Source: Bacteroidota bacterium (GTDB lineage Bacteria > Bacteroidota > Bacteroidia > 2-12-FULL-35-15). Taken from it: a stretch of 64,000 bases of DNA. The notes beneath the pieces are model-generated. The model was not told the origin of the DNA, did not search any database, and saw only the letters and a list, made by a program, of their open reading frames with translations. This document shows, in pieces, positions 1 through 64,000 of this stretch. The position numbers and the translations under genes are program-made. Where the stretch lies: assembly GCA_023251835.1 (NCBI GenBank), contig JAHEXZ010000020.1, positions 3,694 to 67,693 on the forward strand. Reading direction: 5' to 3'. Within the stretch, counting starts at the first letter, position 1; every line of letters starts with the position of its first letter.

Positions 1-729
1 GGCCTGCTGAAGTTTTTCAGCATCTTTTTTCTTTTTTTCCAAGTCTTTTTTGAGCTTACTTTCCTGCTCCTGAAGCTGTGAAAACATCTGCACTTTCTCT
101 TTCTTTTCTGAAGTAAGGTTTTGTTTTTCTGCCTGCTCACTTCCCAGTAAAACGCGCTGATCGGCTTTCTTGGCTTCCAATTCCTGAACTTTCTTATCTA
201 AATCTTTTTTGGTAGAGGTAATCATTTCTGCCTGTTTATGCCTGTATAAACTGTATTGTTGGAGATATTTAAGCCGCATAAAAGCCTGTTCAAAATCTTT
301 AGCTGCAAAAACGAACATGAGCCGGCTATATGCATTTTGGTTTTTATAAGCATAATAAACCATTTTTGCATATTCTGATTTTAGTTTAGTCAGGTCGTTC
401 TGTAAGCCTTTGATGGATTCATTTTTTTCAGTTATCTGGCGGTTCAATACTCTAATCTCACTATTTATAGTGGCAATAAGTTCTTCCCTGGCGGATATTT
501 TTTTGTTCAGTGTTACTAATTGATTCAGGGATAGCTTTTTATTTTTCTTTGTTTCGGTGAGCAGTTGATTGGTATACTCAATCTCTTTTTGCAACTGTTT
601 CTTTTTATTTTCCAGTTCTTTTCTGCTTTGTTTTTGTGCAAAAACAAATGTGACATTCATCAGCAGAAAACATATCAAGATTATTCCCCTAAGCCTGCTA
701 TTATTGTTCTTTATAAATAACTTGCTCAT
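1..729 (-). CDS. Secreted coiled-coil protein, probably the N-terminal part of an EnvC/M23-type murein hydrolase activator (3' end outside window)
   Basis: Open minus-strand frame from ATG (complement of 727-729) to the window edge; absent from the ORF track because it has no stop in the window. My translation is MSKLFIKNNNSRLRGIILICFLLMNVTFVFAQKQSRKELENKKKQLQKEI...LMFVFAAKDFEQAFMRLKYLQQY..., i.e. a signal peptide followed by a long K/E/Q coiled coil, as in Bacteroidota EnvC-like proteins. The catalytic domain is not visible. Confidence 0.6.
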   Translation of the reverse strand, partial: MSKLFIKNNNSRLRGIILICFLLMNVTFVFAQKQSRKELENKKKQLQKEIEYTNQLLTETKKNKKLSLNQLVTLNKKISAREELIATINSEIRVLNRQITEKNESIKGLQNDLTKLKSEYAKMVYYAYKNQNAYSRLMFVFAAKDFEQAFMRLKYLQQYSLYRHKQAEMITSTKKDLDKKVQELEAKKADQRVLLGSEQAEKQNLTSEKKEKVQMFSQLQEQESKLKKDLEKKKKDAEKLQQA

Positions 730-1597
730 AATTATCCGGAATTTTAAAAGGGAAACTTTGCTCCTCGTTTAAACGGGGTTTAGCATAATTAATATCAATA
801 TTGATATTTTTCTGGGTTTTGATACTATAATTCATTTTCATAGGGAAAAGTTGCACGGAATCAATAAGTTCATAATCAGAAAAACGGGCATCAAAAACAC
901 GATCAGGATTAAACTCATAAAATAAGATACGTGAAATTTTAAAACTTTCAGGAACCATATAAATACTTTGTGCCGATTCTTTTAGCTCCTTCCCTTTTTC
1001 CATCACCTTACGCAGCTTATATTTTCTTATTGTTCCAAGAATGTACTGGCAGTTATCTATTCCGGGTTTTAATTTTTCATCTTCATTGCAAAAGGTTACA
1101 CTATTGCCCACAAGCAATGACTGTAATATTTCGTAATCTAAAGGAGTGTTCAGTAGTTTACTCATATATGAGAAATCTCCTTTAAAATAGGTATTATTAG
1201 TACGGTTAAAGAATTTAACAGAGTCTTTTGTAATAAACACCCTTGCTCCTTCTATTCCAACTTTTGAGATAGACATCCATATAATACTATCCTTTCTGAT
1301 TCTTAATGTTATTGAAAAAGAATTGAATGAACTATCAATAGTAGCATCAACATTTAGTTTTGCATTGAGTTTTTCAAAACAAAATTCATTTGCTTTTAAA
1401 CAGGAAATCAGGGTCTTTGCATTTTTATAATCTATGTTACATTTAGAAGGAGCCTGCGTTATTTTTTTTTGCTGTTTACAAGCACTAAAAACAAAAGCCA
1501 GAAAAAGGCAAAAGAGTGTATATCTTGCCTTAAATAATATAGAATGAAGAGCAGAACAATTATTCATACAGCTTCTTATCAGCAATTTTTTTATCAA
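701..1597 (-). CDS. DUF4292-like (LolB-like) outer-membrane lipoprotein
   Basis: 298-aa ORF with a lipobox-like FVFSAC. The stretch LRIRKDSIIWMSISKVGIEGARVFITKDSVKFFNR...LQSLLVGN resembles the DUF4292 family. Overlaps both neighbouring genes, so it looks like an operon. Confidence 0.55.
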   Translation of the reverse strand: MIKKLLIRSCMNNCSALHSILFKARYTLFCLFLAFVFSACKQQKKITQAPSKCNIDYKNAKTLISCLKANEFCFEKLNAKLNVDATIDSSFNSFSITLRIRKDSIIWMSISKVGIEGARVFITKDSVKFFNRTNNTYFKGDFSYMSKLLNTPLDYEILQSLLVGNSVTFCNEDEKLKPGIDNCQYILGTIRKYKLRKVMEKGKELKESAQSIYMVPESFKISRILFYEFNPDRVFDARFSDYELIDSVQLFPMKMNYSIKTQKNINIDINYAKPRLNEEQSFPFKIPDNYEQVIYKEQ

Positions 1598-3377
1598 TCA
1601 GATTGGTAGTGTTACCAGCCTTCTTTGCATCTATCCAATACTTTATTGCTTCATCCGCTTCACCTAATTTATATAATACGTCACCATAATGTTCAAGTAA
1701 TGTACCATTTCCTCTGCCACCATTATCAAGGGCTTTACCAATCCATATTTTAGCATCGTCATATTTCTTTTTCTGATAAAGTATCCATCCATAGGTATCC
1801 TGGTAAGAATTGTTATTGGGTTCCAACTCATTACTTTTTTTAGACATTGTTTCTGCCTTATCTAAATTGGTATTGCGCAACGACAAATAATAAGCGTAAT
1901 TGTTTAAAACATAGGTATTATCCTGATCAATCTCCAATGACTTGTTGTATGCAGAATCAGAAGCGTTATAATTTTTAAGCTGATTTTGTGCATCTCCGAT
2001 ATTGGCATAAAACTGGGATAGCACAGGTTCATTATCATAAACAAATTCCAAACCCTCAGTAAGAGTTGTAACAGCCAGTTTATAATTTTTTAACTGGATA
2101 TTTGAAACACCATTAAAAAAGTAGGGTAACGCCTGGTTAGGAAATAATTCCAGGGCTTCTTTACTTTCTTTTTCCATAGCAGTAAAATCATTTAATTCAG
2201 ATTCTATCATTAACAATTGATTCCACAGCGCATATTTTTCTTTACCAAGTGCAATAGCTTTTCTATACTGTGTTCTGGCCTCATCCAATTTCCTGTCGCG
2301 ATACAAAAAATCTCCATACATTGAAAATGCTTTTGCTTCATCGGGATGTACTGCAACCAGTATTTTACACAATGTATCAGCATCCGCTCTTAATTCAGTA
2401 AAAGATTCAGAAATAGAGTAATAAGACAATAATATTTTCACTTTGGTATCTATATCCAAATCCTTACTCCGGAATGCTATTTTTATTTCATCAAATGCTT
2501 TTTCATTCTGTTTTTGTTTCCGGTAATAATCAGCCATAGACAAATGAACATAAGCATTCTGGGGGTCTATCTTCAACAAATCATTATAAGCTGCAAGTGC
2601 TTTTTCATTTTCTCCTCTATCAAGATATAATTCGCCAAGTATGCCATAATATTTTGCTTCTTTGGGAAATACCCTGATAAGTTTTTGTATTTCTATAAGC
2701 GCTTTCTCATAATTATTAAGTGCTTTGTATATTTTAAATTTTTGTAATGATGCATCTTCAGTGACCCCAACAAGATGCTCCACCTTGTCATATGTTTTTA
2801 TTGCTTCGGTGGTTTTACCTTTATATATATACAGGTTGGCAAGCTCATAATAAAAATCAACACGCTCAGGATACGTTTTTAACAGCTTTTGATAAGCGGA
2901 TATTGCCTCATCAGTTAACTTGTTTTCTTTCAGGCAATCAATATACAGCAGTTGATACCAAACATTTTTTGGATCCATCTGAGCTGCTTTTTTGCTGTAT
3001 ACCAAGGCTTGTTTTCTGTTATTTCTATATGCATAAATGGTGGCTAATTCATATGTAGCCGCTGCATTATTAGGATCAATGTGTAATGCCTGTATTAACA
3101 AGGCTTCAGCCTGACTGTAATTTCCTAAAATTTTTTCGCGGTTCGCATCAAAAAAAAGTCGTTCAAACTCTATACGTTGTTTTTCGGTTAATTTATCTGA
3201 AGAAGCTGCCGACTTAGTGTTTTCGTTTTGCCTGGAAGAATTTGCTGTTTTTGAAGTTTTACAGGAAATAAGAATAATAAACAAAAACGGCAACAGGTAT
3301 ACTATTCCAATGTTTCCATGGGAGTTAAAAAATAAAGAAAGCCTAAATGACCCGGTTTTATTTTTTGTTTTTTTCAT
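1560..3377 (-). CDS. Tetratricopeptide (TPR) repeat lipoprotein
   Basis: 605-aa ORF with signal/lipobox ILISC and many 34-aa A/Y/L-patterned repeats (AEALLIQALHIDPNNAAATYELATIY etc.). Confidence 0.8.
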   Translation of the reverse strand: MKKTKNKTGSFRLSLFFNSHGNIGIVYLLPFLFIILISCKTSKTANSSRQNENTKSAASSDKLTEKQRIEFERLFFDANREKILGNYSQAEALLIQALHIDPNNAAATYELATIYAYRNNRKQALVYSKKAAQMDPKNVWYQLLYIDCLKENKLTDEAISAYQKLLKTYPERVDFYYELANLYIYKGKTTEAIKTYDKVEHLVGVTEDASLQKFKIYKALNNYEKALIEIQKLIRVFPKEAKYYGILGELYLDRGENEKALAAYNDLLKIDPQNAYVHLSMADYYRKQKQNEKAFDEIKIAFRSKDLDIDTKVKILLSYYSISESFTELRADADTLCKILVAVHPDEAKAFSMYGDFLYRDRKLDEARTQYRKAIALGKEKYALWNQLLMIESELNDFTAMEKESKEALELFPNQALPYFFNGVSNIQLKNYKLAVTTLTEGLEFVYDNEPVLSQFYANIGDAQNQLKNYNASDSAYNKSLEIDQDNTYVLNNYAYYLSLRNTNLDKAETMSKKSNELEPNNNSYQDTYGWILYQKKKYDDAKIWIGKALDNGGRGNGTLLEHYGDVLYKLGEADEAIKYWIDAKKAGNTTNLIDKKIADKKLYE

Positions 3378-3426
3378 TTATTTTTCCACTTCTATTCCTA
3401 TCAGCGATTAAATAAGCTGGCCTGAT

Positions 3427-4425
3427 TTATCTTACAGTGCTATAATCGCTAATGCTTGCGTCATTTGATTTACCGGTAAATTCAGAAAAATTACCAATCA
3501 TAGAATTACTTAATTCAGCATTTATTATTTTACTATTTGTTTGAATGATGCTGTTTTTAACGATAGAATTTTCTATTACACAATTATCGCCAATAGAAGC
3601 ATAAGGGCCAATAGCAGAGCTAATCAGTCTTACATTTTTTCCAATAAAACAAGGCTCTATAACAGAAGAGTTCTGACTGATAAAGTTTGTATTACGTATC
3701 TTATTTTTATTAAACTCCAGAATGCGTTGGTTTGTGTATACAGTAGCATCTTTATTTCCACAGTCGAGCCATTCGGTAACTTTACCTGGTGTAAATTTTA
3801 TTCCTTTGGCTTTCATGTTTTCTAATGCATTGGTAAGCTGGTATTCGCCTTTTTCTCTGATATCATTATCCAGCAGGTATTGTAATTCATTTCTTAAATA
3901 GCCACCATCTTTAAAATAATATATTCCAATGATAGCCAAATCAGAAATAAACTCCTGTGGTTTTTCCACAAAATCTGTTATTATATTGTTATCATCTAAT
4001 TTTACTACACCAAAAGGTTTCGGGTCTTCAACTTTTTGTACCCAGATGATTCCTTCCTGGGAAGAATCCATTTTAAAGTCGGCTTTAAAAAGTGTATCTG
4101 CAAAGGCAACCAACACTTTGCCTGTTAAACACTCTTTGGCACACATAATAGCATGAGCAGTTCCAAGAGGCTCATCCTGGTAACAAATACATCCTTTAGC
4201 TCCCAGGCTTTCTGCTATTGCCAGCAGATTATTTTCGGCTTCTTTTCCAAAACGTCCGATAACAAAAGCAATTTCATCCACCTTTTCATCACAAACCTTA
4301 ATGATATCTTCTACAATACGCTGAACCATAGGTTTTCCGGCAATAGGAATCAATGGTTTTGGTGTTGTGAGTGTGTGAGGGCGCATACGTTTGCCCATCC
4401 CTGCCATTGGAATAATTATTTTCAT
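3427..4425 (-). CDS. Sugar-phosphate nucleotidyltransferase with C-terminal left-handed beta-helix
   Basis: N-terminus MKIIIPMAGMGKRMRPHTLTTPKPLIPIAGKPM is the NTP-transferase G-x-G-x-R motif. The C-terminus has hexapeptide-like I/V-G repeats. Confidence 0.8.
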   Translation of the reverse strand: MKIIIPMAGMGKRMRPHTLTTPKPLIPIAGKPMVQRIVEDIIKVCDEKVDEIAFVIGRFGKEAENNLLAIAESLGAKGCICYQDEPLGTAHAIMCAKECLTGKVLVAFADTLFKADFKMDSSQEGIIWVQKVEDPKPFGVVKLDDNNIITDFVEKPQEFISDLAIIGIYYFKDGGYLRNELQYLLDNDIREKGEYQLTNALENMKAKGIKFTPGKVTEWLDCGNKDATVYTNQRILEFNKNKIRNTNFISQNSSVIEPCFIGKNVRLISSAIGPYASIGDNCVIENSIVKNSIIQTNSKIINAELSNSMIGNFSEFTGKSNDASISDYSTVR

Positions 4426-4431
4426 AGGTAT

Positions 4432-4863
4432 TTATTTTCCTGTACTTCCAAAACCTCCGGTTCCACGGCTGGTTTCGATTAACTGTTCTACTTCAATCCA
4501 TTCGGCTTGTTCATGTTTGGCAATCACCATTTGTGCTATACGTTCCCCATCGTTTATAACAAAATCTTCTTTTGAAAGATTCACCAGAATTATTTTAATT
4601 TCTCCTCTATAATCAGCATCAATAGTTCCCGGAGAGTTGAGTACAGTAAGCCCATTTTTAAAGGCCAACCCGCTTCTTGGTCGTATTTGAGCTTCATAAC
4701 CAACAGGCAATTCAATAAACAGGTCAGTTGGTAGCAATGCTCTTTCAAGCGATTTTAAAACAACAGGTTCACTCAGATTTGCACGCAGATCCACACCAGC
4801 AGAAGCGTTTGTAGCATATTCCGGTAATGCGTGCTTTGATTTGTTGATTATTTTAATTTTCAT
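4432..4863 (-). CDS. dut: dUTP diphosphatase
   Basis: 143 aa with dUTPase motifs [25 protein letters not shown] and [10 protein letters not shown]. Confidence 0.95.
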
Positions 4864-4882
4864 TTTTTCTTATAAAAAATCT

Positions 4883-6367
4883 TTATTGGTTTGTTTTAAC
4901 TAATTGTTTTAGATTATTTTTCTCCGCTTTCCATAAAAAAGCAAAATATCCCAAAACAATCAGATTATTTACCAGTATGTTTAGAATTACAGATTCTGTT
5001 TTAATAAAAACACTGACAAAATACAAAGTTACGGATAAACCAAGGTAACCCCAAATACGTTTTAGGTCATAATTAACAGGGTAATGTTTATTACCCAGAA
5101 AGTAAGAAAACACCATCATAGAAGCATAACAAATAAAAGTTGCCCATGCAGCACCCATATAACCTATTTTAGGTATCCATAATACATTAAAGAGGATGGT
5201 GATAGTTGCCCCAAAAATAGTAAGAATTGCGCCATAGCCGGTTTGCCCGGTAAGCTTATACCATATTGACTGATTGATAAAAATGCCAAGAAACAAGTTT
5301 GCAAGTAGTAAGATGGGGACAACATCCATACCTATCCTGTATTTTTCTCCTACGAAATATTGTATCCACTGTATATTCATCATAGTTCCCAAAAAAAGAA
5401 CAGAACATATAATTACAAAGTATTTCATAATATCTGCATACATTTTTTTTGCATCTTTTTCTTTAGAATATTTGAAAAAGAATGGCTCAGCAGCAAAGCG
5501 GAATGCCTGTATAAAAATGGTCATCAATATAGCTATTTTGTAACAGGCACCATAAATACCATTCTGGCTTTTAGCAATTTCTTCCGGCAAAAGATAAGGA
5601 ATTAATATCCTGTCAAGTGTTTCATTAGTCATACCAGCCAATCCAGCCAGCAGCAGCGGCAATGCATATTTCATCATGCGTTTCCATAGTTCCTGTTCTA
5701 TCTTCCACCTAACCGAAATAATTTCAGGGTACAATAAAAACAATGTAATTATACTTGCAAAAAGGTTGGAAATAAAGATATAACCAATACCAATTGAAGG
5801 GTTATATATCATTTCTACAAAGGGTTTAAATACAGACTCTGAAGCATCGTACACATTTTTACAAAATGCCAGAAAAAACAGGTTTAAACCTATATTGATG
5901 CCTATGTTAAGAGATTTAACAAGAGCGAAGCGCTTAGCCTTTCCAAGTTCACGTAGTTTTGCAAATGGAATAGCAGCAAATGCATCACAGCCCAGAATAA
6001 ATGCAAACCAAATAATATATTCCGAATGTCCTGAAAATTTGAGTGTTTCGGCAATAGAATCAGCAAAAATAAATGTTATTAAAATAAAAACAGAGGAGGA
6101 AATAAAAAGTGAAGTAAGCGCAGTTGAATATACTTTTTCTTTGTCATGTTCACTTTGTGAGAACCTGAACAGTGTGGTTTCCATACCATAAGTCAAAAAC
6201 ACCAATAAAAATGAGACATAGGCATAGGCAGAAGTAACATCACCAAATTCAGCGGGTGAGAATAAATAGGTGTAAAGCGGAGTAAGGAAATAATTTAACA
6301 AACGACCAACAATAGTGGGCAGGCCATATATAGCTGTTTGTGAAATAAGTTTTTTAAGTGGGTTCAA
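4883..6367 (-). CDS. Polysaccharide biosynthesis protein / oligosaccharide flippase (MOP superfamily)
   Basis: 494-aa polytopic membrane protein. N-terminus KLISQTAIYGLPTIVGRLLNYFLTPLYT is typical of Wzx-like flippases. Confidence 0.75.
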   Translation of the reverse strand: MNPLKKLISQTAIYGLPTIVGRLLNYFLTPLYTYLFSPAEFGDVTSAYAYVSFLLVFLTYGMETTLFRFSQSEHDKEKVYSTALTSLFISSSVFILITFIFADSIAETLKFSGHSEYIIWFAFILGCDAFAAIPFAKLRELGKAKRFALVKSLNIGINIGLNLFFLAFCKNVYDASESVFKPFVEMIYNPSIGIGYIFISNLFASIITLFLLYPEIISVRWKIEQELWKRMMKYALPLLLAGLAGMTNETLDRILIPYLLPEEIAKSQNGIYGACYKIAILMTIFIQAFRFAAEPFFFKYSKEKDAKKMYADIMKYFVIICSVLFLGTMMNIQWIQYFVGEKYRIGMDVVPILLLANLFLGIFINQSIWYKLTGQTGYGAILTIFGATITILFNVLWIPKIGYMGAAWATFICYASMMVFSYFLGNKHYPVNYDLKRIWGYLGLSVTLYFVSVFIKTESVILNILVNNLIVLGYFAFLWKAEKNNLKQLVKTNQ

Positions 6368-6387
6368 TTTGATTCAATTTCAGTTAC

Positions 6388-7161
6388 TTACCTTCCGACA
6401 AAATCGGCTTTCCTTTTTTCGATAAATGCATTTACACCTTCATTAAAATCTTCAGTAGCAAAGCACTTTCCAAATTCTTCTACTTCAGTGGCAAAACCAT
6501 CGGTCTTAAAATAGGCATTTATACTGTTAATAACTCCAGCGATGGCTTTAGGTGCTTTAGTTTTTATTTTTCCCAACAGTTCTTCGCATTTTGCCAGCAA
6601 TTGGTCCTGCGGAACCACATAATTGACTAACCCAAGATGAAGTGCCTGCTCTGCACTAATCATTTCTCCTGTCATGTGTAGTTCTGTTGCTTTGGTTTTA
6701 CCGATGTATTGAATCAAACGCTGTGTGCCACCATAGCCGGCAATCAAACCCAGATTAACTTCTGGCTGCCCGAATTTTGCATTTTCGCTGGCAATACGTA
6801 AATGACAGGCCATTGAAAGCTCGCACCCTCCGCCAAGCGCAAAACCATTAACAGCCGCAATTATAGGTTTGGAAGATGTTTCAATGGAACGAAAAACGTT
6901 TTGTCCGGCTTGTGCCAGTTGCTTGCCCTGCTCTACTGTCAGACCTATAAATTCAGTAATATCAGCACCGGCAACAAATGATTTTTGTCCGGCACCGGTA
7001 ATAATCATCGCTCTTATACTACTGTCCGATTCTCCTTTTTTAACAGCGATGCCAATTTCTTCTACCGTTTTTTTTGTGAGTGCATTTAACTTGTCGGGGC
7101 GGTTAATTGTTATTGTAAGGATATTATTTTCTATTGTGGTTACTAAATTTTCAAAGGTCAT
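6388..7161 (-). CDS. Enoyl-CoA hydratase/isomerase family protein
   Basis: 257 aa; crotonase motifs ITINRPDKLNAL, ITGAGQKSFVAGADI and AAVNGFALGGGCELSMACH. Confidence 0.9.
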   Translation of the reverse strand: MTFENLVTTIENNILTITINRPDKLNALTKKTVEEIGIAVKKGESDSSIRAMIITGAGQKSFVAGADITEFIGLTVEQGKQLAQAGQNVFRSIETSSKPIIAAVNGFALGGGCELSMACHLRIASENAKFGQPEVNLGLIAGYGGTQRLIQYIGKTKATELHMTGEMISAEQALHLGLVNYVVPQDQLLAKCEELLGKIKTKAPKAIAGVINSINAYFKTDGFATEVEEFGKCFATEDFNEGVNAFIEKRKADFVGR

Positions 7162-7203
7162 AAAAGCGTTTTTCTAAAAGTTTTTAAATGAATAAAAAAG
7201 GAG

Positions 7204-7211
7204 CGAATTTA
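7204..7211 (-). promoter_or_regulatory. Candidate Bacteroidota -7 promoter box (TAAATTCG on coding strand) upstream of the enoyl-CoA hydratase gene
   Basis: Coding-strand sequence AATTCGTAAATTCGC lies 43-50 nt upstream of the ATG and resembles the TAnnTTTG consensus with C at position 7. No transcript data. Confidence 0.3.
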
Positions 7212-7275
7212 CGAATTATTGAGTTCCAATTTATCTATGTATCTAGAAACTATTTTCACAGAGTAGCGTGTATAT

Positions 7276-10200
7276 TTATATCGTTATACCAATAATTAAA
7301 ACATCATCTACCTGCTCTACGTTTCCTTTCCACTTTTCAAGTGTGGTTTTTAGCAGGTTTTCTTGTTCATCCATTGGTTTTTGATGAATCGCAAGCAGCA
7401 ATTCATTTAATTGTTTGTACTTAAATTTTTTTCCTTTAGGGCCACCAAACTGATCGGCATAGCCATCAGTATAGAAGTAGATAACATCACCTTTTTGACA
7501 ATCTATAGTATGGAATGTAAAAGGCATACCTCTCTCTCCTTTACCTACAGGCATTTTATCAGTCGGCAATTCAATTATTGAACCATTTCTTATAAGTAAT
7601 GGAGCATTGTTTGCTGCTGCGTATGTGCACTTTGTTTTCTCACTCGGGAAACATTCCAAACAAAGTAAAATACCATCCATCCCATCTTGTGCTCCTTCTT
7701 GGGAAATACTTTCTATCAGGCGTTGTCGAACATGATTAAATATTTCATTTGGCTCCTTTATATTCTTTTCATTAATCGCTTCATTTAAAAAAGAAATGTT
7801 TAATAAGCTCATGAACGCGCCCGGTACACCATGACCGGTAGAATCACAAATAGCAAGGTAAAATGCATCTTCTTTTTCCGTTGCCCAGTAAAAATCACCA
7901 CTTACAATATCTTTAGGTTGAAATAAAACAAAATATTCTTTCAGATTTTTCTGAAGCAATTTATCATGGGCAAGCAGCGTGTACTGTATACGTTTTGCAT
8001 AATTAATGGAATCAACTATTTCCTTTTGTTTCTCTTCTATCAATTCTTTTTGTTCCACCACCTCTTTTGTTCTTTCTGTTACAGTTCTTTCCAATATTTC
8101 TTTTTCTTTTCTTAACGCTGCGGTACGCCATCTGAAAAACAAGGCACCAGCAATTGATACAACAAATACATAACTGCAATACATCCACCAGGTACGGTAC
8201 CAGGGAGGTAATACCCTGAATGTATATAATATCGGCTCACTCCAAATACCATCAGGACTTTGCGCTTTTAACTTAAACGTATATGTGCCTTCATATATAT
8301 TGCCAAACGTAGCAGTAGACTTATCCGTTACAGGCCCCCATCTGTTGTCATAGCCTGCGAGAAAATACTGATAACGCACAAGCTGTGGTTTCCCTGTTTC
8401 AATAGCGCCATAATCGAATGTAATATTATTATGTGTATAAGGAAGTACAAGATTCTCAGGAACGGGATAAAAATTTCTAATGCTATCGAATTTAATGTCT
8501 GCAAATTTTTCATGCATTTCATTCCGTTGAGCATCTGTTAAAACATGGTTAAAAATAGTTGCTTCTTCATTGATTGTCGCGAGCGAATCCTCTCTGTTAT
8601 TCTGTTTCCCGAACAAAGCAGATTTTAAAGTATTCCAACAGATTTTTTCTTCTTGTATTTTTAAACTTTGTATAAATGCTACAGGTGGTTCTGTGCTTTT
8701 ATTTACTTCTTTATAATCAAACCGTACAAGTTTATCTCCTGTACCTGCCCATAGAATTCCTTTGCTATCCATATACATACTACCTGTATTTATATCTTTT
8801 ATAGGGTAGCCTGTATGGTTATTAAAATTTTCAAATTTAATATTTCCTTCTCCCAAAGAGAGTGTGTTCAGGTGTAAGCCCGAAATGCCCAAATTAGTTC
8901 CAAACCACAAAATATTGTTTAGCGAATCTTCTACAATAGCATATACTACATCACTTGCCAACCCCTGTATAGTGGTATAATTAATAAATATTTTTTTCGA
9001 CAGGTTTCTGCCAGTATCACTTTTAACAAGTTTACTAATCCCTCCACCAGCTGTTGCAAACCAAAGATTTCCCATCCTGTCCTCTTTAATAGCATAAATG
9101 GTATTGTTTGCCAACCCTTGGGCAGTAGTATAATTAACAAATGATGTTCCATCATACCTGCTAACTCCGCTCCCTTTGGTACCAAACCATATATTCCCTT
9201 TTTTATCTTCCGCTATACATTTAACGCTGTTATTCACCAAGCCATGAGCGGTAGTATAATTTGTAAAGGACTTAGCCAATTTTCCATTTAATTTTTTGAG
9301 TTCATCCTGTGGTATGTTTTCCCCTCTTTCGATGGCTTCTACCCGATTTCCATCATATTTTACTATCCCACCGCCATTGGTTCCAAACCAAATATTCCCC
9401 TTTTTATCTTCAATAATGCTATAAACGCCATTATTTATCATTCCTTGTGCAGTTGAATAATATGTAAACGATTTACCATCGTATTTACTTGCACCGCTGG
9501 AAATACCAAACCAAAGATTTCCCATCTTATCTTCAATGCCACCTCTAACATTGGCCGTTAAAATATCACTGCTATAGTTGGTAAAAGAAGGACTACCAGT
9601 ACCCGTATTGTTGGGTATATACTCACTTATTCCACTGCTGGTAGCGAACCAAAGGTTTCCTTTCCTATCTTCGGTGATACTCCAAACCTTATCAGATACC
9701 AGTCCTTGGGCCGGGCTGAAACTGGTAACTGATTTTCCGTCATATTTACTCAATCCTCCGCCATAAGTTCCAAACCAAATATCACCCATTTTATCATTGG
9801 TGATACTAAATACAGTATTATTTGCTAAACCTTCAGCCGTTGTAAAATTGGTAAACGATTTGCCGTCATATCTGCTCACACCACCGCCATAAGTACCAAA
9901 CCACAGATTGCCTTCACCATCTTCCATAATGCTGTTAACTGACGGGGATAGTAATCCCTGCGCTATGGAAAAATTTGTAAAAAGTTTCCCGTCATATTTA
10001 CACAAACCGCTACCATAAGTACCAAACCAAATATTTCCCATTTTGTCTTCGATGATGCAGCTAACGTTAGGATGTATAGTTCCTGCACTGGTAAAATTTG
10101 TAAATAATTTTGTTCCGGAATTATATTTACTGATTCCATTGCTGGTACCAAACCAAATATTACCCTTTTTATCCTCAATAATACTCGAAACATCATTACA

Positions 10201-10929
10201 AACCACCCCTTGGGTTGTAGTATAATTGGTAAAACGGCAGCCATTTTTTATGGCTCCGAAGCAAGGGTCAAGTTTACTTATACCATTGCTGGTTCCGAAC
10301 CATAGATTTCCTGTTTTATCCTCCATAATACAGGAAACTTTATTATTGACAAGCCCTTGAGCGGTAGTAAAAGTTTCAAAAAACTGCCCGTCATATTTAC
10401 TCACTCCACCTCCCGTAGTACCAAACCAAAGATTTCCTTTTTTATCCTCAACAATACTCCTAACAATGTTGCCCGCCAATCCCTGAGCTATAGTAAAATT
10501 GGTAAACGATTTGCCGTCATATCTGCTTACACCACCGCCATAAGTACCAAACCACAGATTGCCTACTTTATCTCTATACCCACAAGCAATACTGCTTAAT
10601 GCCAGACCTTGTTCAGTGTTGAAGTTTTGCATAAATGTAAAGCCACCCGCTTCCCCCATCGGTAAATATTTTGTTACTGGCGCACCAACAGTTATTGTCT
10701 GGCCCACATCTTTGGTTTGAATAGTATAAATAACATTTCCTTTTTCAGAAGGGACAAGAACAGCAGGTTTAAAACAGGTATCTAACAATGTTACAAGCGG
10801 GTTGGCCACTGTAACAATTTTGGGAGGGGTATAAAAATCTTCCTTTTTTTTCTTGTCCGATTTTCTTTTGTTCTCACAGGATAAGAAACAAAAAACAAAT
10901 ACTAAAAGCAAAGCACAAAAGCGAAACAT
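7276..10929 (-). CDS. Sensor phosphatase: two-component-regulator beta-propeller repeats + Y_Y_Y domain + TM + coiled coil + PP2C/SpoIIE phosphatase
   Basis: 1217 aa with more than 12 repeats of GN(L/I)WFGT..GG(V/L)S(R/K)YDG..FTN(F/Y)T...GL. Followed by YQYFLAGYDNRW...YTFKLKAQ (Y_Y_Y), a TM helix and PP2C motifs AICDSTGHGVPGAFMS, DGMD, YTDGYADQFGG and DDVLIIGI. Confidence 0.85.
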   Translation of the reverse strand: MFRFCALLLVFVFCFLSCENKRKSDKKKKEDFYTPPKIVTVANPLVTLLDTCFKPAVLVPSEKGNVIYTIQTKDVGQTITVGAPVTKYLPMGEAGGFTFMQNFNTEQGLALSSIACGYRDKVGNLWFGTYGGGVSRYDGKSFTNFTIAQGLAGNIVRSIVEDKKGNLWFGTTGGGVSKYDGQFFETFTTAQGLVNNKVSCIMEDKTGNLWFGTSNGISKLDPCFGAIKNGCRFTNYTTTQGVVCNDVSSIIEDKKGNIWFGTSNGISKYNSGTKLFTNFTSAGTIHPNVSCIIEDKMGNIWFGTYGSGLCKYDGKLFTNFSIAQGLLSPSVNSIMEDGEGNLWFGTYGGGVSRYDGKSFTNFTTAEGLANNTVFSITNDKMGDIWFGTYGGGLSKYDGKSVTSFSPAQGLVSDKVWSITEDRKGNLWFATSSGISEYIPNNTGTGSPSFTNYSSDILTANVRGGIEDKMGNLWFGISSGASKYDGKSFTYYSTAQGMINNGVYSIIEDKKGNIWFGTNGGGIVKYDGNRVEAIERGENIPQDELKKLNGKLAKSFTNYTTAHGLVNNSVKCIAEDKKGNIWFGTKGSGVSRYDGTSFVNYTTAQGLANNTIYAIKEDRMGNLWFATAGGGISKLVKSDTGRNLSKKIFINYTTIQGLASDVVYAIVEDSLNNILWFGTNLGISGLHLNTLSLGEGNIKFENFNNHTGYPIKDINTGSMYMDSKGILWAGTGDKLVRFDYKEVNKSTEPPVAFIQSLKIQEEKICWNTLKSALFGKQNNREDSLATINEEATIFNHVLTDAQRNEMHEKFADIKFDSIRNFYPVPENLVLPYTHNNITFDYGAIETGKPQLVRYQYFLAGYDNRWGPVTDKSTATFGNIYEGTYTFKLKAQSPDGIWSEPILYTFRVLPPWYRTWWMYCSYVFVVSIAGALFFRWRTAALRKEKEILERTVTERTKEVVEQKELIEEKQKEIVDSINYAKRIQYTLLAHDKLLQKNLKEYFVLFQPKDIVSGDFYWATEKEDAFYLAICDSTGHGVPGAFMSLLNISFLNEAINEKNIKEPNEIFNHVRQRLIESISQEGAQDGMDGILLCLECFPSEKTKCTYAAANNAPLLIRNGSIIELPTDKMPVGKGERGMPFTFHTIDCQKGDVIYFYTDGYADQFGGPKGKKFKYKQLNELLLAIHQKPMDEQENLLKTTLEKWKGNVEQVDDVLIIGITI

Positions 10930-11003
10930 CTTCTTTTAGGGATTATACCGAAATAAAAACGGGTTTTTCATTCTGGCAAGTGGGTAAAACCGTTGGATAC
11001 ATA

Positions 11004-11411
11004 TTAAAAATCCCGATGATCTTTAACATACTCAGTAATATAATCCACAATCTCTTTCGTATCTGTTCCCGGAGGAAACAGCTTACCAACGCCCTGTTTA
11101 CTAAGGTTTTCCATATCTTTAGCGGGAATAATTCCGCCACCTGTAAGAAGTACATCATTCAACCCTTTTTCTTTCATAAGGGTTATTATCTTAGGAAAAA
11201 CTGTATTATGTGCGCCCGAAAGGATGCTAACCCCAACAACGTCAACATCCTCTTGCAAAGCAGTATTTACAACCATTTCAGGAGTTTGGCGGAGTCCGGT
11301 ATAAATTACTTCCATACCTGCATCTCTTAAGAAAGAAGCAATAACTTTTGCACCGCGGTCATGCCCGTCAAGTCCCACTTTGGCAATTAAAACTCGTATT
11401 GGTCGGTTCAT
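11004..11411 (-). CDS. Cobalamin (B12)-binding domain protein, methylmalonyl-CoA mutase small-subunit type
   Basis: 135 aa. [34 protein letters not shown]...[13 protein letters not shown] contains the D-x-H-x-x-G B12-binding motif. Confidence 0.85.
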
Positions 11412-11434
11412 AAATAATAATTTTTAATCTTTTT

Positions 11435-11478
11435 ACGAATATACTAAAACGAATAACGAATTTTAACGAATAACGAAT
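11435..11478 (-). promoter_or_regulatory. Array of five ACGAAT (coding strand ATTCGT) heptamer-like repeats upstream of the B12-binding gene
   Basis: ACGAAT occurs at 11435, 11449, 11456, 11466 and 11473 (aacgaat aacgaat ttt aacgaat aacgaat), 24-67 nt upstream of the start at 11411. Confidence 0.4.
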
Positions 11479-11521
11479 AAATATTCAAATGACAATCGGA
11501 TTAATTTGACCGAACTACCAA

Positions 11522-14500
11522 CTAAAAGCTATGTATGCCTGGCATAACAGGCAAAGAAATATAGAATATTGTTCCTTTTCCAATTTCTGTTTCAAATCCT
11601 ATTCTCCCGTTTATGCTTTCAACTATATTCTTTACCATTGCCAGCCCAAGACCCATACCGGCTGTTTTCGTGGTAAAATTAGGAACAAAAATTTTATCCC
11701 TTACCTCATCGCTTATTCCGCTGCCATTATCTTTAATACTAATAATATAATACTGGTTTTCTTGTTTAAGTTCAATTTCAATTTTTCCTTTTCTTTCTTC
11801 GGATATAGCCTGAATTGCATTTTTAATGAGATTATTAAATACCCGCAGAAGCTGTTCTTTATCGGCCATTACAACAACATCAGCAACAATTGAGTTTCTA
11901 AAGTCAATACTTATGTTTTCCTGCTCCTGAAACAATGCAATACTGTTTTGAAGTACCTGCTGTACATTAATCTTTTCAAGGTTGGCTTTTGGCATTTTAG
12001 CAAAATTTGAAAATTCTGTTGCTATGCTTGAAAGTGTATCAATCTGTTCAATAATTGTTTGTGTAAGCCGTTCCATCTTTTGTTCCTTATCAGATGCATC
12101 ATCCTTCCACACACGCATTAAATGCTGAACACTTAATTTCATTGGAGTAAGCGGATTTTTAATTTCATGCGCAACCTGTTTCGCCATTTCACGCCAGGCA
12201 CTTTCCCGCTCTGATTTTGCAAGCAATTCAGCGCTTTTTGCAAGCTCTAAAATCATCCTGTTATATTCACTCACAAGGTTTCCTATTTCATCTTTTTCAG
12301 GCCATTCGATTAGTTCATTGGTTTTTCCCAGCTTTATTTTGCTTAATTTATCCTGTATTAATTTTAATGGCTTGGTTACATAATTAGAAATGAGAATTGC
12401 TGTAACAATTGACAAAGCAAATAACAATACATAAATATTTATAAGGGCAACAAGAAATCCGGAAATCTCTTTTTCCAATTCATTCTGCTTCGCAAAATAA
12501 GGCAGGTTAATATATGCAAAGAGTTTTCCTTCTTTATTTTTAAATGGAATATAGGCGGATAAATATTCCAATTTACCTATTCGTTCATCATGGATATATT
12601 CTGTTTTACTTAAAACAGCCATCTGCAGGAAAGCTTCAGGGTTCATCTTTTTAGATGTCAGCCCCTCATTAAATACTTTTGGACGCGATGACGCATATAA
12701 ATTACCCTGTTTATCATATAAATTAATATCTGTAAAGAAAACGTTTGATAATTTTTTTAACATGAAGGTGATGTATTCTGTAATATCTTTCGATAACTCT
12801 TTTTCATCAGCAAGCTTAGATTCCATTTCCATCAATACGGAATGGGTTTTTTCACTGATATTTTCATGATTCTTGGTTTCAAATTGCTGCTTTATATAAT
12901 ATATTGTCCCTCCCCCAAATAGAGCTAAAGAGATTAGTACGATAAAAACCAGAAACAACTGTATACGGTATTTAAAACTGAAATTCCTAAACAATGCACC
13001 ACCCAAAATCTGACGGAAAAGTAAGAGTGATAACAATAACAAACTAAAAAAAGTAAATAAATAGGAAAATGTAGTTATTTGATCTACGACACCTTCTTTT
13101 CGTTTGCTCAATACAATTAAGGTGTTTGGGTCGGGCTGGTATAACAGATGATTAAAATTTTCCTTGTCAGTAAATATAAAATTATCATTGCTGTTGCCAT
13201 GATAAAAATCAAAACGGTTTAAATTATATGGAAATTTCCCGAATTGATTCACTAACCGGATGTATTTATACTTGGCATAAGAATAATTGTTTAACTCCTG
13301 TGATAAACCTATATTTCTATCGAGCAACAATTCAGGAAAACCAATCTCATCTGAAATAAATTTTGAATCGAGTTCAATATAAAGAATACCTAATTTTACA
13401 TGTTTATATAGTGGCAGCCTGGCCATATAACTAATTTTCCCATATTCATTATTAATAAATGTAAGATTGCTATTAGAGGTAGGAAGCCCTTTCTTTGAAA
13501 TTAATTCATCGAAATAAAGATTATTATCAAATAATGAATTAGGAGAAGTAACTATTGGAATACAAAGACTGTCAAAAAATGTAATCCGAACATCATATTT
13601 CTCCCAAAAACCGCTGAAATATTCTTGTTTCAGACGTTTTTCAAATGCGGCAGGCTGTTTTTCACTTCCGCTTAAATAAGAAACCAGAACAGAATCATTA
13701 TCTAATTTATTTTTCACATCCTGGAATAAAAATTCGGCTACCGGGTCCTGTTCTGCCGCCAATTTTTCAGCATATACCTTCCTGCTTTCAATTTCTTTTA
13801 TATCAGTATACTTGATAAAAATATGCATTGCATAAAAAGAAAAAAGAAACACCAAAAACACTATCTGTGCAAATGGATAAGCCATTTGTTTTCGCTTAAT
13901 CAGAATTACTGAAACAATTACGATAAAAGGCCAGAAAACAATAATAAGGTCGAGTATTCCCAACAAATGCAAAATAACAGCATGCACAATTGCAGAGATC
14001 AGCAAAACAAAAACGTATTGCTTTTTATTCAGTTGGGCTTGTTTTATTACAGTTATTACCTTATCTATAATCAAAAAATAAATAAACAAAAACAACCCAA
14101 TAATAATTAAGGCTATATATGTGTATTCATTTATACTAAACAGGTTATTAATGCCAAAAGGGATATTCGAATTTTTAATCAGACTTAAAAAAAGAGAAGT
14201 ACTAATCCAGGAATACCAAAAGAGAGAGAGTATTAATAGTAATGAAAGAATTATCTTTTTAGAATTTCTGAGTCTGCTTAAAATACCGTCTATGTTAAAC
14301 TCATTTATAACAAAATAAACCAGGATGAAAAACAGAATAGTATTTATTAATAAATCACCAAGTGAAACCAACCATAGAGAATTTGCATCGGCATATATTG
14401 AAGGGCTGAATAGCTCGTAATCATAAAATACTTTTGGTAATGAGAATTTAATCGTCAAATAACGCAGTACAACTATAGTAACTATAAATGCTGCTAAAGC

Positions 14501-15232
14501 AGTATTACTACCAATAGAAGGTCGTAAAATAAAAAACAGCTTTTTAAAAAAGAGAATCGTAAATAGGAATCCAAGTAAATTACATAACAATGCAAGGTTT
14601 GAGCCCAATCCTGCATAACTACCATCGTTAAATAACTCCAGTGAAAACAAATAATCTCCATTACAATTCTTTATCTGGCTTTTTGTAACTAAAGGATTAA
14701 CAACTAATTTGGTTTCCGCAGGAACATGAAAATTTTTCTGAAATTCATTCACCAAATATTTATTCTGGTATGGAAATTCGTTTTTTATAAGAATCAATCC
14801 AATAATTACCTTTGCAGTTGATGCGTCAGAGTATGGTCTCATCACTTCAAACCACCCATTCCGAAGCTTCGCCATTCTTGTATCCAGACAAACTTCTTTT
14901 AACCAGTTTTCAACAGCAATTGAATTGTCGCTCCAGAATTTTAGTGTGTCATTTTCATATATTAATAATGCAAGACCTTCTTTTTCAAGCAAACGGCTGT
15001 AATACAATGAATTTCCGACAAACAACTGATTAAAAGTTTGCGTTTGTGCCTGTTGCGACAGAGCTTGAATTTCCACCTTTAAACGCTGCTCTTTTTTATG
15101 CAAAGTTTCTGTAAAATCAGTAACAACAGAAGAAGGAATATCCACAAAAGGATGATGCAAAAAATAGGCTGAAACAAAACACAGTACAGCCACTACAGCA
15201 AAAGAGAATTTATTCTTTAAAAAATTATTCAC
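11522..15232 (-). CDS. Large polytopic sensor histidine kinase (NtrY-like H-box)
   Basis: 1236 aa. The N-terminal half has many hydrophobic helices. The C-terminus has an HAMP-like region, H-box AHEIKNPLTPM, N-box NLIKNAIQA and G-boxes DNGSGI / GMGLGLAMV. Confidence 0.85.
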   Translation of the reverse strand: MNNFLKNKFSFAVVAVLCFVSAYFLHHPFVDIPSSVVTDFTETLHKKEQRLKVEIQALSQQAQTQTFNQLFVGNSLYYSRLLEKEGLALLIYENDTLKFWSDNSIAVENWLKEVCLDTRMAKLRNGWFEVMRPYSDASTAKVIIGLILIKNEFPYQNKYLVNEFQKNFHVPAETKLVVNPLVTKSQIKNCNGDYLFSLELFNDGSYAGLGSNLALLCNLLGFLFTILFFKKLFFILRPSIGSNTALAAFIVTIVVLRYLTIKFSLPKVFYDYELFSPSIYADANSLWLVSLGDLLINTILFFILVYFVINEFNIDGILSRLRNSKKIILSLLLILSLFWYSWISTSLFLSLIKNSNIPFGINNLFSINEYTYIALIIIGLFLFIYFLIIDKVITVIKQAQLNKKQYVFVLLISAIVHAVILHLLGILDLIIVFWPFIVIVSVILIKRKQMAYPFAQIVFLVFLFSFYAMHIFIKYTDIKEIESRKVYAEKLAAEQDPVAEFLFQDVKNKLDNDSVLVSYLSGSEKQPAAFEKRLKQEYFSGFWEKYDVRITFFDSLCIPIVTSPNSLFDNNLYFDELISKKGLPTSNSNLTFINNEYGKISYMARLPLYKHVKLGILYIELDSKFISDEIGFPELLLDRNIGLSQELNNYSYAKYKYIRLVNQFGKFPYNLNRFDFYHGNSNDNFIFTDKENFNHLLYQPDPNTLIVLSKRKEGVVDQITTFSYLFTFFSLLLLSLLLFRQILGGALFRNFSFKYRIQLFLVFIVLISLALFGGGTIYYIKQQFETKNHENISEKTHSVLMEMESKLADEKELSKDITEYITFMLKKLSNVFFTDINLYDKQGNLYASSRPKVFNEGLTSKKMNPEAFLQMAVLSKTEYIHDERIGKLEYLSAYIPFKNKEGKLFAYINLPYFAKQNELEKEISGFLVALINIYVLLFALSIVTAILISNYVTKPLKLIQDKLSKIKLGKTNELIEWPEKDEIGNLVSEYNRMILELAKSAELLAKSERESAWREMAKQVAHEIKNPLTPMKLSVQHLMRVWKDDASDKEQKMERLTQTIIEQIDTLSSIATEFSNFAKMPKANLEKINVQQVLQNSIALFQEQENISIDFRNSIVADVVVMADKEQLLRVFNNLIKNAIQAISEERKGKIEIELKQENQYYIISIKDNGSGISDEVRDKIFVPNFTTKTAGMGLGLAMVKNIVESINGRIGFETEIGKGTIFYISLPVMPGIHSF

Positions 15233-15261
15233 TGCTAAAAAAATTTTTATTCGTGTACCTT

Positions 15262-15438
15262 AGTATAGTTTTCAAAATAACTTCCTCAATCCACGCACAT
15301 ATTTCGACAAGCTCAATATGACTCGCGCGCGGTCAGTCAGAGCTAGTTTACCCTGAGCGAAGTCGAAGGGAAGACTGTGGGTAGCAATTTGAAAACGAAT
15401 CATATTTCTTTTGTTGAAGTTATTCTGAAAACTTTACT
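15262..15438. mobile_element. MITE-like 177-bp inverted-repeat element, copy A
   Basis: Same length as 21506-21682 with 6 mismatches and no indels. Imperfect terminal inverted repeats (the copy-A ends differ from the 23-nt agtaaagttttcaaaataacttc TIR of copy B at one position each). No coding capacity. Confidence 0.7.
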
Positions 15439-15439
15439 T

Positions 15440-15602
15440 AGCGCCTGTTTAAAATTTATTTAATTTTATCGCTATGCCTCTTTGAGGCTGCAACTTCGTT
15501 GGATTTTTTAGCCAGAATTGCTCCACTATAGCTGCAAAATCTTCCGCATTTGACGGGATCAAAAATACACTTAATTCATAAAATAAAATTTAAACAGGCG
15601 CT
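15440..15602. repeat. 163-bp segment bounded by a 14-bp perfect inverted repeat (agcgcctgtttaaa / tttaaacaggcgct)
   Basis: Arms at 15440-15453 and 15589-15602, immediately next to MITE copy A. Contains an internal small hairpin gcctctttgaggc. Single copy in the window. Confidence 0.45.
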
Positions 15603-15770
15603 TATAACTATAGTTTTGTAAATATATTATGCTTTATTGATTTTTGTAAGCTCCGCACATAAAAATACAATGGAAGGATTTTGAACATTTCTATAAACAT
15701 AGAGTTCCTTCGGAGTTCAACAAAAATGCTGAAATTTATACCGTTCAATGTAGAATAAAAAACACTAAAA

Positions 15771-16169
15771 ATGATAAACCATATAAAATATATTGAAACC
15801 ATACTTTATGTCAGCAATCAACAAGAAAGCTGTATATTTTATCAAAATATTTTTCGTAATCCCCCTGATTTGAATGTTCCCGGGATGACAGAGTTTATTA
15901 TAGCTGATAATTGCAAGATTGGTTTAATGCCAAATAAAGGAATTGCAAATATACTTGCTGATAAAACCCCACATCCTGACAGTGGGAGTGGTATTCCAAG
16001 ATGCGAACTCTATTTTTATGTTGATAATATTCAGTTTGAATTTGAAAATGCAATAAAAAGCGGAGCAAAATTAATAAGCCCTATCAGTGAAAGAGATTGG
16101 GGTGATAAAGCATGTTATTTTTCAGATAATGACGGACATATTATAGCGTTTGCGGAAAAAATAAAATAA
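15771..16169 (+). CDS. VOC (glyoxalase/bleomycin-resistance) family protein
   Basis: 132 aa. Size and the pattern IETILYVSNQQES..FY......ISERDWGDKACYFSDNDGHIIAFAE are typical of VOC fold proteins. Confidence 0.7.
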   Translation: MINHIKYIETILYVSNQQESCIFYQNIFRNPPDLNVPGMTEFIIADNCKIGLMPNKGIANILADKTPHPDSGSGIPRCELYFYVDNIQFEFENAIKSGAKLISPISERDWGDKACYFSDNDGHIIAFAEKIK

Positions 16170-16209
16170 GTCGATCATAAAAGCAAACCAGAACCTTAAC
16201 TATCACTAT

Positions 16210-17178
16210 TTATAACGACAGAATCTCCAGCATTCGCAACAGATCAGGATCCAGGCGTTGTGTATGTTTTACAGCATTTTCAAACGGAGTATAGGCAATC
16301 TTTTTATTTATAATGCCAACCATAACCCCTGTTTTACCTGCCATTAATGCTTCAACAGCGGCAAATCCCATACGGCTGCTGTTTACACGATCCATTGCTG
16401 TAGGATTCCCGCCACGTTGTATGTGGCCAAGAACGGTTACACGTGTATCAAAATCGGGTAACTGTTTCTTTACCTTTTCTGCAATGGCAAATGCATCTCC
16501 GGCTTCATCACCTTCAGCAACAATAATAATTTTAGATGATTTATTTTTACGGCCGCCCTTCAAACGTTTAATAAGATCTTCAACATCGGTTTTTGTTTCG
16601 GGCATCAAAATACATTCAGCGCCAACTCCAATACCCGAACGCAATGCAATAAGTCCGGCATCACGTCCCATCACTTCAACAAAAAATAAACGATCATGAC
16701 TTTCGGCTGTATCACGTATTTTATCTACTGCCTCAACAACAGTATTTATAGCTGTATCATAACCTATGGTAAAATCAGTGCCAATCAAGTCATTGTCAAT
16801 GGTTCCGGGACAGCCAACCATAGGAACGGAACAAATTTTGCTAAACTCCAAAGCGCCTCTGAAGGTACCATCACCACCAATTACAACAAGTCCATCAATA
16901 GCATGTTTCAGTATATTTTCAAGTGCCTTTTGTTGGCCATCGATAGTAAGAAACTTTTTACTGCGTGCAGTTTTTAAAATTGTCCCCCCCCTGTGAATAA
17001 TATTGGCCACGGACTTGGCGCCCAAAGGAATAAATTCGTTGCCTATCATTCCACTATAACCGTGCATAATTCCCATTACCTCAATATTGTTATAAGTAGC
17101 AGTACGCACTACTGCACGCATACATGCATTCATCCCCGGTGAATCACCGCCCGAAGTTAAAACAGCAATTTTTTTCAT
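16210..17178 (-). CDS. pfkA: ATP-dependent 6-phosphofructokinase
   Basis: 322 aa; motifs LTSGGDSPGMNA, VIGGDGT, PGTIDND, MGRDAG and LGHIQRGG. Confidence 0.95.
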   Translation of the reverse strand: MKKIAVLTSGGDSPGMNACMRAVVRTATYNNIEVMGIMHGYSGMIGNEFIPLGAKSVANIIHRGGTILKTARSKKFLTIDGQQKALENILKHAIDGLVVIGGDGTFRGALEFSKICSVPMVGCPGTIDNDLIGTDFTIGYDTAINTVVEAVDKIRDTAESHDRLFFVEVMGRDAGLIALRSGIGVGAECILMPETKTDVEDLIKRLKGGRKNKSSKIIIVAEGDEAGDAFAIAEKVKKQLPDFDTRVTVLGHIQRGGNPTAMDRVNSSRMGFAAVEALMAGKTGVMVGIINKKIAYTPFENAVKHTQRLDPDLLRMLEILSL

Positions 17179-17265
17179 CTGACCTTTGAATTACGAATCT
17201 TTTAATCAACGAATCCCGATAACTATCGTGACGAATCTATACTTTTATTGTCTATTGTTTAATTT

Positions 17266-18447
17266 CTAACTACCAACTACCAACTTATGAACCTTTTTAG
17301 TTCCCTGATACATTTCATATTTTACAAAACGGCATTCTAATTGACCATTATATAAGGTAATTTTGCGCGAAGGCCTCAAACCCACATGTTTAAATGCTTC
17401 AATGTTGGAACTCAACATCCAGCAATCATACCCGGTAAATTTTTTTTTGAATGTATCACCAATAGTTTTATACAGTTCTTCAATATTATCTTTTGCCATT
17501 CGTTCGCCATACGGTGGATTTAAAATTACTATTCCATGCCCGGGTGGCGCTTCAAAATCTTTTATATCACATACCTTAACAGAAACAACATCATCCACTC
17601 TGGCATGTTTGATATTTTCTTTTGCTTTTTTGGCAACATTCGGTGAAAGCTCTCCTCCAATAATTTGCTGATTATGATTGGTAATTTTATCAATGGCGGC
17701 ATCAAAAATGGTATTATATAATTCTTCATCAAAGGCTAAAAATTTTTTCCAGCCCTCAAAACCATAAGTTTCACGATAATAACCGGGTGGAATATTGTTT
17801 GCAATCAATGCCGCTTCAATCAGAATGGTTCCCGAACCACACATGGGGTCAATAAAGGTACTTCGTTTATCCCAACCGCTTAGCAATACCATTCCTGCAG
17901 CCAACACTTCATTTAAAGGTGCAAGATTGGTCTTATCACGGTAACCTCGTTTGTGCAATGATTCACCTGAACTATCCAGAGCAACAGTACATGTATTCTG
18001 AAAAACATGCAGATGAATCCGCAAAACAGGCTGATCCAGATCCACAGAAGGTCGTTCTCCATATTTTTCCCGAAACTGATCAACAATAGCATCTTTTGCT
18101 TTTTGAGAAATATACTGGGAATGGGTAAATAAATCAGAATTTAGAACAGTATCAATTGCCAATGTGTCTTTCACATCCATATATTCTTCCCAGTTGATGG
18201 ATTGAAGAGAAGAATACAGCGATTTTTCATCGCATATAATGAATGTTTTTACAGGTACCAGTATACGCAATGCTGTTCGTAAACAGACGTTGGCTTTATA
18301 CATAAAGCCAACGTCACCAATAAAACTTACAGCCCGGTTATGCACCTCTATATTTCGCGCCCCAAGACGTTGTAATTCATTTGACAATATTTCTTCCAAA
18401 CCAAAAATGGTTTTGGCAATCATTTTAAAATCTGTTTCCTGCTTCAC
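17266..18447 (-). CDS. THUMP-domain class I SAM-dependent RNA methyltransferase
   Basis: 393 aa. N-terminal ferredoxin-like/THUMP region, methyltransferase motifs DPMCGSGTILIEA and the catalytic NPPYGER. Confidence 0.85.
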   Translation of the reverse strand: MKQETDFKMIAKTIFGLEEILSNELQRLGARNIEVHNRAVSFIGDVGFMYKANVCLRTALRILVPVKTFIICDEKSLYSSLQSINWEEYMDVKDTLAIDTVLNSDLFTHSQYISQKAKDAIVDQFREKYGERPSVDLDQPVLRIHLHVFQNTCTVALDSSGESLHKRGYRDKTNLAPLNEVLAAGMVLLSGWDKRSTFIDPMCGSGTILIEAALIANNIPPGYYRETYGFEGWKKFLAFDEELYNTIFDAAIDKITNHNQQIIGGELSPNVAKKAKENIKHARVDDVVSVKVCDIKDFEAPPGHGIVILNPPYGERMAKDNIEELYKTIGDTFKKKFTGYDCWMLSSNIEAFKHVGLRPSRKITLYNGQLECRFVKYEMYQGTKKVHKLVVGS

Positions 18448-18631
18448 AATACTGTTTTTAGCAAAGATATTGAATAAGCCGAGCAGGACTACGAAATTTT
18501 AGTATAAAAAAGTTTCTTATACTCACACAATATATTGATTATCCAGATCAAACGCATGAAAAATTAACAATGGTATCTTGATAATCAATAGCTTATTGAC
18601 GTTAAAGTTATTATAAAACCAATTACCTGGC

Positions 18632-18981
18632 TTGAAAAAAGCCATGACATTACAAGACCATTTTTCAGATATTAAATATCCTCGCCAGCAGTACAAAGTA
18701 GAACACAAGCTAATTGATATATTAGTTTTGAGTATAATTGCAGTAATCTGTGGGGCAGACGAATATAAAGAGATAGAGATCCAAAAGAATTTCATCAATG
18801 TTTTATTAATTGGGCTAAGGGGCTTTGCCGATTAACTTCAAAAGGTCTTATCGCCATGGATGGGAAAACATCGAAAGGTTCACACTCAAAAATAGCTAGC
18901 GTGGATGTTCATGTTGATATTAACGGAAATAGAATAGAAACAAGGAAATGTAGTGTTTTAACAGCGTTTGACCTGACATAG
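18632..18981 (+). pseudogene. Degenerate ISAs1-family transposase remnant (frameshifted, internally deleted)
   Basis: Frame 1 fragment LQDHFSDIKYPRQQYKVEHKLIDILVLSIIAVICGADEYKEIE matches the ISAs1 N-terminal DDE_Tnp_1-associated region. A second frame (18838-18978) gives KGLIAMDGKTSKGSHSK...NGNRIETRKCSVL, matching the IAIDGK and C-terminal HGRIE.R motifs. Total about 350 bp, versus about 1.1 kb for an intact gene. Confidence 0.7.
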
Positions 18982-19020
18982 AAATAGTTTCTTTAGCAAA
19001 TTTTATAAAATAGCTTAAAA

Positions 19021-20286
19021 TCACATGAGCTTTTGTATTTCTGTTTTTTCTGAAATTCTTAATCCTTTGATATTTTTTAGCAAATTCAGTCCCGGTTTTT
19101 TTCCTTTTTCAATCGTTCCCAAGTGTGTAAAACCTAAAAAATCTGCACCATTCTTGGTAGCCCATAAAAGTAATGTTTGTAAAGGAATGTGTGGATAATA
19201 GTTCGAAATGGTTTTTAATTCATCCAAAATAGATAAGCTCCAATTGGATGCAAGACTGTCAGTACCTATTGTTACCGGTACATCTTCTTCAATAAAGAAA
19301 TTATAATCAGGCAATTTGTTCTCTATATACAAATTAGCATTAGGGCAGGTACACCAATAGAGATGCTGGATTGGTGAGGCATTCGAAGAAGCACTCCTTT
19401 CGGAGGGATTTGAAACAGGACTATTTTGCATCAATTTTTTAGCCCATTTTATATCTTCTTTTGTAGCATATGTATTATGTACTAATAAAAGTTTGGATGC
19501 TTTTGTCAGGTATGATAATGTTGATTGTAGCGAATTAACTCCGGTTATTCTCAGTTGATTAGTATCTATTCCCATTGCCTTAAATATTTCGTATATCGCA
19601 CCAGAATGTGAAATAAAAAGCTCATTCTCTGCTTCGCTTTCCTGGTTATGAATAGATATAATACTCTTATTCGCAGCAGCATGTTTATTGATAAGTGATA
19701 GTAAACTTTCAGAAACTGTATAAGGTGCATGAGGTATAATGGAGCTATGAGTGGTAAATTGAGAAAGCTCCTGCTGGAGGGAAAGTCCTTTGTTAAATGA
19801 CTCTTCGGCTCTGTCTGGGTTTAGATCAAAAACCTCAACAAAGGTATGGTAAAGTAGATTTTTTTTTTCTTTTTGTTTGAATGAACTGTTATTATTTGAA
19901 ATATCTCCCACGGCAACAATACCGTTTTGGCTCATCTCTCTTTCAGCAGCCTCAATAGCTTCCTGTATGAATTCCTTTGAAGAAGCAGTACGTTTGGAAA
20001 CAATTGCTTTAATAAAGCCCGATATTCCAAGATGTTCAGAAACTTGTGAACGCAGATGCGATAATTCTATATGGCAATGCGTATTAATAAAACCAGGGCA
20101 TATAATTCCTTTATAATGTTCAATTTCGGATTGCGGATTTGTGGTTGAAGATTCAACATCTATTATTAAACCGTCATCATCAATAGTTATTACACCATTT
20201 TTTATTGGTTCGGAGGCAATGGGGAAAATATAGTCGGCTGAAAGTCTACGCACGGTGCAAATAACAAATCTGTTACGAATATACAA
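19021..20286 (-). CDS. Amidohydrolase family protein (metal-dependent deaminase/chlorohydrolase-like)
   Basis: 421 aa. ADYIFPI...NGVITIDDDGLII...GFINTHCHIELSHL contains the H-x-H metal motif, with a later HAPYT and GTDSLAS. The start is uncertain; an internal GTG just before RRLSADY is possible. Confidence 0.75.
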   Translation of the reverse strand: MYIRNRFVICTVRRLSADYIFPIASEPIKNGVITIDDDGLIIDVESSTTNPQSEIEHYKGIICPGFINTHCHIELSHLRSQVSEHLGISGFIKAIVSKRTASSKEFIQEAIEAAEREMSQNGIVAVGDISNNNSSFKQKEKKNLLYHTFVEVFDLNPDRAEESFNKGLSLQQELSQFTTHSSIIPHAPYTVSESLLSLINKHAAANKSIISIHNQESEAENELFISHSGAIYEIFKAMGIDTNQLRITGVNSLQSTLSYLTKASKLLLVHNTYATKEDIKWAKKLMQNSPVSNPSERSASSNASPIQHLYWCTCPNANLYIENKLPDYNFFIEEDVPVTIGTDSLASNWSLSILDELKTISNYYPHIPLQTLLLWATKNGADFLGFTHLGTIEKGKKPGLNLLKNIKGLRISEKTEIQKLM

Positions 20287-20407
20287 ATTCCGTATGTGCG
20301 TAACGAATAGATATTTAATGTATTATAGTCTATCTCGTAAAAATCATTCCTTATTAATGTTTTGTAAATTCATAACTATTCGTTTATCTGTAACCCCTTA
20401 TTTTTCG

Positions 20408-20415
20408 TAAATTTG
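20408..20415 (+). promoter_or_regulatory. Candidate -7 promoter box TAAATTTG upstream of rlmN
   Basis: Exact match to the Bacteroidota TAnnTTTG consensus, 22 nt upstream of the TTG start at 20437. Confidence 0.3.
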
Positions 20416-20436
20416 TGATAAATAGGTGGAAATCTT

Positions 20437-21510
20437 TTGGAGACTAAAAAAGACATACGTGCATTGTCATTGGATGAGTTGAAGGCAGTTTTTGTTCAGA
20501 ACGGAGATCAGGCTTTTCGCGCTAAACAAGTTTACGAGTGGTTATGGAAAAAATCTGCCCGCACCTTTGATGAAATGACTAACCTTTCAAAAGGTACGCG
20601 TAAACTACTTGATACTAACTTCATAATTAATGCCGTACGTGTTGATGGTATGCAGATAAGCAGCGACCGTACAATTAAAAATGCCTTTAAGCTGCACGAT
20701 GGAAAAATTGTGGAAGGTGTGCTTATCCCCAGCAATACCCGTATGACAGCTTGTGTATCTTCGCAGGTAGGATGTAGTTTAACATGCAGGTTCTGTGCAA
20801 CAGGGCGTTTGGAACGTTTGCGGAATCTGAATGCCGATGAGATATATGACCAGGTTGTTCTTATTAGAAAACAAGCCGAAGAAAAATACAATACTCAGCT
20901 TACCAATATTGTATATATGGGAATGGGGGAACCATTGCTGAATTATAAAAATGTAAGGGATTCTATCGTTAAAATTACTTCGCCTGAAGGGTTGAATATG
21001 TCGCCACAACGTATCACTGTCAGCACCGCAGGTGTTGCTAAAATGATAAAAAAACTGGGCGATGATGATGTCAAGTTTAATCTTGCTCTTTCTTTGCATG
21101 CAGCCAATGATGTGAAGCGAAATTATATTATGCCTATCAATGAAAGTAATTCATTGGAAGCGTTAGCAGAAGCATTGAAATATTTTTATGATAAAACAGG
21201 CACACGTGTAACGTATGAGTATATTGCTTTTAAAGATTTTAATGATAGTATAGAAGATGCAAAAGAACTGGCAAAATTTTGTAAAAATGTTCCATGTAAA
21301 TTGAATATTATTGAATACAATCCAATTGATGAAGGGGAATTTAAGCAAACTACATCTGAACGGTTAAATACTTTTGTCAGCTATTTAGAAAGCAAAAATC
21401 TTATTGTCAACGTCCGCAGAAGCCGTGGAAAAGATATAGATGCTGCTTGTGGACAGTTAGCAAATAAAAACAAAGAAGGATTTAAAAAGCAAAAAATTGA
21501 AAGTAAGTAA
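20437..21510 (+). CDS. rlmN: 23S rRNA/tRNA (adenine-C2)-methyltransferase RlmN (radical SAM)
   Basis: 357 aa. FRAKQVYEWLW, radical SAM cluster CSLTCRFCATG, and C-terminal GKDIDAACGQL. Apparent TTG start. Confidence 0.95.
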   Translation: METKKDIRALSLDELKAVFVQNGDQAFRAKQVYEWLWKKSARTFDEMTNLSKGTRKLLDTNFIINAVRVDGMQISSDRTIKNAFKLHDGKIVEGVLIPSNTRMTACVSSQVGCSLTCRFCATGRLERLRNLNADEIYDQVVLIRKQAEEKYNTQLTNIVYMGMGEPLLNYKNVRDSIVKITSPEGLNMSPQRITVSTAGVAKMIKKLGDDDVKFNLALSLHAANDVKRNYIMPINESNSLEALAEALKYFYDKTGTRVTYEYIAFKDFNDSIEDAKELAKFCKNVPCKLNIIEYNPIDEGEFKQTTSERLNTFVSYLESKNLIVNVRRSRGKDIDAACGQLANKNKEGFKKQKIESK

Positions 21511-21682
21511 AGTTTTCAAAATAACTTCCTCAATCCACGCACATGTTTCGACAAGCTCAATATGACTCGCGCGCGGTCAGTCAGAGCTAGTTTACCCTGA
21601 GCGAAGTCGAAGGGAAGACTATGGGTGGCAATTTGAAAATGAATCATATTTCTTTTGTTGAAGTTATTTTGAAAACTTTACT
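21506..21682. mobile_element. MITE-like 177-bp inverted-repeat element, copy B
   Basis: 23-nt perfect terminal inverted repeat agtaaagttttcaaaataacttc at both ends. About 97% identical to 15262-15438. Its first 5 nt overlap the rlmN stop codon (21508-21510). Confidence 0.75.
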
Positions 21683-21745
21683 AAAATAAAAAATAGAAAC
21701 TAAATAATTCACAAAGTTCATTTGTAATTAATAAAACAGCTTCTT

Positions 21746-22717
21746 ATGACAGTTAATGAAATAAAAGCTCCCATATCAGGTGAAATGGCAGAGTTTGAAC
21801 TGAAGTTTAAAGCTTCAATGAAAAGTGCTGTTCCCCTGCTTAATAAAATTATACATTATATTGTTAAACGCAAAGGCAAACAAATGCGCCCAATGTTTGT
21901 CTTTTTATCAGCAAAAGTATGTGGTGAAATGAATGAATCAAGCTACCGTGCCGCAGCATTGATAGAACTCTTACATACAGCTACATTGGTGCATGATGAT
22001 GTGGTAGACGACTCCAATGAACGAAGAGGTTTCTTTTCTGTAAATGCACTCTGGAAAAATAAAATTGCAGTATTAGTGGGTGATTTTTTATTGTCCAGAG
22101 GCCTTTTATTGTCTATCGATAATGGGGATTTTCATCTGTTAAGTATCGTATCCAATGCTGTAAAGGAAATGAGTGAAGGAGAATTATTACAAATTGAAAA
22201 AGCACGCAGATTAGACATTGATGAAGCTGTTTATTTTGATATTATCCGTAAAAAAACGGCTTCACTCATAGCTTCCTGCTGTGCATGTGGTGCCGCTTCA
22301 GTTACCACAGATAAACAAGTGATTGAAAGAATGCGAACATTTGGTGAAGCTGTCGGAATTGCTTTTCAAATAAAAGATGACCTGTTTGATTATGGCGATG
22401 GAACTAACATTGGCAAACCAACAGGTATTGACATCAAAGAAAAGAAAATGACATTACCATTGATCTATGCATTGAATAATGCTTCTTTCTTGGGCAAACG
22501 CAGGATTATAAATATTGTAAAAAACAATAATAATGATCCTAAGAAAGTTGCTGAAGTAATTGATTTTGTTATAAAAAGCGGTGGCATACAGTATGCAGAA
22601 AATAAAATGAATGAATTTAAACAGAAAGCACTAACCCTATTGTCCACTTTTACTGATTGCCCTTCCAGAACTTCATTGGAAGGCTTGGTTAGATATACTA
22701 CCGAAAGGAAGAATTAA
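21746..22717 (+). CDS. Polyprenyl diphosphate synthase (long-chain, IspB-like)
   Basis: 323 aa. First DDxxD in LVHDDVVDD and second in FQIKDDLFDY. Confidence 0.9.
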   Translation: MTVNEIKAPISGEMAEFELKFKASMKSAVPLLNKIIHYIVKRKGKQMRPMFVFLSAKVCGEMNESSYRAAALIELLHTATLVHDDVVDDSNERRGFFSVNALWKNKIAVLVGDFLLSRGLLLSIDNGDFHLLSIVSNAVKEMSEGELLQIEKARRLDIDEAVYFDIIRKKTASLIASCCACGAASVTTDKQVIERMRTFGEAVGIAFQIKDDLFDYGDGTNIGKPTGIDIKEKKMTLPLIYALNNASFLGKRRIINIVKNNNNDPKKVAEVIDFVIKSGGIQYAENKMNEFKQKALTLLSTFTDCPSRTSLEGLVRYTTERKN

Positions 22718-22862
22718 CAGATTGCAATACAAAAAGAGTTAACAATTTAGATGCTTGAAATATATCAACCGGAATATAAATAACCGATAGGATAAATTAA
22801 GAATTTATACTTCAACTGACAAACAGACTCAGCCACATAACAATTTTAGCTAAGCAATTTTT

Positions 22863-23291
22863 ATGAAAATAGAATTTTTATTATTAATCTTATTTACTAC
22901 AATTGTATTACTCTCCTGTAATCAGGGATCGGTTTCAATCGAAAATAAAAGTATACAGCGCGATACCCTTACATCGGATTTTATATTTTCTAAATCATCA
23001 GATTCTGTTATTCAAAATGGCGAATACATAAAATATTACAAAAATGGTGTAATGGAAATGTGGGGAATGATGAAAAACGGAAAACGTCATGGAGTATGGA
23101 AAAGTTGGTATGAAGATGGCTCTCCATGGAGTGAAACTGCATTTGCTGATGGAAAAAAAAATGGTAAAACAACTACCTGGTATGATAATGAAAAAAAACG
23201 GTATGAAGGGTTTTATACAAATGATGAGGAAAGTGGTAATTGGACGTTTTGGGATGAAACCGGAGGGAGTATAAAAAAGGAATATAAATAG
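22863..23291 (+). CDS. MORN-variant repeat (YwqK-like) lipoprotein
   Basis: 142 aa, lipobox LLSC. Repeats NG.Y..YY.NG / GKRHGVWKSWYEDG / GKKNGKTTTWYDN. Confidence 0.65.
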   Translation: MKIEFLLLILFTTIVLLSCNQGSVSIENKSIQRDTLTSDFIFSKSSDSVIQNGEYIKYYKNGVMEMWGMMKNGKRHGVWKSWYEDGSPWSETAFADGKKNGKTTTWYDNEKKRYEGFYTNDEESGNWTFWDETGGSIKKEYK

Positions 23292-23384
23292 CCATCATTT
23301 ATAGGATTAAAAGCAAGAAAATAATGACATTTTTTTAAAAATGATACTAATGACTTACCTTTGTCTAACAGCCCATGAATTATT

Positions 23385-23861
23385 ATGAGACATTTTTTAT
23401 CTTTTTTATCTACATTCTATTTTATTAATTTCTCCTTTTCCCAAACGCTTTCACCAGAAGCTATATCAACTGCCGGCAGCAGCTTTAATAACGGCTCCAA
23501 TGGACTTAACTGGACCTTAGGTGAGCCTGTAACTTCTACCTTAAATACTACTTCAAATATATTAACACAGGGTTTTCATCAGGATAAATTTACAATTACT
23601 TCTGTTGAAGATGAAAATGGTGATAGTGGAATTACTATTTTCCCTAATCCAACTATTGATGCCATTATGGTGCAGCTGAAATTCCCTGATAAAAGCACTT
23701 CAATGGAACTATATACAGTTGAAGGTAAATTATTGTCATCACGTTCTATACATTCTGAAACGTCTTTTCAGGTGGATATGAGCAATTATGCAAGTGGGAC
23801 GTACGTGTTGAAAATAAAAAATAAAAATCTGAAGTCGTATCAAATAGTGAAATTAAAGTAA
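23385..23861 (+). CDS. Small secreted protein with T9SS type-A C-terminal sorting domain
   Basis: 158 aa with a signal peptide. The C-terminus ITIFPNPTIDAIMV...SGTYVLKIKNKN..KSYQIVKLK is a typical Por/T9SS CTD. Confidence 0.75.
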   Translation: MRHFLSFLSTFYFINFSFSQTLSPEAISTAGSSFNNGSNGLNWTLGEPVTSTLNTTSNILTQGFHQDKFTITSVEDENGDSGITIFPNPTIDAIMVQLKFPDKSTSMELYTVEGKLLSSRSIHSETSFQVDMSNYASGTYVLKIKNKNLKSYQIVKLK

Positions 23862-23878
23862 TAATCTGAATAAAATAA

Positions 23879-24865
<987 letters not shown>

Positions 24866-25066
24866 TATTTTTAAAATTTCATCACTCAAAGGACTTATAG
24901 CTGCTGAATAAAAATTCAATAGCCCGCTATGCTCGCTAATAAGGTATTTGCAGAAATTACAGCTTGGTGCAATGCTATTCCTAAAGCCAAACGTGCGGCT
25001 TAACTATTTAATTTGTAGCTTTGTACAGTTTTATTAGCAATAACTTTATTATTTACTCCAACCTCC

Positions 25067-25618
25067 ATGTTGTTCATTTCATATACACAAAAAATAGCTG
25101 TTGTATTTCTGTTTGCTCTTGTTTTAACATCCTGTACACAAGAACAACCCAAACCGGTTGATCTTAATACAATACCGGGCATTATAATGGGTGGAGATGC
25201 TGGTATTTTCAGGGGCTTCAACCTGGGAGACAGCCTGGCTACTGTGTTAAGAAAAGAAACAGCAAAGCCAGTTGAATCTGATAGTAGTTATTTGTATTAC
25301 GAGTATACACTTCCTGACACGGTTGGTTCTTATAATATTGCTTATAATTTTGATGAAAAAGGATTGTATGAAATTCAATCCAACATTTTTATTACTAACG
25401 CAGCAGAAACAGAAACAATTTTTAACAGGTTTAAGATTTATTTCGATAAGTATTACGGCTCCAGCCAAACGGAAATGGGATTCAGTGTATGGTCGGTAAA
25501 ATCAAAAAAATTCGGAGAAGTGAAAATCAATCTGAGTGATGAAAGCAGCGATTTTACTATTGATAATGCTCCCGGCAAATTATCACTATGGATATATAAA
25601 GATGATACCAGTTCTTAA
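25067..25618 (+). CDS. Hypothetical lipoprotein
   Basis: 183 aa with signal peptide and lipobox VLTSC. No recognisable catalytic motif. Confidence 0.5.
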   Translation: MLFISYTQKIAVVFLFALVLTSCTQEQPKPVDLNTIPGIIMGGDAGIFRGFNLGDSLATVLRKETAKPVESDSSYLYYEYTLPDTVGSYNIAYNFDEKGLYEIQSNIFITNAAETETIFNRFKIYFDKYYGSSQTEMGFSVWSVKSKKFGEVKINLSDESSDFTIDNAPGKLSLWIYKDDTSS

Positions 25619-25673
25619 AAACAGGTTCTTTGCTATAAAGTATGGGAAAAAAATATTTTTTTTAATAGCTCAC

Positions 25674-25991
25674 TCAGTTTTCCAGCAGCATTAATGCCTC
25701 ATTTAACTCCGCCATTGTTTTTTTATTGTTTTGCAATTGCGCTAATGTAATACCTCTGCTATAAATAGTGACTGCTTTTTGCAGTTGTTCTGATTGTTCA
25801 TAGTATTTTCCAAGCTGATAGTAGGCACCTAAATAAGTGGTATCCTGCGCTATCAATTTTTCCAGTATTTCAATCGCTTTTTCTATATTGTTAATCTTCG
25901 CATATTCCAACGCCAATGCATAACGCAGAAAAGAATCGTTAGGTTCTTTTCTCTGCATTTCCTGAATTTGCTGCAGACGGGAGTCATTCAT
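25674..25991 (-). CDS. Small TPR-like protein
   Basis: 105 aa. FLRYALALEYAKINNIEKAIEILEKLIAQDTTYLGAYYQLGKYY shows a TPR pattern. Confidence 0.6.
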   Translation of the reverse strand: MNDSRLQQIQEMQRKEPNDSFLRYALALEYAKINNIEKAIEILEKLIAQDTTYLGAYYQLGKYYEQSEQLQKAVTIYSRGITLAQLQNNKKTMAELNEALMLLEN

Positions 25992-26067
25992 TTATCGGAA
26001 AAATTAATGAAGAGTATTGATAATCTTAGTGTCCTTTAGCGGTCAATAATAAACTATTTATTTTTAT

Positions 26068-27087
26068 TTAAATAACCGTTTTAAACTGCCTCAAAAAACG
26101 AATATCATTTTCAAAAAACAAACGCAGGTCTTTTATTTGGTATTTCAGCATTGTAATACGTTCAATGCCCATTCCGAAAGCAAAGCCACTATAAACTCTG
26201 CTGTCTATCTTACAATTTTCAAGTACTACGGGATCCACCATACCACAACCTAAAATCTCAACCCAGCCGGCACCTTTGCATATATTACAGCCCTCCCCTT
26301 TGCAAAAAGGACAGGATATATCCATTTCAGCACTTATTTCAGTAAAAGGAAAGAAAGAAGGACGCAAGCGGATTTTGGTTTCTTCACCAAACATTTCTTT
26401 TGAAAAGTATAACAACGCCTGTTTCAAATCTGCAAAAGATACATTTTTATCAATATATAAACCCTCTACCTGGTGAAATTGGCAGTGTGCACGTGCTGAT
26501 ATGGCCTCATTGCGGTAAACCCTTCCTGGCGATATAGTGCGGATAGGAGGCTTACTGTTTTCCATAATATGTACCTGTACAGAAGAAGTTTGTGTACGTA
26601 GCACTATATCCGGATTTTCGCTGATGTAAAATGTGTCCTGCATATCGCGTGCCGGGTGATCGGGAGGTGTATTCAAAGCAGTAAAATTGTGCCAGTCGTC
26701 TTCTATTTCAGGCCCTTCGGAAACTGTAAAACCAATTCTCGAAAAGATTTCTATAATTTGATTACGAACAAGTGACAAAGGATGACGGGAACCCACAGCA
26801 ATAGTTTCTCCCGGAAGAGTTAAATCAAGAACTATTTTTCCATTTTCTTTATTTTCGAACTTTTCTTTCAATTCATTCACCTTCTCCTGAGCTCTGTTTT
26901 TTAATTCATTCAGCTTTTGTCCTACCTCTTTTCTCAGTTCGGGGGCAATGGTTTTAAACTCATCAAACAACTCGGTAACTTTCCCCTTTTTGCTCAATAT
27001 TTTAATACGAAACTCTTCAACGCGTTCTCTGTTATCCGCTGCAAAGGTTTCAATTTCATTCAGCAATTCTTCTATTTTATCTTTCAT
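26068..27087 (-). CDS. pheS: Phenylalanine--tRNA ligase alpha subunit
   Basis: 339 aa. HPARDMQDTFY, class II motifs GRVYRNE...HQVEG and GFAFGMGIERI. Confidence 0.95.
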   Translation of the reverse strand: MKDKIEELLNEIETFAADNRERVEEFRIKILSKKGKVTELFDEFKTIAPELRKEVGQKLNELKNRAQEKVNELKEKFENKENGKIVLDLTLPGETIAVGSRHPLSLVRNQIIEIFSRIGFTVSEGPEIEDDWHNFTALNTPPDHPARDMQDTFYISENPDIVLRTQTSSVQVHIMENSKPPIRTISPGRVYRNEAISARAHCQFHQVEGLYIDKNVSFADLKQALLYFSKEMFGEETKIRLRPSFFPFTEISAEMDISCPFCKGEGCNICKGAGWVEILGCGMVDPVVLENCKIDSRVYSGFAFGMGIERITMLKYQIKDLRLFFENDIRFLRQFKTVI

Positions 27088-27122
27088 TGTGTTGTAATTT
27101 TATACAAAGGTAATATGATAAA

Positions 27123-27959
27123 CTATTGAATAATAACTATTCTCATCCTTATATCTTTCAGAGGCCTGTCATTTTTATCCGTTTTTTGTTTGGCAATTTC
27201 ATCCACTACATTTAAACCCTCTATTATTTCACCAAATATAGTATAACTATTATCCAGATGAGGTGTTCCTCCACTACTTTCATAGGTTTTCATTTGTTCA
27301 TCTGTAAAAGTAAATACAGGCACATTGGGTAGTTCGGAATCTACTTGTTTATTAATAAAATCATTCAAATATTTCATACTATCCGTTTGCCGGGTTTTAA
27401 CAAACTCCTGGTACTGCTCAAGAATTTTTTTATTCTCGCTACGATTAACAATGGAGTTAAACAATTTCATTCTCGTAATACGTTTGGCCTGCACTTGTAA
27501 TAGCGAGTCATTCCAAACATGTCCCTGAACAATATAAAATTGTGAACCGGCCGATGCCTGGCCAGGATTTTCAAGATCGCTGTCGCGTGCTGCAGCAAGA
27601 ACACCTTTTTTATGGAATAATTTAGGATTAAATTCCTTAGGAATGGTATATCCTGGCCCTCCATTACCAAGTTCTATAAAGGGTGCAGCATTTTTAGAAT
27701 CGGGGTCGCCTCCCTGGATAACAAAATTTTGTATTACACGGTGAAACAGTAAACTATCAAAATAGTGGTTTTTTACCAGCTTTATAAAATTATCACGATG
27801 TAATGGTGTTTCATTATAAAGACGTATCTTAATTGTTCCAAAATCAGTGATGATCATCACTTTTGTTTCCCGGGAATCGTCATTTACATAACCGTATGAT
27901 TTTGACACAAATAGCAGAATTATAACTAAAAAAGCGTGGAAAAGTTTTTTGTATTTCAT
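27123..27959 (-). CDS. Cyclophilin-type peptidyl-prolyl cis-trans isomerase (secreted)
   Basis: 278 aa. FHRVIQNFVIQGGDP...GSQFYIV...HLDNSYTIFGEIIEG with an inserted helical segment. Confidence 0.9.
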   Translation of the reverse strand: MKYKKLFHAFLVIILLFVSKSYGYVNDDSRETKVMIITDFGTIKIRLYNETPLHRDNFIKLVKNHYFDSLLFHRVIQNFVIQGGDPDSKNAAPFIELGNGGPGYTIPKEFNPKLFHKKGVLAAARDSDLENPGQASAGSQFYIVQGHVWNDSLLQVQAKRITRMKLFNSIVNRSENKKILEQYQEFVKTRQTDSMKYLNDFINKQVDSELPNVPVFTFTDEQMKTYESSGGTPHLDNSYTIFGEIIEGLNVVDEIAKQKTDKNDRPLKDIRMRIVIIQ

Positions 27960-28042
27960 TAATAAATTTATTAAATTTGCTAATTGTAAAGATAGTAAAC
28001 AACTTCAAAAATTATCAAATAGAAAATATTAAAATCTGCACT

Positions 28043-28390
28043 ATGAAAACATCTATCCTGAAAACATCGGCTTATGTATGTGTAACATTACTGTTGTTAG
28101 CAGCCTTCTCTACTACTTCGTGCAAAAAAGATAAAACGTGTCGTGGTAAAATTACAGTTATAGATACTTCTGGCAACAAAGTAGCGGGTGCAACTGTGAA
28201 AGCTTCTTATGGTCAGACAGAATATTCGAGTACAACCGATGGTTCAGGAGTAGCGAGTATAGATTTAAAACTTCCTGCAATACTTAATATTGAAGCAATA
28301 AGCACAGCTTTCCCTGGAATGGTTGGAAAAGGGATTTTGCGTTTGGATGAGCCGGGAAAAACGGCTGATGTAACAGTTACTATAAAGTAA
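28043..28390 (+). CDS. Hypothetical lipoprotein (carboxypeptidase-regulatory-like beta domain?)
   Basis: The ORF track starts at 27977, but the signal peptide/lipobox begins at MKTSILK...TTSC (ATG 28043). GKITVIDTSGNKVAGATVKA resembles CarboxypepD_reg-like strands. Confidence 0.5.
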   Translation: MKTSILKTSAYVCVTLLLLAAFSTTSCKKDKTCRGKITVIDTSGNKVAGATVKASYGQTEYSSTTDGSGVASIDLKLPAILNIEAISTAFPGMVGKGILRLDEPGKTADVTVTIK

Positions 28391-28394
28391 AGCC

Positions 28395-28739
28395 TTAATT
28401 AGCTAATTCCTTATTTCTGAAGTAATCAACAATAGCCTGTTTCATTAGTTGCAATTGCTGGCCGGGCTTTAATGGTGGAAGCATAGCATTTACTTTCCAA
28501 TGCGGCCATCCTTCTTTATCCATTCCTTCATACTCATAATAGCCGTATGGCGAAAGTAATGTACATATTGCAATATGCATTACATCTAACTTAGCATTCT
28601 TTGAAAGCTTTACAGGACCTTTACCTAACTCCTGTATTCCAATCAAAAATAAAACACCCTCCATATCGATATCTTCACCAAACTGGTTAGTAAGTTTTTT
28701 TACCACCTCTTTAAAATTTTTTTCTAATTCCATATCCAT
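28395..28739 (-). CDS. Conserved hypothetical protein
   Basis: 114-aa ORF, tightly packed (21 nt) behind the upstream radical SAM gene. No motif recognised. Confidence 0.45.
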   Translation of the reverse strand: MDMELEKNFKEVVKKLTNQFGEDIDMEGVLFLIGIQELGKGPVKLSKNAKLDVMHIAICTLLSPYGYYEYEGMDKEGWPHWKVNAMLPPLKPGQQLQLMKQAIVDYFRNKELAN

Positions 28740-28760
28740 TGTAAATCCGCCCGGAAGAAT

Positions 28761-29927
28761 TTATGCCAACAGCCCTTCCTTGCTGAAATCGTAATTGCTG
28801 TAATCTGTAATTACGTTATACAGCGTATCCCGTTCAACAGGTATACGGTTTACCTGTTGAATCATTTCAACTAATTGTTGAGTGGTTAATGCCGGATTTT
28901 GTTCTTCAGACCCTGCCATTGTATATATTTTTGTAGAATCGTCAATAGTTCCATCAATATCATCAACACCAAAAGAAAGCGACAATTGAGCTGTTGTACG
29001 GCCTATCATTGGCCAATATGCTTTGAGGTGTGCAAAATTATCCATATAAATACGTGATACAGCATAGTTACGTAAATCTTCAATTACATCTACCTCTTTC
29101 ATGCCGCTCATTTGGTTAGCTTTATTACGAAACTTTAGCGGGATAAATGTATTAAACCCCTTTGTTTTACCCTGTAAATCGCGTAAGCGATTCATGTGGT
29201 CAATACGATGTTCAAACTTTTCAATATGGCCATACAGCATGGTAGCATTGGAAGGCATACCCAATTTATGAGCTGTTTCATGTATCTCCAGCCATTGAGC
29301 AGAGGTACATTTATCTTCACAGATTTGCTTACGGATGTTTTCATCAAATATTTCAGCTCCACCGCCAGGCAATGAATCCTGACCATGTTCTTTTAAAATA
29401 TGTAAACCTTCTTCATAACTTACTTTTGCTTTGCGACACATATATTCCAGCTCAACGGCAGTAAATGCTTTTACATGTATCTCCGGGCGAATGGTTTTTA
29501 TCTTTTTTATTAAACCTGCAAAGTAATGTAAACCCATTTTAGGATGCACACCACCAACAATGTGTACTTCAGTAACCGGCTTACCATCATACGTTCGGAC
29601 AATATTCAGTATTTCTTCTTCCGATAGCTCCCAGGCTCCTTCTGTTTGCTTTAACAAGCGGGAATAAGAACAAAATTTACAATCGAAAACACAAATATTA
29701 GTTGGTTCAATATGAAAGTTGCGATTGAAATAAACATAATTGCCATGCTTTTTTTCACGTATATGATTAGCAAGGCTTCCCAGATATCCAAGTTCTGCTT
29801 TTTCATATAAAAAGACCCCTTCAGAGGGTGTAATACGCTCCTCCCCGTATACCTTTCCGGCAATATTTTTTAACTCTTCAGAGATAGTGGAATCTGATAA
29901 AATGGATTCAATTTTTTGAGTAACCAT
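28761..29927 (-). CDS. Futalosine-pathway radical SAM enzyme (MqnE/MqnC, CofH-like family)
   Basis: 388 aa. NICVFDCKFCSYS radical SAM cluster (C-x3-C-x2-C). Size and GGGAEIF...ATMLYGH...GVDDIDGT are typical of the MqnE/MqnC family; the subtype cannot be told by eye. Confidence 0.8.
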   Translation of the reverse strand: MVTQKIESILSDSTISEELKNIAGKVYGEERITPSEGVFLYEKAELGYLGSLANHIREKKHGNYVYFNRNFHIEPTNICVFDCKFCSYSRLLKQTEGAWELSEEEILNIVRTYDGKPVTEVHIVGGVHPKMGLHYFAGLIKKIKTIRPEIHVKAFTAVELEYMCRKAKVSYEEGLHILKEHGQDSLPGGGAEIFDENIRKQICEDKCTSAQWLEIHETAHKLGMPSNATMLYGHIEKFEHRIDHMNRLRDLQGKTKGFNTFIPLKFRNKANQMSGMKEVDVIEDLRNYAVSRIYMDNFAHLKAYWPMIGRTTAQLSLSFGVDDIDGTIDDSTKIYTMAGSEEQNPALTTQQLVEMIQQVNRIPVERDTLYNVITDYSNYDFSKEGLLA

Positions 29928-29947
29928 TGTGGGATGTATTTATGTTG

Positions 29948-29955
29948 CGAAGTTA
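29948..29955 (-). promoter_or_regulatory. Candidate -7 box (TAACTTCG on coding strand) upstream of the Mqn radical SAM gene
   Basis: Coding strand reads CGTAACTTCGCAAC 21-28 nt upstream of the ATG at 29927. The same CGTAACTTCGCAA string recurs upstream of rseP. Confidence 0.3.
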
Positions 29956-30015
29956 CGGTTTTGTAGCCAGAATATGGTTATTATTAAACGGAAAAACCAG
30001 TACCTTTACATAGTT

Positions 30016-30708
30016 ATGAATGACAAACACCTCCTTTTAGTAGAAGATGAAGAACATCTTTTAAAAATCATACAGTTGAACCTGGAACTGGAAGGATATA
30101 GTGTAACCACTGCTATTACAGGAATTGAAGCTTTAAAAGAATTCAGGAAATCACATTTTGATTTGGTAATATTAGATGTAATGCTTCCGGAAATACATGG
30201 CTTTGATGTGTGTGAAGAAATACGCAAAGAAAACACACAGGTGGCTATTTTATTTTTAACTGCAAAAGGCTCGAGCAGTGACAGGATTCGTGGGTTGAAG
30301 CTGGGAGCTGATGACTACCTGACCAAGCCTTTTAACCTGGAGGAATTGCTGTTGCGGGTCCATATTCTTCTGAAGCGTAGCAAGACTACAACTGAAAAGG
30401 AACTGGAACAGTACACATTTGATGATAATGAGGTTAATTTTAAAACCTATGAGATTAAAGGTGTAAATGGAAAGAAAGTTGAAATTAGCAAACGGGAGAT
30501 AGCATTGTTAAAACTATTGATTGAGCATGCAGGCAAAGTAGTTTCAAGAGAAGAAATTCTGGATACGGTTTGGGGAAAGGAGGCCTATCCATCTTCAAGA
30601 ACAATTGATAATTATATTCTCGCTTTCCGCAAATATTTCGAAAAGAAACAAAAGGAACCACAACATTTTCATTCTATACGTGGGGTAGGTTATAAGTTTA
30701 CCGAATAA
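30016..30708 (+). CDS. OmpR-family response regulator (receiver + winged-helix)
   Basis: Best start is MNDKHLLLVEDEEHL (ATG 30016); the ORF track's 29929 start adds a non-homologous extension. Motifs DLVILDVMLPE, LTAKG, and C-terminal RTIDNYI...IRGVGYKF. Confidence 0.9.
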   Translation: MNDKHLLLVEDEEHLLKIIQLNLELEGYSVTTAITGIEALKEFRKSHFDLVILDVMLPEIHGFDVCEEIRKENTQVAILFLTAKGSSSDRIRGLKLGADDYLTKPFNLEELLLRVHILLKRSKTTTEKELEQYTFDDNEVNFKTYEIKGVNGKKVEISKREIALLKLLIEHAGKVVSREEILDTVWGKEAYPSSRTIDNYILAFRKYFEKKQKEPQHFHSIRGVGYKFTE

Positions 30709-30710
30709 AT

Positions 30711-31499
30711 TTATTTTTTTTGCCCGGCTGTCTCAGAAGCTGGTTTTACAGCGGCTGCGAGCTTCCCTGTAATATAGGTAGCAATTGGGGAAAAACTAAG
30801 TGAAACAATCTTTTTAGGATCATTTTCCTTAGATGAAAACTGAGAAGTGGCAACTCCTGCAGAAATATTTTTTCCTGTTTTATCCAATATAGAATAATGT
30901 ACGGTCACCTCTCTCATATAGGCATCTGTAGTGAGATTATAAGATTCTGCATTGTTTACAATATCCAGTTGATTTATAAAAATAAAGTAGTTGGATTTAT
31001 ATTTTTTGTTCAGATAATCGAGCAATTTAGGGTCATTTATTTTTGTATTCATAAACTTTTTATCTGTGCTGGCTTCAACTACAATTTGTCCGTTTTTGAT
31101 TCCATTTTGTTTTGCAACAAGCGTTTTTGGATTGGGATCGGAAACCAAATCATAAGACAAATTAATTGAGCTGTAGATATATGCCAGGTCTTTTGCCATT
31201 TTTGCAGAATCTGAATAAAAAGAAACAACAGGTGCAATGCTCTGTAATTTAAGTTTCAATTGAGTATTTAGTTGCTGGCGAAAATTTTCACGTATTTTTT
31301 CAAACTTCCATTTTGTTTGCTGATTGATTTTCATATCAATATCGCTCATATACAATCTGGGTTCAAAAGGGATAATCATTATTTTTTCTATAGCAGCAGA
31401 GGTGTTTGTCTGGGTGGTACGTGTGCTTTCCTGTGCAAAAGAAAAGTGCACTATAAAACAAAATAAAATGAGAGTACTATTTTTTTTGTGTCCAGTCAT
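30711..31499 (-). CDS. Hypothetical secreted protein
   Basis: 262 aa with an N-terminal signal peptide (FCFIVHFSFAQ). No motif recognised. Confidence 0.5.
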   Translation of the reverse strand: MTGHKKNSTLILFCFIVHFSFAQESTRTTQTNTSAAIEKIMIIPFEPRLYMSDIDMKINQQTKWKFEKIRENFRQQLNTQLKLKLQSIAPVVSFYSDSAKMAKDLAYIYSSINLSYDLVSDPNPKTLVAKQNGIKNGQIVVEASTDKKFMNTKINDPKLLDYLNKKYKSNYFIFINQLDIVNNAESYNLTTDAYMREVTVHYSILDKTGKNISAGVATSQFSSKENDPKKIVSLSFSPIATYITGKLAAAVKPASETAGQKK

Positions 31500-31533
31500 T
31501 TACAACGAATAAGGATGTGAAGGAATAAAAAAA

Positions 31534-31608
31534 CTACCCACAGTCTTCGAGAGACTCAGACTGACTGCGCGCTGGTCATATTGAGTGCTTTCGAAATATG
31601 TGCGTAGC
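31534..31608. repeat. Degenerate internal fragment of the MITE-like element (opposite orientation, no terminal repeats)
   Basis: Its reverse complement gctacgcacatatttcgaaagcactcaatatgaccagcgcgcagtcagtc...tcgaagactgtgggtag aligns to the core of 15262-15438, with blocks of 15, 10 and 12 identical nt. Confidence 0.6.
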
Positions 31609-31655
31609 TTTTTAACTTAATGACATTGCCCGATGGTTATCGTTATTCGTAGAAA

Positions 31656-32975
31656 TTATTTATTAAACAATCGCACAACATCATTACCGTTGGCGTACAA
31701 CAACAATGCCAATAATACCATCATACCGGCATACTGTGCGTATTCCATAAATTTTTCATTGGGTTTTCTGCGGGTAACTACTTCATATAACAAAAACATT
31801 ACATGTCCGCCATCCAATGCAGGTATAGGTAATATATTCATAATGGCAAGGACAATACTTAAAAATGCAGTAAATGCCCAAAAACGTTGCCAGTCCCAGG
31901 TAGTGCTATATGCTTTACCCATGGCAACAAAGCCACCCAATTCTTTGTGTGCGTCTTTTACGGTGAAAAGAACTTTTAATTGTTTAATATATCCATCAAA
32001 TGTTTCATACGCCTTGTTAATGCCTGCCGGGAAAGCCGTAAAAAAACTATACTCTCTGGTTTCAAAAGTAAAATAGTTATCTAATGATTTGGGCCCGATT
32101 CCGAGCTTTCCTTCGTCAGATACTGTTGCAGTTGCAGTAATACTGTCGTTGTTGCGAAGAAGTGCTATTTCTACGGGAAGATTTTTGTTATTCTTCAGTA
32201 TTTTAACAACATCCTGGTAATATGGAGTAGAAGCGTTGTTGATAGCAATTATTTTATCTCCTTTTTTTATGCCTGCGGCAGCAGCGGATTTATCAGGAAG
32301 TACTGTATCAATATCAAACGGGAAGCGAGGTTCAACAAGTGTGTATTTATTTTTTATCATTTCGCTTAAATCGTCTTCGGTAACGGTAATATCCATTTTT
32401 TGTCCATCACGCTCTACCTGTATGCTTTTAGCTTTATTGATAAGCACTTCATAAGGCACTTTCGTGATACTTTCAACAGATTTATTATCAACTGAAAGTA
32501 TTTTATCACCATCCCTCATGCCCATTTGCCAGGCCAACGTATCAACCGCTACGCCATTTGTAACGTTTTTTGTAGGCAGGTATTCCTCCCCCCAGGCAAA
32601 TAATACCATTGCATAAATCAATATTCCAAGTATTACATTTACTGTAACTCCGCCTACCATAATGATAAGGCGTTGCCATGCCGGTTTTGAACGAAATTCC
32701 CAGGGTTGTGGAGGTTGTTTCATCTGTTCTTTGTCCATAGATTCATCAATCATTCCTGCAATTTTGACATAACCACCCAGAGGCAGCCAGCCAATACCGT
32801 ATTCGGTTTCTCCTTTTTTTACTTTAAAGAGGGAAAACCAGGGATCAAAAAACAGATAAAATTTTTCTATTTTGGTTTTAAATAGTTTAGCTGGTATAAA
32901 GTGCCCCAACTCATGTAAAACAATAAGTATTGAGAGACTTAATATAAACTGCAATGCTTGTGTTACTACTTCCAT
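31656..32975 (-). CDS. rseP: RIP metalloprotease RseP (site-2 protease)
   Basis: 439 aa. HELGHF zinc motif at the N-terminus, PDZ region, and C-terminal NILPIPALDGGH. Confidence 0.9.
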   Translation of the reverse strand: MEVVTQALQFILSLSILIVLHELGHFIPAKLFKTKIEKFYLFFDPWFSLFKVKKGETEYGIGWLPLGGYVKIAGMIDESMDKEQMKQPPQPWEFRSKPAWQRLIIMVGGVTVNVILGILIYAMVLFAWGEEYLPTKNVTNGVAVDTLAWQMGMRDGDKILSVDNKSVESITKVPYEVLINKAKSIQVERDGQKMDITVTEDDLSEMIKNKYTLVEPRFPFDIDTVLPDKSAAAAGIKKGDKIIAINNASTPYYQDVVKILKNNKNLPVEIALLRNNDSITATATVSDEGKLGIGPKSLDNYFTFETREYSFFTAFPAGINKAYETFDGYIKQLKVLFTVKDAHKELGGFVAMGKAYSTTWDWQRFWAFTAFLSIVLAIMNILPIPALDGGHVMFLLYEVVTRRKPNEKFMEYAQYAGMMVLLALLLYANGNDVVRLFNK

Positions 32976-33010
32976 AGGTTACGGATAACTAATTATTACG
33001 AATTTGTTTG

Positions 33011-33018
33011 CGAAGTTA
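33011..33018 (-). promoter_or_regulatory. Candidate -7 box (TAACTTCG on coding strand) upstream of rseP
   Basis: GATTCGTAACTTCGCAAAC on the coding strand, 36-43 nt upstream of the ATG at 32975. Confidence 0.3.
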
Positions 33019-33052
33019 CGAATCTTTTCAGGTAATGTTGATTGCTGACTTG

Positions 33053-34234
33053 TTAAATAGATTTAATTAGCATAGAGCTTGAGATCAGTTCGGCAGCTAC
33101 TATTCTTGTTTCTTTATTTGTATTAATATAATCCTCATAGCCGGGTTTACTTATAAAATGAATAGTTTGCAGGCATTTTTCCACCAAATCACCCATCTGC
33201 AAAAATCCGATTTTGTCTTTTAAAAATGCATCTACGGCTATTTCATTTGCTGCATTTAAAATGCAAGGAGAGTTACCGCCTTTTTTAAGTGCTTCATAGG
33301 CTAAGGATAAGTTCCGGAATGTATTGGTATCAGCAGGTTCAAATGTTAATTGCGGATAATTCATAAAATTAAAACGAGAGAAATCTGATTTTATGCGTTG
33401 CGGGTAGCTCATCGCATATTGAATAGGAAGTTTCATATCAGGTAATCCCATCTGGGCTTTCATGCTGCCATCGGTAAACTGAACGATAGAGTGAATAATA
33501 CTTTGTGGGTGTATAATAACATCAATCTGTTCAACAGCCAATCCAAACAACCATTTGGCTTCAATCACTTCTAATCCTTTGTTCATAAGGGATGCAGAGT
33601 CAATAGTAATTTTAGCCCCCATCTCCCAATTAGGGTGTTTTAGCGCCTGTTCTTTTTTTACATCTTTCAGAAAATCTCTATTTTTTCCCCTGAAAGGCCC
33701 ACCGGAAGCTGTCAGGTATATTTTTTCAATCGGGTTGTGAAATTCCCCGGCAAGGCACTGAAAAATGGCTGAATGTTCCGAATCAACAGGATATATATTA
33801 ACACCATTTTCTTTTGCCAGTGTTGTAACTAAATCACCCGCAACAACTAATGTTTCTTTATTGGCCAGGGCTATCTGCTTTCCTGCTTCAATAGCTGAAA
33901 GTGTTGATTCAAGCCCTGCATAACCAACAATAGCAGCAATTACCATGTCAATACTATCCATTTTAGCTACTTCTGCAATGGACTTATTGCCTGCATATAC
34001 TTTGATGTCATAAGGCTGTAAAGCCTGTTTCACATATAAATATTTACTTTCATCGGCTATTACAACCGTATTGGGGTTAAACTCAATTGCTTGTTTAATG
34101 AGTAAATCGACATTATCATTACCAGTAAGTACTTCTACAGTAAATTTATCGGTATTGGCGCGAATAACGTCTAATGCCTGTGTTCCGATAGAGCCGGTTG
34201 AGCCGAATATTGCTATATTTTTGTGCGTGTTCAA
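33053..34234 (-). CDS. dxr: 1-deoxy-D-xylulose 5-phosphate reductoisomerase
   Basis: 393 aa. IAIFGSTGSIGTQALDV, LANKETLV, PVDSEHSAIFQC and NAANE. Confidence 0.95.
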   Translation of the reverse strand: MNTHKNIAIFGSTGSIGTQALDVIRANTDKFTVEVLTGNDNVDLLIKQAIEFNPNTVVIADESKYLYVKQALQPYDIKVYAGNKSIAEVAKMDSIDMVIAAIVGYAGLESTLSAIEAGKQIALANKETLVVAGDLVTTLAKENGVNIYPVDSEHSAIFQCLAGEFHNPIEKIYLTASGGPFRGKNRDFLKDVKKEQALKHPNWEMGAKITIDSASLMNKGLEVIEAKWLFGLAVEQIDVIIHPQSIIHSIVQFTDGSMKAQMGLPDMKLPIQYAMSYPQRIKSDFSRFNFMNYPQLTFEPADTNTFRNLSLAYEALKKGGNSPCILNAANEIAVDAFLKDKIGFLQMGDLVEKCLQTIHFISKPGYEDYINTNKETRIVAAELISSSMLIKSI

Positions 34235-34295
34235 TTATTTTGTGTTTTTCTTGTATAATTTATAGTCTAAGGACGCAAATTGCGACCTTTTGTTC

Positions 34296-35165
34296 CTAAA
34301 ACACCATATAATCCTGCGGATCAATGGGGTTGCCGTTATACCACAATTCAAAATGCAAATGAGGACCCGTGGTTTGTTCTCCTGAATTTCCAATAATAGC
34401 AATAGGATCACCAGCCTTAACGTAATCACCTATTTTTTTTAATAATACAGAGTTATGTTTATATACTGATATTAGATTATTGGTGTGCTGTACTGTAATT
34501 GTATAGCCTGTTTCTGATGACCAGGTAGCCAAGATTACAGTACCATCCAACGTGCTTTTTATAGCTTCATTTTCAGGGCCTACTATATCAATGCCGTAGT
34601 GCTGCTCGCTTGCTTTAAATGAGTTAGAAACAATACCTTTTAGCGGAGTAAAAAATGAAAAATTAGAAATCGCATTTTTATTAGTTTCTGTTTCATAACT
34701 GAGGCTGTAGCGGTCTTGTGCTTCTATATTTTTTCTCAATTCGGCTTCATCTTCTGAAGCACCCATTTGTAGTTTGCCGTATTCTTTGTTCTTGTCTGGC
34801 CGGTTTTGAGCGCTGTCGGATTTAATGTTACCCTTTAATACATTACCAATATTTGCAATGAAAGCATTTTGTTCGATAAGTGATTTTTCCAATGAATCGC
34901 TTTTAAAAGTAATACGAATGAGGTTTCTGCGTATTCCTGCATCGGCATAACCCGGGATATATTCACGTAAAGGAGTAAAAGCGATAAGAGAAGTTACAAG
35001 CATTACCATAACAATGGTAATAGCTCCTAATAAAATAAACAATCCTAATGGGGTAAGGCGTAATGAGAAATTTTCTTCAAATGTATCATCATTCATTACC
35101 ACCAACCGGTAGCGATTGCGTAAGCGTTGTATAAGTTTACTTTTTTTGTCCTCCTTACTTGCCAT
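34296..35165 (-). CDS. M23 family metallopeptidase
   Basis: Likely start at MASKEDKK (ATG complement 35163-35165), then a TM helix. Catalytic HYGIDIV...GPHLHFELWYNGNPIDP. The track ORF extends to 35267 without homology. Confidence 0.85.
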   Translation of the reverse strand: MASKEDKKSKLIQRLRNRYRLVVMNDDTFEENFSLRLTPLGLFILLGAITIVMVMLVTSLIAFTPLREYIPGYADAGIRRNLIRITFKSDSLEKSLIEQNAFIANIGNVLKGNIKSDSAQNRPDKNKEYGKLQMGASEDEAELRKNIEAQDRYSLSYETETNKNAISNFSFFTPLKGIVSNSFKASEQHYGIDIVGPENEAIKSTLDGTVILATWSSETGYTITVQHTNNLISVYKHNSVLLKKIGDYVKAGDPIAIIGNSGEQTTGPHLHFELWYNGNPIDPQDYMVF

Positions 35166-35271
35166 ATTTACAAATATCGTAATTTTTTTGTAAGAGCTAG
35201 GGATAAAGGAGCCGTTGATATTAAAAGAAGATGGCGGGATAAGGGAAGCGAATTGTTTTGTAACCAAAATG

Positions 35272-35763
35272 TTACGGCACTATTATTTCATTAGTTGTAA
35301 CGATGTTACTTTTATGTCCGGACCGGTCTTTTAATGTGATTTCAAATTTCACCACATCATGTGGTCCAAATATCGGGGCAGCTCTGAGCTTTATTTTAAT
35401 TTCACCGTCTAATGCTTTGTATTGGCCGTCAGGAGTGAGATAGGGCACACGATAGCTGTAAAACAATGTATCGAATTGTGGAGTTCCAAAAGAAGAATCA
35501 ACAGGTATAAATTCTCCATTGGTATCTTTATACAAGTATTTCATTTTTAAATCGTCTTCAGAAGTCAGGTCACCTGTGGGGATACCGATATCTCCATCAC
35601 CATCCTGAAAAGTAATGTAACAATCTGCAGAATCGTTACCGAAGGTTACAAACTGTTCAAACTTAATAACAGGCTGTGGAGGAAAATGTTTTTCTTTTAC
35701 ACAGGATGTTATTAAAGTGCCAGCAACAATAAGAAGAAAAAATATATACACAAATTGTTTCAT
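35272..35763 (-). CDS. Hypothetical lipoprotein
   Basis: 163 aa with lipobox LITSC. No motif recognised. Confidence 0.5.
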   Translation of the reverse strand: MKQFVYIFFLLIVAGTLITSCVKEKHFPPQPVIKFEQFVTFGNDSADCYITFQDGDGDIGIPTGDLTSEDDLKMKYLYKDTNGEFIPVDSSFGTPQFDTLFYSYRVPYLTPDGQYKALDGEIKIKLRAAPIFGPHDVVKFEITLKDRSGHKSNIVTTNEIIVP

Positions 35764-35887
35764 CGGCAGAAAATAGAATACATAAAATTATTAATTATTT
35801 TTGAGGAAAGCAATTTATGAACTTGCGAATTACGAATTTTAACGAATTGCGGCTAAAATAAGATGCCTGACAGAGTTTATTAATTGT

Positions 35888-36895
35888 ATGTATAACATCA
35901 AAAATTCAAATCAAATACAAATTATAGATACCATTTTTGGTATAAATACACCGGAACAATTCAGGGATGCAGCTTTAGCAATTTTTAATTACCAGGTTGC
36001 TGAAAATGAAGTTTACCGTGATTTTGTATCGGGCATGAAAATTAAACCTTCCGGAATTGCTGAACTGGAAGACATTCCATTTTTACCTATAGAATTTTTT
36101 AAAACACATAAAGTAATTACCAATGCTGTTGATAAGAAACGGAAGGTTCAATTTTTTACCAGCAGTGGTGTTATACAAAGCCGGCATTATGTGAAGCATT
36201 TGGCAATTTATGAACGAAGTTATAAGCAGGGGTTTGAGTATTTCTATGGAAATATAAAAGACTATTGTATTTTGGCTTTACTTCCTTCTTATATGGAGCG
36301 TGGAGGCTCTTCACTGGTTTATATGGTCAACGATCTAATCAGATATACTGAACATCCATCAAGTGGATTCTATCTGCACAATTATGATGAGTTAATTTTT
36401 AAGCTGAAAGAGTTGGAACAACAAAAACAGAAAACTATTTTATTGGGTGTGACGTATGCTTTGTTGAATCTGATTGAAGAAAAAAAAATTCAGTTGAATC
36501 ATACAATCATTATGGAAACAGGTGGTATGAAAGGAAAACGAAAGGAAATGGTAAGAGAAGAGTTACATTCTGTTTTGTGTAAAGGTTTTGGAGTAAATGT
36601 AATTCATAGTGAGTATGGAATGACTGAATTATTATCTCAGGCTTATTCAAAAGGAAATGGAATGTTTTATTGTCCGCCCTGGATGAAACTATTAATAAGG
36701 GATACAAACGATCCTTTATCGATTCTAAAAGAAAATAAAACAGGAGGCATCAATATCATTGATCTTGCAAATATTAATTCCTGCTCTTTTATTGCTACCC
36801 AGGATTTGGGAAAAACTTATTCTGATACTTCTTTTGAAATACTCGGAAGGTTTGATAACAGTGATTTGAGAGGATGTAATCTGCTTTTGGAATAA
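35888..36895 (+). CDS. LuxE/PaaK-like acyl-protein synthetase (adenylate-forming) family protein
   Basis: 335 aa. The N-terminal pattern ALAIFNYQVAENEVYRDF...IPFLPIEFFKTHKV and later TSSG...ETGGMKG are typical of this Bacteroidota family. Confidence 0.55.
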   Translation: MYNIKNSNQIQIIDTIFGINTPEQFRDAALAIFNYQVAENEVYRDFVSGMKIKPSGIAELEDIPFLPIEFFKTHKVITNAVDKKRKVQFFTSSGVIQSRHYVKHLAIYERSYKQGFEYFYGNIKDYCILALLPSYMERGGSSLVYMVNDLIRYTEHPSSGFYLHNYDELIFKLKELEQQKQKTILLGVTYALLNLIEEKKIQLNHTIIMETGGMKGKRKEMVREELHSVLCKGFGVNVIHSEYGMTELLSQAYSKGNGMFYCPPWMKLLIRDTNDPLSILKENKTGGINIIDLANINSCSFIATQDLGKTYSDTSFEILGRFDNSDLRGCNLLLE

Positions 36896-37053
36896 AATGC
36901 CTGCAATTGAAATATACACTTTCTTCTTTAAACAATAATTTATATCATTCAGTCGTTTATACAGTATAAAGCGACTTCCATGGCATAAGTTTTTACTTTT
37001 TAATATTTGGTGAAGGACTAAATAAATAAGTAAAAACTTATACACTTTTCGCT

Positions 37054-37761
37054 ATGGAGTACAGACCATCATTACTTACAATTTTACTAATCTGGTTTTT
37101 ATTTGGCTTCAGTAGTTCAAAATCTCAGGAACACTATATAGAGCAAGTAAAAGAATTAAAACATTATGATGTAATTATAGTGCCTGGGGTTCCTTATAAA
37201 GATCCAACATTAGAGATAGTGCTCAAAGCGAGAATACTTTGGGCAAAGTATTTGTTCGACAATAACATCGCTAGAAACATAATATTCTCTGGTGCTGCTG
37301 TGTATAACCCATATATTGAAGGGGTGGTGATGAGGATATATGCTGATTCACTTCATATTCCGTCTTCACATACATTTTCAGAAACCCGTGCTGAACACAG
37401 TACAGAAAACATTTATTATTCTTTGCTGATGGCAAGACAATTGGGTTTTAAGAAAATTGCCGTTGCAACGGATCGGTATCAGGCAATCGTTATAAAAAAA
37501 TTCATGGGAAAAAATTGCCCTGATGTAGAAATGGCATTAATTGAATATAAAAAAATAGATTTAATTACTGCTCCATGGCCTGAAATTGACCCTTCTTCAG
37601 CATGTGTTGATAATTTTATTTCCTTAACCATGAGAGAAAGTCCTATAAAACGTTTTATGGGTACACTTGGTAAAAATATTAACTATACAGAATGTGATAC
37701 AGGAAGCTATCAACAAAGAAAGTCGGTGTTTCCAATAGCCGGACTAAATATGTTTCATTAA
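37054..37761 (+). CDS. DUF218 (YdcF/ElyC/SanA-like) family protein
   Basis: 235 aa with a signal peptide. VIIVPGVPYKD...IIFSGAAVY...TENIYYS matches the DUF218 pattern. Confidence 0.6.
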   Translation: MEYRPSLLTILLIWFLFGFSSSKSQEHYIEQVKELKHYDVIIVPGVPYKDPTLEIVLKARILWAKYLFDNNIARNIIFSGAAVYNPYIEGVVMRIYADSLHIPSSHTFSETRAEHSTENIYYSLLMARQLGFKKIAVATDRYQAIVIKKFMGKNCPDVEMALIEYKKIDLITAPWPEIDPSSACVDNFISLTMRESPIKRFMGTLGKNINYTECDTGSYQQRKSVFPIAGLNMFH

Positions 37762-37900
37762 TTCTTATCGTTTATTACTTAAATAACTTCTCTTTTTTAT
37801 CTACCCCCGTTTTTTGATACTGTCTATATACCACAGACTTTAAAAAGCTATAAGAATGAATAATTTATGATGAATTAAAATTATTCTTATATTAGCCTGT

Positions 37901-39001
37901 ATGAAAACAGATCACATAAATCAATTCTACGAGATATTATGTAAAGAACATCTTTGTTTTATATATCAGGGTGATTTTAGTGACGATATTACTGAAAAAA
38001 TCATCAGCCTGAGTGAGTATTCTATTGATAACAATAATCAGGTGATGGCAAAGATGAAAAATAAAATATCGTTTCTTATTGTAGAATGTTTTCAAAATAT
38101 TGTCAGACATGGAAATTCCGCTCCTCATGATATTAATAGAACATTAACCCTTCCCAGTTTGTTTTCTGCCAGAAGCACCAATGATTGTGTATATATAACT
38201 TCGGCTAATTTGATTGAGAATGAGCAAATTCCATTATTACAGGAAAAGCTCGAAAAACTTAATAGTTTAGATAAAGAAAAAATTAAAGCGTTATACATGG
38301 AGATACTTTCCAATAACCAGCTGTCTGAAAAAGGGGGGGCGGGTTTGGGTTTGGTGGAAATGGCAAGAAAATCAGGGAATCCGATTGAGTATGGCTTTGA
38401 AAATGAGAATGACAAACTTTCTCTTTTTTATCTTATGTTGAAGATGAAAGAGAAGGGTATTGTGAAGATAGAAGACAATATTTCTCTTGGAAGCGTGAAA
38501 CAGATGCACGATATAATGCGCAGAGAGCATATCTTGTTAGTCTATAAAGGTGACTTTTCCCAGGAAACAATTATTCCTTTATTGAAAATGATAGAGGATA
38601 ATTTGAATAAACATCAGGAGGAATATAATATAAAAAAGAAGCTGTATCTGATTCTTGTTGAGGTATTGCAAAACGTTTCCAAACATTCTATGGATAGAAA
38701 TGGGAAGAGAGAAGCGATATTTATGATAGGGAAGAGAGGCCAAAAATATAATATTTGTACAGGTAATACAGTAGACAAGTATTCAGCTGAAAGGTTAAAA
38801 GATAAAATTAATACGGTAAATGCGTTAAATAAGGAAGAACTGACCAATTACTATAAAACAACATTAAAGTATGGTACTGCTTCTGAAAAAGGTGCCGGCC
38901 TTGGTATAATAGATGTAGCAAAAGAGAGCAGTGATAAGTTGGTATATGATTTACAATCTGAGGGTGAAAATTTTTTCTTTTCATTGAATGTTAGTGTGTA
39001 A
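37901..39001 (+). CDS. SiaB-like (RsbW/SpoIIAB-type GHKL) protein kinase, tandem-duplicated
   Basis: 366 aa made of two homologous halves. Each has (I/V)Y(Q/K)GDFS, an N-box E(C/V)(F/L)QN(I/V).(R/K)H, SEKG(G)AGLG(L/I) and a terminal FF(Y/S)L. The pattern matches P. aeruginosa SiaB as I recall it. Confidence 0.7.
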   Translation: MKTDHINQFYEILCKEHLCFIYQGDFSDDITEKIISLSEYSIDNNNQVMAKMKNKISFLIVECFQNIVRHGNSAPHDINRTLTLPSLFSARSTNDCVYITSANLIENEQIPLLQEKLEKLNSLDKEKIKALYMEILSNNQLSEKGGAGLGLVEMARKSGNPIEYGFENENDKLSLFYLMLKMKEKGIVKIEDNISLGSVKQMHDIMRREHILLVYKGDFSQETIIPLLKMIEDNLNKHQEEYNIKKKLYLILVEVLQNVSKHSMDRNGKREAIFMIGKRGQKYNICTGNTVDKYSAERLKDKINTVNALNKEELTNYYKTTLKYGTASEKGAGLGIIDVAKESSDKLVYDLQSEGENFFFSLNVSV

Positions 39002-39083
39002 GTGATAATAGAATGTTTTAATTTTTATAAAATAAAGCACAAACGTTTGTGCCAATATTTTTAAAGCATATTGATAAATAATT

Positions 39084-39461
39084 ATGGAAAATCTTTTGGT
39101 TATAGAAGAAACTCAGGATACTCCTAAAATAGTTTTTGATAAGAATAAAGGGATTTTTGAAATTTCAGGAAGGTCATTGCCTGAAAATGCTATCAAATTT
39201 TATACGCCAGTATTAAAATGGCTGGAAGATTATATTGTGGCTCCCAATCCAACTACATGCTTTGAATTTAAACTTGATTATTTTAACTCTGCTTCTACAA
39301 AAAAGATTTTTGAAATTATAACAATTTTAGGAAAATTAACTCCATCTAATTCATCCGTAGTTATAAAATGGTATTATAGCAAGGATGATGAATTAATAAA
39401 GACTAAAGGAACAGAGATGCAGGAAATGTTTGAGATTCCTTTTGAAGTGAGGACCTATTAG
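39084..39461 (+). CDS. DUF1987 / SiaC-family regulatory phosphoprotein
   Basis: 125 aa. TQDTPKIVFDKNKGIFEISGRSLPENAIKFYTPVLKWLEDY...LDYFNSASTKKIFEI...IKWYY follows the SiaC pattern (TP.I...G.S.PEN...F...W...Y, phospho-loop N-T/S-S-S). Confidence 0.8.
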   Translation: MENLLVIEETQDTPKIVFDKNKGIFEISGRSLPENAIKFYTPVLKWLEDYIVAPNPTTCFEFKLDYFNSASTKKIFEIITILGKLTPSNSSVVIKWYYSKDDELIKTKGTEMQEMFEIPFEVRTY

Positions 39462-39474
39462 TTTCCGGTTTGAT

Positions 39475-41766
39475 TTATAATTTTATTCCCAGTACTAAAA
39501 TGTCATCTGTTTGTGTTACCGCTTCCTTCCAATTTTGATGGGCAGATGCTATAATTTGTTTTTGTTCCTGCATGGTTAAATGTTGGTTATTTAGTAACAG
39601 ATCAGTAAATTGCTGCGTACCAAACTTTTTTCTGTTTTTACTTCCAAACTGATCCATATAACCGTCAGTAAAAATATACATATTCATACCTTCTTTTATT
39701 GTGATAGTATGATTAGTATATTCAACCTCTGAACTGTTTTTCTTTCTTGAAATACCTCCGATTGTTTGCCTGTCGGCATTGATAATGGTTGTTTCATTTC
39801 CTGTTATAATGTACAAAGGGTTTTGTGCACCTGCGTATTGTAGTTGTTTATTTTTAAAGTCAATACAGCATAAGGCAATATCCATTCCATCCCCTGATAG
39901 TGCTCCATTTTTTTCCTGATGCAATGCTTCATATACACCTATATGCAGCAGGCGAAGTATTTCGGAAGGTTTAGTAACGTGTTTTTCATTAACAATTTGA
40001 TTTAGTAAAGTATTTCCAATCATGCTCATAAAAGCTCCCGGAACCCCATGCCCGGTACAATCAACAGCAGCAATGATTAGTTGGTGCCCGATAGCTATCG
40101 GGTTGGGAGCCGGGAGTTCGGAACCGGAAGCCGGTACCCGATAGCTATCGGGTTGAGAGCCGGAAAACCAGTAAAAATCACCACTGACAATATCTTTGGG
40201 TTGAAAATAGATAAATGAGTTCGGAAGCATTTTCTGTATTTCTTTTTCCTCTATCAGGATGCTTTGCTGGATATGCTGTGCATAGTTTATGCTATCAACT
40301 ATTTTTTCTTTTTGCTTTTCTATTATCGCTTTTTGTTTTTGTGTAAGCCTCCATCTGTTGAACATAAAACCAGCAAAAACAAGAACAATTATTAAGAAAC
40401 AGGAAATGAGTATCAGTATTACTTTTTGTTTTTCTTTTTCTTCCCGGGCAATAGCATCTGCTTTTTCTTGTTCAGCTTTTTGTGTTGCTTGTTTTGTTTC
40501 AAATTCAAAATTCATTTCAGAACGAACGGATTTCTTTGTGTTCTCTTCATTGTAGATGCTGTCTCTTGCTGTTATATATTTTTTGTAATGTTCCAGAGCC
40601 TTTTCGGGCTGGTTGGTTTTCTCATATAATTCGCTCATAGAATTTTCAATTGCTGCTATATAGCCTAAAGCGCCAACCGTATCAGCAAGTATTCGTGCTT
40701 TTTGTAAATATAGTTCTGCTTCTTTGAATTTTTTTAATGAAATATAAAGTGAACCCATGTTACAGAGATTTAGGGTAATTCCGTCTTTATCCCCCAATTC
40801 TTCTGAAATTTCTAATGCTTTGGAATAATAATCAAATGCATTTCTGTACAATGAGTCACTGGCTGCAAAATCATGTTCAAGTTCCGCAGCTCTTGCCTGT
40901 TTATCATAAGCTGTTCCTATGTTAGTGTAGGTGAGTGTAATCCCGCTTCTATTTCCCTGTTCCTCTGCAATTTTCAATGCTTTAAAATAATAGTCCAATG
41001 CTTTACTATAATTGCCTTGCTCGGAATAAACACCTCCAATGTTACTGATATGAGGAGCTATCATGCTTTTATCATTCAATTCATTAGCAATTTTCAACCC
41101 TTTAAAATAATAGTCCAATGCCTTAGCATAATCTTTCTGATTAGAATAGATAAGCCCTATGTTGCCCAGATGGCGGCATATCCCTGCCTTGTTTCCCAGC
41201 TCTTCGTCTATCTTTAATGCTTTAAAGTGATAATTTAAGGCTTGTGGATAATTTCCCTGATGGTCATAAACATTTCCAATGTTTCCAAGCGTTGCAGCGG
41301 TTCTTTCTTTATTATTCAGTGATTCTCTTATTTTGAGTGCTTTGAAAAAGAAGTCAAGTGAAAGCGGGTAATTGCCTTTGAAATAATAAAATACTCCAAG
41401 CTCATGACAGGCTATTGCAATTAGTCGTTGTTGTAGTTTATGCTGTTCATCGGATGAGGCAGATAATTTCTCTGCAATTTTTAATGCCTGTTTACTAAGA
41501 ATAATGGCAGTGTCCGGGTTGATATTTTTCAGTTCCCAGGCAAGTGCATTAAGGGTATTAACACGCGTTGTATCAATCCCGATTCCGGCACTCTCTCCTT
41601 CAATTGTTGGAGTGAATTCTGAAGAAGAAATTGTGTTAAATTTATTAAGGACAGAACGTAATGAATCTATTTTGTTTATAACTTCCTGCGGTTGGGCGAA
41701 ACTGCAGAAGGAAGCACAAATAAAAATAATATAAGCCAGTAAGTACTTTATTTTTTTATTTATCAT
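39475..41766 (-). CDS. Sensor phosphatase paralog 1: signal peptide + TPR repeats + TM + coiled coil + PP2C/SpoIIE
   Basis: 763 aa. Repeated LG(N)IG.VY..QGNY..AL.YY.KALKI.EELG TPRs, TM VILILISCFLIIVLVFAGFMF, and PP2C motifs DCTGHGVPGAFMS, DGMD, FTDGYMDQFG and DDILVLGIKL. Confidence 0.85.
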   Translation of the reverse strand: MINKKIKYLLAYIIFICASFCSFAQPQEVINKIDSLRSVLNKFNTISSSEFTPTIEGESAGIGIDTTRVNTLNALAWELKNINPDTAIILSKQALKIAEKLSASSDEQHKLQQRLIAIACHELGVFYYFKGNYPLSLDFFFKALKIRESLNNKERTAATLGNIGNVYDHQGNYPQALNYHFKALKIDEELGNKAGICRHLGNIGLIYSNQKDYAKALDYYFKGLKIANELNDKSMIAPHISNIGGVYSEQGNYSKALDYYFKALKIAEEQGNRSGITLTYTNIGTAYDKQARAAELEHDFAASDSLYRNAFDYYSKALEISEELGDKDGITLNLCNMGSLYISLKKFKEAELYLQKARILADTVGALGYIAAIENSMSELYEKTNQPEKALEHYKKYITARDSIYNEENTKKSVRSEMNFEFETKQATQKAEQEKADAIAREEKEKQKVILILISCFLIIVLVFAGFMFNRWRLTQKQKAIIEKQKEKIVDSINYAQHIQQSILIEEKEIQKMLPNSFIYFQPKDIVSGDFYWFSGSQPDSYRVPASGSELPAPNPIAIGHQLIIAAVDCTGHGVPGAFMSMIGNTLLNQIVNEKHVTKPSEILRLLHIGVYEALHQEKNGALSGDGMDIALCCIDFKNKQLQYAGAQNPLYIITGNETTIINADRQTIGGISRKKNSSEVEYTNHTITIKEGMNMYIFTDGYMDQFGSKNRKKFGTQQFTDLLLNNQHLTMQEQKQIIASAHQNWKEAVTQTDDILVLGIKL
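40087..40163. repeat. GC-rich insertion inside the PP2C paralog 1 CDS: two 27-nt direct repeats, each containing the perfect 16-nt palindrome cccgatagctatcggg
   Basis: cccgatagctatcgggttgggagccgg (40087-40113) and cccgatagctatcgggttgagagccgg (40137-40163), separated by 23 nt. Encodes GSQPDSYRVPASGSELPAPNPIAIGHQL, where the paralogs have 6 aa. Confidence 0.85.
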
Positions 41767-41858
41767 TTTTTAATACTATAAATTCTAATTTGCTTCTGGT
41801 AAAATAGTGATTTATTAATTTATGATGCCATTGTTATATCAATTATTTTACGTAAATA

Positions 41859-44162
41859 TTATAATTTTATTCCGACTACTAAAATATCATCTGTTTGCTC
41901 CGTAATTTTTTTCCAGTTTTGATGAGCGGATACAATAATTGATTTTTGTTCCTGCATGGTTAAATGCTGATTGTTAATTAGTAATTCTTTAAACTGATTT
42001 GTGCCCAATTTTTTATTATCAATTCCTCCATACTGATCAATATACCCGTCAGTAAAAAGATAAATGTTCATATCTTTCTTTATCGTAATGATATGGTTGG
42101 TATATTTTGTCTGAAGTGGGGTTTTCTTTCGTGACATTAATCCATTACTTCCAATTGTTTGCTTATCGGCCTTTACTACTTCAAGAGTATTACCAATTAT
42201 TATATACAAAGGATTCCGTGCACCGGCATATTCAATCGATTGATTTTGCAAGTCGATGCTGCATAGCGAAATGTCCAAACCATCACGTGCTAAAGCACTA
42301 TCTTTTTCCTGGTGCAATGCTTCATATATTCCTATATTAAGCAGGTACAAAATTTCGGAGGGTGTGGTAATATACTTTTCATTTACAATCTGGTTAAGCA
42401 GCGTATTGCCAATCATGCTCATGAATGCTCCCGGTACTCCATGCCCGGTACAGTCAATTGCTGCAATAATAATTTTATTATTTATTTTGGAAAACCAATA
42501 AAAATCACCACTGACAATATCTTTCGGTTGGTAATAAATAAATGAATCAGGAAAAAATTTTTGAATTTCACTTTCATCCGTTAAAATACTTTGTTGAATA
42601 CGTTGTGCATAATTTATACTATCAATAATCTTCTCATGCTGTTGCTCTATAAGTGTATTTTTTTTTATTAGTTCATCATTTTTATTACTAAGAGTTATAT
42701 TTAACTTTTGTTTTGTAACATAACGGTTGTATAGTATCAGGGCAAACAAAATGGCAATGGTTAGTCCTATACTAAATCCATTTCGAGTGAATTTTTGCCT
42801 GTTAAGCCCGGCCTGTTGTAATGCTTTATCTTTTGTAAGCAATTCAATATCGTTTTCTTTTTTCTGGGATTCGTATTTTGCACCCATTTCCATTATCTGC
42901 TTATTTGATAGCTCATTAAACAAGGTGTCCTTAATGTCAGAGTGAAGCGTGTAGTATATGTATGCCAGTTTATAATCTCCTGTTTTTTCGTATAATTCAG
43001 ATAGTGAAGAATAGGTATCTTTAATACCATCTTTATAGCCCATCTTTTTATACCGTATTAAAGCTTGATTGAGGTTATAAAGCGCGTCCCTGAATTTGTT
43101 TTGTTTCAGATATATTTCTCCGATACCAAAGTATGCATCTGTTACCGCTATTTTATATCCTATTTTCTCACCTATTTTCAGAGAATTCAAATAGTTATGT
43201 AATGCTTCGTTATACGTGCCCTGATGAGAATATGCAATGCCTATATTGCCATATCCTCTGGCTATTCCAAAGCTATCCTTAATTTCTTCAACTATCTCCA
43301 TATATTTTGTATAATTCTTAATGGCATTTTCATAATCAGCCTGTTTTTCATAAACATCTCCTATACCATTATAAGCGCTGGATATTCCACTTTTATATTC
43401 TATAGCTTCACTGATTTTCAGCTGATTTAAGAATGCTTCCGATGCTTTTCTATAGTTGTGCTGATATAAGTATACATAACCAATGTCATAATAAGAGTCA
43501 GCAACTCCTTTTGTATTGCCATTGGTTTCACTGATATCCGCAGCTTTTAAGTAATTATCTAATGCTTTTTCATGGTTACCCATATACCAGTATATATTTC
43601 CTATATAACTATATGTATCAGCCATTCCTTCTTTATTTTTTCTTTCCTGACTTATTTTAATGGATTTCTGGAAATTGTCCAGAGCCATTTCATATTTATC
43701 CTGATAATAGTAAACCAATCCAATATATCTGTATGACTTTTCCATACCTTCCTTATTATTCAGTTCTATGTTAAGTGTTAAAGCCAACTGATAATATTTT
43801 ACAGCAGTTTCATAAATATACTGTCTTTCGAACGTGTCACCAATATTGTTTAAGGCTCGTACTAATTCTTTTTTGAGGTTACTGTTTCGTGATAAATTTT
43901 CTGCTTTTTGTAAATAGTTTAATGCTTTTTTATGCTGATTCAGGCGATTATATTCAGACCCTAACTCAATTAAAGAGTTTATAAGCGCTCTTTTTTTCTC
44001 TGAGTCAGATTCGGAAGTATCATTGATTGCTTTTGTTATATTGTTTAATAGGGAATCTATAGTTTTGTTATTTTCTTCTGTATTTTTCTGTGATTGAGCC
44101 TTCGCTGAATGAAGGCAGAAGATGGAAATAAATAAGAGGATATATCTAATGTTTTTTTGCAT
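41859..44162 (-). CDS. Sensor phosphatase paralog 2: signal peptide + TPR + TM + PP2C/SpoIIE
   Basis: 767 aa with the same architecture and near-identical PP2C motifs (IDCTGHGVPGAFMSMIGNTLLNQIVNEK, FTDGYIDQYGG, DDILVVGIKL). Confidence 0.85.
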   Translation of the reverse strand: MQKNIRYILLFISIFCLHSAKAQSQKNTEENNKTIDSLLNNITKAINDTSESDSEKKRALINSLIELGSEYNRLNQHKKALNYLQKAENLSRNSNLKKELVRALNNIGDTFERQYIYETAVKYYQLALTLNIELNNKEGMEKSYRYIGLVYYYQDKYEMALDNFQKSIKISQERKNKEGMADTYSYIGNIYWYMGNHEKALDNYLKAADISETNGNTKGVADSYYDIGYVYLYQHNYRKASEAFLNQLKISEAIEYKSGISSAYNGIGDVYEKQADYENAIKNYTKYMEIVEEIKDSFGIARGYGNIGIAYSHQGTYNEALHNYLNSLKIGEKIGYKIAVTDAYFGIGEIYLKQNKFRDALYNLNQALIRYKKMGYKDGIKDTYSSLSELYEKTGDYKLAYIYYTLHSDIKDTLFNELSNKQIMEMGAKYESQKKENDIELLTKDKALQQAGLNRQKFTRNGFSIGLTIAILFALILYNRYVTKQKLNITLSNKNDELIKKNTLIEQQHEKIIDSINYAQRIQQSILTDESEIQKFFPDSFIYYQPKDIVSGDFYWFSKINNKIIIAAIDCTGHGVPGAFMSMIGNTLLNQIVNEKYITTPSEILYLLNIGIYEALHQEKDSALARDGLDISLCSIDLQNQSIEYAGARNPLYIIIGNTLEVVKADKQTIGSNGLMSRKKTPLQTKYTNHIITIKKDMNIYLFTDGYIDQYGGIDNKKLGTNQFKELLINNQHLTMQEQKSIIVSAHQNWKKITEQTDDILVVGIKL

Positions 44163-44181
44163 TTGAAAAAAGATGAAAGAA

Positions 44182-46272
44182 TTATTTAATTTTTACACCC
44201 ACTACAAGAATATCGTCTATCTGTACGGTATTTCCCTTCCATTCCTCATGTGCTTTAATTATTATATTTCCTTGCTCCTCCATATTCAGTTCCTGGCTAC
44301 TAAGTAGCAGCTCTTGAAATTTGCCAAGACTAAACTTTTTTCTTTTTTTACCACCAAATTGATCCGGGTATCCGTCAGTAAAAAGATAAATGCTCATATT
44401 GGGAGTTATTGGAAAAGTATGATTGGTGTAGTTAACTTTAAGTGAGCCTGTTGGTTTTATCAAAAATTGTCTTCCACCGATTGTATAAATATCTGCCTTT
44501 ATTATTGTAAGCTGGTTATTAGCTATTATATATAATGGCTGCTGTGCACCAGAATACTCTATTCGGTTATTCTCATAATCAATACAGCAGATGGATATAT
44601 CCATTCCATCATCTGATATTGGTTTTTCTTTATTCTGGTTTAAAATGTCATATATTCCATTATTCAAATGGTTTAGTATTTCGGATGGAGTTGTAATATG
44701 CTTTTGTTTTATAATCTGATTTAAAAGCGTGTTGCCTATTATACTCATAAATGCTCCGGGTACACCATGTCCTGTACAATCAGTAACGACCAATATAATT
44801 TTGCCATTTATTTTTGAACACCAGTAAAAATCGCCACTTACAATGTCTTTAGGCTGATAATAAGTAAAAGAATCGGGCAAAAGTTTTTGTACCTCCTGTT
44901 CTTCAATAACAATCTTTTGTTGCATCAGTCTTGCATAAACAAGGCTGTTTACAATTTTTTCCTGTTGTTTTTCAATAAGTATATTTTTCTGCAGCAAATC
45001 TTTATTTGTAATATCCAACTGTATATTTAATTTTCTTTTGACAGTAAAACGGTTAAACAATATAAAGATTAAAAGTAAGACCAGAATTAACCCTCCAATG
45101 AAACCATATAAAACAAATTTTTGTCTGTCCATTTCACTCTGTTGGAGTGCTTTGTCTTTCTTTAATAATTCTATATCTTTTTCTTTTTTTTCGGTTTCAT
45201 ATCTTGTATTTAGTTCTGTTATATGGTTATTTGCTTTTTCACTAAGCAATGAATCTTTAAGTTTCCGGAATAGTTTATGGTATTCTAACGCCTGTTGATA
45301 GTTCCCTCTTTTTTTTAATGCATCTGAGAGCAGGTATGCTCCACTTTTTAAGGCTTCTAACTCTTTTGTTTTTTCAGCCGTTTTAACTCCATGAGTGAGA
45401 AAACCGATAGCTTCATCGAGTCGGTTTTGTATAAGACGCATTTCTCCTATTGAAATTAATACACTGGCAGATCTGGCAGATTCCAGATCTTTTCCAAATG
45501 GTCTTTCATTAAAACATTTTTCGGCTGCTGTAAAGTATTCTTGTTTGCCGGTTTGTTTTGCCCAATCAAGATATATTTCTCCAAGACTTATCTGTGCAAG
45601 ATCCACACCATTAGGGTCTTTGCGGGCAGCATATTCAATTCGTGCTTCTTTAAGATAGTTAATAGCTTTTTGATACTGTTTTAGTCCAAGATAGGCAGTA
45701 TGGATATTGAGTAAAGAGTGGGTTATATTCTCCTTATCCTTTTTACGCAGCTCTAAAGCGTGAAGATGGTATTCAAGCGCCTTTCCATAATCAGATTTTT
45801 TTCCGGAAAGTTCGGCCATGCGAGAATACACATTACCGATATTGTTCAGGCTGTTAGCGATATTTGTTCGGTCGTTAATTTCTTCGGCTACTTTTAAGGA
45901 TGCCAAATAATATTCAATAGCTTTCTCATACAACCATTTATGATAATATATATTTCCAATTTTCCTCAATGAAACAGAAATAAATATTTTTTTATTTGTT
46001 TTATTGGCCGCCTCTGCTGCCTGTAATGCATATTGCAATGCATTTTCATAGTCAAACAGTGAGTGCGAATATAGGTCGGATATGGTAAATAAGATTTTTA
46101 CTTTTACAGTGTCCTTACTATTATAATCATTTGTGGGAAGGGATTTTAAAGCATGGAGTAGAGAATCGATGGTTTTGAGTGAAGATGTTTGTGCTGCTTG
46201 TTGAGCATATACAACATGGCTGCCAAGTATTATAAAGAGATAAGCGACAAATTTTTTTTTCATCTTTCCCAT
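44182..46272 (-). CDS. Sensor phosphatase paralog 3: signal peptide + TPR + TM + PP2C/SpoIIE
   Basis: 696 aa with the same architecture (TDCTGHGVPGAFMSIIGNTLLNQIIKQK, FTDGYPDQFGG, DDILVVGVKI). Only 19 nt upstream of paralog 2, so likely co-transcribed. Confidence 0.85.
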   Translation of the reverse strand: MGKMKKKFVAYLFIILGSHVVYAQQAAQTSSLKTIDSLLHALKSLPTNDYNSKDTVKVKILFTISDLYSHSLFDYENALQYALQAAEAANKTNKKIFISVSLRKIGNIYYHKWLYEKAIEYYLASLKVAEEINDRTNIANSLNNIGNVYSRMAELSGKKSDYGKALEYHLHALELRKKDKENITHSLLNIHTAYLGLKQYQKAINYLKEARIEYAARKDPNGVDLAQISLGEIYLDWAKQTGKQEYFTAAEKCFNERPFGKDLESARSASVLISIGEMRLIQNRLDEAIGFLTHGVKTAEKTKELEALKSGAYLLSDALKKRGNYQQALEYHKLFRKLKDSLLSEKANNHITELNTRYETEKKEKDIELLKKDKALQQSEMDRQKFVLYGFIGGLILVLLLIFILFNRFTVKRKLNIQLDITNKDLLQKNILIEKQQEKIVNSLVYARLMQQKIVIEEQEVQKLLPDSFTYYQPKDIVSGDFYWCSKINGKIILVVTDCTGHGVPGAFMSIIGNTLLNQIIKQKHITTPSEILNHLNNGIYDILNQNKEKPISDDGMDISICCIDYENNRIEYSGAQQPLYIIANNQLTIIKADIYTIGGRQFLIKPTGSLKVNYTNHTFPITPNMSIYLFTDGYPDQFGGKKRKKFSLGKFQELLLSSQELNMEEQGNIIIKAHEEWKGNTVQIDDILVVGVKIK

Positions 46273-46668
46273 TTATTTACTGAACATGTTGAGTGTTTTT
46301 GTTCTTTCCGGAATATATCAGACACGAACAAGAACAGGCTTTTTTATGTGCTATTACAATAATAGGAAAAATTACCTTTTAAAAAACAAGTCTTCATTAA
46401 GCAGTGTAAATTTCCGTATTTTGTTTGAGACTCCTACGGAGTTTTATTTCCAGATATACTGAGCGAATGAGTTTGCTGTTTTTTGTAAACTCATTCAGTC
46501 GAAGTATCGCTATCAGGAGAAAAAGTTGCGCTGGATAATTATACAATTTTTATTGTATGATTTGAGTAAAAACAATCCAATAAACAATTAAATTTGAATT
46601 CAGTTTAAAGTTCCAGGTAAGATGGAAGTAGAAAATCCGGGTTGAAATTAGTTGGTAAAATTATTTTT

Positions 46669-47538
46669 ATGAAGGTAAGTGGTTTTACAATTGTCAGGAA
46701 TGCAATTAAGTATGATTATCCCATTGTGGAAGCTATTTCCTCTATTTTGCCAATCTGTGATGAACTAATTGTTGCTGTTGGGAAATCAGATGACGACACA
46801 TTAAATTTGATACAAAGCATTGCATCTGATAAAATAAAAATTATTGAAACCATTTGGGATGACTCTTTACGTGAAGGAGGGTATGTGTTGGCGATTGAGA
46901 CCAACAAAGCATTTGCAGCTATTTCTCCGGATAGTGATTGGGCGTTTTATATTCAGGGTGATGAAATTGTGCATGAGAAGTATTTACCGGAAATAAAAGA
47001 AGCAATGCAAAAACATAAGGATAACAAATTGGTTGAAGGTTTGTTGTTTAACTATACACACTTTTATGGTTCATATGATTATGTTGGAGATTCTAAGCAC
47101 TGGTACAGGAAAGAAATACGAGTAATAAGAAATAATAAAAAAATTTCATCGTATAAAGATGCTCAGGGATTTCGTAAGGATGGACAGAAGTTAAAAGTAA
47201 AAGAAATTAATGCTTTTATCTATCATTATGGATGGGTAAAGCCTCCAAAAGCTCAACAGGCCAAACAGGAAACATTTCACAAATTTTGGCATGATGATAC
47301 CTGGATGAAGGAAAATATTCCGCAGGTTGATCAGTTTGATTACTCAGCAATTGATTCGCTTACCCACTTTACAGGCCTGCATCCGCTTGTTATGCAGGAG
47401 CGTATTAAAAAAATGAACTGGAAGTTTTCATTTGACCCTACACAAAAAAACTTATCTTTAAAAGATAAGTTTTTACGATTAATAGAAAAAAAACTGGGAT
47501 GGAGAATAGGTGAATATAAAAATTACAAAATAATTTAA
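46669..47538 (+). CDS. Glycosyltransferase family 2-like protein
   Basis: The ATG at 46669 (MKVSGFTIVRNAIKYDYPIVEAISSILPICDELIVAVGKSDDDT) fits a family common in Bacteroidota. The track's TTG start at 46642 is less likely. Confidence 0.55.
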   Translation: MKVSGFTIVRNAIKYDYPIVEAISSILPICDELIVAVGKSDDDTLNLIQSIASDKIKIIETIWDDSLREGGYVLAIETNKAFAAISPDSDWAFYIQGDEIVHEKYLPEIKEAMQKHKDNKLVEGLLFNYTHFYGSYDYVGDSKHWYRKEIRVIRNNKKISSYKDAQGFRKDGQKLKVKEINAFIYHYGWVKPPKAQQAKQETFHKFWHDDTWMKENIPQVDQFDYSAIDSLTHFTGLHPLVMQERIKKMNWKFSFDPTQKNLSLKDKFLRLIEKKLGWRIGEYKNYKII

Positions 47539-47539
47539 A

Positions 47540-48964
47540 ATGGGGTTACGAACATTGTTTTTGCTTCTATTCTGTGCTATTACCTTATTTTCCTGCACAC
47601 CAGATGGTAGTTCAGATACTAAAAAATCTGATACAGAAAAAAATTCAACTATTGTAGAAGAAAGATTTAAGACCGGACAGGTTATTGAAAATGTTATTTG
47701 CAAAACCGATCCTTCACAAAATTATACGCTGTATTTGCCAAGCACGTATTTGGCAGAAAAAAAATTTCCGGTAATATATGCTTTTGACCCCCATGCTTCC
47801 GGAAAACTACCTGTAACACTTTATAAAGAATTGGCAGAGCAATATAATTACATTATTATTGGTTCTAATAATTCTAAAAATGGTAATTCCTGGGAAGAAT
47901 CCCAGACTATTGCTGCTAAATTATTTGCTGATGCCGGAAGCCGGCTTTCAATAGACCCACAGCGGATTTATTTACTGGGATTTTCTGGTGGAGCGCGTGT
48001 GGCTAACACTTTGACAATAGTTAATGGTGCTATTAATAGCGTTATCTGTTGTGGTGCTGCTGCTCCTGTTGCAAACAGTAGTAGTCCGCGTAACAACTAT
48101 TGCTTTATGGGAATAACAGGAAACGAAGATTTTAATTATATAGAAATGAAAAAGTATGACATGGTTGATCTTGCAGGGCATAATATTAAACATACTTTAA
48201 TTACATTCAGTGGTAAGCATGAATGGCCTTCTAAAGCTATTATGGATGAGGCTTTCTGGTGGTTAGAGTTGAATGAGATGAGAAAAAATAGTGCTTCAAA
48301 AAATGAAAAATTAATTGCAGAACACTTGCAGCCATTATCAGATAGATTAGCAGTCTACAATAAGAAAAAGCAGGTTGTTGAGGCGTACAACTTATGTCGT
48401 AAAATAATTAATTTTTATGATGGTATAACCGATCTGTCATCCTGTTATGAAACATATAAAACAATAAAATTATCTCCGGAAATAGATAAGGCATTAAAAC
48501 AGGAAGAAAGAGACTGGAGTGAAGAAGAAGCTCTAAAAAAGCAGTATATAAGTGCTTTCCAAACCCAAAATCTTGCCTGGTGGAATAAAGATATTGCAGC
48601 CTTGAACAAAAAAATTAAGACAGGAAAAGATACCAGTAAAGTATTAATTTATAAGCGTGTTCTTAGTTTTTTAAGTTTGGTGGCTTATATGCAGACAAGT
48701 GGTGCTTTAAAGCAAAATGCTTTTCCTGCTGCTGAGCTTTATAGTAAAATTTATTTATTGGTTGACCCTACAAATAGTGAAGCGCATTATCTGGCAGCCT
48801 CTGTTGAGGCCATAAAGGGAAATCAAAATGGGTCGTTATCTTTTTTAAAAAAAGCTATTGAAAATGGGTTTGAGGATAGTCTCCGTTTAAAAAATGACAC
48901 AATATTCAATGGCATACGCAATACAAAAGAATTTGATGAAATGATAAAGGGGATTGCTTACTAA
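47540..48964 (+). CDS. Alpha/beta-hydrolase (esterase/depolymerase-like) lipoprotein with helical C-terminal domain
   Basis: 474 aa with lipobox LFSC. YLPSTY...FPVIYAFDPH...IYLLGFSGGARVA contains the G-x-S-x-G nucleophile elbow. The C-terminus is TPR-like. Confidence 0.6.
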   Translation: MGLRTLFLLLFCAITLFSCTPDGSSDTKKSDTEKNSTIVEERFKTGQVIENVICKTDPSQNYTLYLPSTYLAEKKFPVIYAFDPHASGKLPVTLYKELAEQYNYIIIGSNNSKNGNSWEESQTIAAKLFADAGSRLSIDPQRIYLLGFSGGARVANTLTIVNGAINSVICCGAAAPVANSSSPRNNYCFMGITGNEDFNYIEMKKYDMVDLAGHNIKHTLITFSGKHEWPSKAIMDEAFWWLELNEMRKNSASKNEKLIAEHLQPLSDRLAVYNKKKQVVEAYNLCRKIINFYDGITDLSSCYETYKTIKLSPEIDKALKQEERDWSEEEALKKQYISAFQTQNLAWWNKDIAALNKKIKTGKDTSKVLIYKRVLSFLSLVAYMQTSGALKQNAFPAAELYSKIYLLVDPTNSEAHYLAASVEAIKGNQNGSLSFLKKAIENGFEDSLRLKNDTIFNGIRNTKEFDEMIKGIAY

Positions 48965-49229
48965 GTCATCAGTTATATAAGATATACTGAGCGATAACCA
49001 ATAGTTGACAGCCCAACAAACACTTTTAATTTTTTTGTAGAAAGATATACGCACATTACCACAATACCCCTATCTTTGATATTCGAAATCACCTGACTAC
49101 TTCAGGTATCTCTGTTTAAATTTAAAATATTTACAAAAAATTAAACTTTACAACTATGGCATTTGACATTGTATTGTTTAAGAATACGTTGTCGAATATC
49201 ATTACATCGTAGTAATTAATGCAAACGTG

Positions 49230-49691
49230 TTATTTATTTGGAAAAAATGTAAGAGGATTCACAATTGGAATCATTGCTCCTTCAATAGGAGTGCCCTGAG
49301 ATTTATCTATTAAAAAACCTCTGGTAGTGGAGATTAGAACACCAATAAAATTTGCAAAAACTATATTAGGAATTTTGCCCTCTGATTGTTTTATAATTTC
49401 AGTGAGATTAAAAACAATAAAAATACCATGCGAATTAATATAACCGACTTTATTTTTTTTTTCTAAATCCGAAAACATGTTAATGTTCAAATTTACATTA
49501 ATTTCATTTTTAGGCATGTTAACGCCCATGTTTACATTAAACTCATATTGGAAATGTTCTACATTAATTTTTGAATCTGTTATAACAGATTTTTCCAATT
49601 GAAAGTCTGAAAATTTAATTTCACCTATCTTGGTTTGAATATTTAATTCTTTTATTGGTTCAATTGGCATATCAGTTGGCTTGACATTCAT
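49230..49691 (-). CDS. SecB-like chaperone candidate (third gene of a toxin-antitoxin-chaperone-like operon)
   Basis: 153 aa, the same size as SecB. VGYINSHGIFIVFNLTE...IPNIVFANFIGVLISTTRGFL...AMIPIVNPLTFF parallels E. coli SecB FLCEVQQAGIFSIAGIE...[20 protein letters not shown]...LAPVNFDALF, recalled from memory. Overlaps the upstream gene by 20 nt (alternative ATG at 49670). Confidence 0.45.
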   Translation of the reverse strand: MNVKPTDMPIEPIKELNIQTKIGEIKFSDFQLEKSVITDSKINVEHFQYEFNVNMGVNMPKNEINVNLNINMFSDLEKKNKVGYINSHGIFIVFNLTEIIKQSEGKIPNIVFANFIGVLISTTRGFLIDKSQGTPIEGAMIPIVNPLTFFPNK

Positions 49692-50124
49692 TTAACTTAA
49701 CAGCAGTATCTTGTGCAACACTTACTGAAACTATCTCAACTTCAAATGTCTTTCCTTTTTTGACATCTGTATATCTAAACTTGTTCGTAATTGGATAAAC
49801 TAAAATTGATTGTTCCCCTTCTTCATGTTTAAGAAAAGTAATGTAAATTTCTTGTTTGGCTTCATCTGCTGTATAAATTAATGGTACACCCAGTACGGCT
49901 TCAATTTTACCAATGGTTTTAAATGTAAAATTATGAGTGCCTCTTAACCATTTACTGATTTCAGATTCCTTCTTACCAAGCTTATCAGCAAGGTCTTTTT
50001 GAGTGATTCCACCTTTGTCAAGTATGTCAGTAATCAGCGATGCAATAGCCATTGACCTCCGCACCATACTTTTAATTTCAGGTGATACCGTTTTGGCTCT
50101 TTCTCTAATGCTGTTTTTCTTCAT
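49672..50124 (-). CDS. XRE-family helix-turn-helix protein (antitoxin candidate) with about 70-aa C-terminal extension
   Basis: 150 aa. ITQKDLADKLGKKESEISKWLRGTHNFTFKTIGKIEAVLG is a canonical XRE HTH. Confidence 0.8.
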   Translation of the reverse strand: MKKNSIRERAKTVSPEIKSMVRRSMAIASLITDILDKGGITQKDLADKLGKKESEISKWLRGTHNFTFKTIGKIEAVLGVPLIYTADEAKQEIYITFLKHEEGEQSILVYPITNKFRYTDVKKGKTFEVEIVSVSVAQDTAVKLNECQAN

Positions 50125-50136
50125 AATTTGTTTGTT

Positions 50137-50607
50137 TTATTCAGTTTCAATTGTAAATTCAAGATTCCCGAACAACTCACAATTGTATATATTTACTCCT
50201 TCGTCAAGCCTGCTTTGTAAATGCCTTACTACTTGATTAAGTACATCCCCGATTGGTTTTAAAAGTGGATTATTTTGCCATGAACCATCTGTTTTTTTAT
50301 CTCCATTTCCGATAATACAAATGCAATCACTTATTCGCAAACTGAAATGACGGAGTTTACCTCCGTCCAAAGGTAAAGCTTGTAATTTGCCTCCTTCTGG
50401 TCGGAAATATCTTTCCAATGCTCCTTTTTCAGAAATGATATTTAGCCATTCAATGATAATTTCAAAGTCTTTGTTGTATTCAGGAGTGCCATCAAATTTT
50501 TGACAAAATTTATCGTATTCGTTTTCCTGTTCATCAGTGAATCGCACTGTGTAGAAGGTAACGGCATCATATTTTTCAAATAATTCTATTATTATTCTGC
50601 GATTCAC
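50137..50607 (-). CDS. Toxin candidate (RelE/HigB-like conserved Bacteroidota family)
   Basis: 156 aa. ALERYFRPEGGKLQALPLDGGKLRHFSLRISDCICIIGNGDKKT matches a family I recall upstream of XRE genes (..ALERYFRPEG..LRLYCLRLSD.ILILGNGG.K). 12 nt upstream of the HTH gene. Confidence 0.4.
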   Translation of the reverse strand: MNRRIIIELFEKYDAVTFYTVRFTDEQENEYDKFCQKFDGTPEYNKDFEIIIEWLNIISEKGALERYFRPEGGKLQALPLDGGKLRHFSLRISDCICIIGNGDKKTDGSWQNNPLLKPIGDVLNQVVRHLQSRLDEGVNIYNCELFGNLEFTIETE

Positions 50608-50642
50608 TTATAAGTTAAGTTTCAAAATTAGTCAAATTTTAA

Positions 50643-51157
50643 TCAAATCCAAATACTTTTTGTCAAGGACTCGGTAAAAATAGCTAAATAAGCATAAATA
50701 ATAGTTGAAATTGGTGTATTATTTTCCCACGATTCAATATATATCATGGAAAGATTGTTATCAAATAGAAGGTTAAGTGTTCTGTTATTTTTAGTCGTTA
50801 TTATTAAAGAAGCCGAATGAGAATGGCTATATTTTTTATTGACTTTTTCGCCACTTGAGGAAAACAGTTTTACAGGTACAGTAGGAGCATTGGACGCAAG
50901 TTTTTTCAAATTAGTTTTCAGAAAATTGCAATGGTCTTTACCAACTTTTTAAAAAAATCCGTCAAAATATGATTTTGCAAGATAAATAACGGCTCCTGTT
51001 GGAATTAACCATTCATCGAAGCAAACATTTCAGGTTCCCTTGCTTCCACTTGAACGTTTAAACCGCTTGTTTCCAATTCCTTTTTAATTTCTTCCAACCA
51101 ATGTCAGGAAATTGCTCCAAATAAGAGATACATACATGTGCTTCTTTATTATTCATT
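50643..51157 (-). pseudogene. Disrupted gene of unknown function (two frameshifts plus one in-frame stop)
   Basis: My minus-strand translation gives three collinear pieces: MNNKEAHVCISYLEQFPD / LEEIKKELETSGLNVQVEAREPEMFASMN / EWLIPTGAVIYLAKSYFDGFF*KVGKDHCNFLKTNLKKLASNAP...SIWI. Only the last 88 codons are in the ORF track. Confidence 0.35.
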
Positions 51158-51367
51158 GTAGATGTTTTATGTGTAAAAAAATAATTTTCCAGCGAAAAAC
51201 TCCTCCTGATCCCATTCTAATTTTGTAATTTTGAGCCTCGAAAATGAGAATAAAAAGAGTGATGGATTTTACGGATAAAATAATTCGCCAGAAATTCGCC
51301 ACAAAAACACTAAAAAAGCCCATTTTTGAAAAACTAACTAATTAATAACCAATTAAATAATATATAT

Positions 51368-53635
51368 ATGGCATTTGACATTGAAATGATTCAGGAGCTT
51401 TATGATAAATTACCTGGGAAGGTAGAAGCTGCACGTAAATTATTGAACCGTCCGTTAACGCTAACAGAAAAAATTTTATATGCTCATCTTTCGGAGAAGC
51501 TACCTGTTAAACCTTTTGAGCGTCAGAAATCATATGTTGACTTTAATCCTGATCGTGTTGCAATGCAGGATGCAACAGCACAAATGGCTTTGCTGCAATT
51601 TATGCAGGCAGGCAGGCCTAAAGTGGCTGTGCCTTCCACTGTTCATTGCGACCATCTCATCCAGGCAAAAACAGGGGCAGCTGAGGATTTAATCGTAGCT
51701 CTTGATAAAAATAAAGAAGTGTATGATTTTCTTGCTTCCGTTTCCAACAAATATGGAATTGGCTTCTGGAAACCGGGAGCAGGTATTATACACCAGGTAT
51801 TATTGGAAAACTATGCTTTTCCGGGAGGTATGATGATTGGTACCGACTCTCATACTGTAAATGCTGGTGGTCTTGGAATGATTGCTATTGGCGTTGGAGG
51901 AGCAGATGCTTGTGATGTGATGGCAGGTTTGCCATGGGAATTAAAATTTCCTAAATTGATTGGAGTAAAGTTAACTGGTAAATTAAATGGCTGGACTTCG
52001 GCAAAAGATATTATCCTGAAAGTTGCTGGTATACTCACCGTAAAAGGCGGAACAAATGCTATTCTTGAATATTTCGGTACTGGGGCTGATTCATTGTCAT
52101 GTACTGGTAAAGGCACCATTTGTAATATGGGTGCAGAAATTGGTGCAACTACTTCCGTATTCTGTTATGACTCAAAAATGGCAGATTATCTTAAAGGAAC
52201 AAGCAGAGCCGATATAGCTGCTGCTGCTGACAAAGTTGCAGTTCACTTACGTGGCGATAAAGAAGTGTATGAATCTCCTGCTGCCTACTTTGATGAAGTA
52301 ATTGAAATCAACCTCTCGGAATTAGAACCTCATATCAATGGGCCATTTACCCCGGATCTGGCATGGCCACTTTCTAAGTTTGCTCAAGCTATAAAAGAAA
52401 ACGGATGGCCAGCTAAATTGGACGTAGGTTTAATTGGCTCCTGCACCAACTCTTCTTATGAAGATATTACCAGGGCAGCGTCCGTTGCCAAACAGGCTGT
52501 GGATTCCGGAATTAAAGCCGTTTCAGAATATACAATTACTCCAGGTTCGGAGTTGGTACGTTATACAGTAGAACGTGATGGTTACCTGAGCACATTTGAA
52601 AAAATGGGAGGTGTTGTACTGGCTAATGCATGTGGACCATGTATAGGGCAATGGGCACGCCATACCAATGATCCTAACAAAAAAAATTCTATTATCACTT
52701 CATTTAACAGGAACTTTGCAAAACGTAATGATGGCAATCCAAATACACATGCATTTGTGGCCTCTCCTGAAATAGTTACTGCTCTTGCTATTGCAGGCGA
52801 CCTCACCTTTAACCCTGTAACAGATTATCTTACCGGCCCTAAAGGGGAAAAGATAAAGCTACAGGAGCCAAAAGGTATTGAGCTGCCTGTAAAAGGTTTT
52901 GCCGTGGAGGATGCCGGCTATCAGGCTCCTGCAAAAGATGGCAGTACTGTAAACATTATTGTATCTCCTGCTTCAGACCGTCTGCAGCTATTAGACCCTT
53001 TTGCTGCCTGGGAAGGAATTGATTTAAAAAATTTAAGGCTGCTCATTAAAGCAAAAGGTAAATGCACTACCGATCACATTTCGATGGCAGGGCCATGGTT
53101 GAAGTATCGCGGCCACTTGGACAATATCTCTAACAACATGTTAATCGGTGCGGTGAATTATTTCAATGATAAAACCGACCATGTTAAAAATCAACTAACT
53201 GGTGAATATGCTTCTGTCCCTGCAGTACAACGTACGTATAAAGCTAAAAGTATTGGTTCAATAGTGGTAGGTGATGAAAATTATGGCGAAGGTTCATCAC
53301 GTGAACATGCTGCTATGGAGCCTCGTTTTCTTGGCGTACGCGCTGTATTGGTAAAATCATTTGCCCGTATTCATGAAACAAATCTGAAAAAACAGGGAAT
53401 GTTGGCATTAACCTTTGCTTATAAGGTTGACTATGATAAAGTTCAGGAAGATGATGTAATTGATATTATAGGCTTAACCTCATTTACTCCGAATGTTCCG
53501 TTAACAATAGTATTGCAACATGCTAACGGAAGCAAAGATGAAATCAAAGTAAATCATACTTACAATGAGCAACAAATTGAGTGGTTCAAAGCGGGAGGAG
53601 CCTTGAATATTATAAGAGCAAATGTGAAAGCGTAA
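51368..53635 (+). CDS. acnA: Aconitate hydratase (about 755-aa mitochondrial-type)
   Basis: MAFDIEMI... N-terminus typical of Bacteroidota aconitases. Motifs [35 protein letters not shown] and [13 protein letters not shown]. Confidence 0.95.
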
Positions 53636-53649
53636 GCCGAACCAAAATA

Positions 53650-53847
53650 ATGTATAAACTAAACAAAAACGTATTTAAAGCGCATTCTGCTGAACAGGCA
53701 GTAGATCATGCTTCTTATTATAGAAAATTAACGTGGCAGGAGCGTTTAAAAATTACTATATATTTAAATAGTATTGCTTTTCGTTTAGTTGGTAAACCTG
53801 AACCCAGGCTGGACAGAACCGCCTTTAGTGTCAGGGCAAGAGATTAG
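53650..53847 (+). CDS. Small conserved protein paired with the downstream nucleotidyltransferase
   Basis: 65 aa from ATG 53650 (MYKLNKNVFKAHSAEQAV...). The track ORF from 53581 overlaps the aconitase 3' end. Its stop TAG abuts the next ATG (53848). Confidence 0.5.
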   Translation: MYKLNKNVFKAHSAEQAVDHASYYRKLTWQERLKITIYLNSIAFRLVGKPEPRLDRTAFSVRARD

Positions 53848-54312
53848 ATGGGAAATATATTTTACCAGGATTTCAGGGACTTTCTGCAACTATTAAATGA
53901 TAATCAGGTTGATTATGTTTTAATAGGCGGTTATTCTGTTATATTCCATGGATATTCCCGGACAACTGGCGATATGGATATCTGGGTAAAAAGAGATACC
54001 GAGAATTATCAAAAGTTAAGAAAAACGTTCTTTCAATTTGGCATGGCGCTGTTTGATATGACCGAAGATAATTTTCTGAATCATCCTATCTGGGATGTTT
54101 TCTCTTTTGGTATTCCTCCTGTATGTATTGATATAATGGTTAAAGTAAAAGGTTTATCCTTTGAATCATGTTATCAGGAAGCTGAATTTTTTGATGATGA
54201 TGGTCTGAAAATAAGGGTAATAAGCTATAATCACCTGATCCGGGCAAAAGAAGAATCAAACCGGCCTAAAGATATTGATGATATTACTAACCTGGAAAAT
54301 AAAAAAAATTAA
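53848..54312 (+). CDS. Minimal nucleotidyltransferase-fold protein
   Basis: 154 aa. VDYVLIGGYSVIFHGYSRTTGDMDIWV is the G-G...G.x.R.T.D.D NTase signature, followed by RPKDIDDI. Confidence 0.65.
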   Translation: MGNIFYQDFRDFLQLLNDNQVDYVLIGGYSVIFHGYSRTTGDMDIWVKRDTENYQKLRKTFFQFGMALFDMTEDNFLNHPIWDVFSFGIPPVCIDIMVKVKGLSFESCYQEAEFFDDDGLKIRVISYNHLIRAKEESNRPKDIDDITNLENKKN

Positions 54313-54495
54313 TTTTTTTAAAAACCTAAAATGTATGTATCAATGCGAATTAATGATGGCCTCAAACGTTTAAAAACGTTATTGCTTCCAATTTCAACTT
54401 AATATGAGATTGCTTCAGAATGCTCATCCCGGCAATGGCCGGGTTAACTGTATTACCAGCTGTACTGAAACCTTTATTTATTTTGGAGAATTGAG

Positions 54496-54771
54496 TTATA
54501 ATACTATCAGCCCCTCAATATCTTCCATTTCTTTATATTTATTTATAATAGCATCTGCATTCAGCATAACTTCTTTAATTGTAATGCTAAAATAGTTACC
54601 ATTCGAGGATCCTTTATGAGTAATAATGGCCTCATCCGAGAACTTAGATTCCACCAATGCTATTTTATGATTATCTGCCGGTATGATAAACTTAAACATA
54701 TACACCATCGGCCAACCATTTTCTTTGTTTAAAAGTTCACGAAGTTTGTCAAATTGTTCGTTGTTATACAT
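54496..54771 (-). CDS. DUF493 (YbeD-like) family protein
   Basis: 91 aa. WPMVYMFKFIIPADN...SSNGNYFSITI fits the DUF493 pattern. Confidence 0.65.
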   Translation of the reverse strand: MYNNEQFDKLRELLNKENGWPMVYMFKFIIPADNHKIALVESKFSDEAIITHKGSSNGNYFSITIKEVMLNADAIINKYKEMEDIEGLIVL

Positions 54772-54833
54772 AACTACAAAGATAATTTTTTCATCCGTTT
54801 TAGTTTTATTAATTTTGTCAACAATATAGTGTT

Positions 54834-55040
54834 ATGGATAAATTTAAAATAAAAGGCACTTACATCCAGCTAAATCAGCTACTAAAATCGATGACCTGGA
54901 GTAGTAATGGTGCAGAAGCAAATGCCATCATTGACGAAGGATTGGTAAAAGTAAACGGTAAAACAGAATATCGTAAACGCAATAAACTAATACCTGGCGA
55001 TTGTATAGAATATAACCAGTGGCGTGTAATAATAGAATGA
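54834..55040 (+). CDS. S4-domain RNA-binding protein (YbcJ-like)
   Basis: 68 aa. IQLNQLLK....SNGAEANAIIDEGLVKVNGKTEYRKRNKLIPGD. Confidence 0.7.
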   Translation: MDKFKIKGTYIQLNQLLKSMTWSSNGAEANAIIDEGLVKVNGKTEYRKRNKLIPGDCIEYNQWRVIIE

Positions 55041-55091
55041 AGAAGAAAAAATAATACTCAACGGTATCTGTAATTTTTATTTTTTAGCTCA

Positions 55092-56867
55092 ATGAAAGAG
55101 AAAAAAAACTCGGCTCCCAAACAAAATAAAAAACAAACAAAAGTACAGCGCAAGTCCATTAACAGGCTGTTACTGCTGCCCCTTATTATTATTATAGCAA
55201 TTGTTTACACAAAATCGCTTAACAACCAGTTTATAAATACATGGGATGATCATGGTTATGTTTCTGAAAACCCCGACATACGTACATTACATGGTGATAG
55301 TGTTGACTATACGCTGAAGAAAACATTCAGTAGTTATGTGCTGGGAAATTATCATCCAATTACCATGCTCAGTTATTGTATTGAATATAGCAAATATGGA
55401 AATAATCCCAAACCTTACCATGTTACAAATCTTGTAATCCACATTCTAAATACGCTGCTCGTTTTTTTCTTTATCTGGCTATTGACTGGCCAACAATGGG
55501 TAGCATTTATCACAGCACTGCTCTTTGGCATACATCCAATGCATGTTGAGTCAGTCTCATGGATTTCTGAACGAAAGGATGTGCTGTATACATTTTTCTC
55601 ATTAAGTGCATTATGTACTTATATTTTCTACCTTAAAGAGGAAAGGCGGAAACGTTTATTTTATATGTTAACGGTATTGCTTTTTATTTTAGCACTTTTA
55701 TCAAAAGCAATGGCTGTGAGCATTGCCATTGTATTCTTTGCAATTGATTATTTCCTTGGTCGGAAAATAAATTTAAAAGTTATACTGGAAAAAGTGCCCT
55801 TTTTAGTTATGTCCCTCATCTTTGGTATTGTTGCTATTGATGCACAACATTCGGCTAAAGCCTTAGAAGGAATAGTAAACTATGGTTTTGGCGACAGAAT
55901 TTTATTCAGTTGTTATGGACTGATGACTTATTTGTGGAAGTTGATAATACCGATTAAGATGTCCAGTTTTTACAGTTATCCCATAAAAGGAGAAAACGGA
56001 TTTTATCCTATCGCTTTCTCTATCGCTCCTTTTATATTACTCATTCTTGGATTCCTGGTATTCAAATCATTAAAATATGGAAAAGACGTACTATTTGGTT
56101 TTGGTTTTTTCTTAATTACAATAGCATTGGTTTTACAAATACTTCCTGTAGGTGATGCTATCATTTCCGAACGTTTTACTTACATACCTTACATTGGAAT
56201 ATTCTTTATCCTGGCACGTTGGATAAATAATATTATAGAAAATAAATATGAAAAATCCAAATCATTAAAAATACCAGCAGTTATAGCTTTAGTAATCTTT
56301 TCTATTGTTTGCAGCTACCTTACTATTGAACGTTCCATGGTTTGGCACGATAATATTTCACTATGGGGTGATGTTATCAAAAAAAATGATAAAACCTCCA
56401 AAGCATTTAACAACAGAGGGCTTAGCTATTTTGAAAACAAACAATACGATAAAGCTTTGTCTGACTTTAACCGCACCATACAGTTGAATGATGATTATAC
56501 GGATGCCCATTATAACAGAGGTGTTGTTTATTTTTCTCTTAAAAAATACAATGAGGCGCTGGAAGATTATAACATTGCATTAAAACAAAATCCAAAATTT
56601 GTTAAAGCATACAACAACCGGGGAAACATTTATCATTTAATAGGAAAATACAATGAGGCTATAGAAGATTATAATGCGGCATTACAACACAATCCTAAGT
56701 TCGGGAAAGCCTATTGCGACAGGGCTGGTACATATTTCACTATTCAGGAATATCAGGCAGCGTTGGAAGATGTAACAACAGCTCAACAATTAGGTTATAA
56801 GGTTGACCCACGTTTTATTGAAGCTATACAGGCCGGGATTAAAAGTACATCACAAAAAACCCAATGA
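55092..56867 (+). CDS. Polytopic membrane glycosyltransferase-like (GT39/TMTC-like) protein with C-terminal TPR repeats
   Basis: 591 aa with about 10 TM helices (WDDHGYV..N..I; HPMHVESVSWISERKD), then four TPR units (AFNNRGLSYFENKQYDKALSDFNRTIQLNDDY...). Confidence 0.7.
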   Translation: MKEKKNSAPKQNKKQTKVQRKSINRLLLLPLIIIIAIVYTKSLNNQFINTWDDHGYVSENPDIRTLHGDSVDYTLKKTFSSYVLGNYHPITMLSYCIEYSKYGNNPKPYHVTNLVIHILNTLLVFFFIWLLTGQQWVAFITALLFGIHPMHVESVSWISERKDVLYTFFSLSALCTYIFYLKEERRKRLFYMLTVLLFILALLSKAMAVSIAIVFFAIDYFLGRKINLKVILEKVPFLVMSLIFGIVAIDAQHSAKALEGIVNYGFGDRILFSCYGLMTYLWKLIIPIKMSSFYSYPIKGENGFYPIAFSIAPFILLILGFLVFKSLKYGKDVLFGFGFFLITIALVLQILPVGDAIISERFTYIPYIGIFFILARWINNIIENKYEKSKSLKIPAVIALVIFSIVCSYLTIERSMVWHDNISLWGDVIKKNDKTSKAFNNRGLSYFENKQYDKALSDFNRTIQLNDDYTDAHYNRGVVYFSLKKYNEALEDYNIALKQNPKFVKAYNNRGNIYHLIGKYNEAIEDYNAALQHNPKFGKAYCDRAGTYFTIQEYQAALEDVTTAQQLGYKVDPRFIEAIQAGIKSTSQKTQ

Positions 56868-56875
56868 TGCAAATC

Positions 56876-57061
56876 TTAAAAAACATCCTGCCACCATTCG
56901 CGCAATGCCGCTTTGCCCGCAACAAAACCATTTGTTTCAGGTTTCCGTATTCTAAGTTTAGGGCTGTAATGTATAGCATCCTCATGATACAATGCAAGGA
57001 GTTTATCTAAATTGTGCTCATTAAATGCCTCAAACCATTTTAATGCGATAGTTTCCATCAT
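56876..57061 (-). CDS. Truncated SnoaL/NTF2-like protein (only about 60 aa)
   Basis: From MMETIALKWFEAFNEHNLDKLLALYHEDAIHYSP...GKAALREWWQDVF*. This is the N-terminal half of an NTF2-like fold; family members are usually about 120-130 aa. Confidence 0.45.
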   Translation of the reverse strand: MMETIALKWFEAFNEHNLDKLLALYHEDAIHYSPKLRIRKPETNGFVAGKAALREWWQDVF

Positions 57062-57230
57062 AAATAAATTCTTTTTTTTCAACAAAATTAGTGTTAAGTT
57101 AAGTATATTATGACGCAAAACCTGACAGGTCTGATAAGCTATACGATCATAGACCTGTCATGTTTATAATTAACACAGCATTAGTTTGAAATAGTTAATA
57201 TCAATAGTTCGATAGTTTTTTAATAATTTT

Positions 57231-57319
57231 GGCTAAAGCCCCATTATCATTGATGTTTTAGTAGCCCCGACCTTAAGGTCGGGGCAAATGTAAAACCGCG
57301 ATTATCATAGGCTTCAGCC
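57231..57319. repeat. About 89-bp imperfect palindromic element centred on the perfect hairpin gccccgacc-ttaa-ggtcggggc
   Basis: Central 22-nt palindrome at 57264-57285. The outer arms ggctaaagcc (57231-57240) and ggcttcagcc (57310-57319) pair with one mismatch. GC-rich islands in AT-rich intergenic DNA. Confidence 0.55.
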
Positions 57320-57425
57320 CAACCGAGCAAAATATTACCGAAGTATTATAATATAAAAGTTGTGGCGTAATTAAATAACCAAATCAATTTGTTAAATTTA
57401 CACTTGCCAAAATTATTGGAATATA

Positions 57426-59489
57426 ATGGCCAGATTATTTTTGCTTTTCTTCATATTATTTTATTCGGTTTGCTTTTCACAGATAAATCCTGATAACGTT
57501 GTTATTGCCCGTGACACCTTTGGCGTGCCACACATATTTGCCCCCACTGATGCTGAAGTTGCTTATGGTTTGGCTTGGGCTCATTGCGAAGACGATTTTG
57601 AACATATACAACTGATGTTAATTGCAACAAGAGCTCGTTTGGGAGAAATAAATGGCAAGGAGGGTGCTGCTACCGATTATTTTGTACAGTTTACAAAAAT
57701 TCGTGGCATGGTTGAAAGATATTATGAAAGAGATATTACACCAGATTACAAAAAAATACTACAAGCCTATGCAGACGGACTAAATGCTTATGCAACCATT
57801 CATGCCGAAGAAATAAAACTCAAAAACATCTTTCCTGTTACAACCAAAGATATACTTGCCGGATATCAGTTGATACTTACCAGTATGGTGGGTGTTCCAA
57901 GAGCTTTAGAATATATTATCAATGGAAAACCGGATGATTACATATTTAATGCAAGTGCCGGTTCTAACGAAATAGCAATAAGTCCCAATATGACTGAAGA
58001 TAGCTCTACCTTTCTGTTAATTAACCCTCACGTACCTATAGAAGGACAAGCTTCATGGTATGAAGCCCATTTATGCAGCGGACAGGGATGGAACATGTAT
58101 GGTGCTTTGGTGCCGGGTATGATATCTCCTGCAATGGGTTGTAATGAACACCTTGGCTGGGCTGTCACCTTTAACTGGCCTGATTATGTTGATATATACG
58201 AAATGGAGATTAACCCTAAAAACAAAAATCAATATAAGTTTGACGGGGATTGGTACGACTTTGAAGTACGCAATATTCCTTTAAAGGTAAAAACTAAATT
58301 AGGTAAAATTATCTTAAAAAAAGAGGCTTTATGGTGTATCTACGGGCCTGCATATCGTACTCAAAAAGGTGTATATGCATTACGATACAATACCATGTTT
58401 AATATTAAAGCGGCAGAACAATGGTTTAATCTTGGTAAAGCAAAGAATTTTGTAAACTTTAATACCTCTATGCAAATGCAGGGTATTCCTTTATTTAATT
58501 TTATGTATGCAGACGAAACAGGTTGTATCAATTACTTATTTAATGCTTACCTTCCTCGAAGAAACCCTGATTATAACTGGCAAAAGGTAGTGCCGGGCAA
58601 TACTTCAAAAACGTACTGGGATAAATTTTATACTATTACTGAACTTCCGCAGAAACATCGCCCTGTCTGCGGATATCTATACAATACAAATAATACCCCT
58701 TTCCGGTGTACCGCACCCAATGAAAACCTGAACGAAACAAATTACAACAAACAGTCGGCTTATAACTGGAATCGGATCAATAACCGGGATCTACGATTTA
58801 ACGAGCTGATAGCAGGTAAAACAAAACTGTCCTTTGAAGAACTAAAAAAAATTAAATATGATTGCAGCTATCCTAAGGAAGGAGGGATTTATAAAACAGT
58901 TAAACCTATTTATGCTCTTGAAGAAAAAGACTACCCTGATATTGCAGATGCTATTGCAAAACTGAAAAAATGGAATTTATCGGGCGCTGTTGATAACAGA
59001 GATGCTGCATTAGCTATATTAACATTTAACTATCTGTTCAGCAAAAAACAAGCAGCTTATAATGAGCTGGAGACAGGAATTGAGTATGAAACACCGCTTC
59101 TTATTGAAGCTATCCGACATGCAAAAAAACAACTGATTAAATATCATAAAAGTATTGATATCCCTTTTGGTGAAGTACAGCTTCTAATTCGTAAAGATAA
59201 AAAATGTTCTATTCCTGGTTTACCCGAATGCCTGATGGCTATGGTAAGTGATGAAACCAAAGATGGCCATTTGCAAGCTAAGAACGGAGATTCATTTATT
59301 ATGTTCGCTAAATTTTCAGCAAAAGGAAACAATTACGAGTCTGTTGTTCCATTTGGTGCTTCACGCAGAATCAGCAGCCCTCACCTGATGGACCAGATGG
59401 AGCTATATAGCAAACAACAAACAAAACCTGTTATACTTAATAAATCAAAAGTGCTGGAAACTGCAACAAGGGTTTACCATCCGAAGTAA
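57426..59489 (+). CDS. Penicillin/AHL acylase family Ntn-hydrolase
   Basis: 687 aa with a signal peptide. [25 protein letters not shown], and the candidate autoprocessing site AGSNEIAIS (Ser nucleophile). Confidence 0.85.
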
Positions 59490-59502
59490 TTATAAAATCT
59501 GT

Positions 59503-60528
59503 ATGGCATTAAAAAACGATTTGATTTTAAGGGCAGCCCGTGGCGAAAAAGTAGAACGCACCCCTGTTTGGCTGATGCGCCAGGCAGGACGCATATTGCC
59601 TGAATACAGGGAGGTTCGTGCTAAAATGGGAGATTTCAAAGAACTGGTTGAAACCCCTGAATTTGCCTGTGAAGTAACAATACAACCTGTAGATATTTTA
59701 GGTGTTGATGCTGCCATTATTTTTTCAGATATCCTTGTTATTCCTGAAGCTATGGGCCTGCCCTACGAAATGATAGAAGCAAAAGGACCAAGATTTGAAA
59801 AAACTATTAAAACTGCTGCTGATGTCAATCTACTCAAAATAGCTACACCTGATGATTTACACTATGTAATAGATGCTATAAAGCTCACAAAAAGGGAGCT
59901 AAAAGACCGGGTGCCACTTATAGGCTTTGCAGGAGCACCCTGGACTATATTTGCATATATGGTTGAAGGCTGCGGCAGCAAAACATTTTCCAAAGCAAAG
60001 AAATTCTTATATACTCAACCACTTGTTGCGCATCAGCTATTACAGAAAATTACTGATAGTACAATTAATTACCTGCGAGGTCAAATAGCTGCCGGGGCTG
60101 ATATGATTCAATTATTTGACAGCTGGGCCGGAATATTGTCTCCGGAATACTATAATGAATTTGCACTAAAGTATATCTCTCAAATATGTAATGCTGTTAC
60201 CGCAGTTCCCCTGACTGTTTTTGCAAAAGATGCCCACTTTGCACGCAGGAAAATGGGCAAATTAAATTGTAATACAATTGGCCTCGACTGGACAATGGAC
60301 ATCGCTGAATCCCGTGAAATGATTGGACATACTAAAACATTACAGGGCAATATGGATCCCTGTCTGTTATATGCCGATTTTTCTACTATAAAAAACGAAA
60401 CCATTAAAATGCTGAAAGCCTTTGGTCCTGATAAACATATTGCTAACCTTGGCCATGGCTTATATCCGGATATAGAAAAAGATAAGGTAAAATGTTTTGT
60501 AGATACAATCAAAGAATTTCGATTTTAA
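59503..60528 (+). CDS. hemE: Uroporphyrinogen decarboxylase
   Basis: 341 aa. [31 protein letters not shown] and GFAGAPWT. Confidence 0.95.
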
Positions 60529-60639
60529 CAATAAGTTGTTTAATAACTTTTTACCCCCCAAGAGCAGGCAACTGTTATAAAAATATTATCTTGGCAGGAA
60601 AAAGGTTCCACCAATAACTTATAACCAATTAGCCGGCAA

Positions 60640-61932
60640 ATGAGCAATTTGATAAAAGGAGATAAAAAATTAATAAATGCCTGGGCATTTTATGATTTTG
60701 CCAACTCATCCTATCCATTGGTGATAACCTCGGCTATATTTCCTATTTTCTATGTAAATGTAACTGCAACAAAAGATGCACTGGGAAACTTCGTTAGCGA
60801 TACGGTATGTTTATTCGGATGCGATTTTAAGAACACTGAATTGTACGATTATGTAGTAGCTTTATCATTTATTATTGTTTCTCTCTCATCCCCTGTTCTT
60901 TCAGGTATTGCCGATTATACTGGAAGCAAAAAACGTTTTATGCAGTTCTTTTGCTATTTGGGTTCATTCTCCTGCGCTTCATTATATTTTTTCAGCAAAG
61001 AACAACTGCTGTTCGGATTACTTTCTGTATTATTTGCAAGCGTTGGTTATTGGGGAAGCACTGTTTTTTATAATGCATATCTGCCTGAAATAGCTGAACC
61101 GGAAGACCATGACAAAGTAAGTGCAAAAGGTTTTTCAATGGGTTATTTTGGTGGTGCTATTTTACTTATCTTAAATCTTGTACTTATAAAAGTATTTAAT
61201 ATGCCTGCTAAATATTCGTTCATCTCAGTTGCTCTCTGGTGGGTAGGTTTTGCTCAAATTGCTTTTTTCAGGCTTCCCAAAGGTGACAAATTACATTTAT
61301 CCGAAGGAAGCATTATTTTTAAAGGTTTTAGAGAACTTATAAAAGTATGGAATGAACTAAAACATATTAAACGGCTAAAAAGATATCTTTTTGCCTTTTT
61401 TACTTATAGTATGGGAGTACAAACAGTAATGCTTGTAGCCGTAATGTTTGCTAAAAAAGAAATTGAAGGCATGGAAGATAGTAACTTAATTATTAGTGTT
61501 TTACTCATACAGTTTGTTGGTATGGGAGGTTCCTTTTTATTTTCAAGGCTTTCAAAAAAAATCGGGAATATAAAAGCACTGGGTGTTTCCTTATTTATAT
61601 GGATTGCAATCTGTTTTGGTACTTATGCTTTTGTATTTACTCCCGAATCCTTTTATATTGCTGCATCTCTTGTGGGACTGGTAATGGGTGGCGTACAGTC
61701 CCTTTCACGTTCTACATACTCAAAACTACTGCCCGAAACAGAAGACCATGCTTCTTATTTTAGCTTTTATGATGTATGTGAAAAAATTGGTATTGTTATA
61801 GGCATGTTCTCATTTGGCCTTATCGAAGGATTTACCGGAGGAATGCGTAACTCTATATTAGCTCTGATGTTTTTCTTCGTAACCGGATTTTTAATTTTAT
61901 TGACAATACCTAAAAGTAAAAATGTTAGTTAG
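60640..61932 (+). CDS. MFS transporter (UMF1/Atg22-like)
   Basis: 430 aa with 12 predicted TM helices. N-terminus WAFYDFANSSYPLVITSAIFPIFY is typical of the UMF1 family. Confidence 0.75.
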   Translation: MSNLIKGDKKLINAWAFYDFANSSYPLVITSAIFPIFYVNVTATKDALGNFVSDTVCLFGCDFKNTELYDYVVALSFIIVSLSSPVLSGIADYTGSKKRFMQFFCYLGSFSCASLYFFSKEQLLFGLLSVLFASVGYWGSTVFYNAYLPEIAEPEDHDKVSAKGFSMGYFGGAILLILNLVLIKVFNMPAKYSFISVALWWVGFAQIAFFRLPKGDKLHLSEGSIIFKGFRELIKVWNELKHIKRLKRYLFAFFTYSMGVQTVMLVAVMFAKKEIEGMEDSNLIISVLLIQFVGMGGSFLFSRLSKKIGNIKALGVSLFIWIAICFGTYAFVFTPESFYIAASLVGLVMGGVQSLSRSTYSKLLPETEDHASYFSFYDVCEKIGIVIGMFSFGLIEGFTGGMRNSILALMFFFVTGFLILLTIPKSKNVS

Positions 61933-61968
61933 TTAGTAGTTGGAGTTCGGAGCTTTGTAATTTATGTC

Positions 61969-61989
61969 ACCCTGAGCGAAGTCGAAGGG
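61969..61989. repeat. 21-nt core of the MITE family (accctgagcgaagtcgaaggg), isolated copy
   Basis: Exact match to the core of both 177-bp copies (15351-15371 in copy A). Lies in the intergenic region between the MFS gene and lutA-like gene. Confidence 0.6.
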
Positions 61990-62004
61990 CGTAATTCATA
62001 CTGT

Positions 62005-62727
62005 ATGATTGTAGATATTTTTATTCCTTGTTTTATTGACCAGATTTATCCTGACACAGGATTAAATATGGTAAAGATTTTAGAAAAAGTGGGTTGTGGT
62101 GTAAATTACAATCCCGAACAAACCTGTTGCGGACAACCTGCCTTTAATATGGGCTACTGGAATGATTGTAAAGAAGTAGGTGAAAAATTTATCCGCGAAT
62201 TCCAGAACGACCGCTATATTGTATGCCCATCCGCTTCCTGTGTTGGGATGATAAAAAATTATTATCCTGATATGTTTCACAACAGTGTTTTGCACAATGA
62301 ATACAAACAGGTGCAGAAAAATATTTATGAATTTTCAGACTTTATGGTAAATGTTCTGAAAATTACCGACCTGGGTGCTACACTAAACGGTATTGCCACC
62401 TACCATGATTCCTGTGCTGCCTTGCGTGAATACGGTATAAAACGTGAACCAAGAATATTGCTTCAAAAAGTACGCGACCTGGAACTGCGCGAAATGAAAG
62501 ATACAGAAGTTTGCTGTGGATTTGGCGGAAGTTTCTCCGTTAAATTTGAACCGATTTCTGTTGGTATGGGAGAACAAAAATTAGATAATGCATTAGAAAC
62601 AGGTGCTGAATACCTTATATCAACAGACTCTTCATGCCTTATGCACATTGAAGCATATGCAAAAAATAAGAATAAAAAGATGAAGATGATGCACTTATGC
62701 GATGTTCTTGCTTCGGGGTGGGATTAA
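62005..62727 (+). CDS. (Fe-S)-binding CCG-domain protein, LutA-like
   Basis: 240 aa with two cysteine-rich CCG motifs (QTCCGQP...PSASC; TEVCCGFGG...DSSCLMH). Confidence 0.8.
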   Translation: MIVDIFIPCFIDQIYPDTGLNMVKILEKVGCGVNYNPEQTCCGQPAFNMGYWNDCKEVGEKFIREFQNDRYIVCPSASCVGMIKNYYPDMFHNSVLHNEYKQVQKNIYEFSDFMVNVLKITDLGATLNGIATYHDSCAALREYGIKREPRILLQKVRDLELREMKDTEVCCGFGGSFSVKFEPISVGMGEQKLDNALETGAEYLISTDSSCLMHIEAYAKNKNKKMKMMHLCDVLASGWD

Positions 62728-62778
62728 TTTCTTGATTCACAAATAACTCAATAACCGATAATTAACAACTATTTTATT

Positions 62779-64000
62779 TCATTTCAACACCTGATAAACC
62801 ATGAAGCTTGCCAGATAGGCTAAGCAGCTCATGTAAACAAATTGGATGAGTGGCCATTTCCAGTGTTTTGTTTCACGGAATACAACAGCAAGCGTACTCA
62901 TACATTGCATGGCAAATGCATAGAAGATCATCAGTGAAAAGCCTACGGCTATTGTAAATTGGGGTAATCCTGTTGAGGGGTTTATTTCTGCAAGCATTTT
63001 TTCACGAAGCGGTTGTGTATTTTCCTCATTGCCAGTGCTGCTGTACATAGTAGCCATAGTACCCACAAATACTTCGCGTGCAGCAAATGAAGTAACCAAT
63101 GCTATCCCTATTTTCCAGTCGAAACCAAGTGGAGCAATAGCCGGCTCTATTGTTTTTCCAAGCATTCCGGCATAAGATGCCTCTAATTGTTCAGATGAAA
63201 TTTTTGACTGACGCTCTTCTGCTGTATAGTTGTTTATAATCTGAGGGTTTTCATATTTTTTTTCAATTGCCTCAAACCGGCTGCCAGGGCCATGCGATGA
63301 TAAAAACCAAAGTATTACAGAAATTGCCAGAATAATTTTACCGGCATCCAGCAAAAAAGATTTTACTTTATCAAAAATAGTCAAACCAACTGTTCTCCAT
63401 TGCGGAGAACGATACACCGGCAGTTCCATAATAAAATAGCTTCTTTCGCGCGACTTCAAAACCTTTTGCATTATAAAAGCTGCAACCATGGCTGCAATAA
63501 AACCCACTAAATAAAGGCTCATCAGTACAAGTCCCTGATAATTAAAAAATACAAATGTCTTATTATCCGGTACAACCAATGAAATCAATAGTGTATATAC
63601 AGGTAAACGAGCTGAACAACTCATTAATGGGGTAACCATAATAGTAATAACCCGCTCCTTCCAACTGCTCATAGTACGGGCACTCATGATGGCAGGAATA
63701 GCACAGGCTATGCCGCTTACTAATGGTATTACAGAACGTCCGTTCAGTCCGAACTTACGCATCAGCTTATCCATAATAAAACTTACGCGCGCCATATAAC
63801 CCGTATCTTCTAATATGGCAATGAATGTAAATAATAAAGCTATCTGTGGCACAAACACAACTATTCCGCTCAATCCGGCAAGTATTCCATTAATTAATAA
63901 GCTGCTGAGTTCACCAGGAGGTAATGCTTTCATTGCCCAGTCGGAAAAGAAAATAAAAGAACTTTCTATCCATTCCATCGGATAAGCAGCAAGAAAAAAT
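62779..64000 (-). CDS. feoB: Ferrous iron transporter FeoB, C-terminal membrane domain (5' end outside window)
   Basis: LLINGILAGLSGIVVFVPQIALLFTFIAILEDTGYMARVSFIMDKLMRKFGLNGRSVIPL...CSARLPVY are diagnostic FeoB gate motifs. The frame stays open to the window edge upstream of the first Met. Confidence 0.9.
   Translation of the reverse strand, partial: FFLAAYPMEWIESSFIFFSDWAMKALPPGELSSLLINGILAGLSGIVVFVPQIALLFTFIAILEDTGYMARVSFIMDKLMRKFGLNGRSVIPLVSGIACAIPAIMSARTMSSWKERVITIMVTPLMSCSARLPVYTLLISLVVPDNKTFVFFNYQGLVLMSLYLVGFIAAMVAAFIMQKVLKSRERSYFIMELPVYRSPQWRTVGLTIFDKVKSFLLDAGKIILAISVILWFLSSHGPGSRFEAIEKKYENPQIINNYTAEERQSKISSEQLEASYAGMLGKTIEPAIAPLGFDWKIGIALVTSFAAREVFVGTMATMYSSTGNEENTQPLREKMLAEINPSTGLPQFTIAVGFSLMIFYAFAMQCMSTLAVVFRETKHWKWPLIQFVYMSCLAYLASFMVYQVLK

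Follow-up and report, generated by a model that had tools for sequence, protein, structure and literature searches.

A candidate multi-input Sia-type partner switch with a tandem SiaB-family kinase and no linked diguanylate cyclase in a Bacteroidota genome

A group of genes within a 64-kb window of a Bacteroidota genome (the window being the whole stretch of DNA that was analysed) is best read as a Sia-type switch with several inputs and with an output other than a linked diguanylate cyclase. We consider it probable, if only slightly beyond an even chance, that these genes make up a complete Ser/Thr partner switch of the Sia type in which the input has been rewired and the output disconnected from c-di-GMP. 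A preliminary description had proposed a SiaB/SiaC-type partner-switch module here, and strong, significant profile matches to SiaC/DUF1987 and to SiaB-family kinases confirm it. At the level of sequence, homology, conservation and genomic context establish the identity of the parts, the intact catalytic and acceptor residues, the linkage of kinase and siaC, and the linkage or fusion of PP2C genes. An ORF check placed all five ORFs of the module (one kinase, one SiaC-like protein and three phosphatases) at exactly the coordinates that had been reported. The features are:

37901..39001, plus strand: tandem SiaB-family Ser/Thr kinase, 366 aa, with DUF6272 twice
37901-38455, plus strand: kinase N-half, about residues 1-185
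38483-39001, plus strand: kinase C-half, about residues 195-366
39037..39052, no strand assigned: palindromic hairpin GCACAAACGTTTGTGC with a T-rich run, in the 82-bp kinase-siaC spacer
39084..39461, plus strand: predicted SiaC-family (DUF1987) regulatory phosphoprotein, 125 aa, PF09345
39288-39290, plus strand: predicted phospho-acceptor Ser69 codon, from alignment to Pseudomonas SiaC Thr68
39475..41766, minus strand: sensor phosphatase 1, 763 aa, with signal peptide, TPR array, TM (about 450-470), linker and SiaA-like PP2C/SpoIIE
41859..44162, minus strand: sensor phosphatase 2, 767 aa, with signal peptide-TPR-TM-PP2C architecture
44182..46272, minus strand: sensor phosphatase 3, 696 aa, with signal peptide-TPR-TM-PP2C architecture and a shorter TPR array
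7276..10929, minus strand: probable fourth input phosphatase, 1,217 aa, with lipoprotein-like signal, Reg_prop β-propellers, Y_Y_Y, TM and SiaA-like PP2C (Pfam)

The kinase and siaC-like genes on the plus strand converge on the three phosphatase genes of the minus strand, with the stops of the siaC-like gene and the first phosphatase gene 13 bp apart; the arrangement is not a single co-directional siaA-B-C-D operon. Judging by their common strand and the 82-bp, hairpin-containing gap between them, the kinase and siaC-like genes may be co-transcribed. The spacer has a folding energy of -11.6 kcal/mol, and its hairpin might serve as a weak terminator or attenuator. The hairpin is missing from the spacers of 9 related loci, and the idea that it is a regulatory part conserved with the module was therefore rejected.

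The 366-aa protein had been described as two SiaB-like kinase halves, a view that the profiles uphold. Pfam finds DUF6272 (PF19788) twice at E 1e-65. Against the NCBIfam model NF038262 (SiaB_fam_kinase), for which the cut-off is 85 bits, the whole protein scores 263 bits, while the N-half (129 bits) and the C-half (145.5 bits) each exceed the cut-off when scored separately. The halves are 26% identical to one another. The protein reaches 126 bits against the SiaB equivalog NF038264, below the 225-bit cut-off, and is best classed as a member of the SiaB family and not as a SiaB orthologue. Across 81 family members, E62/N66 of the N-half and E254/N258 of the C-half are invariant and the G-boxes of both halves (GGAGLG and AGLGL) are conserved; overall, every catalytic E/N-box and G-box residue of either half is unchanged or at least 90% conserved. 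The catalytic Glu of P. aeruginosa SiaB is E61 (PMC7647112). An AF2 model of the tandem kinase (pLDDT 92, pTM 0.91) has SiaB 6KKO_A as its best Foldseek match (TM 0.88, rmsd 2.2 Å), with each half superposing on SiaB at TM 0.88.

Next after SiaB in the structural search, for either half, come the anti-sigma kinases UsfX, SpoIIAB and RsbW (probability 1.0, TM 0.6-0.75). These matches lend some weight to an alternative in which the tandem kinase is itself the effector and, as RsbW or SpoIIAB do, sequesters a target, for example a sigma factor or other regulator, that is encoded at an unlinked site. Unphosphorylated SiaC would then be an antagonist only, displacing the target from the kinase, and the covalent joining of two different halves would free one of them for binding the target, like the asymmetric SpoIIAB dimer with sigma-F. 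We rate this alternative as unlikely. In the only studied system it is SiaC, not SiaB, that binds the output; P. aeruginosa SiaB works as a dimer with no SiaD binding (PMC7278518). Moreover, both halves of the tandem kinase keep their catalytic motifs and are similarly conserved (0.49 versus 0.45), so there is no sign of a pure binding half. On the strength of these retained motifs and similar conservation, the idea that one half is a degenerate pseudokinase was rejected.

Turning to the 125-aa protein, its description as DUF1987/SiaC-like is borne out by a score of 129 bits against PF09345 SiaC (gathering cut-off 24.5, E 7e-38, residues 7-124 of 125) and by structural database matches to SiaC of P. 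aeruginosa (6K4F/6KKO), which extend over 120 residues with E 2e-12 (1.8e-12 for 6K4F). Against the SiaC equivalog NF038265 it scores 83 bits, under the 150-bit cut-off. The peptides quoted from it are present, with YFNSASTKK encoded at 39279-39305, and the proposal of NSASTKK as a candidate phospho-loop can be narrowed by homology to a predicted acceptor at Ser69. A gap-free alignment to P. aeruginosa SiaC sets N68-S69-A70 opposite N67-T68-S69, placing Ser69 at the Pseudomonas acceptor Thr68. In 38 aligned SiaC-like sequences, N68 never varies, while position 69 is Ser in at least 90% and Thr in the remainder.

On the input side, Pfam, hydrophobicity and a structural match agree with the earlier account of three tandem paralogs built from a signal peptide, TPR array, TM and PP2C/SpoIIE domain. 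Each carries TPR repeats and SpoIIE (PF07228, E 1e-16 to 1e-20), has at its N-terminus a segment resembling a signal peptide, and contains a single stretch of strong hydrophobicity near residue 450, 465 and 390, respectively. Among solved structures, the PP2C domains have one relative at E<=0.001, the PP2C domain of SiaA (6K4E, E 1e-31), and their metal-binding Asp residues do not vary among the three paralogs. Scores against the SiaA equivalog NF038263 are 170-192 bits, below a 700-bit cut-off that reflects a full-length score with the SiaA sensor/HAMP region included; the match here is confined to the C-terminal ~270 aa with the PP2C domain, the N-terminal sensor being a TPR array. Paralog 2 is 63-64% identical to paralog 1 in the PP2C domain and only 33% in the TPR region, and paralog 3 is 53-58% identical to paralogs 1 and 2 in the PP2C domain and 27-37% in the TPR region. 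The TPR domains are putative periplasmic sensors. The probable fourth phosphatase lies in the same window, 27 kb from the module. Its PP2C domain is 37-38% identical to those of the three TPR paralogs (E 1e-61 to 1e-64), its score against the SiaA model (169.6 bits) is in the range of the other three, and the metal-binding Asp residues are present. The same sensor-PP2C architecture (Reg_prop/Y_Y_Y-SpoIIE) recurs in protein P0146, where it is fused to a tandem DUF6272 kinase.

The tandem kinase belongs to a large conserved family and is not a local duplication: the family comprises at least 2,765 clusters at 90% identity, mostly from Bacteroidota where named. A genome-contig search with a single sequence, against species representatives that do not include the window's own genome, gave 10 loci, with a best match of 79% identity. 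The duplicated kinase and tripled phosphatase input of the preliminary description are both present; only the phosphatase triplication is lineage-specific, with close relatives carrying 1-3 copies, whereas the kinase duplication is family-wide. Its designation of an uncharacterised Bacteroidota version of the switch likewise holds in part. The family is predominantly Bacteroidota, though perhaps not exclusively so, the hints to the contrary being one MAG labelled Thiohalospira and two loci linked to SrfB. The biology is uncharacterised, but the family assignment is not, since the GenBank pipeline already labels these proteins "SiaB family protein kinase". A literature search on DUF1987, DUF6272, SiaB- and SiaC-like proteins and Bacteroidetes partner switching found only Pseudomonas work and no paper on the tandem-kinase/SiaC/sensor-phosphatase architecture.

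Context statistics were drawn from 84 non-redundant tandem kinases, 68 of them with enough downstream sequence. siaC lies directly downstream on the same strand in 51 of these 68 informative loci, with a median gap of 2 bp, and two kinases are fused to it; in 17 of the 68 an adjoining siaC was undetected, which is either an ORF-calling artefact or real. Natural fusions of tandem kinase and SiaC (P0189, P0199 and P0230) fit SiaC acting on the kinase somewhat better than SiaC leaving for another partner, and together with the tandem kinases seemingly lacking an adjacent siaC they count in favor of a kinase that sequesters the target. Where at least 4 kb of flank was available on each side, one or more SpoIIE genes lie no further than 3-4 genes away in 17 of 33 loci, an adjacency that spans kinases down to 30-40% identity. 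Such recurrence speaks against a merely coincidental adjacency, whereby the TPR-PP2Cs would act on other substrates (e.g., STAS proteins elsewhere) and the kinase-SiaC pair would be served by a different phosphatase. The fused sensor phosphatase and kinase of P0146, the soluble SpoIIE gene that follows siaC in the same orientation in four loci (L009 and L024-L026), and the status of SiaA as sole solved relative of the PP2C domains argue in the same direction. Coincidence thus strikes us as quite improbable, even though about half of the well-flanked loci, including the close relatives L001-L003 (75% SiaC identity), have no adjacent PP2C, as is also true of L006. The phosphatases are, moreover, convergent with the kinase-siaC pair and not co-transcribed with it, which fits coincidence and counts against the switch that we prefer.

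The preliminary description had noted that GGDEF, anti-sigma and sigma genes are absent nearby, and this holds for the entire 64-kb window. No GG[DE]EF motif occurs in its six frames, no Sigma70 domain was found among the 47 window ORFs scanned with Pfam, and the window has no sigma or anti-sigma gene. Beyond the window, the Pfam-annotated neighbourhoods have no GGDEF and no anti-sigma gene, and 1,075 ORFs of 100 loci (~1.1 Mb) contain no GG[DE]EF motif bar one chance match in an M60 peptidase; no adjacent diguanylate cyclase was seen in these ~100 related loci. The only sigma genes seen are full-length, 286-aa genes of the sigma-70 type, which occur in 4 distant loci of ~100 at a distance of 1-3 genes from the kinase. 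While they agree with a kinase that sequesters a sigma factor, more than 95% of loci have none, and the 286-aa protein presumably resembles the Bacteroidota housekeeping sigma, so that synteny by chance may account for its position.

Zero GGDEF-motif ORFs around 100 family members, along with the few or no GGDEF proteins that many Bacteroidota probably possess, weigh against the ordinary Sia logic, in which the SiaC-like protein would activate a GGDEF diguanylate cyclase encoded elsewhere in the genome. This logic is favored by the N-S/T-S/A triad, which contacts the SiaD stalk in P. aeruginosa SiaC (PMC8457831) and is conserved in alignments of SiaC-like proteins; in addition, the sequence covers the 64-kb window only, leaving the rest of the genome unseen. 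The other SiaD-contacting residues are not conserved. The polar contacts of P. aeruginosa SiaC to SiaD are D79, R103 and D114 (PMC8457831), and the alignment replaces them with T80, L104 and M115, which fits a different target. An unlinked cyclase as the output is therefore a poor prospect in our estimation.

The output was also sought by association. With kinase, SiaC and PP2C removed from the ORFs of the 100 loci, the 470 nearest neighbours were clustered, and among them there was no broadly conserved neighbour family and no candidate target. Recurrent neighbours near the window's close relatives (LuxE-like, DUF218, M23 and DXR) represent clade-level synteny. Other recurrent neighbours are a polyprenyl synthase, which follows siaC in 7 loci, a thioredoxin-like protein and the housekeeping-like sigma-70. 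The polyprenyl synthase was rejected as a partner, its homologue in the window being 16 kb away. Genes directly after siaC on the same strand were rejected as the output because they are heterogeneous, encoding shikimate enzymes, EamA, SrfB, a TerB-ABC transporter, a TPR-PAS protein and LamB/YcsF. On the far side of the phosphatases lie two conserved genes, of 298 and 474 aa, that have no Pfam match; they gave weak PDB matches to GT2-like GmaR (E 0.019) and esterases (E 0.018).

According to the preferred reading, each of the three TPR sensor phosphatases probably responds to a periplasmic cue of its own, and the β-propeller/Y_Y_Y phosphatase probably does likewise. Any of them, once activated, would dephosphorylate phospho-Ser69 of the SiaC-like protein. 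The tandem kinase, in effect a covalently linked SiaB dimer with both ATP sites kept, would re-phosphorylate the same residue. The unphosphorylated SiaC-like protein would be the signalling species, binding and modulating its target via the N68-S69-A70 face, and that target would not be a SiaD-type diguanylate cyclase and would be encoded elsewhere in the genome. We infer that the output runs through SiaC and not through the kinase; as ~100 neighbourhoods yielded no candidate target, this part of the model extrapolates from P. aeruginosa.

The sole published functional model has SiaC activating an adjacent cyclase, and its authors suggest that DUF1987 proteins modulate "adjacent proteins" (PMC8457831). 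Because there is no conserved adjacent target, this model does not transfer to a family of at least 2,765 clusters; the DUF1987/SiaB switch would not be intrinsically a c-di-GMP device. A broader proposal, which we hold tentatively and with less than even confidence, is that tandem-SiaB/SiaC is a widespread, mostly Bacteroidota integrator of TPR, β-propeller/Y_Y_Y and PAS sensor phosphatases. Its target class, acted on through unphosphorylated SiaC or the kinase, would be new to partner switches and distinct from both sigma factors and the enzymes of c-di-GMP; conceivable examples are a coiled-coil stalk belonging to some other signalling protein and a housekeeping machine whose genes lie elsewhere. 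The identity of the target would define a new partner-switch output in a phylum that matters to the ecology of gut, marine and soil environments. Bacteroidota have many SpoIIE/PP2C sensor phosphatases with largely unknown substrates, and for at least the SiaA-like subset the SiaC-like protein is a concrete candidate substrate. The tandem kinase offers a natural single-chain dimeric GHKL kinase, useful for asking if two sites act equivalently.

Among known systems, SiaABCD of P. aeruginosa (PA0172-PA0169), a switch that governs biofilm formation, supplies matches to all three families found here: the membrane PP2C SiaA, the GHKL-type dimeric kinase SiaB and the DUF1987 phosphoprotein SiaC, whose acceptor likewise follows a conserved Asn at the N-terminal end of helix α2. 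In contrast to SiaABCD, the present module has no SiaD/GGDEF output, its kinase is a tandem duplication in one polypeptide, its acceptor is Ser instead of Thr, its three or four phosphatases carry putative periplasmic sensors of the TPR or β-propeller kind where SiaA has its own sensor, the phosphatase genes are arranged convergently instead of in a common operon, and kinase, SiaC-like protein and phosphatases all fall under the NCBIfam equivalog cut-offs. The Bacillus switches RsbU/RsbP-RsbV-RsbW and SpoIIE-SpoIIAA-SpoIIAB have in common the logic of a PP2C, a phosphoprotein and a dimeric GHKL kinase, and RsbU and RsbP provide a precedent for several phosphatases feeding into one phosphoprotein. 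Here, however, the phosphoprotein is DUF1987 and not a canonical STAS protein, there is no linked sigma factor, and the kinase is of the DUF6272/SiaB family and not the HATPase_c_2 RsbW family. Distant homology also connects both kinase halves with the cyanobacterial slr1658-family regulators (NF047703), at 33.6 and 25.3 bits, well below the cut-off of 100, and slr1658 function is itself poorly defined. Finally, the N-terminal signal peptide, TPR array and single TM of the three paralogs resemble those of the Bacteroidota FimS histidine kinase (NF053520), to the TPR part of which they score 70-142 bits, the cytoplasmic output here being a PP2C phosphatase rather than a histidine kinase.

An ORF listing returns all five genes of the module exactly where the preliminary description had drawn them. 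Together with the kinase-siaC spacer and a further phosphatase elsewhere in the window, the features are as follows:

37901-39001, plus strand: tandem SiaB-family kinase of 366 aa, with DUF6272/PF19788 matched twice (E 1e-65)
39037-39052, kinase-siaC spacer: palindrome with a perfect 6-bp stem, then a T-rich run
39084-39461, plus strand: SiaC-like protein of 125 aa, with Pfam SiaC (PF09345, 129 bits) over residues 7-124
39475-46272, minus strand: three TPR proteins of 763, 767 and 696 aa, each with a C-terminal SpoIIE/PP2C domain
7276-10929, minus strand: Reg_prop/Y_Y_Y/SpoIIE sensor phosphatase of 1,217 aa, with a lipoprotein-like signal, Reg_prop β-propellers, Y_Y_Y and SpoIIE (Pfam)

The proposal that the 366-aa protein consists of two SiaB-like kinase halves is borne out by the double DUF6272 match and by the NCBIfam model NF038262 "SiaB family protein kinase", against which the whole protein scores 263 bits (cut-off 85) and each half alone exceeds the cut-off (129 and 145.5 bits). 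The halves share 26% identity. Across 81 aligned tandem kinases, E62, N66, E254 and N258 are among the sole invariant positions; E62 and E254 are predicted to be the catalytic Glu and N66 and N258 the N-box Asn, one pair per half. The Gly-rich lid is at least 90% conserved in the N-half and strongly conserved in the C-half of the same alignment. Mean conservation differs little between the halves (0.49 and 0.45), so neither resembles a decayed pseudokinase. AlphaFold2 models the whole chain with confidence (pLDDT 92, pTM 0.91), and the PDB entry closest to the model is SiaB of the SiaB-SiaC complex (TM 0.88, rmsd 2.2 Å), followed by the anti-sigma kinases UsfX, SpoIIAB and RsbW. Since SiaB of P. 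aeruginosa functions as a dimer (PMC7278518), the tandem protein is most simply read as such a dimer joined covalently.

With the tandem kinase as query, an exhaustive phmmer search matched 3,188 of 1.84 billion cluster representatives, including 353 at E<1e-30, and full-length proteins (355-375 aa) make up nearly all of the top 150. In a 90%-identity database, a profile search recovered at least 2,765 clusters (E<=1e-20). The preliminary description had noted the kinase as duplicated in tandem; the two kinase domains are real, but the breadth of full-length relatives points to an established, conserved architecture and not to a local event. The sources name these proteins "SiaB family protein kinase" or "hypothetical protein" and are, where named, Bacteroidota, Bacteroidales and Marinilabiliales MAGs and one Thiohalospira-labelled MAG. 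Tandem kinase-SiaC fusions are seen in three longer relatives (about 500 aa), and a single 1,371-aa protein joins a Reg_prop/Y_Y_Y sensor and SpoIIE to the tandem kinase. These fusions link the kinase, SiaC and SpoIIE components functionally.

The 125-aa protein had been described as DUF1987/SiaC-like, and in addition to its PF09345 match it aligns without gaps to the crystal-structure sequences of P. aeruginosa SiaC (E 2e-12). In the latter, Thr68 is the phosphorylation site (PMC7647112) and the N67/T68/S69 triad is required for SiaD binding (PMC8457831). Opposite this triad the window protein has N68-S69-A70 (codons 39285-39293), so that the alignment sets Ser69 of the proposed phospho-loop NSASTKK at the acceptor position. 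Across 38 aligned homologues this Asn never varies, and the residue after it is Ser in at least 90% and Thr in the remainder. The polar SiaD-stalk contacts D79, R103 and D114 of P. aeruginosa SiaC (PMC8457831) correspond to T80, L104 and M115. The kinase-siaC spacer is unusually long at 82 bp. Since its hairpin was not found in nine relatives, it is window-specific, and it might keep siaC expression below that of the kinase.

In all three TPR phosphatases the N-terminus resembles a signal peptide and a single strong TM segment separates the TPR array from the PP2C domain, and thus hydropathy and the TPR/SpoIIE matches agree with the topology first outlined. The SiaA PP2C domain (6K4E, E 1e-31) is the sole solved relative of their PP2C domains at E<=0.001, and the metal-binding Asp motifs SGDFYW, DCTGHG, DGMD, TDGY and TDDIL are all invariant in the three paralogs. 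Close relatives sharing the window's synteny (M50 protease, DXR, M23, LuxE-like, DUF218, kinase, siaC) have between one and three TPR-PP2C genes, and the paralogs are 53-64% identical in their PP2C domains but just 27-37% in their TPR regions. On these two observations, the expansion is recent and lineage-specific, and the sensors diverged faster than the catalytic domains, a pattern that input diversification would produce.

The 1,217-aa phosphatase probably gives the switch a fourth input. In its PP2C region it shares 37-38% identity with the three TPR paralogs (E about 1e-62), and its score against the SiaA model (169.6 bits) falls in the same range as theirs. The 1,371-aa fusion has an identical sensor-SpoIIE architecture, and one complete genome places a PAS-SpoIIE and a Reg_prop/Y_Y_Y-SpoIIE protein within 10 kb of the kinase-siaC pair. 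Taken together, these findings support a design in which many sensors feed one switch.

Gene context was surveyed by calling ORFs in 100 loci, which hold 84 non-redundant tandem kinases, and searching them with HMMs from the alignments built here. siaC lies directly downstream on the same strand in 51 of the 68 kinases with at least 500 bp downstream (median gap 2 bp), and two are fused to it. Where at least 4 kb is available on each side, 17 of 33 loci have one or more SpoIIE genes within 3-4 genes, and the window alone has three. Because of this recurrence and the fusions, it is unlikely that the phosphatases adjoin the pair by coincidence.

Variant arrangements were also seen. At 12427-16301 (minus strand) of L077, a module mirroring the window's architecture has a tandem SiaC (273 aa, two SiaC domains), then a 134-aa SiaC, a SiaB-like kinase with one domain (184 aa) and a SpoIIE phosphatase of 648 aa; the contig also carries a normal tandem-kinase/SiaC/PP2C module right beside it. 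In Sporocytophaga MAGs (L017-L019, about 8700-14000), SiaC (120 aa) and a SiaB with one domain (180 aa) are flanked on one strand by a CheR-type methyltransferase and a 1,006-aa TerB-ABC transporter fusion, a different context that is a possible candidate output for that subfamily. Upstream of the kinase in L005 (3606-8311), a DnaB_C/AAA_25 ATPase, an RVT_1 reverse transcriptase and a phage-type integrase replace the usual genes, and a mobile element appears to have inserted beside the module. Loci L092 and L093 have a gene of equal size and spacing directly after the tandem kinase and siaC; the copy in L093, when scanned, proved to be an SrfB 'virulence factor' gene. In view of these SrfB-linked loci and the Thiohalospira-labelled protein P0324, the family may extend beyond Bacteroidota.

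The preliminary description saw no GGDEF, anti-sigma or sigma gene nearby, and this holds: the six frames of the window contain no GG[DE]EF motif, and Pfam found no GGDEF, EAL, sigma-70, anti-sigma or STAS domain in 47 of the 52 window ORFs of at least 120 aa. Among 1,075 ORFs of the 100 loci, the motif is absent save for a chance GGEEF in an M60 peptidase. Clustering of the 470 nearest non-module genes gave no broadly conserved neighbour family; the recurrent families are clade synteny or housekeeping genes, and the genes immediately 3' of siaC are heterogeneous. A consistently adjacent cyclase, named beforehand as a finding that would count against the proposal, is therefore clearly lacking on motif, Pfam and neighbour evidence, and we give an unlinked cyclase as output little credence. 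A polyprenyl synthetase gene follows siaC by 10-140 bp in seven distant loci (L034, L037, L041, L042, L044, L046 and L082). Since the window's homologue (21746-22717) lies 16 kb upstream of the kinase, this adjacency probably reflects ancestral synteny and no functional link. Four loci (L058, L065, L069 and L086) have a 286-aa sigma-70 gene (regions 1.2-4) within 1-3 genes of the tandem kinase, presumably the short primary sigma of Bacteroidota, and its adjacency could have arisen by chance or could point to an output related to sigma.

The reading that we favour, with slightly better than even confidence, is a Sia-type partner switch with an unlinked target and no cyclase. The sensor phosphatases would remove phosphate from Ser69 of the SiaC-like protein, the tandem kinase would re-add it, and the unphosphorylated protein would engage an unlinked, non-cyclase target. 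The main rival is an anti-sigma-like system in which the kinase itself holds the target and SiaC is merely its antagonist. While the kinase-SiaC fusions, a structure akin to anti-sigma kinases and the four sigma-70 loci fit this alternative, both kinase halves look catalytically competent and Pseudomonas SiaB does not bind the output, making it rather unlikely.

As to novelty, Pfam and NCBIfam already capture family membership and GenBank auto-annotation names the proteins, so the label of an uncharacterised Bacteroidota version survives only in part. Full-text literature searches turned up no paper about DUF6272, about DUF1987 outside Pseudomonas or about Bacteroidota systems resembling SiaB/SiaC. 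As a switch, the module is conventional. What appears undescribed is a single-chain double kinase in place of the P. aeruginosa SiaB dimer, several PP2C inputs with TPR or β-propeller sensors, Ser as the acceptor where P. aeruginosa has Thr68, and the lack of a cyclase. All this contradicts what has been published as the expected role of DUF1987 proteins, the regulation of adjacent proteins.

Several neighbours in the window also deserve mention. Directly upstream of the 1,217-aa phosphatase, 11522-15232 (minus strand) encodes a 1,236-aa HisKA/HATPase_c histidine kinase whose long N-terminus carries no Pfam annotation. A gene pair at 46642-47538 and 47540-48964 (both plus strand) encodes proteins of 298 and 474 aa, neither with a Pfam match; the latter is lipoprotein-like with an esterase-like motif, GFSGG. 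The pair matches PDB entries weakly (GT2-like GmaR and esterases, E about 0.02) and five related loci (L004, L005, L010, L011 and L012) keep it just past the phosphatases. Further on, at 49230-50607 (minus strand), three short ORFs (153, 150 and 156 aa) sit close together, with an overlap between the first two. Pfam assigns an XRE-type HTH_3 domain to the middle ORF and nothing to the outer two. With the DUF6036 nucleotidyltransferase-like ORF past them (53848-54312), they may be small toxin-antitoxin or defence-like cassettes.

Follow-up and report, generated by a model that had tools for sequence, protein, structure and literature searches.

Organization of the locus

The window (the whole 64,000-nt stretch of a Bacteroidota contig that was analysed) contains three co-oriented genes on the minus strand that encode proteins of 156, 150 and 153 aa, referred to here as P1, P2 and P3 (Table 1). 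Genes 1 and 2 are 12 nt apart (50125-50136), and gene 2, the whole open reading frame of which spans 49672-50124, overlaps gene 3 by 20 nt (49672-49691). The list of open reading frames agrees in these lengths and distances with a first-pass annotation made from the sequence, and all of the peptides that it had quoted were found in the translations (ALERYFRPEG, LRHFSLRISDCICIIGNGDKK, HGIFIVFNL, PNIVFANF...TTRG and IPIVNPLTFF). The GTG start codon of gene 1 is supported because its homologues begin at the same position and the surrounding DNA is conserved. Gene 3 has an alternative start codon at Met8, 1 nt past the stop codon of gene 2, which is used by some homologues. The three coupled genes have the order of a TAC operon (toxin, antitoxin, SecB-like chaperone), and two of the three proteins are "hypothetical" in standard annotation.

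Table 1. Features of the three-gene locus and of the islet that carries it (window coordinates)
Feature	Position	Strand	Description
Gene 1 (P1)	50137..50607	-	156 aa, GTG start; putative toxin, remote Gp49/HigB-type RelE fold with C-terminal extension
Gene 2 (P2), residues 1-79	49888..50124	-	N-terminal helix and XRE-type HTH core; putative antitoxin/repressor
Gene 2 (P2), residues 80-150	49672..49887	-	C-terminal extension; putative chaperone-addiction (ChAD) element
Gene 3 (P3)	49230..49691	-	153 aa, SecB-like; putative dedicated antitoxin chaperone
Candidate operator	50603..50621	-	invariant 19-nt AACTTAACTTATAAGTGAA, near-palindrome with halves TTAACTTA and TAAGTGAA; includes GTG start codon (50605-50607)
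Candidate Bacteroidota-type promoter	50623..50653	-	TTTG (50650-50653), 19 nt, TAATTTTG (50623-50630); read from sequence
Left direct repeat	49155..49171	+	17-nt exact TATGGCATTTGACATTG; islet boundary
Right direct repeat	51367..51383	+	17-nt TATGGCATTTGACATTG; holds ATG and first codons of aconitase gene (51368-53635)

The operon is flanked by 17-nt exact direct repeats, of which about 0.08 are expected per random window. With a start-to-start spacing of 2212 nt, they delimit an insert of 2.2 kb where the aconitase gene begins, in line with the earlier remark that the genes occupy a small islet. The left repeat sits past a terminator-like hairpin (49091-49107) of the upstream 474-aa gene. No Rfam match was found in the islet, and the small open reading frames of its 675-nt spacer had no Pfam matches. 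An exact-protein look-up of the aconitase, made in search of an empty insertion site, found no record of it.

Candidate operator and promoter

The 19-nt sequence over the start codon of gene 1 occurs exactly once in the window and is identical in six aligned loci whose proteins share 30-50% identity; exact matches were found at eight loci, plus the relative L030. On the Bacteroides thetaiotaomicron plasmid it is a perfect palindrome (TTAACTTATAAGTTAA). We propose TTAACTTATAAGTGAA as the candidate binding sequence of P2, and the invariant palindrome over the GTG codon as the putative operator of the HTH antitoxin.

Bacteroides promoters follow the consensus TTTG-N19-21-TAnnTTTG. The -7 box TAnnTTTG of the candidate promoter is retained in most of the aligned loci and reads TACCTTTA in L017. 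A scan for sigma-70 promoters returned sites no more frequently than chance. An 18-mer of the operator was also considered as a link to phages. It had eight exact matches in viral contigs, none of which encodes P1 or P3; the flanks were unrelated, the motif in L020 and L022 runs from a stop codon into the start codon that follows, and the number of matches was no more than roughly what chance would give for an 18-mer so rich in AT, so the link was dropped.

Relationship of P3 to SecB

P3 of the window has no Pfam or NCBIfam match and does not belong by sequence to Pfam SecB (PF02556). Single-sequence searches of the PDB returned no matches or irrelevant ones only, and BLASTP against Escherichia coli SecB aligned only 30 residues (E = 0.31). 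The AlphaFold model of P3 (pLDDT 73, residues 134-153 below 50), built from an alignment of only 12 sequences, has four strands followed by helices. When this model was compared with the PDB using Foldseek, the top 19 matches were all SecB or the Mycobacterium tuberculosis TAC chaperone Rv1957 (E = 6e-4 to 2e-2, probability about 1, TM-score 0.45-0.60, rmsd about 5 A), with 10-16% identity in the structural alignments with SecB. A SecB fold in the third protein is thus seen on a medium-confidence model. A profile of 141 P3 sequences matched three PDB sequences at E <= 10, all of them SecB, with marginal E-values of 0.33-1.4. Pfam SecB was also the commonest Pfam match within the P3 family (5 of 141 members at E <= 0.1, sub-threshold, the best at 2.4e-4).

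Alignment by hhalign placed residues 10-151 of P3 colinearly with residues 3-139 of the 155 of SecB, and P3 ends two residues further on. The score against the SecB alignment was 27.1, and shuffled controls scored 11.7 +/- 1.9, with none of 100 reaching 27.1. The hhalign probability was low (23-37%) and the SecB profile had an Neff of 1.4 because the SecB homologue listing contained only enterobacterial orthologues of at least 83% identity; the shuffled controls were added to offset this low diversity.

The first-pass annotation had called the 153-aa protein SecB-like, subject to a structure or profile search, and Foldseek, the PDB profile search, Pfam and hhalign all point to SecB. Two details of its peptide comparison needed correction. 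The segment quoted as AGIFSIAGI reads GGIFSIAGI in the PDB sequences of E. coli SecB, and the pairing of TTRG with VSRG was replaced in the profile alignment by one between SecB VSRGT and P3 KSQGT. The ISTTRG motif, which is specific to the P3 family and contains an invariant Arg, therefore lies in a stretch without a SecB counterpart. The family comprises 988 representatives at E <= 1e-3 (about 1000 clusters at 50% identity).

P1 as a candidate toxin

The structure model of P1 (pLDDT 83) consists of a strand (residues 17-23), two helices (30-38 and 42-58) and a three-stranded sheet (77-81, 85-91 and 96-104), the arrangement of a RelE-type core. Beyond this minimal core it has an extra N-terminal strand and a C-terminal helix with a small sheet. 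The best PDB matches in Foldseek were the HigB chains 6af4 and 6af3 of Streptococcus pneumoniae (E = 0.044, probability 0.96, TM-score 0.59), and HigB2, YafQ and ParE were ranked lower. Pfam Gp49 (PF05973), the family that contains M. tuberculosis HigB1 (PMC11980606, Table 1), was matched below threshold by 11 of 19 P1 family members over profile positions 10-82 of 90; the best relative scored 18.8 bits against the Pfam gathering cut-off of 23.9. P1 of the window had no match to Gp49 and fell below the threshold of every curated Pfam and NCBIfam model. Its single-sequence search of the PDB gave no matches or irrelevant ones only, and the search of BFVD with its model gave nothing meaningful. 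The invariant residues of the homologue alignment include R86, R91, N101 and K105.

These data suggest that P1 is a remote relative of the Gp49/HigB-type RelE-fold proteins, a case that is weaker than that for P3. Of the earlier toxin claim, the RelE/HigB-like character is favoured by the top-ranking HigB chains and the sub-threshold Gp49 matches of relatives, but the notion of a different toxin family is not: as a remote Gp49/HigB relative, P1 would belong with the Pfam family of M. tuberculosis HigB1 and would not form a separate superfamily. The toxin families known in TACs include HigB/Gp49, MqsR, HicA and CmdT.

P2 and its C-terminal tail

Pfam HTH_3 matched residues 34-82 of P2 (E = 1.1e-12), followed by a long tail, as expected from the previous description of an XRE-HTH protein with a long C-terminal tail. 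The short antitoxins of two-gene relatives align with this core. Mean identity between loci was 53% for the core and 23% for the tail, which evolves faster than the rest of the operon. Beta-branched and aromatic residues abound in the 71-aa tail, which has seven aromatics (Y84, Y94, F97, Y110, F116, Y118 and F127). Tails were 58-102 aa long in the three-gene loci analysed, and the antitoxins of the two-gene relatives extend 6-8 aa past the core. A C-terminal (E/D)C(Q/F)xN motif was found in four of seven tails; no motif common to the compared tails could be defined. ChAD elements have likewise been described as variable (PMC5105189). P2 has the variable C-terminal extension, missing from chaperone-less homologues, that marks a TAC antitoxin, and the variability of the predicted tail together with its joint presence with the third gene is the pattern of chaperone addiction, as read from the alignments.

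Relatives, plasmids and PDC-M64

The neighbourhoods of relatives were obtained from exact-protein look-ups; alignment scans of genomes and of metagenomes gave one locus each. Full three-gene loci, in which an antitoxin of 127-184 aa is followed by a P3-family gene, comprised the window and the relatives L009-11, L012, L016, L017, L018, L030-32, L033 and L034, all of which keep the order of toxin, antitoxin and third gene. L014/15 are cut before the first gene. The two-gene loci L001-L008 have antitoxins of 86-88 aa, and the third gene is absent. Across the sequences compared, the antitoxin has its predicted tail where the third gene is present and lacks it where the third gene is missing, and P1 and the HTH core stay. 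In the two-gene relatives, a 397/455-aa gene lies upstream; it begins with a lipoprotein signal and was judged unrelated.

The P3-like domain was also found fused to TPR repeats and, in the locus L028, encoded next to a gene for an EAD11-CHAT protease that has neither an HTH gene nor a toxin gene in its vicinity, indicating that it is used outside strict toxin-antitoxin contexts. A tblastn search with P3 of the window found no match in phage and plasmid collections. HMM searches detected P3-family genes on two plasmids, and copies are carried by the Bacteroidota plasmids of B. thetaiotaomicron BFG-119 and Hymenobacter swuensis (pHsw1), the latter flanked by helicase genes. The cassette is thus found in unrelated contexts and on plasmids.

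All three proteins of the window matched, as adjacent A, B and C components, the HMMs of the PADLOC phage-defence candidate PDC-M64 (P1, PDLC04756, E = 3.6e-36; P2, PDLC04760, E = 4.3e-30; P3, PDLC04763, E = 4.9e-11). The definition of PDC-M64 is based on two- and three-gene cassettes that lie inside loci for BREX, DISARM or type I RM (bioRxiv 10.1101/2024.01.29.577857, supplementary file 8), and no functional annotation of it was found in the paper text or in the supplements examined. The two cassette types correspond to those described here, with the first family in common (Payne et al. 2024). Embedding in such loci was a criterion of discovery and is not needed for the PADLOC call. Unlike those cassettes, the window copy lies outside any defence system, with a hydrolase-like gene on one side and the aconitase gene on the other, in housekeeping surroundings with no defence island.

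Comparison with known systems

HigBAC-type TACs, such as M. tuberculosis Rv1955-Rv1956-Rv1957 (HigB1-HigA1-SecB^TA) and HigBAC of E. coli NT1F31, have the same coupled gene order, a toxin in the Gp49/HigB branch of the RelE superfamily (a remote, sub-threshold likeness in the window), a variable, aromatic-containing antitoxin extension that is missing in chaperone-less relatives, and a SecB-fold third protein, as predicted by the model of P3 (PMC5105189, PMC6377645, bioRxiv 10.1101/2024.02.24.581848). The window system differs in its phylum, Bacteroidota, in being known from sequence alone, in a putative toxin and chaperone that fall below Pfam and NCBIfam thresholds, in the family-specific ISTTRG motif with its invariant Arg and in a candidate operator that overlaps the start codon. 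In the profile alignment P3 is also shorter than SecB and Rv1957, ending near SecB residue 139 without the C-terminal helix and acidic tail.

The chaperone-less Gp49-Gp48/HigBA type II pairs (gp49-gp48 of phage N15 and S. pneumoniae HigBA, PDB 6af3/6af4) are likewise toxin-first with an XRE antitoxin. S. pneumoniae HigB is the best structural match of P1, and the two-gene relatives L001-L008 resemble this type, whereas the window module adds the tail and the third gene, and P1 adds the N-terminal strand and the C-terminal helix with a small sheet. P3 resembles the export chaperone SecB of E. coli and Haemophilus influenzae in its four-stranded sheet and helix topology and in a remote profile that includes GIF...PN(I/L). 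However, the helix and acidic tail that serve SecB at its C terminus in the contact with SecA have no counterpart in P3, and the gene of P3 lies in a toxin-antitoxin operon, whereas that of SecB is a solitary housekeeping gene.

Proposed mechanism and alternatives

By its sequence and predicted structures, the P1-P3 locus is a TAC module of a known kind that is highly diverged in Bacteroidota. The TAC-type operon proposed at the outset fits the gene order, the SecB-like P3 and the co-occurrence of the tail with the third gene. We consider it probable that the locus is a tripartite HigBAC-type TAC module, carried on the repeat-flanked insert, that works as follows. P1 would be a toxin with a Gp49/HigB-like RelE fold that most likely acts on mRNA as a ribosome-dependent endonuclease. 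P2 would act as antitoxin and operon repressor, its dimeric XRE-HTH core binding a 16-bp palindrome over the transcription start region and the GTG codon. By analogy and from the co-occurrence, the aromatic-rich tail would be the chaperone-addiction element, and P2 would be unstable unless P3, a minimal SecB-like chaperone without the SecA-related C-terminal helix and acidic tail, holds it. Titration of P3 would then free the tail, P2 would be lost and P1 would arrest translation. For HigBAC of E. coli, the client that draws the chaperone away is a structural protein of a phage in its unfolded state. The module may serve in plasmid addiction or against phages.

P3 might have the SecB fold and yet not be a tail chaperone; it would then bind the toxin directly, as a further subunit for neutralisation or regulation, or act as an adaptor for another partner, with the tail as a folded toxin-binding or oligomerisation domain. 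The TPR fusions and the EAD11-CHAT neighbour in L028, where no HTH or toxin accompanies the P3-like domain, would suit such a role, and the beta-branched and aromatic richness of the tail could also suit a small beta domain. However, a tail with 23% identity and lengths of 58-102 aa is unlike a folded interaction domain and fits ChAD elements as described (PMC5105189). Gain or loss affects the tail and P3 jointly and leaves P1 and the HTH core in place, and the two-gene relatives keep the 86-88 aa core without either, which makes this reading unlikely. That P3 is unrelated to SecB, its likeness being due to the medium confidence of the model and to a small alpha/beta topology that is common, is highly improbable in our judgement. 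The pLDDT of 73 from a 12-sequence alignment, TM-scores of only 0.45-0.60 at about 5 A rmsd and profile E-values above 0.1 against the PDB would allow it, but three independent lines lead solely to SecB (the top 19 structural matches, the only three PDB sequence matches and the commonest Pfam matches), the alignment is colinear over nearly the full length, the shuffled controls never came near the real hhalign score and the gene stands where a TAC chaperone is expected.

We also find it distinctly unlikely that the cassette is no toxin-antitoxin system at all but a transcription-regulatory or accessory module with a catalytically inactive Gp49-like P1, even though P1 of the window stays below the threshold of every toxin family, its Foldseek match is weak (E = 0.044) and PDC-M64 is a candidate only. 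The layout is that of classic HigBA/Gp49-Gp48 systems, in which the toxin comes first, the XRE antitoxin is coupled and the palindrome is autoregulatory (PMC3581621). Moreover, basic and polar residues (R86, R91, N101 and K105) are invariant in the predicted beta-sheet of P1, and the cassette moves among unrelated contexts and plasmids and, as the PDC-M64 cassettes show, is embedded in defence loci.

Implications for TAC systems

TACs are established abortive-infection defences, and the SecB-like chaperone of the E. coli system is a phage sensor (bioRxiv 10.1101/2024.02.24.581848; PMC9519451). The system type and its logic are already known; the details that appear to be new are the predicted chaperone-TPR fusions and the strictly conserved putative operator over the start codon. 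With this locus, the range of HigBAC-type TACs comes to include a clade of Bacteroidota in which the putative toxin and chaperone are annotated as hypothetical proteins, and a mechanism is suggested for the candidate PDC-M64.

More tentatively, and with some doubt, P3 could represent a large SecB-like clade outside current family models, and conflict systems of Bacteroidota may use it as a module for sensing clients. Its role may vary by locus, from guard of the antitoxin tail in plain TACs to TPR fusion in the same operon or pairing with EAD11-CHAT elsewhere. If this were true, SecB-type holdases would be a general sensor of phage proteins wired to various effectors, beyond the known cases linked to toxin-antitoxin systems.

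The two-gene loci (no tail or chaperone) and the three-gene loci (both) form natural matched pairs for the gain and loss of chaperone addiction, and the B. thetaiotaomicron BFG-119 plasmid and H. swuensis pHsw1 are cultured, tractable sources of the module.

Operon organization and matches to curated libraries

The three ORFs of the putative toxin-antitoxin-chaperone (TAC) operon, P1 (putative toxin), P2 (XRE-HTH antitoxin), and P3 (SecB-like protein), were found on the minus strand with exactly the coordinates given in the first-pass annotation, and contained all of the peptide strings quoted there. A 12-nt gap lay between P1 and P2, P3 overlapped P2 by 20 nt, and the G+C content of the operon region (29-33%) was lower than that of the adjoining aconitase gene (~42%). 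P2 contained a clear XRE-type HTH domain (Pfam HTH_3, residues 34-82, E 1.1e-12) and weakly matched HigA, HipB, and MqsA-type antitoxin models in Pfam/NCBIfam. P1 and P3 had no matches in these libraries, whether to SecB, RelE/ParE, HigB, or Gp49. The PADLOC models for the phage-defence candidate PDC-M64 matched P1 (3.6e-36), P2 (4.3e-30), and P3 (4.9e-11). PDC-M64 is one of 145 candidates of Payne et al. (2024, bioRxiv 10.1101/2024.01.29.577857) and originated from a two-gene cassette (FAM_00144>>FAM_00055) and a three-gene cassette (FAM_00144>>FAM_01977>>FAM_00131) residing within BREX, DISARM, or type I RM loci; we came across no functional annotation of it in that study.

Features of the operon, its surroundings, and a related locus
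Feature	Position	Strand	Description
P1	50137-50607	-	156 aa, GTG start
P2	49672-50124	-	150 aa
P3	49230-49691	-	153 aa
Invariant block AACTTAACTTATAAGTGAA	50603-50621	-	19 nt
TAnnTTTG box TAATTTTG	50623-50630		two bases upstream of the invariant block
Direct repeat TATGGCATTTGACATTG, left copy	49155-49171		17 nt, exact; just beyond the P3 stop codon
Direct repeat TATGGCATTTGACATTG, right copy	51367-51383		provides the start codon (ATG) and initial codons of aconitase
SecB-like-TPR fusion gene	L030:1509-2618		also in L031 and L032

P3 resembles SecB

Close homologues of P3 were scarce (12 among 5.8 billion proteins), and 988 proteins were recovered at E<=1e-3 when 1.84 billion cluster representatives were searched with a profile. 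An AlphaFold model based on the 12-sequence alignment (pLDDT 73) predicted four long strands and, after them, one short and one long helix. The proposal that the third protein is SecB-like was borne out by a Foldseek search of the PDB, in which the top 19 matches were all SecB (1qyn, 1fx3, 1ozb, and 5jtl) or Rv1957, the M. tuberculosis TAC chaperone, in complex with a peptide of the chaperone-addiction element (ChAD; 5mtw), with E-values of 6e-4 to 2e-2, TM-scores up to 0.60, and probabilities of ~1; lower matches were unrelated and far weaker. At E<=10, a profile of 141 family sequences matched no PDB sequences other than three of SecB (E 0.33-1.4), and Pfam SecB was the family matched by most members (5/141, best E 2.4e-4). 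By hhalign, P3 residues 10-151 were colinear with E. coli SecB residues 3-139; the score with 117 aligned SecB orthologues was 27.1, compared with 11.7 +/- 1.9 (maximum 18.2) for 100 block-shuffled controls and 9.9 for the reversed alignment. From these profile and model comparisons, we conclude that P3 is a remote SecB-superfamily protein overlooked by curated models. Since the alignment places the end of P3 near SecB residue 139, P3 has neither the C-terminal helix nor the acidic tail, which in export SecB serve the interaction with SecA. The most conserved P3 motif, ISTTRG with the invariant Arg124, lies where SecB has no counterpart.

P1 is a putative HigB-type toxin

The evidence that P1 is a toxin is weaker than that for the SecB likeness of P3. 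In its model (pLDDT 83), one strand (17-23), two helices (30-38 and 42-58), and three further strands (77-81, 85-91, and 96-104) make up a RelE-type core, to which are added an N-terminal strand and, at the C-terminus, a helix with a small sheet. The Foldseek list against the PDB was headed by S. pneumoniae HigB, with five chains of 6af4/6af3 (best chain: E 0.044, probability 0.96, TM 0.59), above HigB2, YafQ, ParE, and BrnT; a search of BFVD gave nothing useful. Pfam Gp49 (PF05973), to which M. tuberculosis HigB1 and an E. coli TAC HigB belong (PMC11980606, Table 1; PMC3581621), was the commonest sub-threshold match in the P1 family (11/19 members); the family protein P0020, for example, scored 18.8 bits, below the cut-off of 23.9, over positions 10-82 of the 90-position profile. 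P1 is best described as a putative, diverged Gp49/HigB-type toxin; it probably does not represent a different superfamily, and the suggestion of a different toxin family was not upheld. R86, R91, N101, and K105, which are invariant and lie within the predicted sheet, may form its active site.

The antitoxin tail co-occurs with the third gene

We compared the genomic neighbourhoods of P1 and P3 relatives. All three-gene loci (the window, L009-11, the Bacteroidia MAG locus L012, L016, L017, L018/19, L030-32, and the B. thetaiotaomicron and Hymenobacter plasmids) had a long antitoxin (127-184 aa) with a P3-family gene after it; in L014/15 the sequence breaks off ahead of the first gene, leaving the locus incomplete. 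In L001-L008, whose P1 relatives are 38-42% identical, the antitoxin is only 86-88 aa, ending 6-8 residues past the HTH core, and the third gene is absent. The tail is the fastest-evolving part of the operon (mean identity across loci 23%, below P3 at 31%, P1 at 37%, and the HTH core at 53%), varies from 58 to 102 aa, and carries 3-7 or more aromatic residues. The ChAD extensions of TAC antitoxins are likewise C-terminal, variable in length and sequence, missing from two-component homologues, and recognized via aromatic residues (PMC5105189, PMC6377645, bioRxiv 10.1101/2024.02.24.581848), and the P2-type tail, judged by sequence, appears to match this description.

A conserved (E/D)-C-(Q/F)-x-N motif ends four of the seven long tails (window 49675-49692, L010, L014, and L017), and the L016 tail ends in -EAA; these ends may serve as a degron or in contacts with the chaperone.

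A putative operator overlapping the start codon

One block, AACTTAACTTATAAGTGAA, was invariant in an alignment of upstream sequences from six loci, where it stands in front of proteins only 30-50% identical between loci; the exact block occurs in eight loci, plus L030. It is a near-palindrome, and the B. thetaiotaomicron plasmid carries a perfect 16-mer, TTAACTTATAAGTTAA. The window clade is one base off the perfect palindrome, and that base makes the GTG start codon. A TTTG lies 19 nt upstream of the TAnnTTTG box, and this putative promoter pair fits the Bacteroides consensus. Two-gene relatives have another palindrome (TTTACATATATGTAAA) and another recognition helix. We infer that the palindrome is a putative operator for a P2 dimer and that the transcript leader is short or absent.

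The exact operator 18-mer was also found in four related viral contigs (L020:1838-1855, L022:10078-10095, L026:590-607, and L027:855-872), where it precedes a terS-like gene at the start of the packaging genes. We rejected this as a phage link, as the flanks differ and TAC genes are absent, and attribute it to chance or coding constraint.

Relation to known systems and proposed mechanism

TACs built on HigBA, MqsRA, HicAB, and CmdTA units are known from several phyla (PMC3581621, PMC5105189, PMC9519451), and a few Pfam-recognizable SecBs exist in Bacteroidetes (PMC4361572); the locus is therefore a strongly diverged TAC of a kind already known. What is new is the tie between PDC-M64 and TACs, the extent of the SecB-like clade outside curated models, the natural pairs of two-gene and three-gene forms, the putative start-codon-overlapping operator, and the SecB-like domain fused to TPR repeats within the operon (L030-32) or beside an EAD11-CHAT protease (L028). 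Four family proteins (P0095, P0120, P0133, and P0164) carry 200-300 aa of TPR repeats behind an N-terminal SecB-like domain. One of them, P0164, occupies the third position in a complete operon with P1 and a long-tailed HTH protein, an identical putative operator, and an aromatic-rich antitoxin tail of 102 aa. P0120, a 444-aa fusion, lies directly upstream of a gene encoding EAD11 and CHAT (caspase-like protease) domains (L028:2072-4476), with no HTH or P1 gene nearby, which suggests that another conflict system has reused the SecB-like domain. The three-gene module is also present on the plasmid of B. thetaiotaomicron BFG-119 (NZ_CP103284.1, 59688-61030) and, flanked by two large helicase genes, on pHsw1 of Hymenobacter swuensis (NZ_CP007144.1, 228751-230251), where PGAP labels its genes hypothetical, HTH regulator, and hypothetical; these plasmids of cultured Bacteroidota are usable as experimental sources.

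We consider a HigBAC-type TAC mechanism quite probable. P1 would be a toxin that cleaves mRNA, and P2 would neutralize it and repress the operon at the palindrome. The tail would make P2 unstable unless bound by P3, a minimal SecB-like holdase, so that loss or titration of P3 would free P1, with a presumed role in defence or addiction. In the E. coli HigBAC system, an unfolded phage protein acts as the titrating client. An anti-phage role specifically is an evenly balanced prospect, suggested by analogy, by PDC-M64 having been defined through guilt by embedding, and by the copies on plasmids and between helicase genes.

Setting of the operon and other features of the window

The nearest relatives, L009-11, were similar in DNA (79%) only over 49233-50689, a stretch comprising the putative promoter and the three genes, and the flanks of those copies were unlike those in the window. 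The left copy of TATGGCATTTGACATTG comes after a hairpin resembling a terminator, which belongs to the upstream gene; a random window would be expected to contain ~0.08 such repeats. The pair looks like an att-type duplication bounding a 2.2-kb element inserted into the aconitase gene at its 5' end; the insert contained no integrase, and a look-up of the identical aconitase protein turned up no empty site. The ~675 nt of AT-rich DNA that separate the conserved putative promoter from the right repeat (50690-51366) had no Rfam match, their small ORFs had no Pfam matches, and they were unlike the flanks of related loci.

Directly 3' of the aconitase gene, an abutting pair on the plus strand (53581-54312) comprises an 88-aa ORF starting with GTG and a 154-aa nucleotidyltransferase (DUF6036/DUF2204, E 3.5e-6), possibly another TA-like or defence pair. 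An intergenic repeat of roughly 160-200 nt, which looks like a REP- or MITE-like element, occurs in near-identical copies at 15267-15424 and 21511-21668, 6244 nt apart; its core, CACCCTGAGCGAAGTCGAAGGG, recurs a third time at 61969-61989. Several exact repeats of 19-26 nt with a spacing of ~2.3 kb (39559-44392) lie upstream of and inside a TPR-SpoIIE phosphatase gene (44182-46272) and may be a sign of tandem paralogues.
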